Source: Paragordius varius
Taxonomy: Eukaryota; Animalia; Nematomorpha
Reading direction: 5' to 3'
DNA: 64,000 bases
NCBI GenBank assembly: GCA_964247055.1
Contig: OZ176052.1
Span: forward strand, 4,650,001 to 4,714,000
Part shown: positions 1 to 64,000 of the stretch, one piece after another
How positions within the stretch are numbered: position 1 is the first letter of the stretch
Layout: every line of letters begins with the position of its first letter
The notes under the pieces: generated by a model
The model's input: the letters and a program-made list of their open reading frames with translations, nothing else
Told to the model about the DNA's origin: nothing
Database searches by the model: none
Translations under genes and position numbers: made by a program

Positions 1-129
1 GTATAATGCATTAATCTAGTAAAGAGATTAATATTTTAATTTATTTGTTTCCAAAAAAATAAAAATCCACAACTCTCTATTTAAAAATATATATACTATT
101 TTTAGTTGTTTTTTCAAATTTTAATTTAT

Positions 130-1480
130 TTACTTACTCAGTCTTTTTAACGATTTTAGGAGGTCACCACCACAAACAAATAAGGCACAAATCATAATAA
201 AAATTGAGTCAGAAAAGACATTCATTATGCAAGCAAGACAAGCAAATTTTAATTTATTCTTAAACTATATAAAATAAAACCTTATTTATATTATAAAATA
301 AAAATATATTATTGTGAAAAGAAATAGAAATAATAATAAATTAATCAGATAAACTTTTTCGAAGTTTCATTAATGAGATTTTTTTCATTGTCAACTAACT
401 CTATATTTCATTTGACAAATATTAGGAAAGATAATGTTGTATTTAAAAAGAAGTTTATACTCTCAAGGTTATTTTAGTTTCAGGGATATTAATCGAAAAA
501 GTAATGTTGATAATTTTAAACATTGCATAAATTAATTTTAAATTTGTGAGTTAATTAAAATTAACTATATACAAAAATCTGTAAAGTTGTTCAAGATAAC
601 TTAAAAATTAAATAAAATAATTTTACCATCGAGAATAAGAAAACAAGATATTGGGGAAAGAATAAGTTTTAAAATAAAAAATTTTTTAAAAAATGGATAT
701 TGTGTAAATAATAATTGTGTGAAAAAATAGCACTGTAGTTAAATAAGTGGGCGGATTTTTTTCAAAAAAAATTTTTGTTTAGAGATTTCCTTAAAATTAA
801 GTAATGTAAATTATAAAAATATAAATTGATTAAATTTTGTTTTATAAAGTGGAATATTGTCAGAAACTAAAATAACTTTTGAAAATAAATGATAAAAATA
901 TATATTTTTTTCTAAAGTATTAATAATATATATCGGCGGAAGCCTAATCTATGTGTCTCCGACCACTTTAAATCAAATATAATACCTTATTAAAAAAATA
1001 TAATATATAGTAATAATATAGATATATTATGCAAATTATAAATCCTTACCTAGTTAATACTTCTAAATATAAAGAATTAAATTATTGAGTTACTAAATTA
1101 TTAGTAAAAATATGATCAAAACAAAAAAAATAATTTTTAAAAAAAAATATAAAATTGTAATTGATACTGAAATCAAACTTGAAAACAATAAAAAAATCAT
1201 TGTTTAAATTGACCTATGTAAATAAACATAGAAACGCTTTAGATTTTTTATTGAATTTAAGAGTCAAATGGGCACCTGTCCGATGTTGTGCAATCTTAAA
1301 GATATTAAAAGACTGGTAAAAAGATTAAAATTTAAAGTATATAGATAATTACCTATTATAACGAATAGTTTTGAATTGGTAGCATTGTAATTTATTAGAA
1401 GGTACTGCGATTAAAAAGCATAAACATGAGGTATGAGCATTTAATGCATAGAAAAACACCTTTACCTGAGATTTTACAGG
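130..1480 (-). CDS. Possible 5' part of an unidentified multi-exon membrane-protein gene, head-to-head with IARS2
   Basis: Short minus-strand segments ending at GT donors read FACLACIMNVFSDSIFIMICALFVCGGDLLKSLKRL (~130-250), SLFNIFKIAQHRT (~1275-1315) and VFFYALNAHTSCLCFLIAVPSNK (~1355-1460). No consistent splice model was obtained. Confidence 0.25.
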
Positions 1481-1558
1481 TGTAAAAATAATATCATATG
1501 TTATTTGGAAAAATATACAATTTGATCTTATAATTATATTAAAAGTAAAAAGGATTAA

Positions 1559-7696
<6,138 letters not shown>

Positions 7697-7952
7697 ATAA
7701 ATTTATATTATGTGCAATAAATGAAAAATAATTTATTTGCTTTTAATAATTTTAAAATAGTTTCTAATTTGATGCGTTGTTATTAAATTAGATAAATAAA
7801 TAGAATTTGTTTAACTATTTGACTTATGATCATATAATTAATTATATTATGCAAATAAATATTTGCGAGATTATGCACACAAATTATTATTAATAAAATG
7901 GCTTGATGATACTATTTGGAGCAAACATATTTTGCCATATATAAAATTGATA

Positions 7953-8338
7953 TTAAAAAAAGTAAAAAATAAATGATAGGACTAGAGCGCAAATGAGACA
8001 TAGGAATATTGATTCAACATTAAAATAACCAGGAGATAAGTTTAATACCGGATAATTATTATTAAAATTTTGTTTTTGACTAAAATTTATGGTATTATTG
8101 TTATGATATTTGGCAGTTATTGGTAATGAATATTGGGCATTGTTTTCATGAAAATCGGGAAAATCATTTTTTTGTATAGTATCCACGGCAGATGCAAATA
8201 AAAGAAATAAAAAAATTGTTAAAGGCCAATTAAATAAACTTTGTTTTGCGACATACAGGGTGTAATATGTGACTAAAAACCCAACAGCCATGTGCACTAA
8301 AGAATGAAAGAGAAAATTAATATTAGAATAATTCGATG
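7953..8338 (-). CDS. Hydrophobic terminal exon, probably the last exon of SMPD4
   Basis: Open frame with TM-like segments. It is preceded by CTAAC, a T-rich tract and an AG at 8340-8339 (phase 1), matching the phase-1 SMPD4 donor at 17760. SLFNWPLTIFLFLLFASAV resembles the remembered vertebrate SMPD4 C-terminus (SLFCVGPL..LYASAM). Confidence 0.5.
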
Positions 8339-9837
8339 CTAACATTAAAATAAATTTTTTAAAATAAAATTACGTTAGTTATTAATACAGTAAAATATGT
8401 AATTTTCCAGACAAATTTACAAACTAACAGACATAATTTTTTTATAACAGACAGAGTGTTAAAATCAAAAGATTAAAATTTTTAATTGGCGGACAAATAT
8501 TTTTTCAACGGACAATTTTTTTTATACGGACATAAATCCGAAATATAATAGGGTAAGAGGAGCTCTTATCTATAACACTGGACAACATTTCTGCCACTCG
8601 AGTTTTTTGCATTTTTTGATATTTGGTATCATTCTAACAATAAATCTGAAATAAAAATTATAACTCCTTGTAAGTTTTGTATAATTTTATATTTTTGATT
8701 ATGCGCCTTCTTTATCAAAATTTTACTAAAAAATGTTTTTCTTTGAAAATATACAAATAATGCCCATTTGTATTATATCATTCGAAAAAGTAATAAAAAC
8801 TATAAAATGCATACTAATATGTATTACATCGACAGTTATTATTGGACACAGAAGCGACAAACGCGCGAACCGAGAGCTTTTTTTTATAATATATTTTTAA
8901 AACTAATGGATCAAAATAGCTCAAACTTTGTCTAGATGGTAATGAATGTCCAAAAAAAGATAACACAAGAATGTTTTTTTGTGTGAAACATTTTTTTATT
9001 GCTTTTATGTCACTCAAAACAGCCATTTTTAAGTTTTTTGTTTTTTATAAATTACCATCTCATCAATATTAATTTATTTTCTTTACAAGGCTGATAATTT
9101 CTAAATTTTAAAGATAAAAACAAAGTTTAAGGTATTTTCAATCTTTAGCCATTATGTAATAAATTTACAGTTATAACTATGCATTTTAGTATCTAGGTAA
9201 AATATTTTATTTAAAAAGCAAACCAAAAGCTTTTTCAAACATTCTTTTTAAATTAAATACTAATATAACCCTAATAATTATATTAAAATAATTTATATGA
9301 TTTTCAAATTAGTTTGTCTGTGAAAATTCTTGACTTATTTAAGGATTGAAAATATCGACCATTTATCATCATTTAAATGACTTACTACCATTTTAAGGAT
9401 ACAGTTTTTTGCGCACTTTTGAATGATATAAAATACATGGCTTCATATCTAAAACTTTTAATTTTAAAAAATTATCAATAAACTCTAATATAAAAAAAAA
9501 TTCGTGGGTGTAAGACCATTTTTCTTTTCAGATATACTAATTCTGTACTTTAATGAAATAAATTTTAAATTTGCAAGAATGGCAGTTAAAAAAAGTTAAA
9601 ATTTGTTGTCTAGTGTAATATTGAAAAATAATAACCCTATGAATTCTAGTCGGCTAAATGTTTACTTTGTATTTTATAAGAAGCTTTAAAATTATAACAT
9701 AGCATTTGATACTCACCGACTTAAGAATAAACCATTTTTGATTTAATATTAACTAATATATTAAATGAATAGGATATAATAAATCTCGCATTTAACTAAG
9801 GCAAAATATTATTTCTTTTGCATTATTAACACCAATC

Positions 9838-9899
9838 GGGGTGCAAAGTCCGACTCCCACCTCCGCGTGGTGCACCCTGGTTAATACCAACGGGAGCGG
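9838..9899 (+). ncRNA. Predicted minimal HDV-like self-cleaving ribozyme at the RTE 5' end
   Basis: P1 GGGGTGC 9838-44 / GCACCCT 9872-78 (G1-U wobble). P2 CTCCC 9854-58 / GGGAG 9892-96, extendable by CCG/CGG. P3 ACC/GGT with loop TCCGCGT. P1.1 CC/GG 9879-80. J4/2 CCAAC 9887-91. Confidence 0.8.
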
Positions 9900-10181
9900 C
9901 AAAGGAAAGAAATCATCTGTATGGGGTGTGGTGGAAAAAATAAACTACCATTATTTTTTTTTCCTATAAAATACCACAATACCTGCATTCACACAGATGA
10001 TAAAGCGGGTTTATCTGGCGCTATAACCAGTTGCTAGAAACAACCAATTTGTAATATATGTAAGCGGAGATGGAACTCCGTAAGCCCAGAAAGGCAATTC
10101 CATAGGTCAGGGACACCGAAATAGTCTCTTGATTTGCAAAGGCATGCAAATTGTAAAACAATCGCCTTAATCATACCGTAT

Positions 10182-13100
10182 ATGAAAATAATGAATGAAT
10201 TGACAACACTTTTAAACAATGATATATATTTTAAAAATGATAATATTAATCTTACAAATAATTTTATTAATGATATTAATATATGTGATAATCTTAATTT
10301 TGATAATAATATTAATTTACATGATAACAATATTAATGCTCTCCTCAAAAACCACAAACATCAAAAAACACCCAACAATATGGTAAAACCACTTAAGATC
10401 GGCACTTGGAATATCTCGACGCTAGTCGGTAGATCAAACTTAGTTATCGACCAAATAAAAGAGAAAAACATTGACATCTGTTGCCTCCAGGAAACAAGAT
10501 ATAAATCTGAGGGAAAGCTGAATATAGACAACTATACAATTTTCTACAAAGGTCAAATGAAAGGCCAACATGGAGTGGCTATAGCTATTAAAAATGAATA
10601 TTGTGATAATATAATAGAAGTAAACAGACACAACGAAAGAATTATCCAAATACGTATCGGCTTTAAAAAACAAATTCTTAACATACTTTCCATCTATGCT
10701 CCCCAGTCTGGATTAAGCGAAGCAACCAAACAAGCCTTTTGGAACCAACTATACGACATTTCCCATGCAATACCTCCAAATGACAAAATTTTTATAGGTG
10801 GAGATTTCAATTCCCACGTTGGCACTAATGGTGAAGACTATATGAGAATACATGGAGGAAACGCTTTTGGCAGCCGTAACAAAGAAGGTGATATATTATT
10901 GGAATATTGCGCATCTCTTAGACTTACTATCTGCAATACCCTCTTCACGAAACCAGCAAAGAAATTAATAACTTATACAAGTGGTAATCAAAATTCTATG
11001 GTAGACTACATTTTAACACCCATTCAAGATAGAAAATTCATTAAAGACTCTAAAACATACCTTACTGACACGCAACATAAATTAATTGTAGCAATAATAA
11101 CAATAAACAAATCCTATTACCATAGTAACCAGAAACCTAAAATAAACTTAGAAAAATTACACCTTCCTGATCTTAAACTTCAACTCTCAGAAACTGTCAA
11201 TGCATCGCTTAGCCTCAACCACAAAACATCTGAACAAGCTTGGGATAATTTTAAAAACAGCATCATCCCAAATGTGCTTAATTGCTGTGGCAGAAAGAAA
11301 ATATACAGGAAAAAACAACAATCAAATTTGTGGTGGTCAGAATCAATAAAACCTTTAATTAATATTAAACGCAATAACTATAAAAGATGGAAACAAACAA
11401 AAGATAAAAGAGACTTGGAATCATATATCAAATCAAATAAAAATTTACAACAAGCCATCAATATTTCAGCCAACAAAAAAGCTTTGGATTTAGCTAAAAA
11501 ATTAGATTCAGTTAACAATAATAAAAAGGACATTAAACAAATTTCCTATATTAAAGATAAAGATCAACAACTAGTAACTGAGTGGAGTGACATAAGCAAT
11601 GTCTGGACAACGTATTACAAAGAACAATTTGCACAAAAACATGATTTTGAAACAATAAACCAACCACCAGCAATTGGTCCTCGACCACTGATAACAACAG
11701 ACGATGTAAGAGAAGCCTTGGCCAAGATGAAAAATAACAAAGCTACAGGTCCATCTGAACTCAGCTGTGACATGATCAAAGCTTTACCACAATGCATTAT
11801 ACATTTAACTAACATATTCAATCTAATCTTATCAACAAATCGCATCCCTAATGATTGGTCAAAAAGCACCATCATACCCATTTATAAAAATAAAGGAGAC
11901 ATACTCGTTTGCTCCTCCTACAGACCACTAAAGTTATTGGAACACCCGTTAAAAATTTTTGAATCCATTATTGAATCAAAACTAAGATCAATCGTTAGTA
12001 TACAGGAATCACAATATGCCTATAAACCAAACAGTAGCACAATTGATGCAATCTTCATTTTGAGAAGATTGCAAGAGAACTATTTAGCGAAAAATAAAAA
12101 ACTATATCATGTTTTTATTGATTTACAAAGGGCCTTTGATTGTATCCCCAGAAAGTTGATCACATCCACACTACGAGCCAATAATGTAGATGATTGGATA
12201 ATTAAATCAATAGAAATGATGTACTACAAAACAACAAACTGCGTCAGATTAACACTAGGTAACACAACACAGCTTTTGTTCCAAACGAATCTGGTCTTCA
12301 TCAAGGCTCCATCCTAAGCCCTCTACTCTTCATTTTAATAATGGATTACCTAACAAAAGATATAAAACAAGGCCCACCATGGGAACTTATCTATGCGGAC
12401 GACATTGTCCTCACCGCAACATCAATGGAAGCATTAAATCAAAAGTACAACACATGGAAATCACACTTAGAAAAGGGTGGAATGAATATAAATATAAGCA
12501 AAACAAAGGTAATGATAACGGGTGAAACTGTATATGAACGACCTAAGTTTCCATGTGGAGTATGTGATTTAGATGTTAAACTTAATTCAATCCTATGTAC
12601 ATCATGCAATAAGTGGGTACACAAAAAGTGCTCGCTTATAAAAGGGAAACTAATCAATAATGACAAATTTATATGTGAATCATGTAAAAATAAAACAATA
12701 AATCACTCATCCACTTCCCTAAATTACGTTTATATGGCAGACACCAAAATCGAATTGGTGAATAATTTCAAATACTTGGGTGATGTCATACATTGCCTAG
12801 GTGGAATAAACCAATCAGTTAAATATAGATCCCAACAGGCTTGGGTAAAATATTATCAACTTAAATTTGTCCTCAAAAATAAACACATATCAGCAAAAAA
12901 CAAAGGTTTGATTTACAAAGCCGGCATACGTCCCATACTCCTGTATGGTTGCGAAACGTGGCCGATGACAGATTCAATCGAGAAAAAACTAATGAACTTA
13001 GAAAAACGGATACTAAATTTATTCCAACCCAATAAGTCAAATTCAAATTTACATCAACTGTACCAAATTGAACCTTTAAATGTCATGCTCAGAAAAAATA

Positions 13101-13312
13101 GGCTCAGATATTTCGGACACATCAAACGTGCTCCAGAACAATGGACAAATAAAATTTTATCCCTACATCCCGAAGGTAACAATCGCAGGGGCAGACCAAC
13201 ATTGAACTGGGAAAAAACAATAAATAATGATTTAAGTGTTGCCAACATTGATGATAACGCCTGGCAGGATCGCAAATATTACAGACAGCTTCTATACGTA
13301 TACAATGGCTAG
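10182..13312 (+). CDS. APE endonuclease-reverse transcriptase with an embedded Cys/His (PHD-like) module and one -1 frameshift near 12270
   Basis: IGTWNISTL, CCLQETR, IYAPQ, IGGDFNSHVG, YRPLKLLEH, FIDLQRAFD, (shifted frame) GLHQGSILSPLLF, YADD, FKYLG, RLRYFGHIKR, RGRP. Confidence 0.93.
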
Positions 13313-13599
13313 CCATTACACAAAGACGATACGATATATTAACACCAATCATAATGTAATCTATTTGTAAAATTTAAAAAACCTTATCATAACTATATTC
13401 ATTTCAAAGAAACTTTTTTACTACTGAAAAATAATAATAATCCAATTTTTCATCTTAATAGTCTTATTTTTACAATGTTTCCAATCTTATTATAAGGTTT
13501 GATCGAAAATATCAATAGTCTAATGGGCTTCTACACTGACTGTATTTTTAGATTATGTAACATATCAACTCTCTTTGTTACATTGTTAGGTGGGACAAC

Positions 13600-14100
13600 T
13601 TTCAATTAACGACAAGATGGGACTCTTCTTAATATTAAACATCTACCGTATAATCTCAATAAGCAGACGAGTAAATACTAATCGTCTGCTTTTAACATCA
13701 ATTATAACTGCAATATAATGTAATAGAGACATTAATTTATTAAAATAATATTTATATGAAATAACATCAATATAAATCAATAGTAAAAAAATAAATAATG
13801 GTGAAAAAAATAAAAATAAATGCCTTAAAAAATATCTATGTCCGAAAACAATTACAGATTAACCCTATGGATCGCAATAAATTAGAACGGGAACAAGTTT
13901 TACAGTTTTTTACACTAATGAAGAGATTTTCAACTATTAAATATATGCCTGCGGTTGAAATATAAAATATTCAATGATGATTTATATAATAATATTTTAA
14001 TCATCCCATACATTATAAATAATGTCTATACACCGTATTATCTAAATAAGAAAATGATATTAGCTATGAAAAAATAGATTCAACTTAAATGATTCACAAC
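13600..14100 (+). pseudogene. Old degenerate transposase copy in the left arm, pointing inward
   Basis: TGTCCGAAAACAATTACAGATTAACCCTATGGATCGCAATAAATTAGAA (~13829-13877) aligns with TGTCCGAAAACAGGCTCAGATTGAGCCTATAAATCGCAATAAAATAGAA (~14660-14708), i.e. VRKQLQINPMDRNKLE vs VRKQAQIEPINRNKIE. Weaker matches on both sides. Confidence 0.75.
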
Positions 14101-14587
14101 AAAAATCATATGAATTTTCAGGTAATAAATTTAATTTTTTTAAACAACCAGTCTCATCCATATAATATATGTCGCTATGTATAAACTGTAAAATTTCCCA
14201 TGCATAAGTATACCTATGCTCTATTATTTCTATTTTATTGCGATTTATAGGCTCAATCTGAGCCTGTTTTCGGACAAAAAATTTTTTTAAGCATTTACAT
14301 AATGTAGTTTTTGATATTTTTAATGAAAAAGGAATATTATCTAAAATTTCATCAATTGTTATATTATTATTGTCTTTTAAAATATTTTCGATGGCATCCT
14401 TAAATTTACAATCATCATATTTTGGCTTGCGGCCACTTTTTTTAGGTGGGATGTGAAGGCCGACGTTCAATCGCCTGCGATATTTATAAATTGTTGATCT
14501 GGACATTTTTAAATGTTCATATTGTCCGTCATAGTATCATTCGAAGTGGGCGGATTACTGAGAAGGCTCTTAGCAATTTCATTCTTA
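14060..14587 (-). pseudogene. Tc1/IS630-like transposase N-terminal half (HTH region to DETG), internally deleted
   Basis: IKNEIAKSLLSNP..(fs)MSRSTIYKYRRR..KKSGRKPK..ITIDEILDNIP..ISKTTLCKCLKK..YYMDETG, then joined to arm sequence. Confidence 0.85.
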
Positions 14588-15245
14588 ATTTTAGATAATA
14601 TTCCTTATTCATTAAAAATATCAAAAACTACATTATGTAAATGCTTAAAAAAATTCTTTTGTCCGAAAACAGGCTCAGATTGAGCCTATAAATCGCAATA
14701 AAATAGAAATAATAGAGCATAGGTATACTTATGCATGGGATATTACAGTTTTTGCACAGCGACATATATTATATGGATGAGACTGGAATCAATGATTACA
14801 GCGTTTATCTATATTGTTGGTGTAAAAAGGGAGAATTTCCTACGATTAAACGTAAGCCAAGAGGTAAAAATATTATTTGGCTATGATTGGAATAAACGGA
14901 ATGATAAAATATGAGTATAAATCTGACCCATACAATGGGGATGATATATATCATTTTTTACAGGAATGTTTTAAAATAATACCTTCATCATCCTGTATAA
15001 TTTTAGATAATGCCCCTATTCATCGTTATTCTCGAAATAAAGAATTCGAAAATTTAATTTTTTTGCCACCATATTCACCTCAATTCAATCCTATTGAGTG
15101 TATTTTCCACGAATTTAAACACAAATTACGAGCCCTAAATAAGAAAGATTTAAATATGGATAAAAATATAAAAGAAGTCTCTAAATATTTTATAATAAGG
15201 ATTTAAGTAAATATTATGAACATATAGATAAAATATTAAATAATG
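14588..15245 (+). pseudogene. Tc1/IS630-like transposase, 5'-truncated and frameshifted, containing the catalytic DDE
   Basis: ILDNIP..YMDETG..CIILDNAPIH..LPPYSPQFNPIECIFHEFK. Confidence 0.9.
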
Positions 15246-15289
15246 TTTGTTTAAAAAAATTAAATTTATTACCTGAAAATTCATATGAT

Positions 15290-15790
15290 CTTTTTTGTGA
15301 ATCATTTAAGCTGAATCTATTTTTTCATAGCTAATATCATTTTCTTATTTAGATAATACGGTGTATAGACATTATTTATAATGTATGGGATGATTAAAAT
15401 ATTATTTTATAAATCATCATTAAATATTTTATATTTCAACCGCAGGCATATATTTAAGAGTTAAAAATCTCTTCATTAGTAAAAAAAACTGTAAAACTTG
15501 TTCTCTTTCTAATTTATTGCAATCCATAGGGTTAATCAGTAATTGTTTTTGGACATAGATATTTTTTAAGGCATTTATTTTTATTTTTTTCACCATTATT
15601 TATTTTTTTACTATTGATTTATATTAATGTGATTTAATATAACTATTATTTTAATAAATTATTGCCTCTATTACATTATATTGCAGTTATAATTGATGTT
15701 AAAAGCAGACGATTAGTATTTACTCGTCTGCTTATTGAGATTATACGGTAGATGTTTAATATTAAGAAGAGTCCCATCTTGTCGTTAATT
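15290..15790 (-). pseudogene. Degenerate transposase copy in the right arm (mirror of 13600-14100)
   Basis: Reverse complement of the left-arm degenerate copy. Confidence 0.7.
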
Positions 15791-17760
15791 GAAATTGTCC
15801 CACCTAACAATATAATAAAGAGAGTTGATATGTTACATAATCTAAAAATACAGTCAGTGTAGAAGCCCATTAGACTATTGATATTTTCGATCAAACCTTA
15901 TAATAAGATTGGAAACATTGTAAAAATAAGATTATTAAGATGAAAAATTGGATAATTATTATTTTTCAGTAGTAAAAAAGTTTCTTTGAAATGAATATAG
16001 TTATGATAAGGTTTTTTAAATTTTACAAATAGATGACATTATGATTGGTGATAATAATGCAAAAGAAATAATATTTTGCCTAAGTTAAATGCGAGATTTA
16101 TTATATCCTATTCATTTAATATATTAGTTAATATTAAATCAAAAATGGTTTATTCTTAAGTCGGTGAGTATCAAATGCTATGTTATAATTTTAAAGCTTC
16201 TTATAAAATACAAAGTAAACATTTAGCCGACTAGAATTCATAGGGTTATTATTTTTCAATATTACACTAGACAACAAATTTTAACTTTTTTTAACTGCCA
16301 TTCTTGTAAATTTAAAATTTATTTCATTAAAGTACAGAAAATTGGTCTTACACCCAATTTTTTATATTAGAGTTTATCGATTATTTTTGGCCCCGATTTA
16401 ACATTAAACTCAAAATTTTTAAAATTAAAAGTTTTAGATATGAAGCCGTGTATTTTATATCATTCAAAAGTGCGCAAAAAACTGTATCCTTTAAATGGTA
16501 GTAAGTCATTTAAATCATGATGAAGTTATTTAGGTTTAAATGGTCGAAATTTTAAATCCTTAAATAAGTCAAGCATTTTCACAGACAAACTAATTTGAAA
16601 ATCATATAAATTATTTTATATAATTATTAGGGTTATATTAGTATTTAATTTAAAAAGAATGTTTGAAAAAGCTTTTGGTTTGCTTTTTTAATAAAAATTA
16701 TTATTATCATAAATATTTTACCTAGTGGATACTAAAATGCATAGTTATAACTGTAAATTTATAAGATCAAAAATACCTTAAACTTTGTTTTTATCTAAAA
16801 TTTCGAAATTATCAGCCTCGTAAAGTTTATTTAATTATATTTAATTATCCTTTATCGTTATATTACGGATTTTAACAACTGTTAAAATAAATTAATATTG
16901 ATGAGATGGTAATTTTTAAAAAACAAAAAACTTAAAAATGGCTGTTTTGAGTGACATAAAAGCAATAAAAAAATGTTATACAAAAAAATATTCTTGTGTT
17001 ATCTTTTTTGGACATTCATTACCATCTAGACAAAGTTTAAGCTATTTTGATCCATTAGTTTTAAAAATATATTATAAAAAAAAGCTCTCGGTTCGCGCGT
17101 TTGTCGCTTCTGTGTCCAATAATAACTGTCGATGTAATACATATTAGTATGCATTTTATAGAGTTTTTATTACTTTTTCGAATGATATAATACAAATGGG
17201 CATTATTTGTATATTTTCAAAGAAAAACATTTTTTAGTAAAATTTTGATAAGGAGTTATAATTTTTATTTCAGATTTACTGTTAGAATGATACTAAATAT
17301 AAAAAAATGCAAAAAACTCGAGTGGCAGAAATGTTGTCGAGTGTTATAGATAAGAGCTCCTCTTACCCTATTATATTTCGGATTTATGTCCGTATAAAAA
17401 AAAATTGTCTGCATAATAAAAAATTTGTCCGTAGAAAAAATTTGTCCGTATAATAAAAAATTTATCCGCCAATTAAAAATTTTAATCTTTTGATTTTAAC
17501 ACTCTGTCTCTTATAAAAAAATTATGTATGTTAGTTTAAATTTGTCTGGATAATTACATATTTTACTATATTTTTCAGATTTTATTTTAAATAATTTAAA
17601 ATATCATAAGGAAGTAATTTGATGCACATCAGATTATGAAATAAAACCTATGCTAATTAGCTAATGCCATAGGGAAAAAATATCTGTGATTAAAGCAAAA
17701 AGCTAAAATTTATATATTAACTTAAATTGAAATTTGTCGAATAAAATAGTAGCAACTTAC

Positions 17761-20700
17761 ATAAAAAATAGTAATTGGCCCAATATCTTAAATCTATAAC
17801 TGGTCGAAAAACTGACGGTTTAGGACCAATTAAATTTTTTGCTTTCAATGGTGAAGAGTATAGGTATGATGTTTGATAGCTCCTGTTCCTTTCAAATGTG
17901 ACAAAGGGTGTAAGTAGAAATTGGAGAAAAGTTGAAATCAAATCTCGTTTCATGTATATCAATTTTAATCGTGTTTCATACTATAATCAAAGAAAAAATC
18001 GATTAATAATCTATAAATGATGTAAATTTTGAGGCGTTTTAGATTAGTGACAAGATAAAATAGATTATTTATATATAGGTCTAATATTTGTTTAATATGT
18101 TAAAATAATAACATATAGTTAATACTTATTTAAATTTTATTGTTCAGAAGCTTTATATTTACGGCATTTTATTTAATCATAGGTGTACCATAAATTAAGA
18201 TATTTTTTGTATATAAATTTTTTTGTTAATTTTAAAGAATTGGCCCAAATAGCCTACAACAGTTATATAGTTGCTAAAATAAATACATTTTATTTTTAAA
18301 ATAATAATCAGTAAGGTTTTGTAAAAGAGCATAGTAACCCCTCCCTAATTATCTAAAAGATAATACGATTGCAATAATTTCAAAACACAGATTAACATAT
18401 AACGACTAATATTGTAATTAAATGATTATCTAACCTTTTGATTAACAATTTTAGCCAATATGCACAAAAGTCTAACAAGCCAGGCACATTCATAAGAACG
18501 TATCGGTTTTTCATCCAAAAAGTGATTTATTTTACTCGTATTATGTGTTATGAAAGTTGAGGAATCACTCTAAAATAATAGTATATAATAAAATAAAAAT
18601 AACTGACGTTCAACGAGTGATGAAATAAATAGTTAAAGAATAAAATATAAACCTTATAACCAGAATCAGTTAAGTTTGATCGTTTAGATGATTTGAGCAT
18701 GTGTGGTATCTGAAATATAATATATGTAAGATTATATATATTATTATATATATATAAACCTCAAACATATCTTCCAAACATTTTATGCAAAATTCCAAAT
18801 CTTTGAAACCCTTTTCCATATTAACATGATTGTTATTGGCACTTGTAAACGAATGAGATGGGTACATTCCAAAGTGTTTTTTAACCCATGAACCTAACCC
18901 ACTGTTATGGTTATTTCTAAAAATTTGGAAATTAAAATTATAAGTTGGAATAAGGATATAAATCGTTAAATTAGATATTATCTATTATTTTTATATGTTA
19001 AGCAACGTAAAAACATAAATAAAGAGAGTTTTACTTATGAATATTATTTAATAGCAAATGCTCTCTCTCTCTTTTAAAAGAATATTTTAAAATATAAATT
19101 TCAAAATATAATTTTTTATGGCAAAAAACTTACGGTAAACTATTTTCCAAGACGCTAAAGTCAGGGTTGGCATATGGTTGATTCAAAAATTTATTTTCGT
19201 AAGATGCTGCTTTGTCAATATGGTAATTCTTAGTATTTTCTGGCATTGCCATAAGTGTTAGAAATAAAGGTGAGGTATCTATAACATTCCTTTGTCGATA
19301 ATCGGTTAATAAATGGTTAAATTTGATATAATAATAAGCGTATCGAAAATGGAAAGTCAACCATTCCACAATGATGCCCCTCCCAGTAAACCAACGGCCA
19401 ATTGTTGATAATGTGAAGCAGTTCTTTAATGATAACAGGTGTGAACATAAATATTGTAAGATTCGGGTTGTTTGAAATAAATTGTACCATCCTGGGATCA
19501 AGTTATGTTCTGGAAAAAAATAAAAAATATAAAAATCGAAATTGTCAAAAAATATATAAATTTCATAAAAAAAATATAGTAAAATAAAGTAGGTATAAAA
19601 ATTTTTTTATAAATAATTGATATAACGAAAAAAAGAAAAATCTACCTATTTGAGAATCGTTAAAATAATTTAATTTGCTAAAATATGTGGATCCGTGCTT
19701 TTGCAAATACCAATCACACCAATCATAACTCGTATGGAGTTTGGGCAAAAATTGTGTTTGAATAAAGGATTTAAGCGTTATCATATCCTGATCGCCTGAT
19801 AAAAATAATTAATTAATATATACCATTTACATCATTTCATATTACCCTCAAACGTTCGATTTCACCCTTGAATATATCAGATTTATCCTGGATTTATGAT
19901 CACATATAATAAATTATAAATTTTTAATAACAAAAATTACTTATATTTTTTATAGTTTTAAGAAATTATGTTTCAAATCTACATAATACAAAACAAATAA
20001 TATATTCCATAAAGAAATATTTATTAATGATGAATTATATTAATCCCAAAACACGTAATTTATTTTTGACCGGCAATGTGTTTTGTTTCCAAGATAAAAT
20101 ATATAAAATACATTACTTGAATAGCATTTGTTAAGCAAGAGAATGACGTGATTTTCATCATATATCTGTGCATAGATGTGGGAATAATATAAAAATAAAG
20201 TCATATATTAAAATTGAAAATGTTAAATTATTATTTTATCAAATTAAGATCCAAACTAATTACCCTTAAAATCTTTTTGAGAGTAGCCAGGTTTTTTGCA
20301 TTTAACGGTTCCTGCATCAAGCGATTGAGGTAAAGGCCAAATATGTTTATGTAAAATTGTTTGTTTCCAACAATGTATTTATGTCTAAAAATAAAAAAAT
20401 TTGGGTAAAAACCTGTTTATAAAGATGGGTGGATGATTATCATCGAGTTGGTTCATACACTTCCAGGGTTGGATAAAGGTAAGCCATAAATTCAATACCT
20501 AATATAATATAAATTAGTAATTTAAATCATTCTAACATGCATCATTGATTATATAAGTGTGTGGAATGGTGGCAAATATATCGAGAAAAAATGGGAAAAT
20601 TATATATTGTGTGATATTATTAATATAATAAGATTATGTTTTATCATATATAATGATTCATTAATTAATTTCAACAGTATATCTTGCACAGAATATAAAA

Positions 20701-23090
20701 CATGAATTGCAGTAAATGTTACTAGTTTGTGGCAAATTCTCTAAAATTCAAATAATATTTTTGATACATTTAAATTAAAATATTGGTGACTTTTATTAAC
20801 TCTCAAAAAAGAGATAAGATTATTAAAGTAGCTGCTGGCGTAAGATGCTTGGATATACTAGGAAAGATGAAATTAACAATGAAAAGCTAAATACACAAAT
20901 AAATCCTAAAAAAATATCTTAGAGATGATTTACAAACGAATGTTAACAAGTTAACATATTTTGGCTATGTTTTGCGGTATAATTGTAAAGGTAGAAGGGC
21001 AAAGAAAATGATGCCAATCACAGATGAGGTGATTAGACATGATAAAAGAGCAGACTAAGATGGCATTGAAAGATTGAATGGGCAGTAAAAGATAGAAAGA
21101 AGCAGAAATTAATACTGCAAACTATATACAAAAAAATCGTTTAAGACTTAGGATAACTACCAACCAATCAACTGGGCAATCCTTTATTAGTACTAATTTT
21201 TTGTGGGACACACGAGGAAAAAATGGATAATAATAATCAAAAGGTTGGAGATGTTAACCACCATAAATTTTAATTAATATGTCAAAATAAAATCAATTTA
21301 ATATAAAAACCCTGTTTTGCGTATACCGATGATACCCCTAGTTGCTTTAGCGTTTCGTATAATAAATCATAATTTATCGAATCAAAAGCTTATTTATAGC
21401 GATAAAACACATGTTTAATTCTTAGTGAGACTCTCCAGATGTCATTAATCTACCCACGTTTGATGGTCTCTTAAGCTTTTTCGATTTATAAATCTGACTT
21501 GATTTTCTGGTATTCTAACTGTATAATATTGTGCATCCTGATTTATATTATTTTTAGCAGACCTTAGAGGGGCTATTGAGAGCTATCTTTTGATTCTGGG
21601 AAACATGTGAGAGGTTAAAAGGTAGAATATATCTGTGTATCTCCCAATATACAAAAAAGCCGATGCATTAAAAAGATCGAATCGTAACTCACGCAGTGAT
21701 ATACCATGGTGGTTAAAAAATACAAAACAGAATGCACATTATTGAGTCAGAAATACCAAAAAATTAGGCCGGATTCATGAAAAGAAAAAGCACAAGAGAC
21801 TATATCAAACATGAGAAGGATAATAAAAATATGAGATTATGAACTATGAATGTGTTTTATCGATTACAAACAAGACTTCGATTCGATAAATTGATTTCTT
21901 ATGGGAAACATTGAAGCAACTAGGGGTATCATCGATATAAGCATTCATTTTTTGTGTGTGTACAATAAATTAGTACAAATGAGTGTCCAGTTGATTAGAG
22001 AGACATATACAAATTTGATCATTAACACGGCATTTTTCATATGTAACTGAATATTCATCCAATTTATCAATTATAAAATTTAAGAAAATTTATTCAAAAT
22101 TTCTTAAAACTCATTTTTCTATTAATGCCCAAACTTACCTATTTTAAGTTGGTATGCAATAAATAAATGTTTTAACTTAGCAAATTTAAGATCAAAATAA
22201 ATCTAAAAAGAGTTACCAATTGAAAAGTGGGTAGGATTGGCCAATGCGAAAACATGTATTGAAAGTATTCGTAATAAATAGGATTTATATATTTGGGAAA
22301 TATAATAGCTTTAAATATGGATTGTGGTGAAGTAAGTTTTTGGTTTTCGAAATCTAATCGGTTCCCATCTGGTGTTAAATATAAACCAGAAAAATTGAAT
22401 AAGTAACATAAAAATATTTTATTCATCCTTATTAATTCTGGTGACATCATAAGATTAAAATTTGATAATTTATTTACATCCAACATGATTTCGACATATA
22501 TCTAAAACAGTTTATCATTTGATATATACCTCAATAAATATGATTGCAAGATAATTAGATGAATGGATAGTCGGTAAATTCAAGACATTTTTAAATAATT
22601 TGTGCTTAAAATTTTTTAAAGAGGAATATTTCATTGGGTTAATTTTAACGTTCCTTTGCGTATGATTGTTGAAAAATCTATCGCAATAATTTTGGAGCAA
22701 AAAATCATAAAGAGAATCTTTCAGTGTGAATTGATAATTATTTTCGGTCAAGTTAATTGGATAATAAATAAATTTGGCCAAGTAATATTCAAGCGATGCT
22801 ATATTATATATTGATATTACCGTCAGCTTTAAGTAGTATATCCATAAACACACCATCCCCTCTCAAAAAATTATATATAGACTCAAATTCCAACGACTCA
22901 TCTTCACACAAAGCTTCCAACTGCCACCCATCATTTAGATTAAAAATGCGATTAATAACTACATAAATATCATCCCGTAAATACTAATTGAATTATAAAT
23001 TTATACTTTTTCCTCGATATATTGTAAGTAGTTCGTAAGGTGACAAATTTGATCCGTAATTTGAGGAGTGTTAAAAATATTTTTTAACAT
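17761..23090 (-). CDS. SMPD4: Sphingomyelin phosphodiesterase 4 (nSMase3), multi-exon; last exon uncertain
   Basis: ATG at 23090. IFNLNDGWQLEAL..FLRGDGVFMDILLK, INPMKY, YFQYMFSHWPILPTF, VLNLWLTFIQPWK, PIRSYECAWLVRLL and DLRYWANYYFL match SMPD4 family motifs in order. Confidence 0.88.
20825..21150 (+). mobile_element. Decayed 3' fragment of an RTE-type LINE in an SMPD4 intron
   Basis: CWRKMLGYTRKDEINNEKL..INP and KLTYFGYVLR across frameshifts, typical of the RTE ORF C-terminus. Confidence 0.6.
21324..21937. mobile_element. Foldback MITE with ~240-bp imperfect inverted arms and TA TSD
   Basis: TA|TACCGATGATACCCCTAGTTGCTT ... AAGCAACTAGGGGTATCATCGATA|TA. Arms ~21324-21560 and ~21705-21937. Confidence 0.85.
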
Positions 23091-23165
23091 CTTAAGTCAT
23101 TTAAATTTGGGCTAATGGCCTTGACACTTGACTCTCTACATTCATAGAGTCATTTGGTGAACGGC
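23091..23165. promoter_or_regulatory. Putative compact bidirectional promoter region (SMPD4 / RPB9)
   Basis: Only 75 bp separate the divergent ATGs at 23090 (-) and 23166 (+). Confidence 0.6.
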
Positions 23166-25911
23166 ATGGATCATTCAAACGGACCCTCATTTGTTGGGAT
23201 AAAATTTTGTCAAGAATGGTATTAATAGAAAATTTAACAATTTACAGTAATAATATGTTATATCCAAAGGAAGATAAAGCCAACCGAATTTTATTGTATG
23301 CATGTCGGAATTGTGATTACCGTGAAGTTGCCGATAATAATTGCATTTACGTTAACAAGATAATGCATGAAATTAATGAACTCAGTCAAATAGTCTCGGA
23401 TGTTATTTCGGATCCAACTCTCCCCAGAACTGAAGATCACCCTTGCCCTCGATGTGGTCACAAAGAAGCCGTATTTTTCCAAGCACAAAGCGCACGTGCA
23501 GAGGTTATTTTTTTATCTTGCACTAAAAACATATTAATCCAATCTTTTCACCATAAAATGTAGATATAATTTAGTATAGTATGTTTATTTTACGCTGCTG
23601 TTAGCAATACAAACTTATTTAGGATAAATGCAATTATGTGGCAAAAAATATTGATTACGCTGTGTGAGTAAATTTATTTTACTAGTTTTGAGAAAATTAA
23701 TTCCAACTGAAGGTATTTATAAATAAATCTTTGATGTCACATACAATTGCCCTTCAAGAGTGTCCTTTAACTGTTAAAGGTGATCCTTCAACACTTCAAG
23801 TTGGTCTTTAAAATCTTAAAATTTTGATTTAATCATAATTTCATGTATTTTATTATTTTATCACTAGCGTAAATCTCGTGCTGTTACGCAGCCCGAGAAA
23901 GTCCTTCGGACATCTGGGGGCCATTTGAAAGTGACAATAAAATGATCCACATATGTGGATATTTCGAAACATTATTTAAGACTTCGATTCAAATTGGGGT
24001 ATCTAAATACCCCAGACCAAATTTGAGTTAAGTTTTTAAAAAACTACTGAAGGAAACGGTCCCAATTTAAATTTTTGCTTCTATCCTAATAAAAATTATA
24101 TAAATATGCCAAAATATCTGAATAAAATTTTGTTTTGAAAAAAAAGTTCCGTGTCAAACTACTTCGACGCCGCTAATTTTTTATTTAAATTATATCTAAC
24201 ATTGATAGAAATAGAAAAAGCGGTTTATTTTGTATTATTTCAATTTTACCATTGCACAAATGTCACGTTGACTAAATTTTTACCTTTTGGTTTTAGCTTA
24301 AAATAAGTAATATCAAGTATTTTTGAATAAATTTTTTTATATATTTCGATTATAAATGCAAAATTTTGCCATGATTTCGATTCCTTCCATAGTTTTTAAA
24401 GAATTTAATTTTAAACAGGCCTGGGGTATTTAACTACCCCAATTTGAATCGAAGGACTAAAATGAATGTGTTGTATCCAAGTGTTAATAACTATGATCTC
24501 ATAGGAATTTTAAAACGGTGCATACAAACTAATATATTGTTTAATTGGGCGAAAAATACATACAAAAAATTATTTTTGTGGACTTAATTTTTTAAAAAAA
24601 TGGCATATTACGGGGGGAGCGGGTAAAAAGAGGGTCCAAATTAAAAAAGCGAGTCGACTATGTTCGGCGCAGTCTAAAATAAGTAAACAAAAATCATATT
24701 TGAAATTGAATAGTCCAACACATTTTCGGGAAATTTGTCTCAAAGACAAGATTTTTTTATGGACTTGTGTTTTAAAAAACCCGTTTTTCACACGGGGTGG
24801 GCCCGAACTGGAGGCCTAATTCAAAAAAAAGGCGAAGCTGGGCATTCATTAATGATTACATTTTTTCGATATTTGGATTTGAATGGGTCTACCGGTTTTC
24901 CGGAAACAGATCACAAAGCCACATGACGGATCAGTTTTTAGCGGGTAGCTCTTCACCCAGCAGCTATCATCAAAGAAACGCTTGACTAAAATTTTTGCCT
25001 TTTAACAGGGAATACGTGGAATCTTTATTGAATTTTTACGGTCTCACCTTGGGCGAAAAGAGTCAAAAAATTATTTTTGCGGACTTTGTTTATTAAAAAA
25101 ATTGGCATTTTACAGGGATGAGCGGGTAAAAAGAGGGCCTAGATTCAAAAGGCGAGCCGACTATATTGCGCAATCGAAAATAAGTAAACTAAAATCATAT
25201 TTGAAATTGAATGGTCCAACACGTTCTCCGGAAAATTGTCTCAAAGACACGATTGTGGACCTCTGTTTTCAAAAAAAACCGTTTTTTACACGGGCTGGGC
25301 CCGAACTGGGGGCAGGCGGAACTATTGTCGGGACATTCATTAATGATTATATTTTTCGATATTTGGATTTGAATGGGTTTACCGGTTTTCCGGAAACAGA
25401 TCACAAAGCCAGCATTTTCCAAAAATATAGATTTTTTAACCTAATTATCTTATTTCAACAATATTATTAACATATAAATGTTTTTAATGAAAAATTATAA
25501 ACTAACCCAGAATACTTATATTACATGTTAAATTCTTATAAATAATTAAAATAATTTTAAAAAAATAATAAGATATTCGGTTTTTGAAAGTTAATATTGA
25601 TTGATATGTTTAATATACAAAATACTTAATTATACCATTTGATTGATAAAAAGTTAAAAACAAAATAAAAAAGTTTAAGAACCAAGTTGAAGTTTCGAGG
25701 ACACTCTTGAATTGCAAATGGTATATATTAAACCTTCTTTCCGGTTAATAATTTACAAATAATTTTTTATCAATTAAAACGACTTTTGATCAAATATTTA
25801 TAGCAATCATATATGTAGATATAATACATTGTTTTATTCAACTTTTAGGATGAAATGAGATTATATTACGTATGTACAGACCCAAATTGTGCTCATAAAT
25901 GGACAGAATAG
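23166..25911 (+). CDS. POLR2I: RNA polymerase II subunit RPB9, 3 exons (23166-23218, 23248-23503, 25849-25911)
   Basis: [56 protein letters not shown]|[20 protein letters not shown]. Confidence 0.97.
23980..24483. mobile_element. piggyBac-like MITE (TTAA TSD), copy 1
   Basis: TTAA|GACTTCGATTCAAATTGGGGTATC ... GTATCCAAGTG|TTAA. Confidence 0.85.
24546..25411. repeat. Two diverged GC-richer direct repeats (24546-24921, 25050-25411) with a 128-bp spacer
   Basis: Both start TGGGCGAAAA and end GGAAACAGATCACAAAGCCA, with shared internal blocks. Confidence 0.85.
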
Positions 25912-26199
25912 ATAGAAACTATTTTTGTTTTTACAATTCTGCTGTACATAATCAAATGTGATATATATTTAATAAATGTATAAATTTATTTTTAACAAAG
26001 ATTTTCTAGCATAATATTTATATATATAAATATAAAATCTATGAGATTAGAGGAGATCAGGGTTTCTCAGGGTCCGTCAAAGTTTCAGCAGTCTTTGTTA
26101 CAAAAAAATGATTGTAAGCATTGATGACCCGTTTACTGTGCTATAAATAAATAATTTTAAGAAATTAGACCCAAAAAATAAAATTGGAATTTTGAGCAT

Positions 26200-28510
26200 A
26201 AACAAAAATTTACAATAAAAGTAAGCATTAAATAGTAAGTATAAAAAAAGAAAAAAATAGCACATGGATAAAAAATTGTATAAATAGAAACAACAGAAAG
26301 TATGTATCAAGGGTCGTACATGGTGTAATTATTAGAAAAAATGTGTTGTTTTTTTTAATAAATTTGAAAAAAAACAAGATGTTGTTGATGGTGAATTTTT
26401 CTATAAAATATTTATTTTATATTTTTTTGTGAAAAATATTCTACCTATAAAATGGATAGTATTTTACAGGGAATAAACATATTGGACAATCTTGACAATA
26501 ATGAAAATAGCTCACATTCACCAGCAATTCTACCTCATTTATTTAAAACACAGGGTATATAATTATAATTTATGTTAAGATCCAGAACCAACTATTCAGA
26601 AACCCGATATTGATTACTGTGAGAATAACGATCATAATTATGATGATGGCTCGATTTCAGAAGAATCGAATTTTAATATTTGCTTAAATGCAATAGATGG
26701 TTATCAAGATTTATATAACAAGTCCTTAAGTTATTTTTTTTATAATTTTTAGTTACATTAAATGATAGTGTAGCAAATGAAACGACTACTAAAGATATGC
26801 CAGTTAAAAGAAGTATATTGTTTATTAAAGTAAAAGATTATCATTTTTGGACGGAACAAAAAATTAAAAAGGCATACAAAATATTTTCGAATCCTTTTGA
26901 AAACGAAAAACCATCTCGGGAATTTGTTGATATATTAGATATGTCTATTCCAGCAATCAACAAATTTAGGCGAGAGATGGTTTTAGGAATCGAAAAGAAA
27001 TCCAAAAAAACAGGAAGAAAATCAAAACTGGATAATCCAGTTTTGATTGAACTTGTTGAAAAAATTTACAAAAACTCATGCAAAACTACAATTGAGGAAG
27101 TAATATCCCAATTACCCGATTCCCTCAAAGTTTCGAAACCAACAGTACGCAAAATTTTAAAAAAATTAAAAATCACCCGTAAAAGGTGTATTTTGGAACC
27201 TCTCGAGAGAAACTCTCTTGATGTTGTACAAAAAAGAAAATACAATTATGCGCCTCAAACCAGATGAAAAAATATCCTCTCAGGATGAATCGGGATTTTC
27301 CCTTCAACCAAAAAATATTTATGGATAAGCACCTTTAGTGCAATTTCAGACGGTTTTCAAAAAGGTTTAATGAAAATAACATTATAGGAAAAAACTTGTC
27401 ACTACTCTGTATGTTTGGATTAACGGAATCATGAATTTTGAAATTAAAACGGGATCCTTTAAGGGGGACTCATTAAATTATTTTTGGAGAATAGACTACC
27501 TATGTTGCCTGAAGGTTCTTTCATCGTATGCGATAACGCACCAATTCATAAGGCTTCGGGTGCTTGGAGATTTAAGGGATAGGTTGATAATTTTACCCCC
27601 CTTTTTCCCCCAACTAAATCTCATTAAATGTTTTTTTCATGAATTAAAATTTTATTATAACAAGGCACCACGGTGCAAAAGATATTTCGAACAATATTCC
27701 CGAATAAGGCGTTTATGTGAGGAACGCGAATAAAAATCCTTAAAAAAATATTTCGAGTTTTCAAAATATATTTTGTAGCATTAATGGAAAAAAAATTAGA
27801 TAACGAAAATAATTACATGGGTTTTTTTATTGTTTCTCACTAAATGTCATTATTCGGTGGTATTTATAAATATCTTTATTTCAATATTGTATAACTTTTG
27901 TATGATAATATTTTGTGATTTACTCTTTCAACTTATTAATAAATTAAACATTTTATTTAGCCTTATTGATTGGTTATATCACATAATTTTACACAAACCT
28001 AAAATATGAACCATTTACATTGTTTTATAACTTAGTAACAAGAACAATAATGTATATTATGGTTAATTTTGTAAACACAATGGCATATATGGTATGAAAA
28101 TTAGTGCAAAATTAATTTAACAAGCGAAAAAAATGTTTAATTCGATTGATTGCTATTTTTTACCATACATTGCTCTTAAAAAATATTCAGAATTGTTTAT
28201 ATAAGAGCAACCTTTTAATCAGGTAGATTAGATGGTAAATCAAAATTCTTACCATATTAACTCTAAACAACTTATAGTTTTTGCAAAAAAATTATAAAAT
28301 AATATTAGGAGATCAACAACATATTGTTCTTCTCAAAATTAGTAAAAAAATATATTTTCCTAATAATTACTCAATGTACGACCCTTAATAAATAATTTCT
28401 GTTGTTTTTACTTATACAATGTTTAAACCATGTGCTAATCTTTTTTTTCTTTTAAATTTTCTTTTTTTCCATACTATTTAATTCTTGCTTTATTGTATTT
28501 ACCCATGTTT
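26200..28510. mobile_element. Second, older Tc1/IS630-like element with long imperfect inverted repeats
   Basis: ~26200-26440 is an imperfect reverse complement of ~28265-28510 (e.g. AAGGGTCGTACAT, TAGCACATGG, ATGTTGTTGAT). Exact termini not resolved. Confidence 0.7.
26452..27780 (+). pseudogene. Intron-containing Tc1/IS630-like transposase with acidic N-terminal extension; C-terminal half decayed
   Basis: ATG 26452. Introns 26555-26579 (25 nt) and 26730-26752 (23 nt) join in frame to KKTGRKSK..TTIEEV..VSKPTVRKILKK. Then DESGF, CDNAPIH and LPPFFPQLNLIK across frameshifts and stops. Confidence 0.8.
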
Positions 28511-28728
28511 GTGAAAATTAAAAACGGGTATATATTAGTAAATTAGTTACTTTTTAAATAAAACAATATTAAAATTATATATAAACTGTGAACCCTCTCC
28601 TTTTTCCCATTAACGACATAGCTTATGGTCCGCACTATGACCCTTTTTTCCAAAAATAAAATTATATTTTCTTTCCAATAATATTCAAATTTTACATCGT
28701 TTTACCGATTTTGATTAAACAATTAAGA

Positions 28729-31700
28729 TTATTTATTGGTTATTATAAGCGCTACAAAATACCTGGAAATTAGTAAGTTTTGGTAGATAAAATTAAAAGA
28801 TTTATAAATTAAAGAGAGGAGGCCTATTTAAAAAAATCAAATTAGTTGATGGGCAACATAAATTAATTAATTTATCAAGGCTTTTATTTTACAGTAAAAA
28901 TTAGAATTTAACAGACAAAACGTTTTGTTAAACCTTAATTTATCCCATAAAAATCATTTAATTGCAATCGGAAAATACATAATTGATTGTGTTATGATTA
29001 TTTACATCTCTATTATATACTTTGCGGTTTAAAACAATCATTTGTAATTAAAAAAAATCAAGATTAAAATTGTGGTTGTCTTTATATTTTTACGTTTTGT
29101 CCGTATAATTTTAATTTTTACTGTATGTGTTATATACCTGTTCTGTTGGGCACATTTTTTGCAAAATGTATAAAACCGTTGAATTATTGTTATGATATAA
29201 GTGTTGGAAATATGCGCTATTGCCAAATAATAAGTAACATGATCTGAAAAATAAATATGATAAAAAACTTAACCAATGATGAAACTTAAATTTAGCAAAA
29301 AAATTTAAAATGAAACTAACTAACTTACAAAATTATGTTTTCACGCGTAATATTTGGATAGTAGTAGGCATCAAAAATCCTTCTAAAAAGTTCGATGATA
29401 AAATCATCTTGGTCCTATGATAGGCAAAAAAATAAAATTATTTATCATTCGAAAAATATTTTAGTCGTGTAATTTAATTGAGAGAAGTGATGGTAAAAAA
29501 CTCTGACAGGAGATTTATGAAGCTATTATTTAAGTTTTAACCCTTTGTTAAAAATATTTTTTATTTAAAATTATTATTTTAAAAATAAAATTTACTTTTA
29601 ATATATGTTCATTCGTGTGATAGGCATCACACACTGACAACAATTCTGACAATAACATTGTTAATGTGTGTAAAAATAAATTGTCTTTTACACTTTTCAT
29701 ACTCTTGCTCAACATTTGCAGTAAAATTAGGAAAGTTAAGCTATCAAAACAGTCTGAATTCGGATTTTTAGCGTTGAAATCAATTAAAGTTTTAAAGGCT
29801 TTGGTAACTTCCTTGAACGAAAATGTGAAATCATTTGAATTTTCATGAGCCGATAATGTATTGTCAAATATTTTAGTTAACTTTCCCGGATTTCTGTTGG
29901 GATAAAAGGGGGCTTTTGAATTCTTCGAAGATTTAGATTTTTTAATCAATAGTAACCATTCATGGGTAAATGTAGATATTAGTTGAAAAGTGTAATATTG
30001 AGCAATTTTTATGGCCACAGGATTTTCCTAGATAATTGTTGAATAAATTTTATATTATTATTCTAATCAATAAATTATTTGAAAAACAAATTACGGATAA
30101 GGACAAATTTCATTTTGTAGGGTAAAAATAAAATTGTATTTCTAATGATATAAAAAAAGCAGCAAAAATGGATATTATGAAATTGTCTATTTTAAATATT
30201 TTTCAACTTTATCAAATATATATTTAGCAAAACATTTTTTTCTAATAATGAATTTGGAGCTGTATAAATAGTTTTAATATAATATTAAAATAAAAGTTTA
30301 TCATTTATTTTAGAGAAATTAAAACCAAATAGTATCGCATAAATTCCCAAATCCATTTTAATAATAACAGGTCTAAATGTATTAAATGGACATGTTTTCA
30401 AAATAATACATTAATGAAAAATTATACAGATTCAAGCTTATTGGTATGAAATCAATTACTGAATAAATATGTAAAAAAAATACCATTTTAACGAGGAAAT
30501 ATGATAAAATGTTTTCAGCCTTCTTAGCGCTCATATCCATTCCAGCATCCGTGGAAAATAGGGTAGCGTCATTTTTATTATCATGGTGGGACAAATTTTC
30601 AGAGCTGGTAAAATCATGATTATTTTGTTCTACAACACCAGCACCATTGCCAGAAAGCAATTCTCTAACCCTAATTTCCATTAAAGCCGGTATGAAATGT
30701 ACCATAATTTGGTAAGGATACAGAGATTCTATACGACGTTCTTCCTGTTGTTGTGTAATAGATCTATTTATATCTCCAAACATGACATCAAAAGTATTAT
30801 TATTATTATTATTATTAGAGGTAAATGTCATTTGAGGTGATACATAAAAAGTGACTGAGTCTGAAGGTGGTGTCGTAATGCCTTTTTTATCTGATTGCGA
30901 GTCGTCTGCCTTGGCTAAAACACTATTAGTTTGTGATAAGGCTGTTTTAGTTGTCTCATCCAACGCAAATGATAGCATGGCTGTAAAAATGCCCAATTTT
31001 ACGTTTTTCTATTGTAACAACAAAACTGTAAATATAAATTTGTAAGAGACAAATACAATTTCAACAAGGTAGAGTATGCATTTTAATGGTAACACAGAAG
31101 TGTATGGAAAAAGAAAGGAAATAATTGTTTATTCAACATTTTGTTGTTTTTTCCATCACTGTGTTGCAAATTGCCCTATTATAGTGTGAAATAAGCAATT
31201 ACAACTTCGTCAAGGTATTTATGCATAGACCTGAATATTTGAATCAGTATCCAATATGCTGCTTGCTCTTCATTATATATGCGGCCCGCCAAAAATTTGA
31301 AAATTAACTATTTTAAAAAATATGCTTACTAAATATTAGTAAAATTGATATTTATCATTTTCCAATTAGCAATACGAGTCAGCAAAAATTAGTGAAATAA
31401 AGAGTATTTTTGATAATTTCCATTTTTTAACAGTCTTTTGATTTAAGTCTATTAAAAAATATATTAAGGTCCTATCCTATTTTGATGCGGTCCCCCCGCC
31501 CAATTTTGCGTTAAAAATGGGGCCCGCAAAGCCAACATGTGTTAGACGCCCCTGATATAAATCTAAATTTACCGTAAAAAGCCTATAATAAAAACAGATA
31601 TAAAAGAATATGTACCCGCGGAAGATTGCTGTGATGTAATTCAAAGTCTATTAATTTACATATGGTTGAAGCACATAAATCAATAAAAAACGGATTTCGA

Positions 31701-34612
31701 AACAGCATGTATAACATCCTAAAATAAAAAGGATAAAAATATTAGTTTATATTTTTAATTGTATATAATCTAATTATTGTTCGTGATAAATATTGTAAAC
31801 TAATATACCATCATTATTTCAATATCGCTAATAACCTAAATTAACCTTGAAATTCAAAATAATTATACGCCTATAATTTATTTCTAAAAATTTTAATTAA
31901 TATATTTGTAATTCAACAATTTCATATCAAATTAAACATGTAAATTTTGCATTCATCCAAACTTATCACCCCCTAAAAAATTTCGAACCCTTGAAAACTT
32001 CAACTTCCCCCTAATTGGGTATAATAAGAAATATTTGCATTTTTTTGTGCTTAATAATGGGCTAAACAAAATAATGATTTTACAAAGTCATATTTTTTAT
32101 AAAATATGGAGGAAAATAAGCAAAGGGTTTGACTATTCAAAGATGAATAAGAAGTGCAATATTTCTTATGTGAAAACGATATTTAAAAAAAATTAAAATG
32201 AAATGATTATGAAGAATCCATGATTACGATCCCATCATATCCCTAAATGTTATTTCATGTTTTACTAAATTCAAATCAAAAAACACATTTTACATTTACA
32301 TTAAAAGAAAATAAATCTACCTGAATACGTTTATATCGAATGTAACATTATAAGATTTAGGGTTATTAGTGGAACTATTTTCACTAGCACCGTCGTCGTT
32401 TGTTAAACTGGATTCTTCACTTTTAAATTTTTTATTTTTAGGCAAATTATTCGTTACACAATCAGAATCTGAGAGACGACCTTTTCGTTTATTATTACTA
32501 ATGTTACCATTAATTTTATGGTTTTCGTCCTCTAAAATAAAATCAGCATCTGATGCATCAAGTTTGGCTTCTTTCAATTTTCGGCCTACCCTTTTCTGTG
32601 TGTTGCCCTTTTCTTTAGTGGAACCTCTGTCTGTGTTAATAAGTTTGACAATACCCATTTCCAGAAACAGGCTCCAAAGTTCCTGAGAGTGATCCAATAA
32701 GTTCTCGTGAAAATTAGTGGAGTTATTACCACTATTCACATCCAAAGATTTTGTATTTATACTGTTTATAGTACTATTAATATTTGTGTCAATAGCCATT
32801 AAATAAATTATGTGATTGGATGTAGTTACATGGGTAAGGGCATAAGAATAAAATGGAAACACCAAGCGTTTTCCCCTAAAAAACTCTTGAACGGGATAAA
32901 AATTACTATCTTGCGTAGGAATGTGGTGGCTATCTACAGATAATTTAATATTGGTTTCATTGTTATTACTTGTGTGCGTATTATTAGGGGACATAATTTT
33001 TGTGTTAACGCTAGTCACATACTCATACCGTTCTTTTTCAGCCTGCTCAATGCACCAAATCAATTTTTTTAACCGGTCAATCCATATTGGGCTAGCTAAC
33101 CCAGACTTTTCAACCGTGTTAGGAGTTGTTGAAGTGTTATTCGAACTGAATTCTTTCCGTATATCGTAAGCGAGGGATTGTGTATTCCAAACGATTCTCA
33201 CGTTAGAATCTCTAATCCAACTCATTGTATCAGCAAGCAGGGTACAATATTCGATATGTCCTTTTTTTAAATAACCGCCATCAAATAAACAATAGTTTAG
33301 GAAGGATGGTAAAAGTCGGATGGAATGTAAGATATGATGTTGATCAGGTGCTGCATGTAATGGCAAATTTTTATCGTCCAAGCCCGTTTCAGGGATTGTT
33401 GAAGTTGATGGAACGATAATTTTAATAATTTCCATTAACGTGGGATTCAAATGGCGATCTTTAGGGTTAGTCAATAAATTTGAGAAGTGGAGATGTAATG
33501 TGGCAGATGATTGTGACATAGGTTCAATTAAGCCTAAATTTTCAAAGTGCTGATCAAACATAGCTTTTATATCGTAATTGTCTTTGTAATGATGTACAAA
33601 AGTTTTTACAATCGGTTTAAGTTCACGTCGGAAAAGTTCATAATGTCGTAACCAAATGTGTCGCTTAACACCCAGAGGACATTGAAAGTAAGGACAATTG
33701 GTAGCATCTTTGTATTTTGCCTCTGGATCTAACAAACTATTTTGATTTTTAGGGACGTATGTGTCAAATATACCATCAAAAATATTTTTACATTTATCTG
33801 GTTCGGGTTCATTGATGATTTCAGATTTGATTTTTACATTCCCACGCTTATTTTTTGATTGGCCCTTGGCCTGTGATATCTTTAATTTTATTTTAGGCGC
33901 AGATTTGGATGAGCTAATCACTGTTTCATGTATCGTAGCGAAATCTGAAGGTTTTGGGTATAAAGCGAGTAAAATATGGACATACTTATTTGGTAAGTAT
34001 GGTAAGTTTTCCATGATAAAATATGGGATCATTTTTAATTCGGGTACTAATATAGCAGGAAATATTTTTTCAAGAATTTTAAATAGCGTTTTTAGATGGT
34101 TAATGTTATAAGTGATTTGTTGATCCACGGTTTCTGATTTGTGAATAGGCTTTTTTTCGTTAGTAATAATTTCTATATTAAGCTAAAATATACTTGAAGG
34201 GATGATATCCTTAACCTTTGTGGTTACTATTTTTAAACATCCATTTATCATTTTTAATTTCTTTTTAGTATTTACAACAGCCAACCGATTAGTTTTTTGA
34301 GATTTGCTCTTTTCTGGGGATTGAATATTTAATTCAAGTGGTTTCATTAAACCTGATATCAGTTCTTTTATACGACTCATTATCCTAAATTTAACATAAA
34401 TAATACAAAGTTTTTAGTAAGCATAACAATGAATCGGAGAATTCCGTATGATATATGCTATGCAAATCTAAGAAGGGTAAGGCAGTTTGTATTGAATTTA
34501 GTTTTATAGTATTTTCATTTTGAAATAATTTAATAAATTTCAACGGATCTTTTCTTTTAAGCAGAGCATCCTTTAAAAAACTTTTTCCGTGCACACCTTC
34601 AATATTTTCCAT
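28729..34612 (-). CDS. NELFB: Negative elongation factor B (COBRA1) with large insertions; 3' exon structure approximate
   Basis: KDPLKFIKLFQNEN..SIQTALPFLDLH, ILEKIFP, VKRHIW, EYCTLLAD, LFRNPFFI..LPR, HFIPALM and DNLFLHTL match NELF-B motifs in order. Confidence 0.85.
28892..29123. mobile_element. Tc1/pogo-type MITE (CAGTAAAA termini, TA TSD), copy 1
   Basis: TA|CAGTAAAAATTAGAATTTAACAGACAAAACG ... CGTTTTGTCCGTATAATTTTAATTTTTACTG|TA. Confidence 0.85.
31283..31554 (-). mobile_element. hAT-type MITE fragment (one terminus)
   Basis: Reverse complement begins CAGGGGCGTCTAAC and contains GCGGCCCG-type subterminal motifs. Confidence 0.55.
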
Positions 34613-35813
34613 ATGGATTAATCATGGGTTGAACAAAAAGATGTAATACATTTTTTATTATATTACACTTATAAATGTATCGAGAAGTCGATTCTATTAC
34701 ATCCGTAGTGAAAACACTTTAAAAAATAGAGCTCAAATTATTGCATAAATATCTACAAATTTTTTTTAATAGTAATGCTAAGCTACAATATGTGCCATTA
34801 ATACACAATTAAAAGGCCAAATTTTGAATAAATTTTGGGGAAAATAAACATATGTATCGCAAATTAAAAACCACAAATTTCCCAAAATATGGGGTTACAA
34901 CAGGGAATTATGATAAATTTTTATTTGGGGGTATTGTTTACCAAAAACACATATCATACACTTAAGCGCTATCACATCAATTAAACTATATATTTGAGTG
35001 TAAAATTTTGAATTCTAAAAACGTGTAGACCTATTTGAATTTACTTAATCGTATGTAATTTACCACTCTACGCCATAAAATCTGCTACCAATAGTTTCTT
35101 AAAATAAGCAAAAAAAACAATACGCGATTCCATCATTTCTGCCTATTTGATATATAAACACTTAGGGATAGGGCACATTGCATCCAAAATCGGTAGGGGC
35201 TTGAATATCTTGATAGAATATATATATTATGGTAGGTAAGTGTATCGGAATGATGATGCTTTTGCTTTTACCCTTTAGTAGTATTTTACGAAGTTATTTA
35301 CTTATGGTAAGTACTTTATATTGTAAAATGGCAAGATTGCCCAAATTTTTTTAGTAAAGTTTTTAGGTAAATTTGTTTCATTCCAAAAAATATCAAAAAT
35401 ATTAAGAAATTTTTAAGAAGTAGACTCCTCTAAAATTTTTTTGCAGTTCTAAAATGGGTTGGTTTTCTTATATAAACGCGAAAGTGCTAAAATTGCGCAT
35501 AAAAAAATTAAGATATGCTAAATTTTAACATCAAAAATAGTTTTTTTCTGATAAAATAAATATTATGCTTAAACTTTTTTTGAAGCATACTTTATATTTT
35601 AAGGCACGATGAAGTTATAAAAACTTTCTGATATATCATAAAAAAATTAAAAATAATTAAATGATGCTGAACATTACTGCTATTACCTTTAGGGGTAATT
35701 TTATATTCCAGAGTAATTTGAAATGAAAAAGTATTTAAGGTATCAAGCCGAATTTAAAAATATGATTGATTTAGCCTTTTAGATTTATTATACGAAAAAT
35801 TTAATAAAATTAA

Positions 35814-36395
35814 CACTTGGATACAACACACTCATTTTAGTCCTTCGATTCAAATTGGGGTGGTTGGATACCCCAGGCCTGTTTAAAATTAAATTCTTTA
35901 AAAAATATAGAAGGAATCGAGACCATGGCAAAATTTTGCACTTATCTAACATTAATAAACCTAAATATATAAAAAATTTTATTCAAAAATACTTGATACT
36001 ACTTATTTTAAGCTTAAACCGAAAGGTAAAAATTTCGTCAACGTGACATGTGTCAAATTGTAAAATTGAAAAATTATACAAACTACACCGCTTTTTCTAT
36101 ATCTATCAATGTTAGATGTAATTTATATTAAAAATTAGCTTTAGTTTTAACCTTAAAATTAAATAAAGACGATATTTTGCAAAAATTTTGTAAAATAAAA
36201 ATGGCGTCGAAGTAGTTTGAGATGGAGCTTTTTTTAAAAAACAAAATTTTATCAAGATGTTTTGGCATATTTATATAATATTTATCAGGATAGAAGCATA
36301 AATTTAAATTTGGACCGTTTCCTCCAGTAGTTTTTTAAAATTATTAATTTAAATTTAGTCTGGGGTATTTAGATACCCCAATTTGAATCGAAGTG
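35814..36395. mobile_element. piggyBac-like MITE (TTAA TSD), copy 2, opposite orientation
   Basis: TTAA|CACTTGGATAC..CTTCGATTCAAATTGGGGT ... ACCCCAATTTGAATCGAAGTG|TTAA. Confidence 0.9.
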
Positions 36396-36479
36396 TTAAA
36401 TGAAAAAAATCCCCATCTCAAACTTTTTTTAAAAAAATTAATTGTTGAAACGAACTTCAAACTATTTTTAAGCAAGACG

Positions 36480-36710
36480 TTATAAAAACGATAAACACAC
36501 TTTTCTATAAAATTTAATAATGCTGATATTTCTATCGCATCAGAATTTTAAATTAAAGGTTTGTATACCGGATTTTTATTAAAAACAATTTATATTAACA
36601 TAAACCTATTTTATCAAAATCTGAGGCGATAGAAATGTTAAGCATTAATAAATTTAAAAACAAAGTTTTTATAATATCTTAAAGCGTTTTTATACCGTTT
36701 CCATTATCCT
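36480..36710. repeat. Imperfect palindromic repeat; a related copy lies at ~44865-45070
   Basis: AATGCTGATATTTCTATCGCATCAGA vs TCTGAGGCGATAGAAATGTTAAGCATT. The flank TATCTTAAAGCGT..TACCGTTTCC recurs inverted at ~44865-44885. Confidence 0.65.
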
Positions 36711-38736
36711 CAAAATGGTATAAAGTACGCTTCAAAAAAGTTTTGCCAAAAATTAAATTTTATAAAAAGTATGATTTTTCTCAAAAATGTTTTTAGTTGA
36801 TATTAAAATTTACCATATATTTAAAATATCTATCGGTCCCGCCATTGTATTTATTTTAATTGAACTAACTCATTTTAAAAGAGCCAAAAATTTGGGACTT
36901 ACGGAGTCCGCATCTAAAAAATAAAAAATTTAATATTCGCTTATGTAGTTTATGATTTTTAGTGATATTTTTTGGAAAGCAATTATCTTTCATTAAAAAT
37001 AATTATATAACTGGGCAAATTTTGCCATTTAGTGATATGTTGTGAACTTTCTTATCATTCGTAGGGGCTAAAACTAAATGCATCATGATAATCTTTATAT
37101 ATATTTTTTCAAATTTATATATCATCAGGATATTTTTTATGGCCACTGTGTGTATCTAAAGATGTGTATTACGTTTCCTGTTCGCGCATATATCTTTAAT
37201 TGGACAAATAGCCATTTAAGTTTGAGAGTACATAGGAGTCAATAATCTGGCAGCTTATACTAAAGTAAATATTAAAGGTTATATTTGACCCTTACAGAGG
37301 CAAAACTCGTTTATTTATATGATAAATTTCGATAATTATTATATATTTAAATTTTTAGTATAATATTGTGTTTTAAAAGGGTTTAGCGATAATTTTGTTT
37401 TAATTACTGCAAAAGATTCACTTTTATTACCTTTAATTACACCTAATTCTTTAGGAGGTATTTTTACCGAAGGCGATTATGTCAAAGAGAAAAACCTGTA
37501 TATTTCATTATATATTAGAAGATTTTTAAAATCGTAATAATAAGGTTTCTTATTGTTACCATAAAATTATTATTTAATCAACGGATATATGTTCATGCCC
37601 AAATTGTTAGAATATATCCGTTACCCTTTACCTTTTAATCTATATCAGCCCTTAACAATATATTTTACCCATAATAAATAGCAAAGCATAAATGAAAACA
37701 GCGATTTGCTGTAAAATTAGATGGGTTAAAAACTTAAGCAAGAAACCCATTCCCTGTCTATTTAATCATAATGGCGCCATTATATACGAAACGCTATAAA
37801 TTGCCACAGATTTTAACTTAAACGTATTCATTTGTAATGATATCAACTTTAAAATTTAATTTTTATAAAGATAATAGCATATTTTAACATTCTACTAGCC
37901 AATTATATTTTCCCCCATCAGGTTCATGAAAAAGAGTAGATACAAAATTACCCTAACGTTTTATATGTTTACAATAATATATAACATCAATTTATGTTTG
38001 TTAATAAATGTCCAATTTTTTGAGCCAAAATATAGTAGCATTTCCAGTGAGCAAACATATTATCAAGGTCATCTATATTTCCGGGTTTACCTAAAGATTT
38101 GAGGTAGTATAATGAAAAGGTATTATAGATTCAAATAGTAATATTTTTTCAATTTTATAAATGCATAACTCAATTTATCTTAAAATTTTTATATTCAGTT
38201 TCAAAATAATCAACTAAAAGTGTTACCAAATAGCCGAATCATGTAGATGTATTTTGATCCATAATAGAAGCAAAGACTTTGTATTCCAAAAAAAATTTAT
38301 CAGATTGATATAGCGTAAGCGTAACCCAAATCACTCCTATTATTCTGTTAAAAAAATTTAAAAAATAGAATTAAATTAAGTGATGAATTAATAAAAATTA
38401 AGAATTTAATGAAATACTGTTATTTCATGAGCTTAGTGAAAGAATTATTATATATCGAAAGTTATTATATTGTTGAATCAAAAAGTGTTAAAGAATGAAA
38501 AACATTTTAATTTTATGTTAAAAAATTATACATATATCATTTAGGTTGGCGAAGTTTTGACAGCAAGCTTAACTTTAAATTTGCTTATCATAATGTCAAA
38601 GGGCTATTCTTTTAAATTTGATTTAGAGCGAAAAATATTTTAATAAATTTATGAATTATTTATGTTAAACACTCTGCAAATTAGTTAAATATCTATATCC
38701 ATACTTCGTTATAATAACAGCAACATCCTCTTAAAC

Positions 38737-38978
38737 CGGGGTGTCCACAAAGGGCTTCGCGAGCCGCATTAAGAAATTTATAAAAAAAATTTGATCATAG
38801 AACTGTGAAATGCAAACAAAATATTTAAATTTTTCCCTAGTTTTTTGCTATTCTATTGACTTAAAAAATTTATTTAGGAAATATCAATTTTACTAAAAGT
38901 CTATAAGCATATTTTTGGAATTAAGGATTTTCGATTTTTTTGCAGGCTGCACGGATGGTCGCTTTTTGGACACCCTTG
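38737..38978. mobile_element. hAT MITE
   Basis: CGGGGTGTCC ... GGACACCCTTG flanked by an 8-bp near-duplicate TCTTAAAC / TCTTTAAC. Confidence 0.8.
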
Positions 38979-39291
38979 TCTTTAACCCTCTATTTACACA
39001 AAAAAGTCAATAAAACATCCGTGATAAATTTGCCTATTTTTTACACGAAAGCAAATAATTTCATTCTTATCCACCAATTTTTACATGTTTCAATTATTGA
39101 CTTTTATTTTTTTCCCCATAAAATATGACAATACGTTTTCACATTGATTAAACATTTCATCAAGGTCATTTCGATCGCATGTTTAAGAGGTACTATAAAT
39201 GTGAGTCAAATTTATAAATAAATATTGTCATAATACCGAGAAAAAAACGTTTAAAAATTTATCCCTCTTATTTAAAATTTTTTGGTACAAC

Positions 39292-42200
39292 ATGTATTCG
39301 ATTTTAACAATTCTATTTGGCACAATTGGTGTATTGGCCGCCCAGGGTATAGATAGTCTCCAACCCCAATTAAGTCCATCAGATATTATAACATCATACC
39401 TGAGAAGGGGGTAATTTTATTTTCCAATATTATATGCAATATATTATTATATTATGATAATTTATTATTTCAACATTGTATAGTCGACAACAGACAAGAT
39501 ATCAATTCATTAATACAGTAATATTATATTTATAATAAGAATGGTTTAGTTAGATAATCAATAAATAAAGATTATGTTTAGGGAATATAACCAATATATG
39601 TACATTTCACCTATTCACACATATATATATATTATCGAAAATAAATATTTTTGGTAATTCAACAGATTGTTCCAGATAACTCATGGTACGCTGCAGAATC
39701 TTATCCCCTGTGTCTAACACGGTACCATAATTTGAGTCAAGACTGTTTTGAATTGAAATATGACAGTTTCAGTTTTTTCCCAAGTGCTGTAAAGAAGGTC
39801 AATACATATATATATTATACTATTTGCAGTTCAAGCTCGTAATTTTACATTTCAACTTCGATTTTAATTTATTATGAAACATAAACTTTGAGAAAGAAAG
39901 AATTTAAATTAATGGACGACGAATTTGAAAACGTAAAAGGGCGGGCTTAAAGTCTATTTGGTTTTATCTTTTACTAGATTGTAGCATTAAATTTGGATGG
40001 CACTGCGTTGATTCGTGAACATTATGAAAATTTTAATATCATTAAGTTGATACACAATCAAGAAGGGGGAATACCAACAAAAGATTCACCCCAAAATCCG
40101 AATCTAAGCGTCAAAATTGAAAATACTAGAAGGAATTTCTTGACAAGCATTCCCAGTATATTAATTTATATCTCTTTTTTCAATTATATTCTTGCGTCGT
40201 TTTACCAAAGAAAAATTAGTATTTAATTTTTAAAAATTTCGGTTTTACCCTCTTCAACTTTAAGGGGTAATATTTATAGTGACCAGATTTTTAAATGCAG
40301 TGTAACAACTCTGAACAGAAGGGGGCGGGGTTTACCATCAAAAATTTGCATACAAAATATATTATAATAATATATTTTTAAATAAGTACAATTTTTAAGT
40401 ATAAAAAAATGTATAAATTTATTTTTTGATATATTTTTTGAGTGAATTCGTTTGAGAAGGTTGTTATCAATTTTTAAAATATTAACAAGAATTAGTTGTA
40501 TTATATTTGAAACATAAGATGGTTTTCCGACTTTCAATATTTAATTTAGATTTTTCTGATGTGCACTTGATTACTGTAGAAAAAACGAGTTCAGTCGCAG
40601 CGTTAGTTCCAGATTAAGAGAGAGCGAATTCCACAATTATTAAAACATTATTGTAAGGAACGTAGTTTGTTTTAAAATGATGAAATATTTTCAACCATTT
40701 GTTCTCTACTGTTATTTTTTCTCATGACCAATATTTGAGTTCCTTATCAATATATTTTAACTAACAACACTTTAAAAGATCATTTTCAGAAATATTACTA
40801 TTTGGGAATTTTTGAGAAATATAATCTAATGTTTTTGAACATTGTACAATTAAATTCTGGTTTTAATGTAATCCCACGATTTTATCACTAAATTGTACCG
40901 TCCAGTCTTCTAAATATTTTTAATAGTTGGTATAACACCTTTTTAATGGTCCATAATATCTTGACAATTTATTGCAACTTGCCCTTCGAGGTCGTTTATA
41001 CTGTTGCGAATAGTGAACGGTAGAAAATTATTTTCTGATCTCTTTATTTGCTGCTTCAATTTCCAATATTTTGACACCTTCAACAAGTTTAATGACGTTT
41101 TGAAAAAGAGCAGCTTTATTTTGAAGAAACTCAAGCCATATTGATTTTCTTCAAAAAAGTTTTCTAAAACTGTAGGACATTCTTGCGACAGTAAGATTTT
41201 AAGAGATCATACATTTTCATAATTAATAGCTGGCAAAAGGGCAACGCGTTTATTTAAGTATTTTCTGATATACAACTACCCCTACGAACACAAAAGCGAG
41301 AATAATTTTAATATAAACTTAACTGGATTCTAAAAATCAGGACTTTTTAAAACGTAGCGAATTGCGCGGTTAAAGCTTTCGGTAGTGGCAGAGATTACAC
41401 AAAATAAAAGCAAAAAACAAACATTTTGATTTTGGAATAATTTTGGATCAAAAGAGATATATTAAAGTTTAACAATTCAAAGAATTATTTTTTTTAAATC
41501 ATACTGGATATATGGTGCTACGAATTTGGTCTATAAAAAATTACTTGAATAAGCCTCAAACCTATGGATATAATATTCTAATGTCGCATATTGTTTTCGA
41601 TTTTTTGAGTAAAAATACTAGCCAATCTCATTTCTGATTTTATGCAAATACGTTTAACAATAATTTTATTGTCTTTAGATGAATATTATGATTACAATCA
41701 ACTCTGTCTTTTCTTCACTAAATCGAATGTATATAATGTTCACAGAAACGGGATTCTATACAGGTTCGATTTATATATGTCCACATATAATATTTTTGAC
41801 TGTGGATAATATTTTTATAATTTATGTTGGCAAAAATTAAGTCAAATTTTTTTGTTTAAAAAAATTAAATAATTAATATAATACTTAATTTAAGGAAAAA
41901 TGTAATATTTTGCTGTAAGATACCATAAACAGTAGTTTTAATAGCAATTATATTTTTAATAATTGCATAACTATAATATGATTTATTTAATTAAAAAATA
42001 ATATTTTAGGAAGACTTCACGATTATTATTAGGTTTTATGGCCAAAAACTCTAAAACAACCTAAATTTTTTACGATTTCACACTGTGAAATAATATTGTG
42101 CTTACAATCAATATTTTTCACCTGAAAAATTATTAAAAAACCAAAGCGCCAAACACATCCATAATATGATATAGGAGTTGATAAATACCGCGTATTCAAA

Positions 42201-44340
42201 TTTTGAGTTTAGTAACCAATTTGATAATTTTCAATAGTGCTCCATATACTTCATAATTGAAGCTGGCACAAAACAATTTCAATAGTTTATGAAATTAAAC
42301 CTTATTTTTTATTCATTTTCCTTAGCAATTTAAGTTTAGTTCGGATCAATGACACAATATACGAGGGTTATGAGGCTCCTTATTATGCACAACCTATAGA
42401 GGATGCCCTCGTGGAATATGCCTTATATGGGTTTGACCCTACAATTTTTGAAACAACCGGAGACTATATAGTATCTCTTAAGGACGTAATATCTAATTCC
42501 AAAATTTATATCTACAAATACCTAATTAACGCTTATTATTACAGTAAAAACTGAAATTTCTGGGCAAAACGTGAAAATATAAAGACAAATATTTTTTATT
42601 TTAAAGACAACCATACTTTTTTAAACTTCATTTTTAGAAAGATAACTAATTGTTTCAAATGACAAAGTCTGAAATAAAGATATACAAAACTAACACAATC
42701 AATTCTATATTTTAAAAATGTAAGTAAATAGCTAATATGGGAAAAATTAAGGTTAAAAAAAATTATGGTTATCTTTTTAATAAAAACATTTGTCTTTATA
42801 TTTTTACGTTTTGTCCGTATAATTTTAATTTTTACTGTAATTTATTTTAATACATTGCCTTTAGTTATCTTATTTAGTTTAAAATTTTAACAAAAACTCA
42901 CAAAATATTTGATATATGAATTCTTTTAAGGTAACGCTTGATGCCTCAGGCCCCTTCAATCACCTGACTATAGCCAATCTGTTTAACATTTCTGAATCTA
43001 TTCAAATCAGTCCAAAAGATTATAAACAAGTTTAAACTATACACATTTCGTTATAAAGCGATTAATTATCTAAAAATCAGTTACTAAAATACCAAGGCCC
43101 TTCATTGATCAATGCATGACAAAAAATTTTGAGATCTTTTAACATTTAATTACCTTGTAAAATAGTTTTTAAATCGGTGCTATTTTAAAAGTAAATTAAT
43201 ATTATGGAAATTTTAGGAAAACATTTTAAAAAAATTCCTCATCTCATATTTTACCGCCATTTTTTATGATTTTGATAAATCGCATATTAAAATATTGTAA
43301 ATTTTATAAGTAGTAGTTATTGATTCAGCTGTTTGTTTAGATCTGATTCTCCTAATTTTAAAAAGTTATATAACAGTATCAATAATAATGTTCTATAATA
43401 ATAATTTATCATCTTAAGTAGTTATAAAGAGAAAAACAAAATTGCCTGCAATTTAATTTAGTATCTTAAGTGTTATATTTTATAGCATTAATCCTTTTTT
43501 ACAAATATTTGTCATATAATTTTAAAAGCTATAAAGAGAAAAACGAATAGCCTGCAATTTTTAAGACTATATAAAAATCAGGATTCTGATGCATAAAAGA
43601 TATGGTGATAATTATCCAAATTTGACACCCACCCAATGCAAAATTTCATGTTATAATTATAAATAATAGGTGCTTGTTCACCAAACGAATTCTGGAGTAT
43701 TGATTAACCTTACTAATAATGATGATCAAACTACGTCCACATTCTACCCACATTACATTGTATCTGGGTACAGTAAATGGAATACTAATGAAAACGTGGA
43801 ACCTAATGAATATTCTGAAAATGAACCCGAAGGCTCTGTTTTTCTTCACGACCCTAGACCGTTCCAAACGTGTCAAACTTTGAATGAAACGAATTATTAA
43901 ATCACTTTTTTACAACGCTTGATCAATTTTTTAACAATATTAATAAATATGGGTTGCATTCATTGTTAAAGTGTGAGATTATTAGCAGGCTTATTACTAT
44001 ATCTAGTTTTGGTTGGTTGATGTATTTCGCATGGCAACACATCCCATTGATGTTTTCCGCTATTTATTATTTATAGTATCATTATTTCCATCGCAACAAC
44101 TATAACAATATAATTGAATGTTTTTGAACAAGTAACCAAAGTACTTTTTTAAAGGGCGTATTTAATGGTTTTACTTCGCTTATAAAGACGTGATGATTAT
44201 GATATCCTCTACGATTGATTATTTCAATGATTGTAGCTTAAAGTATTATACGGTACGATTAAAACCATCGCCGTAATTTTATAGTTATTACTATCAAATT
44301 ATCCTCCATGCCTGTGAAATTATTCAATGCATTGATTTTA
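39292..44340 (+). CDS. Unidentified multi-exon secreted/cell-surface protein with fibronectin type III-like repeats; 3' end not resolved, may extend to ~47080
   Basis: Signal-peptide-like MYSILTILFGTIGVLAAQG. Exons ~39665-39797, ~39985-40155, ~40280-40345 (NFLTSIP..DQIFKCSVTTLNRRGRGLPS), ~41680-41762, ~42327-42485, ~42930-43027, ~43670-43869 and ~44287- (DPRPFQTYYYQIILHAC). Some joins need a 1-nt correction. Confidence 0.55.
40600..41270 (-). pseudogene. Decayed hAT-family transposase fragment
   Basis: RVALLPAIN..LLSQECPTVLENFFE..LFQNVIKLVEG..FLPFTIRNSINDLEG with stops and frameshifts. Confidence 0.6.
42542..42837. mobile_element. CAGTAAAA/TA MITE, copy 2
   Basis: TA|CAGTAAAAACTGAAATT ... 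CCGTATAATTTTAATTTTTACTG|TA. Confidence 0.85.
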
Positions 44341-47096
44341 TATTAATTCTGAATATAAATTTATATAATTTGCACTAAAATGCATTGTCTAATAGGTTCG
44401 AATAATTTGTAGCAATATTTGCATTCTATACACATTACACACAGAAATACACTAGAGGAAATATGGATTTTCTTAAAAAATAGTATCAGGATTTTGAGGG
44501 ATTTATAAAATTTATTTTCACTTTTTACTAATTGCTTCAAATAGAAAATTCACAAATTTGCTCACATTATGCTAAATTAAGTTTTTTGGTGAAAGCTAGA
44601 CGTTTCATTCCAAAAAATACAAAACATATCATTTATTATATTTTTAAAGCAAAAATACTTAAAAATTCTTATTATTTTAGATGAAAGTAGATTTTAGCGC
44701 CCTATAAAATGTGAGTTTTTTTAAAATGGCAATAAGGCCGAGATTGCGAAAAAACAATTTTTGATAGATGGTTAAATATGACATCAAAAAAGAAATTTTT
44801 TAAAAAACAACATTTTCTTTATAATTTATTTTTGTCTGAAGCCTTCCTCCTATTTTAAGTGATGGAAACGGTAACGCTTTAAGATACAATAAAATCACTT
44901 TCGATGCAAGAAGACGCTGAAAACCTCTATCACCGATTTAATTTCAAAGATTTGTTTGCGGTCGAGTTTAAATGGTTTTTTGTAAAAAAATAATTTTTTA
45001 ATCTAATTTGAAAGACAGACTAATTTTAAATCAAAATAAGGTGATAGAGCTACTTGCATAGAAAAAGTCTTTTTATAAATTTTAAACCTTTTATTCGTGT
45101 CACCATGCTTAAATATGGCATGAAGTAGGCTTCAAAAAATTTCCTGAATAAATCTTAAAGCAAATCATGCATTTTTTCATATATAAATATTTGTCATGAT
45201 CTACCATGTATAAATTATTATCTAATGGGATTGCGCGTTTATGTTAAGAAAGCAAGCCAGTTTAGTAAAGAGCCAATATTTTTCTGAGGCACACAATATT
45301 TTATAAAAATTTTGTTTGTATTTTCAAGTGTATTTGTTTTATAATATTGTTATTTTTTGGAATGAAGCCTTTAGTCATAACTAAAAATATTTTATTTAGC
45401 TAAGTCAAATTTTGTAATTTTAGTTATCGAGGATATTTAGCACAAAAGAATGATTTTAGTATTTCGCTCGTATAGTCCCAAACCAAAATATTTTTTGCTG
45501 GATAATGTGCGCAATTTCTGGGACATGGATCAATTACCACAAAAGTAAAAATATTTTTCTTATACCGCTTGTAAGGCTCAAAACACACAGCACTATGACA
45601 ATCCTGTATTTATCTATAAGAATATATACATATATGTCATCAGAGTATATACACCGCGATTTTGTGCACAACATTCATACTAATTTGATATTTTAGATTT
45701 AGAACACCACAGATTTTTGAGACCTTATAAAAATACAAATATTTTATATTAAAAGACTGGTGAATTTTAATTATAGGAAATTTAAAAATCATTACATTAT
45801 GTAGAAAAGGTTTTATACACCGTTTATAATGTGAATTTTTAAATAGTGTTCTACATATTAAGAAAATTATTTAAAATAGGTTTTGTCAATTTTATTTGGG
45901 TGCAAATTCTGAAAATATTTGTTTTGTTCAATCTTGACTCTTCAACATTATTATAAAGGCTTTTAGCGGATCCAAATATTAGTCTCGCACATACATAAAT
46001 AAATTACACTTCATTACCTTTCCACTTTTTTGCACAGTTTAAAAAGTAATATTAGTTAAAATTATCAAACATTGTTCTCATATATTAGATAAAAAAGCTA
46101 TTTACTGGTTTGTGTTTTATACAAAATAAAATTGGGACCGCTCCAAAACACGATTGAAACGAACAGCTGATAATAAAATTTATATCAAGTTTTGCTGGTA
46201 AAATGTAGTCTGAAAGCTTCCTCAAGTTTTTTTTACCTTAATATATGCCTGTTGCATTGGCGAAAGAAAATTTGTAAAAAAATGGCGGCTAAAAAGTTTG
46301 AGATGCGAATTTTTTTACAAACATTTCTAAAAAAATTTTTTGTATAATGCGCTTAAAAGACTAAAGAAACCATATTTTAAATTCGGTGTAATAAATATTT
46401 TAAATACTTTTAAGATATTCGAATTTAAAATCACTCTGGAATTTAACACTACCCCAAAAGATAATGGACTGTTAAATAGATGGATCCGACATTCTCACAT
46501 CAACATCCGCAGTGCGCTAACTTTGAGATTTTTACATATTGCCAGCACTTAGTCGGAAATTGATTTGATAAATAATAAAGTCATGAATTAAAAATATTAT
46601 AGGAAAATCTATCAGGATCGTTGTGATTTTGGTTATGGCGCATACGAGTGATTCAAAAAGTTATTTTTATTTTTGTGGCCACTGATTCATATCAAAAAAT
46701 GGCAAAATTTTTGCATATTTTGTTAAATAAAGTTTGAAAGATAAATGCTTTATTCCAAAAAATATTACTAAAATACATCATCAAGCAAAACAATATTTTT
46801 ATAAAATATATTTTTATTTTTTGAAAGTCCCAAATTTTTCGCCCTTTTACATGGGATAGATCTTTTAAAATAAACCCAAAAATGCGGATATAATTTTTAA
46901 ATGCTAGATTATGGCATCTAAAAACATTATCCAGAAATGCATACTTTGTTTAAAAATTTGATCTTTAGCGCAACATTTTGTTTCAACGTATTTCATAATA
47001 TTTTCAGGCATGCTACAATGTAAAAACGCCTTAAGTATATTGATGCTGGACATTTTATCACCTCAGAAATTTAATTAGTCCTAAAATTTATGTTAA

Positions 47097-47606
47097 CAGA
47101 TTCAAATTGGGGTATCTAAATACCCCAGACAATATTTTAGTTAATATTTTTAAAAAAACTATTTAAGGAAAAGGTCCAAATTCTCTGTCCTAATAAAAAT
47201 ATATAAATAAGTCAAAATATCAAAATAAAATTAAAATTTGAAAAAACTCCATTTTAAACTATTTGGACGCCATTTTTATTTTACAACATTTTTGCAAAAT
47301 ATCGTGTTTATTTGATTTTGAGCCTAAAAATAAGTTTTCTTTATAAAAATCACATTTAACATTGATATAAATAGAAAAAGTAACATAATTTGCATACACA
47401 CAAATTTATACCTTTAGGTTTTACTTCTGAAAAAGAAATATTAAGTATTTTTATTATAGTTCGGTTCTTTAATGTTATATAAGTGCAAACTTTTGCCATG
47501 GCTTCAATGTATTCCATATTTTTTACAATATTTAATAAACAAGCCTAGGGTATCTAACTACCCCAATTTGAATCGAAGACTGAAATGCATGTGTTGTATC
47601 CAAGTA
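47097..47606. mobile_element. piggyBac-like MITE (TTAA TSD), copy 3
   Basis: TTAA|CAGATTCAAATTGGGGTATC ... GTATCCAAGTA|TTAA. Confidence 0.85.
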
Positions 47607-47759
47607 TTAATATAAATTGTATTTTTACAAAATTCACCCAATTTTAAAAATAATTCATAAAATTAAATTCTAAAACAAGAAAATGTTCAGCATCCTTGAT
47701 TTATATAAAAATAGGTTATCTATATAGTATAGCGTTTAAAAAAATAGAAGTGTTTAAAT

Positions 47760-49881
47760 CAGTGGTACTCACCAAAAAAATTTGACGGGCCAAATAAAAC
47801 ATATTTTTTTTTCGAGGGCCATGAACCTTATAATGGCAAATATTCCATAGCTATTTGACACATACGCACATATTTTTACTCTAAATCAGCACAATGAATT
47901 TTTTGCAGGTCGCATGTAAATCCAGCTAAAAACTCGTTTTGCACCATTTAGTTTTAAAAATTTAAATATTTTGATAGCAACATTTATTTTGATATTAACC
48001 AATAATTTTTGACAAATTTGGTTTCGCCTCATGGCAGGCCAATCTTAATACGTCTTCCATATGATCATTAGTTAAGCGATTTCGGTATGTATTCTTGATA
48101 CACTTCATTTTTGAATATACCGTCTCACACGTGTAAGTTGATGGAAAAACAGTTAAGATAACTTGAGCGCATTTTTTTATATTTTCATATTTATTTGGCA
48201 CAACTTGCCAAAACTCTACATATCTTTCTTCTCTACGATTTTCCTTAAATATAGCTTCCAGATTGGAATCATTTTTAAAATCAACGAATTCTTCAATGAT
48301 AAGCGCCTGATCAAAACCGAAAAGCTCAAGTTGCTTAATGTTGGATATATCCATTTGTCATGGATTTTCAACGAGTTTTAAGCAATTATGAATATTTTTT
48401 AATTCTTGAAATCTGAATTTCATCTCATAGATAAAAATGTTAAATGATTGTCTATTATTAAATAAATCTCCGCGGTAAATTCCATATTTTCCTTATAAAT
48501 CGTTTTAAGTGTAGGAAAATGTAGGAGTGTTTTATCTGTAAAATCTTGTTTATATATTATTGATTTCTCTTCAAAAGCAAATATATGATTAGCAAATTGG
48601 GTTTTTATTTTGCTTCCTTGAAGACTTGTATTAAAAGTACTAAGTTTATAAGTAATGTGGCAAAGGTAGGCTAAAAAATCCCACCATTTGTCACTATTAA
48701 TTTCCTCGTCAAACTTTTTGTTATCTTTTATAAAAAATAGAATTTCATGTCTTAAATCAAAAAATCTATTCAATACTTTGCTAAGGCTTTGCCATCTCAC
48801 AGCGGTGTACAAAAGAATATGATCAACTGTGGATATCTTTCAGAAGGTTTTTGAATTTTCTGCCACGAATGTTTACTATATCCACAACCGTTTTAATTAC
48901 TAAATTTAGTGATTCATCTTCACGCGAAACCAAGTTTTGCTGATGAATAAAGCAGTGAAAGGATTTTAAAAGAGGAATAAACCCTTTGTTTATTCCAATC
49001 ATAGAGGGACAGCCATCTGTGCAGATCGAAACCAATTTTTTCATAGATATACCATTATTATCGAAAAAAGTGCTAATTATTTCAAGAACACTACCTTTTG
49101 TGGTATTATTCATTGGCAAAAATTTCAAATATTCCTCGTTGATTATGTTGTCGTTGCAAAATCTCACGAAGAGCGCACATTGAGGTGTTGAACTTATATC
49201 AGTGCTAGAATCGATTGCAATACAGAAGTATTTGCAGTTTTTCTAAGCCAATAATTTATTGTTAAAAATATATTTCTTTCCTCATGATTTTCTGGTAATT
49301 TATGAGAATGATGGATTTTAAAATGTCTTTCACTATTGTATTTTTTTATAATTATGTTGTCCTATACAGGTAGCCAAATTGTTATTTAAAACGACAAAAA
49401 AATTATTTTCCCATTCTTTTTTGAAGGAGCGATTTTCATTGGATAATTTACGTTTTTTGGCATTAGATGTCATCCTTTAAATTTATGTTTATATATTATG
49501 TAAAAAATAGGAATATAAATTGAATTATGCTATAAAAAACAGGTCGAAATTTAATGATGTCGAGTTGAAAAATATTTTATAGGAGTGAGTTATAAAAATG
49601 ATGCAGGATTGCAATGACATGTATGTGCAATGGGTGAAAACAAAAAAGAAATGCAATAAAAATTTCAAAAAGAAAAGAAAATAGAATAAAGAAAAAGAAA
49701 CAACGTGTGCCCATCATAAATTTTAAAATCATTTTAATGTAGGAAAATTTTTCTACATTTCAAATTGGGTAAAAAATAAATATTATCAATTAAAATTATA
49801 AGTATCAATATGGTCATAGGGCAATTTTAAAGCACACTCAGGGCCGCATGCGGCCCGCGGGCCGGGGTTTGAGTATCACTG
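47760..49881 (-). mobile_element. hAT (Buster/SPIN-like) transposon, internally deleted and frameshifted transposase (~47995-49473)
   Basis: TIR CAGTG(G/A)TACTCA and perfect 8-bp TSD GTTTAAAT. KRKLSNENRSFKKEW, IAIDSSTD, ICTDGCPSMIG, HCFIHQQNL, VRWQS, FPSTYTCE..SKMK..YRNRL. Confidence 0.93.
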
Positions 49882-50527
49882 GTTTAAATAGTTGACCAAA
49901 GTAAAAAATATTTTTTTATTGCTGTAAACCATCATTAAAAATTCTTATTGATCTCGGCCCTATCGCTTTTGTTTTAAGAAAAATTCTTAATTTATGCGAA
50001 TTCTAAAATTTGCTTTTAGGGACCACCCAAAATTAAAATATAAAAATATTCTTTATCTCTTTTATTTTACGATCATTTTAATATTTTTTTTGGAATGAAG
50101 CAGTTAACTTTCACCAAAAAATTAACTAAATATGCGCAAATCGTATTTTCGAATATGGATCCTATACCACCCTGTGTAAATGATATTAATTATTTGTAAG
50201 CAAAAAAGCACCATAATAATCTTTATTCAGTTAGAACATAAAAAACATTTATATTTCATCTGGTCGCAGAATTTAAACCAAAAGTACAATTGAGAAATCC
50301 AAAACATATTATATCAAAATATTTAATCGCATCGGCACCGTGTACATAAAATGTTTGATAATTAAATTTTGGCAAAATATATTTTAGAATTACTAATGAT
50401 ATAAAAAAACACAATTATATTGTTTTAAATTTTTGTGTGAATAATATTAATTAATAGAGTAAATGAAGTAAGCCTAATATAAATTACCTGTTATTATTTA
50501 TAGGTGGTTATATGAATTTGTGGATAT

Positions 50528-51077
50528 ATGTCTGGTATACACGGTGCTGTTACCGACACTTCTAATCTACCCACAGATGAAGAATTGTCGAGTCCTGATA
50601 TTAAATTAACATCTTTGCCCTTGTTTGCAGGCGCCCGACATTTTGCGCGTTATTGTTATGCGCAAAACAATGTATTTGACAAGTTATTTTAGGAATTTTG
50701 GTTATGTCGCAAAGAAGAAAACGACCCTAGAAAATGTTTGAAAGAAGGGAAGATACTATCATTGTGCGCATTGGAATTTTTTGATAAAGTTAGAGAATTT
50801 TGTCCAAACGAGTTTAAAAAATTTTACAATTGTATTGATTGGAAGAGCTCAGAAAAATTTTTTGTAATGTAAGCATTCCTAATTATATAGGTGTCGAAAA
50901 GAGGAATTAGCATTTGATTATTGCGTTTACAATAATTTAGGAATTTTAAGATTTGAGCCAGGTTATTATTGCAGGCCTCATATTCATAATTCAAAGCGTC
51001 CTAAGCCAAAACAATATTTGGGTCGGACGTACCCTAACGATTTCTTGAAAGTTTACCCTGGCGATCAAAACAAATAA
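50528..51077 (+). CDS. NDUFA8: NADH dehydrogenase 1 alpha subcomplex subunit 8, 3 exons (introns 50672-50692, 50869-50890)
   Basis: LPTDEEL, EFWLCRKEENDPRKCLKEGK..CALEFF..C..F..FYNCIDW..CRKEELAFDYC (CX9C pattern). Confidence 0.95.
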
Positions 51078-51404
51078 TTTTTAACATATTTGGAGTGAAA
51101 TAAATTAAATATATTGAATATACTTAATTAATCTTTCATTATACGTTATTCTTTGCATTTTTAGTAACGGATAGAAATTTATATTTGTGATAAAGAATGA
51201 ATGTTTAGGTTGGTGAGCTATTTAAGGCTGTTAACTTAGTCGAATACAAGAATTAACCTATTTTATTATTATTTAATATCAAACCTAGCCTTATGCAAAA
51301 TAATAAGAGTAAGTCCTATATTCTAGTTAATCCTTATGTGCATATTAATACATGTAGTGAAAGCATAGTTCAAGCGAAAATAATTTATTAGTATTATCCA
51401 GATA

Positions 51405-52043
51405 TACCATTTGCATTTCAAGAGTGTCCTTGAACACTTTAAGTTTGTCCTTGAACATTTCAAATTAGTCCTTGAACATTTCAAATTGGCTCTTGAATAC
51501 TTCAAGTTGGTCCTTGAACACTTCAAGTTGGTCCTTAAAACTTTTAAATTTTGAACCATAATTTTTGCATGTATTTCTTAAGTTTATTATTTTTTAACCT
51601 AATTTTGTTTTTATTATATATTTATCATTTAAAAAAAAATTTATTTAAAAACCACTTTTTTATTTCTAACTAATTTTTTCCAATTTAACAAAATTATTAA
51701 TTATTAAATGTTTTCTATGAAAATATGTAAATAATAACCCAGAAAACTTATATATATTTTACGTATTAAAATCTTATAAATTTTCCAACAAACATTAGGA
51801 AATTAATTAAAATATACGGTTTTTCAATGATTAAAAGTTGATAATTTAAAATTTATGTTAAATAATAGAAAATAGGTTAAAAACGATAAAATTGATGAAT
51901 GATATACGATTTGATTGATAAAAGTTAAAAACAAAACAAAAAAGTCAAAGTGAAGTGTTCAAATTGGAATTTTAAAGGACCAACTTGAAATGTTCAAGGA
52001 CCAACTTGAAGTGTTGAAGGACATTCTTGAAGTGAAAATGGTA
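51405..52043. mobile_element. MITE with asymmetric arrays of 21-bp subterminal tandem repeats, TA TSD
   Basis: TA|TACCATTTGCATTTCAAGAG ... CTTGAAGTGAAAATGGTA|TA. About six units of TGGTCCTTGAACACTTCAAGT at left and two to three inverted units at right. Confidence 0.88.
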
Positions 52044-52273
52044 TATTACAATCATATCTGGTTGTAGGTGTGTCAGTGCTTATAGGTCTATCCTTAGGAA
52101 CTGTCTGAGGCTATGGGTAATTGTCGGTAATCCCTGTTGTCTTTCTTTTGGCTTCACGTTTCGCTCTAGTTGGCTCCAGCTGCCCCTAAATGGGCAATGC
52201 GTGATTTTTTATAAAAATGATGCAAGCTGATTTTTAATATACATCTGGTCGTAAAAACCAAGCTAACGGAATT

Positions 52274-53258
52274 ATGAATATTTTGGAAAAGTATTGTGCA
52301 TGTTTATTTCAGCATTATCGACAAAGCAATTTTTGACATCGATGCTTTGAATGATCCCATTGATAAAGATTGTTTTTACAAAAATTATTTAAAGCCATGT
52401 AAACCTTGTTTGATTGAATCAAATGTTATAAAATCTGATGATTGGTTATGCCATCGGTTAAAAGAATCATTTTCTGATTTACTTGTCAAAACTTTGGGAA
52501 ATACGGCTGTTGATATTTATGATTGTAATAATAAAAAAACCGAAAAAATGAATTTTAACGAATATGCTGAATATTGGAAAAATTCCAATGGAAATACATT
52601 ATATCTTAAAGATTTTCATTTTGCAAAAATACTGCCAAACATTTATAAAGTGCCTGAAATATTTATGGAAGATTGGTTAAATGAATACTATGATTCAGTA
52701 AAACCCAATGATGATTATAAATTTTTATATATGGGGTGTAGAGGTAGTTATAGCATGATGCACCATGATGTTTTGATGTCACATAGTTGGTCATATAATA
52801 TCTGCGGAGAAAAAGTATGGTATCTTTTTCCGCCATCGTTTGAAAAATATTTAACCAATAATATAGGAGAACCTCCAGATAATCTTGAAAAAACTTTTGC
52901 GCCTAGTGAATTCCCTTCATTGAGGAATATTCCATATTTCTATTTGATCAAACAAAAGGCTGGTCAATGTATATTTGTGCCAAGCGGGTGGTATCATGAA
53001 GTTCATAATAAAACACACAATATTTCTATAAACCACAATTTTATTAATTCATCAAATATTTATTTGGTAAAAGATTATATTGCCAAATCCTATGATTTAG
53101 TAAAGAAAGAAATACAACATTTAAATATGGAAGATTGGGAATCACAATGTCAAAAAATTTTGAAATCTTGGATTGGATTTGACCTTAGCGATTACAGAAA
53201 TTTTTTGCTATTTATCCAAAATAAAAAGGACATTAACTTATTGGATTATTTTTTATAA
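52274..53258 (+). CDS. JMJD4: JmjC-domain 2-oxoglutarate oxygenase JMJD4 (intron 52291-52312)
   Basis: DDYKFLYMG..SMMHHDVLMSHSWSYNICGEKVWYLFPP, QKAGQCIFVPSGWYHEVHN..ISINHNFIN. Confidence 0.9.
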
Positions 53259-53266
53259 TTAGTCAA

Positions 53267-53348
53267 GCGGTCGTGGCCGAGTGGTTAAGGCGACTGACTA
53301 GAAATCAGTTGGGATTTTCCCGCATAGGTTCGAATCCTATCGACCGCG
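53267..53348 (+). tRNA. trnS-AGA: tRNA-Ser (anticodon AGA)
   Basis: Acceptor GCGGTCG/CGACCGC, D-arm, anticodon stem ACTGA/TCAGT with loop CT-AGA-AA, long variable arm, TTCGAAT T-loop, and a T-run terminator. Confidence 0.97.
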
Positions 53349-53663
53349 TTTTTTTATTTATTGCTTTTCAGGGCCACAATTTCTCTAGAACAGGGGTGTC
53401 TAATACGTGGGGTTCTTTCATATTTTATGTGCGGCCCGCGCAAAATTTGCAAAAATATGCTCACAAAATTTTTGTAAACTGACTAAAAATCAGTTGGGAT
53501 TTTCCCACATAGGTTCGAATCCTATCGACCGCGTTTTTTTATTGTTTTAGGGCCACAATTTCTCTAAAACAGGGGTGTCCAATACGCGGCGGCCATTTCA
53601 TACTTTATGTGCGGTTCGCGCAAAATTTGCAACTCATTCGCAAAAATATGCTCACAAAATTTT
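53309..53663 (+). repeat. ~171-bp tandem duplication of the tRNA 3' half plus a hAT MITE left end; tRNA pseudo-fragment at 53480-53533
   Basis: TGACTA(G/A)AAATCAG..CCTATCGACCGCG..CAGGGGTGTC occurs twice in tandem. The second anticodon reads AAA and its 5' half is missing. Confidence 0.9.
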
Positions 53664-54782
53664 AGTTAAATGGATATATATTAAACATCTCAACCACATA
53701 TATGCCCCTCAAGCCATTTGTGTTCACCCTTGCTCAAGAATATATATTTTGCATAAAACTTTAAATTAGCTCTAAAATTGTGTTAAATAAAATTGAATAA
53801 ATTAGAATTTTTTGTTACATACAATTATTAAAATAGAGTCTTGAAGGTCAGTAAGAATTCTGATCGAAAGGGCAGTTTTTTATTTTAAAAGCCAATGATA
53901 CTACCGAAAATAACTTCTGATAATGAAAGGATTTTGCCATAATAAAAACGGTGGTAAGAAACCGTATAGAATGCGTGAAAATTTTTGAATACAATAAATT
54001 AATCAATACTTTTAAACTACAAAAAGCGTATTAAACAGATTGAGTTTATTAGACAGGAACTTTTTAGAGTATATCATCTCCTAGATATTAGATATTTCGT
54101 CAGCCTAATAAATAGATATTAATTTTAAAATAATCAATTATATAGGAGAATTTTTTTATAAAATAGACATTTAGTGTCTATCCCTAATTGTTTTTCGATA
54201 TATATTTTTATTAACTTATTCCTTGTTAATTTTATTAAAAAACCTCTTGAGGATATAATTCTTTATTACCTGTGGTAAATTAAAATGCATTCTACGGCCG
54301 ATTAGGCACACACATAAAGTCCAAAGGCCCTCTCAATTCCTAATTTTTTAGTCCCAATAAAACTTGCATAAAATTTATGTGATAAGAAATGAGTTTTTAT
54401 AAAATGTATTTTATTTTAATTTGGTGGCATCAATTTTAAAATCAACAATTTTGAAACAAATTAATAATAATGACACTAATTGATTAACTAAAAGCCATAT
54501 AACAAAAATTGGTAACTTTTTGTTAATTAGGTTTTAAATATTATTTTTAAATTTACAATATGGCCCTAACTGTATGACACTAACAAAATTTACTTTAAAA
54601 AGCCATATTTTATTGATTTTTATATTTTTTGAGCAAACATTCAAGAATTTACACAAAAAGCCATTAATTTACTAAATTTATTTAATGACATTAGAAATAT
54701 TTAAAAATGCTATTTTTCATAATTGATCGTTTTGTGTGTTTGGTTGTCGTTGGCATGGCAGATTGGACGGATTTCTAAATTA

Positions 54783-55067
54783 CATTAAAAATGAAATTAT
54801 ATGAACAAAATTTTAAATATAAAGACAAATATTCTTTTCTAAAAAACCATACTTTTCGAATCTTGATTTTTTCAAATATAACTCATTGTTTTTCAATTGC
54901 AAAGTACATAATAGAGATGTATATTTATAACACAATTAATATGTATATTACGATTGTAATTAAATGATTTTTATAGGATAAATTAAAGTTTAAAAAAGTA
55001 TGGTTTACTTTTGATAAAAATACTTTTATAGTTTTACGTTTTGTCCGTATAATTTAAATTTTTACTG
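54783..55067. mobile_element. CAGTAAAA/TA MITE, copy 3 (left end decayed)
   Basis: Right end CGTTTTGTCCGTATAATTTAAATTTTTACTG|TA; left end TA|CATTAAAAATGAAATTATA. Confidence 0.75.
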
Positions 55068-55371
55068 TAAGTTATTTTACAACATATATCAATTGAAATT
55101 ACTGAATAAAAGGAGCTATTTAAACATGAATGAATTGCTAATATATTTTATACACTAATTTTAGAAAATATATGTTTCAACTAAAATTTTAATATAATAA
55201 AAATTTTGTATAACAAATGGTCCAATTTAAAACCCAATACTTCCAGAGATCACAAATAATAAATAAAGATGATATAATTTATTCATAAAACTGTAATCTT
55301 AATCAAAAGTTCAGTAAAAATTTAACATCCTCCATAAAAGCAATATTTTGTATTTTTAGTCTAAAATTAAA

Positions 55372-58023
55372 TTAAATTTTAAGCCTTTTTTCACCACATG
55401 AAAAGTTATAACTTTGCGTAAAAAATAAGGCTAAAATTTTCTTTATTTTTAGGGTTTGGAATAAAATTATAAAAAACCGTAGATGTTTTATGTTTTCCAA
55501 GTTTAATGGATGGAGATAATTTTTTGAAAATAAAATTTTCATTAGACAATTTGGATGTTGATGCGTTTCCATAGACCAGACTATTGGAATCCTCGTTCAA
55601 ATGTTTTACTATTTTGGACGAACTGTCTGAAAACAGTAAAGAATTGCTGATATCAGAAATATTGAATGATGGCATTTTCTAAATTTTACATATAAAAAAA
55701 GGAATTTTTTTCAAAAAAAGTAGTTATTAATTACAAAAATGTTATAAATATTATTGATATGCCCATTCTAATAAAAATTAAATGGCTGTAAATAAGGTGA
55801 TATTTAAAATTGAATATGTTACTTGCTAAAAATATTAAAAAAATTTACTAGGTAAATTTTATACACAAATTAAAACTTAAAATTGTAAATGATATTAGAA
55901 ACCAGGAAAAAAATTAAAATCCATGTTTTTAATCAATAAATAAACATTTTCAGTTGATGATAATAACTAATATACTGGCAATTATCAAATATACTTGTAT
56001 TATTTTTTCTTTCACATTATTGAGCGTGGCTAATGCACTCTGCCGTTTAATTATGTTAAAAGGCGTTTTAATTTCCTTTGTCTTGGATAAACCCAGTTGC
56101 TTAAAATGGTTTACACCAATCGTTGTTTCATTCTACATTAAAAAAGGATCAAAAATGAAAAAATATTTTTAAAAATACAATATTCGTATAGACTTTGTTA
56201 TCTAGAATCTTAAAGCTTATCTATAAAAAAAGTCTTATATTTCTGGATAATTAATATAAAAATCTGTGTTGGACCACCATTATAAACATGTCAAGAGCTT
56301 TTTAATATCATTAAAATTTATGTCTTTAAGTGATCAGAATCACATTTGTGTAATTAATGTTAAATTTGATGAAATTTCGCTGAAACAAACTCAATAATAA
56401 GAATAAGGCATTGAGTAAATTGTTATAATTCGATATGAAGCTGGTATAGTGATTTAGAGAGTTGAGAAATAATTCTGCCTTGTTCTAGTATTGAGGTTCT
56501 TGATATTAATATTTATGTTTTCTTAATGATTTTGTGTGTTATATTAATATTTCTGTTTCCTTTATGTTAATGTGTTCTTTTATGAATGTAATTAAATCAT
56601 ATAAAATCCAGAGGAACTGAATTATCTCGGCAGCATGCTGTTTGATGCGATTACTGAAAAAAGAGTTTGCAATGTTAAATATGAAATCTGCTTGATATTT
56701 GTGTTATTTGAGCAATACGAGGACAACACAGAATTATTTCCCAACTCTATAAATCACTATACCTTCACATAGAATTATTATCTGACTTTTATTTCACATC
56801 ATATTTTACCGTTTGTTTCGTAGTCGTACCATCAGTAACAACATTTGCCATTAATTGCTCACGTTCAAATCGAAATTTCATGCGTGTCATTTCGTTAGAA
56901 ATATCATCCTCCTTATTTTCAGTTTTATATACAGGAGCAGTTTCTTTAATTGTACATGCATTATTTCCCGCTGAGTTTTCGACATCAATGCCCATTGCAT
57001 TTTCCATTGTATTAGCAAATGGTAGTTTTGTCATTAATTGCATTTTGAGTTTTAACGGTTTATTTTGATGGCAGTCAAAGGAGGTGTTATTCTGATCAGT
57101 GTGATCTCCACTAATTTGTTTTCCATTGGCTATTTGGAGAGATTCGTCTGCTTCTTCTTCATCATCGGAAAAAAGTTTGTTGTTTTTACCAATATCTCCA
57201 CTGTTTTTCTCGGTAACTGAATAAAAAGATTCAAAACGAGTTAAAATTCAGAAAATTTATTGGCGGAAGGCGCCATCTCCTTATAAGTTATAAATCAAGA
57301 GGAGTAGAAATAGTTAGTCTACCAAGTTGCAGGTTGGACACACGTGGTAAACACTGTCAACAAAATTTGGGTTTTTCATAGTCTCTTAGGATGTAATTCC
57401 AACCTGTAACTAGGGAGGCTAACTATTTCTACTCCTCTTGATTTATGAGTTAAACCTCAATTGTTAGATAAAATAAATCCTATATTATAGTAAATACAAA
57501 AATTATAATGTACATTGCTATTAAATGAAATAGGTCATAATACAATCCTATATTTCTTAAAATACAACTAAAAGGGAACATTATAGTAAGAATGTAGATA
57601 TATTACCAAAAGAACGTAAAAATAGATAAACTTTTGCAATATGAACATTTTATACAAAAATAAGTGTAGAGATAACCTTCATCAAAATTCCATTTAAACC
57701 GTTTGACCCGTAAGTTTTTACCGTTTTCAGGATCATCTGGATCATCAAAGAATATTTCTTGTAGTGCTCGAATCTCTCGTTTATCCTGATCCAAAGTTAC
57801 TTTTCTAAATTTTATGACACAATACATCAAATAATTATATCTAAAAATTAAAACATCTTTAATAAAAAATATGAAAATATATGGTAAATTACCTATGTAT
57901 CCTTCCCAATTCATCCTTTAATTCCGTTTCGTCCATGTTAAAATTCTCAGCCTCAACATCGATTTCATAATCATCGTCTAGAGATTAATATAAAATAAAA
58001 TAAATTATTAAAGCTTTGGAAAC

Positions 58024-58067
<44 letters not shown>

Positions 58068-61000
58068 ATAAGTATACAATTTTTAAATTTATTATACCAT
58101 CATTTTCTAATTCATCTTTCCCCACATCGGATCCAGACAATTCTGCCTCTTCATCAATGTACTCATTTACTTCGATTCTAAACGATATCGTACAAAAATT
58201 AGTTTTAAATGCAACACAAACCCTGTTTTTGAAATCTAAAATGGTTTTGAAAACATGAGAGATTAGATTTGTAAATTAAAAATATGGAAAAAAAATTAAA
58301 TTTAAAAATAAATTATGTCAAATATACTATATTAATTAAATAAATTTGGTTTTAAATTTATTTACAATATATTTTTTTAATTAAATTATAAATTTTTGAT
58401 TTTGTTTCTTTGGTATTTCTTTCGAACGTGTGCATCGTATATTTAAAAGCCAATTTATAATATAAAATAACAACAAACCAACAGAACCAAAAAAATGTGT
58501 TACATTTTCGGCGAGAAGAAAATATAGTTTTAAAATAAATATTTTGGGTAATAAAATCCCCCAAATTTTTCAAACTTTACCTTTGTCAATGGCCACAAAT
58601 GCTGTAAAAATAAAATTGAAATGTTAAATTTTCACTATTTACATTTATTTTTAATGACCCTGAATAGGTCTTATTAGGAAAATTAGTATCAAGTATCAAA
58701 AAATTTCGCGAATCTTTTTGATTTTAATAAAGTATATGAGAGAAAATAAGTAAAAAATATACTTTTCCGGACGTCGTTTAACATATTCCAAGAATTCGTC
58801 TTCTTCGTCTCGATAACCGTCGTCTTTAAGTGATGTTCCTTCGTGTTCGTTTTGGCTGGAATTATCGCTTTCAATTTCATCCTCACTGCTATCTGAATTT
58901 TGACTCTTATCTTTGGCTAAACTCTGTTGCCGTTTAGAATTGGATATATTGCTAGCTTGGGAGTTATTTTGCCCAATATCTGAGTCTACATCGTCATCAT
59001 CAGAGTATTTGGAAACGTTATTACAATCAAACGTAGTATCTAAAAAAACGATACAATTATAAATATATTGATAAAATTAGTGTTATGATCGTATGTGAAA
59101 ACAGGCGATCGCTTTTATAAAAAAAGGTATCGTTTTAATTCGGAAATAACCATCTAAGATTTGGTTGGTACGTAAATCAATAAAAAATTATTACAAAAAT
59201 TTTTCATTTTATAATATTGTGGCTAATGCTAGTCGTTTTTAAAATGTTTGCTCAATATGGGTAGGTAAGATTAAAAAATATTTCCAATTTATACGCATGA
59301 ATATATATTGTACAAAAACAAATAAAACAAAAGTATATATGGGTTTTATATTAAAGGTATAAAATATAGAGCTATACAAATCACACATAAAATTTAAATA
59401 AAACCACGTATACCAAGTAAAAATTTATATTTGGTGTTATAAAGGAGTTATTATGTATTTAAAAATCCAAAATAAATTTTTTTAATAAAAATACAATTAA
59501 AGGAAAAATAATAAATCCACACGCCTAAAATATTATTTGCTATTATGATAATTTATTAATTTATATAATAAATATGTTACAGTTTGAAATGCTAAAATAG
59601 ATTATTTTAGAAATATATAGCAAAGTATAAGGGTTTTTTTAAAAACCGCATGTTTTGTAGATTAACACCCATAGATACTTAAAAAATAGAATATTATATA
59701 TATAGGGTGTTTTTATTAAAATTTGATATAACCGATCGGTAGGTCCTTGGCATTATTTTTGTCATCATTTTCGTTCCAAGAAATATTTGTCGTTTCTGTA
59801 TCACTACTAATTTTCTTGCTAAAGATTTTTGGTTTCTATTTATGTAAAATAGTAAGGGATTGTGAATTCGCAATAAAGTGTAAATAATTTATCATTTAAA
59901 AACTCTAATACAACATATACAATAAAAATTGTAATACAGACACGTAAAAATATAATGACAAATATTTTTTTGTAAAAGACCCCTGCATTTTTTTTAATTA
60001 AATTATTAAAAACCTAACTCATTGTTTGAAATTGCAGAGTGTGAATTAGAGATGTTTATTGGTAACAAATTATGCATTTACAATTGTAATTAAAATAATC
60101 CTAATAGAAAAAAATACGGTTTAAAAATATGGTTGTCTTTTTAAAAAAAACAACATTTGTGTGTATTACGCTTTGTCTGTAAATATAAATACTTAAAAGT
60201 CAAAAAATTATGATAACAATACCTGAACTTTTGTTAGTGGTTTAATACCATCAAGGTCTTCATCGTCAGAAGATAAAATAATTGTTTTTTTCATCTTGGG
60301 CTGACTATATACATATATTCAGAAATATATATATATATATATAATTAATAGTGATGAATCGTTTATGTTCCAATTTCTCAATTTTTTTGTTCCGTATTTT
60401 TTTTTAAAGAAAGATTTAAATCAGGGGTGTCCAGCACGCGGCCCTTCGAAATTCTTTGTACGGCCAGCATAAATTTGGAAATTCATTATTTGGAAAAATA
60501 TGATTATTACTTAAATGGATATAAGCATTTTTGTTTAGATTTTACAATCTTATATATGAAATCTAATAGATAGTTACACAATGATTCAAAATATCTGAAT
60601 CACGTAAATGAGGTGACAAATCAGTAAAAACGCAAAAATAAAAACGTTTTGACTAGTTGTTATCTTATTTGAATACGTCACCCTTATATTACCAGCTGAA
60701 AAAATAAAATTATTTTTCCACGCTCCACAGGTAGGGCGACTATATTTAACGATTCGAAATGCATATTGAATCTAAAATGGCAAAAACTAGCGTATGATTG
60801 GTTGGAAACCTTCTTTTTAATAATTTATATAAAGTTATGTAAAAAAATTTGAAATAAAGATACATTATAAACTATATATAGGCATCAAAACTTATTGCTT
60901 TAAATATTAACATACAGAGGGACAAATAACTAGATAGATAATAATTAGTAAAGTATATGCGTTTTGCAAAAAACTAAACCGAACCTCGGTAAAAAAAGAT

Positions 61001-62500
61001 ATTGTGACCACCCGAATTCGCGTTAAAAATGTCCAAGGACATATAGAAACCAAGTAAATTGTATAACTTTAATATGCATATATAAATAATTTAAAAACCC
61101 ATTATTTTCATTGACAACAGGAATGGACACGTTTGAATCCAAATTCTCATCATCGGTGAAACTACTATTGTTAAGAGATGGTGATTTTTGATTTATTACC
61201 ATTGGCGTACGATCAGGTGATAAGGTTACAGCCCCAATAGGTGTTAAAAGTTCACCCAACATACTAAGGTTATGTTGCGTGTTTTGTAAACTAAAATCAA
61301 GCATTTCTTTCCCATTGTTTTTATTTTCAAATGGATTGTTAATGCGATTCAGGATATTAGATGCGTTATCAAATGTTTTCACGTTTTCTTCGATTTGCGT
61401 TTGGGTTTCTTGTTGTTGTGAGAGACAATAGAACAGGAATTGGAAAAATCATCTTCAATTTCCACTTGATTGTCGCCAATGTTTTCTGGGTGTATTTTAA
61501 TTTCATAATAAAACTAACTAAATGTCATGAATTAACTTATTTGAGGGAGAAGAATTGGCTAATTTATATTTAATACTTAAACTATATTTTTCTGATTTCA
61601 AATAAAATAACCAAGTTTTATCAAATAAAAACGGTTAAATAGTCCCGTTTCTTTTCCCACCCTAATTTATTTAAGGAAACGTATAAATTTATACAATAAG
61701 CACACTTTTAATATATTTTATTTACCTGTTTCGTGTTTTTTGCTCGGTGACTGTATCCCAAATAATTTATTAACATTTCGACGAATTTCTTCTATTCTAA
61801 GGGTTTGGCTTTCGCTATCTACTTCGCTTTTTTCGGGCGTTTTAACATGCGAAAAATCAAATTTTAATATTTTTGCTGTTGCTGTTGTTGTACTGTTTGG
61901 GTCATCATTCTCAATACTAATTCCATTGTTCAGATTTTTTTGAGTTGTAAGACAGCGCGAAAAATAAGCACCCCAATCCAAAGCATCACATGCTGTTTCC
62001 TCCTCACCAAGGGTGGTGTTTTCTGCATGGTGTAAAAAAATATATTTAGTGATTTATTAAGTAAGTATTGAATCAAAATAATATAATACCTTTATTTAAT
62101 AGAACACAATGGCTATCATCAAACAAATGATAGTTTTCGAAATAGGGATCTTCACATAAATCAATTTTTAACAAAATCATAAGTGCATATTGAGCTTTTT
62201 TAAGCCTTATTACAATTTTTCTAAGAAATTTTTTTATGCGTAATAATTTGCTAAAATATATTTTAAAATTTCGAGAATAGAACAATGTTATGTGAAAAAT
62301 AATCGCTCAAATATTGGAATTTGTAGAATGTGATTTTAAAATCCTTTATGGTAAAACCTTTGTCCATATTATTTGATGATATAGCGCTATTAATAATTAG
62401 GGGTGTGGATTGCGAGGATTTAAATAGATCTATAGATCCAAGGGCTGATGATTGCATTTCCGAGTTAACAACTGACATCATCTCCAAACTGTTTATATTT
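55372..62500 (-). CDS. CLSPN: Claspin-like replication checkpoint mediator, multi-exon; 5' structure uncertain
   Basis: EYIDEEAELSGSDVG, LDQDKREIRALQEIFFDD..KRFKW and KFRFEREQL match the Claspin C-terminal region. Acidic/Ser-rich upstream exons. No Chk1-binding repeat recognised. Confidence 0.72.
56425..56783. repeat. Imperfect ~70-bp inverted repeat pair (MITE-like)
   Basis: GGTATAGTGATTTAGAGAGTTGAGAAATAATTCTG vs CAGAATTATTTCCCAACTCTATAAATCACTATACC. Confidence 0.75.
57291..57445. mobile_element. Small MITE with ~50-bp near-perfect TIRs
   Basis: TAAATCAAGAGGAGTAGAAATAGTTAG..GGTTGGA / TCCAACC..CTAACTATTTCTACTCCTCTTGATTTA. Confidence 0.8.
58026..58061. repeat. (TA)n microsatellite
   Basis: Uninterrupted TA run within a Claspin intron. 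Confidence 0.95.
60422..60480 (+). mobile_element. hAT MITE left-end fragment
   Basis: CAGGGGTGTCCAGCACGCGGCCC, as at 53391/53570. Confidence 0.6.
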
Positions 62501-64000
62501 TTGTTTTCTAAAAAAAGCGCAAAAAAGAAAATTATATGCAAAACATTTTTCAAAAAAACTTTCTATTAACACAATTTAATGGCGAGAATAACCATATCCC
62601 ACATTTACCCAATAAAAAATATGTAAATTTCTATATCCAAAAATTTATTTGGGACATTAAAACTAAACTTGAGGGCAGTTTATACTCGAGAAATTTTTAG
62701 CTATTTTTAACAATGTTACAATCAAATTTGTGATAAAAGCACGTCATGACAAATAAAACAGAATTGTAAAAAAGATAATTTTCGGTTTAATCAGGCTATA
62801 GGCGCTTTTTAATAAATAGTTTCATATGGATATACTTATATATGCGAATAAATAATATCATTCAAGAAGGCAAAATTTGATATCAAGCCACACAAAATTT
62901 CTAGTGGTAAAAAAATTGGTTGAAAATGTTTAATAATATTTTTGTCCACACCTCTGAATCAAAGATTATAAAATATGTAGGAAATATATTATTAAAATAA
63001 ATTCACAAAAATTAAATGCTATTATCATGTGCCTTTTTTAACAAGAAAAATAATTTATTATATTTATCATTTTTGATATTTATACAATAGAAATATTGGA
63101 CCTATAAAAAAACTACCCTATATAAGTCATTTGCACATTCATAAGGGAGAAAACGGTTGAAATAAAATAATTTAAGAAAAACCTTTTTATGGTCTATAAC
63201 CAACATGCATAATCAAAAGCTTAAAGATATCACTTTATTAGTTGAAAGGCAAAACAATGTATATAATTTTATAACAAAACTAATATCGACCATATAATGT
63301 GCTAGAGCTATTTAAATTAGCAAAAATAATGGTGATCAACGGTGAAGTAATATTAAATTGGTCATATTTTTCCCTGAAAAATAATTATTCGGCATTTGCG
63401 GTGTTTTATATCGTCTATAACCCGATTAAAATACCCTTAAATATAAATAAAATTTGATGTTTTCATGGAAAAATTACAAAAAACTTATAGAAAGCGATGA
63501 TATTTCCATCCAACGGATACGTCGGCCGTTTCCCCTTTTTAACTGTTTAGTCATTTTACGAAGTAGTGTTAGTGTATATATTTGTTCGCGATATCATATT
63601 ATTCATTATTTTTATACGAAATAATTTTCCTCAAAATCACATTTCAAAAATATTTATTCTATTCTCATTCGTTAAATGGTCAAAATATTATCCCTTTTTA
63701 AAATAACTTCACAAAAACTATCCTTAAAAGTCCATGACAGAAACAAATGGGGGAAGTTTTACTATAAAATCGCTAAATGTTGTTAATAGACTACAAGCCA
63801 ACCAACCATAATAAAAGCTACAAAATTCGTAGCATTTATGGGTTAATTATCCCTTTTAACAGATGTGCCTCTATGAAATTTGTATCAAAACAAATTTTGT
63901 AAATTTTGAAAATCATAGGTTTGTATTAAACAAAAAAACGATGCACACTTATATTTGTTATAATGTTCGCAGATGTGCATATTTGAATACTTTACACTAT

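Follow-up and report, generated by a model that had tools for sequence, protein, structure and literature searches.

Inverted repeats in mobile elements and fixed palindromes

Long inverted repeats occur in several elements of the Tc1/mariner/IS630 superfamily, such as Bari3, Paris, Minos and Sleeping Beauty, and long-TIR variants of Bari have reportedly been described. The long repeats of Bari3, Paris, Minos and the IR/DR elements measure some hundreds of bp and are not known to include the gene. The palindromic family described here shares with these elements the DDE_3 catalytic residues (D, D, E), the TA duplication and terminal inverted repeats (TIRs) with repeated motifs resembling binding sites. 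It differs from them in a D-E spacing of 29 instead of 34 residues and in a repeat of 4 kb that includes the entire gene, so that there are two gene copies per element. A literature search for a Tc1/mariner element with its gene inside the TIRs found none, within the incomplete coverage of that search.

Internal sequence has also been recruited into the inverted repeats of Galileo, a P-superfamily element of Drosophila in which structural variants and deletion derivatives are abundant; its TIRs do not exceed 1.26 kb, and the copies with the longest ones are non-coding (PMC3573991). The Galileo transposase gene was thus never duplicated. The present family likewise has internal sequence in its TIRs and many derivatives, but in this case the extension takes in the complete gene in all detectable copies. 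Foldback (FB) elements are similar in that almost all of their length consists of two snap-back inverted arms, which in Drosophila consist for the most part of tandem subrepeats with little coding capacity. In contrast, the arms described here each contain a tandem repeat of only about 100 bp (TRF) next to a selected gene with an open reading frame of 313 amino acids.

In maize Mu killer, the TIR and a portion of the transposase gene are duplicated in inverted orientation beside a gene able to read into them. The locus is a one-off rearrangement of an element that is not itself palindromic, and its hairpin transcript, siRNAs and heritable silencing have been demonstrated (PMC3440606). In the family analyzed here palindromy is instead the normal state. 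A last point of comparison is provided by palindromes that do not move. Human Y ampliconic palindromes and plastid inverted repeats are fixed chromosomal structures with near-identical arms, in which the unit diverges between lineages; the differences in the present family are mirrored in the same manner, but the palindrome is mobile.

Anatomy of the window copy

The window is a stretch of 64,000 nucleotides from Paragordius varius (contig OZ176052.1, positions 4,650,001 to 4,714,000). The element within it (Table 1) is by itself an ordinary dead transposon copy; it is its family that is unusual. Very probably, the locus is an old and inactive insertion of a cut-and-paste family of the Tc1/IS630 (DDE_3) type that exists natively as a giant palindrome.

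A TA borders the element on both sides (8386-8387 and 17569-17570). Inside, 8389-9837 pairs in inverted orientation with 17567-16043, and 13337-14150 with 16056-15244, at an overall substitution identity of ~97% with 17 indels, in agreement with the inverted arms of ~2.3 kb and the TA target duplication described in the initial annotation. For the outer part, the substitution identity is 97.6%, while the gapped identity is as low as 82.8% because of 17 indel events; for the inner part, the substitution identity is 96.7% (identity 96.6%). The divergence between the arms amounts to 2.4-3.3%, with ~59 substitutions and >17 indels. The right terminus reads TAGT, its terminal C being replaced by T. 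Near the ends lie subterminal direct repeats, presumed to be transposase-binding sites, for which TRF counts 5.3 copies in the intact copy L033 compared to 2.3 in the left arm of the window copy.

Two other mobile elements are found within the arms. The nested non-autonomous element has a TAA duplication and occupies mirror positions in both arms, and its first ~212 bp are part of a high-copy repeat. The empty site of this element is kept in the short-arm family members L034 and L035. The LINE, already noticed in the initial annotation as a one-arm feature, is present in the left arm only, where it is flanked by its own 14-bp target duplication (9824-9837 and 13337-13350), and the corresponding site in the right arm is uninterrupted.

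Palindromes are a known artefact of long-read data, and chimeric foldback reads could give rise to a false palindrome. In L033, the two 4,067-bp arms show 100% identity, a pattern that such an artefact would produce equally well. For the window copy, the arm divergence, the TSD and the one-arm LINE had already been put forward against this explanation; the divergence and the LINE, which has its own target duplication, do tell against it. In addition, the deletions in the window copy are asymmetric, and a dozen loci share the architecture with arm identities graded from 77 to 100%. The probability of an assembly or read artefact is regarded as very low.

Table 1. Features of the palindromic element in the window (L033, intact reference copy)
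Feature	Position	Strand	Description
Whole element	8388..17568	.	Decayed, internally deleted copy of palindromic Tc1/IS630-like transposon (9.2 kb)
Left arm, outer part	8388..9837	+	Starts with terminus CAGTAAAATATG; matches L033 from 793 onward
Subterminal direct repeats, 18-20 bp (CGGACAAAT...)	8490..8532	+	TRF: 2.3 copies
Nested 1,040-bp non-autonomous element, left-arm copy	8576..9615	+	CACTG...CAGTG ends, TAA target duplication
LINE insertion (APE endonuclease, RT, PHD finger; Pfam)	9838..13336	+	ORF broken in two
Left arm, inner part	13337..14150	+	Holds last 28 codons of left transposase gene (14063-14146, minus)
Old transposase relic	13817..13908	+	Resembles residues 77-122; opposite orientation to neighbouring gene
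5' part of left twin gene	14147..14586	-	L033 3576-4018 at 93.9%; tblastn
Central hairpin-capable unit	14148..14786	.	200-bp inverted repeat 14148-14348 / 14587-14786, 238-nt spacer
Right twin gene, codon 62 to stop, frameshifted	14587..15331	+	Matches L033 from 6192; tblastn
Right arm, uninterrupted	15244..17568	-	Mirrored nested element 16265-17343 and subterminal repeats 17387-17482

The palindromic family in the genome

The genome itself was searched with the centre of the window element, and loci L031-L041 were retrieved for comparison. At least 12 related loci are present, and inverted gene pairs are found at 12 of the 12 transposase-bearing loci. L031-L041 are colinear with the window element. 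Full-length copies measure 8.3-8.4 kb and consist of two arms of 4.0-4.07 kb, 98.3-100% identical, around a centre of ~260 bp. Each canonical arm carries one whole, outward-reading DDE_3 (Tc1/IS630) gene. Next to the perfect arms of L033, those of L031 (4,044 bp) are 98.8% identical and those of L032 98.3%. Symmetry is also seen in L038 and L039, two deletion derivatives with arm identities of 98.7% and 96.7%, respectively. The initial annotation had offered a naturally long-TIR element as its alternative, which proves essentially right, given that the whole family is palindromic with a gene inside each 4-kb arm.

The ends of the elements are equally consistent. In either arm the terminus is conserved and accompanied by 20-bp subterminal repeats, the sequence features of terminal inverted repeats that a transposase would recognise, and TA followed by CAGTAAAATATGTAATTATCC is found at both ends of eight independent copies with unrelated flanks (the window copy and seven others). 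In a genome of 74% A+T a single TA is weak evidence, and the weight of this observation comes from its consistency across copies. Together with the DDE_3-type catalytic domain, the TA target duplication and the terminal inverted repeats place the family within Tc1/mariner/IS630 (ITm).

The transposase gene

In L033 a 313-aa ORF is open in both arms and matches DDE_3 (PF13358, E 1.9e-22). The term intact refers here to the open 313-aa frame only; a 21-nt intron is predicted at L033 5913-5933. The residues D127, D205 and E235 are invariant in an alignment with relatives, and 29 residues, not 34, separate the second D from the E. The nearest relatives in the databases share 33% identity, and the catalytic domain of Sleeping Beauty gives a weak match (E 0.17). 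At the N-terminus, helix-turn-helix (HTH) domains are weakly matched (HTH_17, E 5e-6; HTH_7, E 1.6e-3), and the second HTH aligns with those of the relatives. The first helices lie ahead of the first ATG and are separated from it by stop codons common to all copies. The codons in this upstream region look constrained despite these stops, and a search for an upstream ATG exon yielded no convincing candidate. In 12 comparisons the pN/pS of the gene ranges from 0.06 to 0.45, with pS values up to 0.3 relative to L033. As judged from these substitution patterns, the transposase gene has been under purifying selection.

Origin of the central segments

The initial annotation described four alternating transposase segments in the centre of the window copy, none of them complete, and indeed neither tblastn nor the ORFs reveal a complete transposase at this locus. 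The two central segments are genuine remains of the twin genes. The left piece comprises codons 8-130 (14512-14147) plus conserved upstream sequence, and the right piece carries the DDE_3 catalytic domain (Pfam E 1.4e-13). Their overlap, codons ~62-130, forms the central inverted repeat, which corresponds well to the inner hairpin proposed before (~14147-14350 against ~14588-14785). It is 96% complementary over 200 bp, with a fold of -330.6 kcal/mol and a z of -28.8.

The two flanking segments, taken initially for degenerate transposase copies of 500 nt each (13600-14100 and 15290-15790), shrink to ~70-110 nt (about 35-46 residues) each. They represent the old relic and its mirror image in the right arm (about 15486-15577). 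The relic is 79-80% identical by blastn to 14228-14297 and 14638-14708, and tblastn detects it in the window (E 4e-3) and in L033 (E 4e-4). Both arms of L031, L032 and L033, all full-length copies, contain it.

The centre of the window element is colinear with L033 apart from two gaps, at L033 3114-3575 and 4019-6191, and both deletions have 0-3 bp of microhomology at their junctions. The first deletion leaves the left codons in the same reading frame as the last 28, resulting in an ORF at 14060-14506. The window copy is therefore a canonical palindrome minus two pieces, and the central gene segments are what remains of the twin genes rather than products of local foldbacks. The repeated internal foldback events that had been invoked for this locus become superfluous, as two simple deletions explain the centre.

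When the locus is viewed alone, the alternating gene pieces and nested inverted repeats do resemble successive foldbacks, and the palindrome could have been made at this site, either by two head-to-head insertions or by repeated local foldback or inverted duplication. However, the arm order, the nested 1-kb element and the relic recur in palindromic copies at unrelated loci, which have their own TA duplications and flanks different from those of the window copy. This shared architecture must be older than the window insertion. The colinearity of the centre with L033, apart from the two gaps, also argues against local construction, which is considered very improbable.

An inactive insertion of a native palindrome accommodates these observations in a simple order of events. 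The canonical arm comprises the terminal and subterminal repeats, the nested transposon of 1 kb that it captured, and one complete outward-reading transposase gene. Transposase would bind the 20-bp subterminal repeats and move the palindrome as one unit. After insertion at a TA, the element lost two internal pieces by deletions of an ordinary end-joining type. One removed 462 bp within the left gene's 3' half; the other, of 2,173 bp, ran from the inner left arm across the centre into the right gene, which lost its first 61 codons. The left arm also took up the LINE later, and the arms have drifted apart by 2.4-3.3%. Copying between the arms, by gene conversion or by break repair with the opposite arm as template, probably ceased in this copy, and the locus is now probably without function.

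Host-gene context and silencing potential

The SMPD4 neighbour of the initial annotation comes down to one exon-sized ORF on the minus strand (22172-22486), which matches PF14724 (SMPD4) at E 9e-4, under the curated cut-off. A search of the genome with PF14724 gave no match, and its controls were blank too, so that it is uninformative. None of the minus-strand ORFs at 7953-8345, 17717-17962, 18392-18514, 18670-18867, 19130-19501, 19563-19784, 20040-20204, 21615-21737 and 22515-22856 matched Pfam at E up to 10. Bacterial leads from the ESM Atlas for the ORF at 7953-8345 all scored below 0.8 and were discarded. As introns in this genome are 29 nt long, a 9-kb intron housing the element looks improbable; a location beyond the 3' end of the putative SMPD4-like gene would agree better with the expected gene length.

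This arrangement bears on the proposal that the locus acts like Mu killer: read-through from the upstream minus-strand gene would generate a hairpin RNA, and Dicer-derived small RNAs would silence the CAGTAAAAT-terminus family in trans. Mu killer itself provides a precedent (PMC3440606), and the window element resembles it in having both a TIR and a portion of the transposase gene within the inverted duplication. Transposase codons ~62-130 could form a 200-bp stem, next to 2.3-kb arms at ~97%, and the ORF with the weak SMPD4 match lies 4.6 kb upstream and is oriented toward the element. The genome furthermore contains at least two Piwi-domain loci and one Dicer_dimer match; a search for the RdRP family gave no match and is uninformative. 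Nevertheless, the SMPD4 assignment is sub-threshold, and the structure stems from two deletions of a pre-existing palindrome rather than from an inverted duplication specific to this locus. Other family members have the same or a better hairpin potential, with longer and more perfect arms, and since all members are hairpin-capable equally or better, the window locus is not a special silencing source. Moreover, palindromic copies kept their gene under selection while synonymous sites diverged considerably (pS up to 0.3 relative to L033), and L031, L032, L033 and L038, with less diverged arms, look younger than the window copy. A silencing role of the Mu killer type is geometrically possible but quite improbable.

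Concerted evolution of the arms

Among the eight elements with both arms aligned, the two arms of an element are each other's sisters in all but the old copy L040. Each pair of full-length elements differs by 136-155 mirrored substitutions and 22-33 mirrored indels, compared to 0-16 arm-specific changes. This pattern shows, at the sequence level, that the arms evolve in concert in active lineages, where arm-to-arm copying would be the probable means of homogenization. Homogenization appears limited to transposing lineages, since the arms of old copies decay to 77-96% identity. The less diverged arms elsewhere (0-1.7%, compared to 2.4-3.3% in the window copy) weakly suggest that the family kept moving after the window insertion. 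A defect in the processing of hairpins would be one candidate host-level cause of foldback transposons in this genome; Mre11 is present, and a search for SAE2/CtIP gave no match and is uninformative.

It is conceivable, albeit unlikely, that palindromy is a working design and not a scar, with twin genes in 4-kb arms that are kept identical by copying tied to transposition or break repair. If so, the family would possess a built-in proofreading comparable to that of Y-chromosome palindromes, and the window copy would represent the state after arm copying ends. This could have enabled an autonomous Tc1/IS630 lineage, although able to form hairpins, to survive under purifying selection in a genome that is compact and parasite-like. 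The family bears on how far the extension of inverted repeats can go in a still-mobile element, on whether inverted transposase duplications must trigger self-silencing, as Mu killer does, and on what maintains the symmetry of mobile palindromes.

Structure of the window element

The window (G000:C3:4650001-4714000 in the 110.6-Mb, 44-contig P. varius assembly, G000) is very A+T-rich, with a G+C content of about 26%, and contains at 8388-17568 a decayed, internally deleted palindromic copy of a Tc1/IS630-like transposon. The inverted arms described in the initial annotation pair with one another in two segments, and the internal hairpin proposed there (~14147-14350 against ~14588-14785) was borne out as a central inverted pair (Table). 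The outer arms show a substitution identity of 97.6% (32 mismatches), with the low gapped identity of 82.8% being caused by 17 indel events. Directly after the TA, the left end starts with CAGTAAAATATG, and the right end is alike except for its terminal C, which is changed to T. The left arm is interrupted by a LINE, the site of which is uninterrupted in the right arm. An assembly foldback at this locus is ruled out by the arm-specific substitutions, the indels and this one-arm insertion. The ORF of the LINE is split at ~12318-12340.

Table. Features of the window element and of the full-length family copies
Feature	Position	Character	Detail
Outer arm pair	8389-9837 with 17567-16043	inverted	self-comparison
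Inner arm pair	13337-14150 with 16056-15244	inverted	96.7% identity
Central inverted pair	14148-14348 with 14786-14587	inverted	self-comparison
LINE in left arm	9838-13336	APE endonuclease, reverse transcriptase, PHD finger	14-bp target duplication
Nested element	8576-9615, mirror 16265-17343; L033 1043 onward	1,040 bp	CACTG...CAGTG ends, TAA duplication
L033	contig C11	arms 4,067 bp	100% identity, no gaps
L031	contig C3	arms 4,044 bp	98.8% identity
L032	contig C8	arms about 4,040 bp	98.3% identity

A family of palindromic elements

A search of the same genome for other copies, already suggested in the initial annotation, used the 1.1-kb centre of the window element as the query and returned a dozen loci, at each of which two transposase sequences lie in inverted orientation, separated by a few kb. 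Eleven loci (L031-L041) were fetched and compared with the window, three of them full-length (L031-L033). L033 (G000:C11:1381088-1389481) has a total length of 8,394 bp, including a 260-bp centre between the arms. From the outside inward, each L033 arm consists of the terminus and about five 20-bp subterminal repeats, the 1-kb nested element, a ~1-kb spacer with a short transposase-like relic, and a complete outward-reading transposase gene followed by ~0.9 kb of upstream sequence. With an open 313-aa frame in each arm, L033 is the sole copy found in which both twin genes are open, and its arms, identical in the assembly sequence, suggest either a very recent insertion or fresh homogenisation. 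The TA target duplication reported for the window element is common to all eight copies with placeable ends, where TA lies immediately outside the conserved termini and the flanks are unrelated; the palindrome therefore appears to have moved as a unit. The alternative offered in the initial annotation, a naturally long-TIR element, is correct and can now be stated more precisely, as the whole family is palindromic.

At G000:C2:14558477-14560353, two family termini lie inverted and ~1.9 kb apart, which may represent a miniature palindromic derivative. The window also holds a ~236-bp MITE-like unit (28890-29125) with 34-nt inverted ends that begin with TACAGTAAAAAT and are similar to the terminus of the palindromic family.

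Origin of the centre

Without the LINE, the window element is colinear with L033 except for two gaps, representing deletions of L033 3114-3575 and L033 4019-6191 with 0-3 bp of microhomology at the junctions. The first deletion is in frame and accounts for an ORF of 148 aa on the minus strand (14060-14506), in which residues 8-130 are joined to residues 286-313. The second runs from the inner left arm across the centre into the right gene, of which the first 61 codons are lost. The N-terminal half (minus strand) and 5'-truncated catalytic half (plus strand), initially listed among four alternating transposase segments, are indeed present, but their colinearity with L033 indicates that they are what the two deletions left of the twin genes of a pre-existing palindrome. 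The central inverted repeat of 200 bp is the codon 62-130 region kept by both gene leftovers. In place of the degenerate copies of some 500 nt reported in the arms, only a relic of 70-110 nt resembles the transposase (residues 77-122; tblastn E 4e-4 to 4e-3). This relic is common to both arms of full-length L031, L032 and L033 and is therefore old.

The transposase gene

The L033 transposase ORF matches DDE_3 (E 1.9e-22), with weak HTH matches, and aligns at no more than 33% identity to eukaryotic IS630/Tc1-like proteins of Hydra, Thelohanellus, mites, lobster and microsporidia. D127, D205 and E235 are invariant in this alignment, with a spacing from the second D to E of 29 residues in the palindromic family compared to 34 in the relatives. 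Judged by sequence, the family falls in the Tc1/mariner/IS630 group on the strength of its catalytic domain, the duplicated TA target and the inverted termini. Purifying selection on the gene is evident from pN/pS values of 0.06-0.45 in twelve comparisons and an excess of third-position changes, and persisted during arm homogenisation and family divergence.

Codons 5' of the first ATG look constrained, as the divergent copy L037 has synonymous changes there, and two stops lie further upstream in all transposase copies. Excision of a candidate 21-nt GT...AG segment (L033 5913-5933) would remove both stops. This predicted intron is plausible in the host because the gene for the RNA polymerase II subunit RPB9, which lies in the window, contains a clean GT...AG intron of 29 nt (23219-23247), removal of which restores a conserved 14-residue motif. 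For introns as short as 29 nt, the only reports are from myxobolid myxozoans and Dicyema (PMC13644364).

Another IS630/Tc1-like element, at ~26217-28491 of the window, is unrelated and is not a palindrome. Its inverted ends, ~125-270 bp long, are of the ordinary kind, and it shares 30% protein identity with the transposase of the palindromic family (tblastn E 7e-21). Three adjacent ORFs of 114-130 aa at 47995-49167 (minus strand) may be remnants of another transposon, suspected by eye to be of the hAT type. The JMJD4 gene in the window has at most 40% identity to any database protein, the named matches being mostly from arthropods and also from sponge and corals. The G+C content, the 29-nt intron and the transposase relatives fit a fast-evolving animal with a compact genome, of the kind known from myxozoans or dicyemids.

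Concerted evolution of the arms

In the inner-arm tree, based on eight elements with both arms aligned, the two arms are sisters within each element, with the exception of the very old L040. In the four-way full-length comparison, any two elements differ by 136-155 substitutions and 22-33 indel events shared by both arms of each, and only 0-16 substitutions are arm-specific. The nested 1,040-bp element is the clearest case of mirroring between the arms. It occupies mirror sites and its empty site is kept in the short-arm copies L034 and L035, and it therefore represents a single insertion copied to the other arm. Furthermore, internal deletions are mirrored across both arms in L038 (C2) and L039 (C5), and both twin genes of L032 (G000:C8) carry the same 1-bp frameshift. 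The arms of older, broken copies are 77-96% identical, and homogenisation is therefore not a permanent property of inserted palindromes. It would accompany activity, with transposing lineages undergoing conversion or the repair of breaks; alternatively, it might end after the loss of symmetry.

The nested element is non-autonomous and is CACTA/CMC-like in two hallmarks, its CACT(G/A)GACAACA ends and the duplicated TAA target. Over the first ~212 bp it matches a short repeat that is very abundant in the genome (826 first-look candidates, 88-89% identical).

Silencing potential and relation to known systems

The initial annotation proposed a Mu-killer-like locus, in which RNA transcribed through the window element folds and silences the family. 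A transcript crossing the locus could fold, with -330.6 kcal/mol (z -28.8) for the centre by itself, and the genome contains at least two Piwi-domain loci and one Dicer-like match. However, hairpin potential is a family trait and is larger in every intact member, so that the window locus has no special claim. The putative SMPD4 neighbour corresponds to a single ORF match below threshold, and the other flanking ORFs gave no matches in domain and related searches. In addition, copies with less diverged arms than the window element suggest that the family kept moving later, although arm conversion could mimic this. Such silencing by the window element is conceivable, but very improbable.

With the transposase gene contained in its repeats, the palindromic family is an extreme of inverted-repeat extension. 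In Galileo, the repeats extend to 1.26 kb at most and always leave the gene outside (PMC3573991). An FB-type element is rejected because the arms are not tandem arrays. In their dynamics the arms are similar to those of fixed palindromes undergoing gene conversion, but the palindromic family differs in being mobile. A literature search found no Tc1/mariner element described with its gene inside the repeats, which is suggestive only. Taken together, the structure in the window is real and its locus ordinary; it is the palindromic family that is noteworthy.
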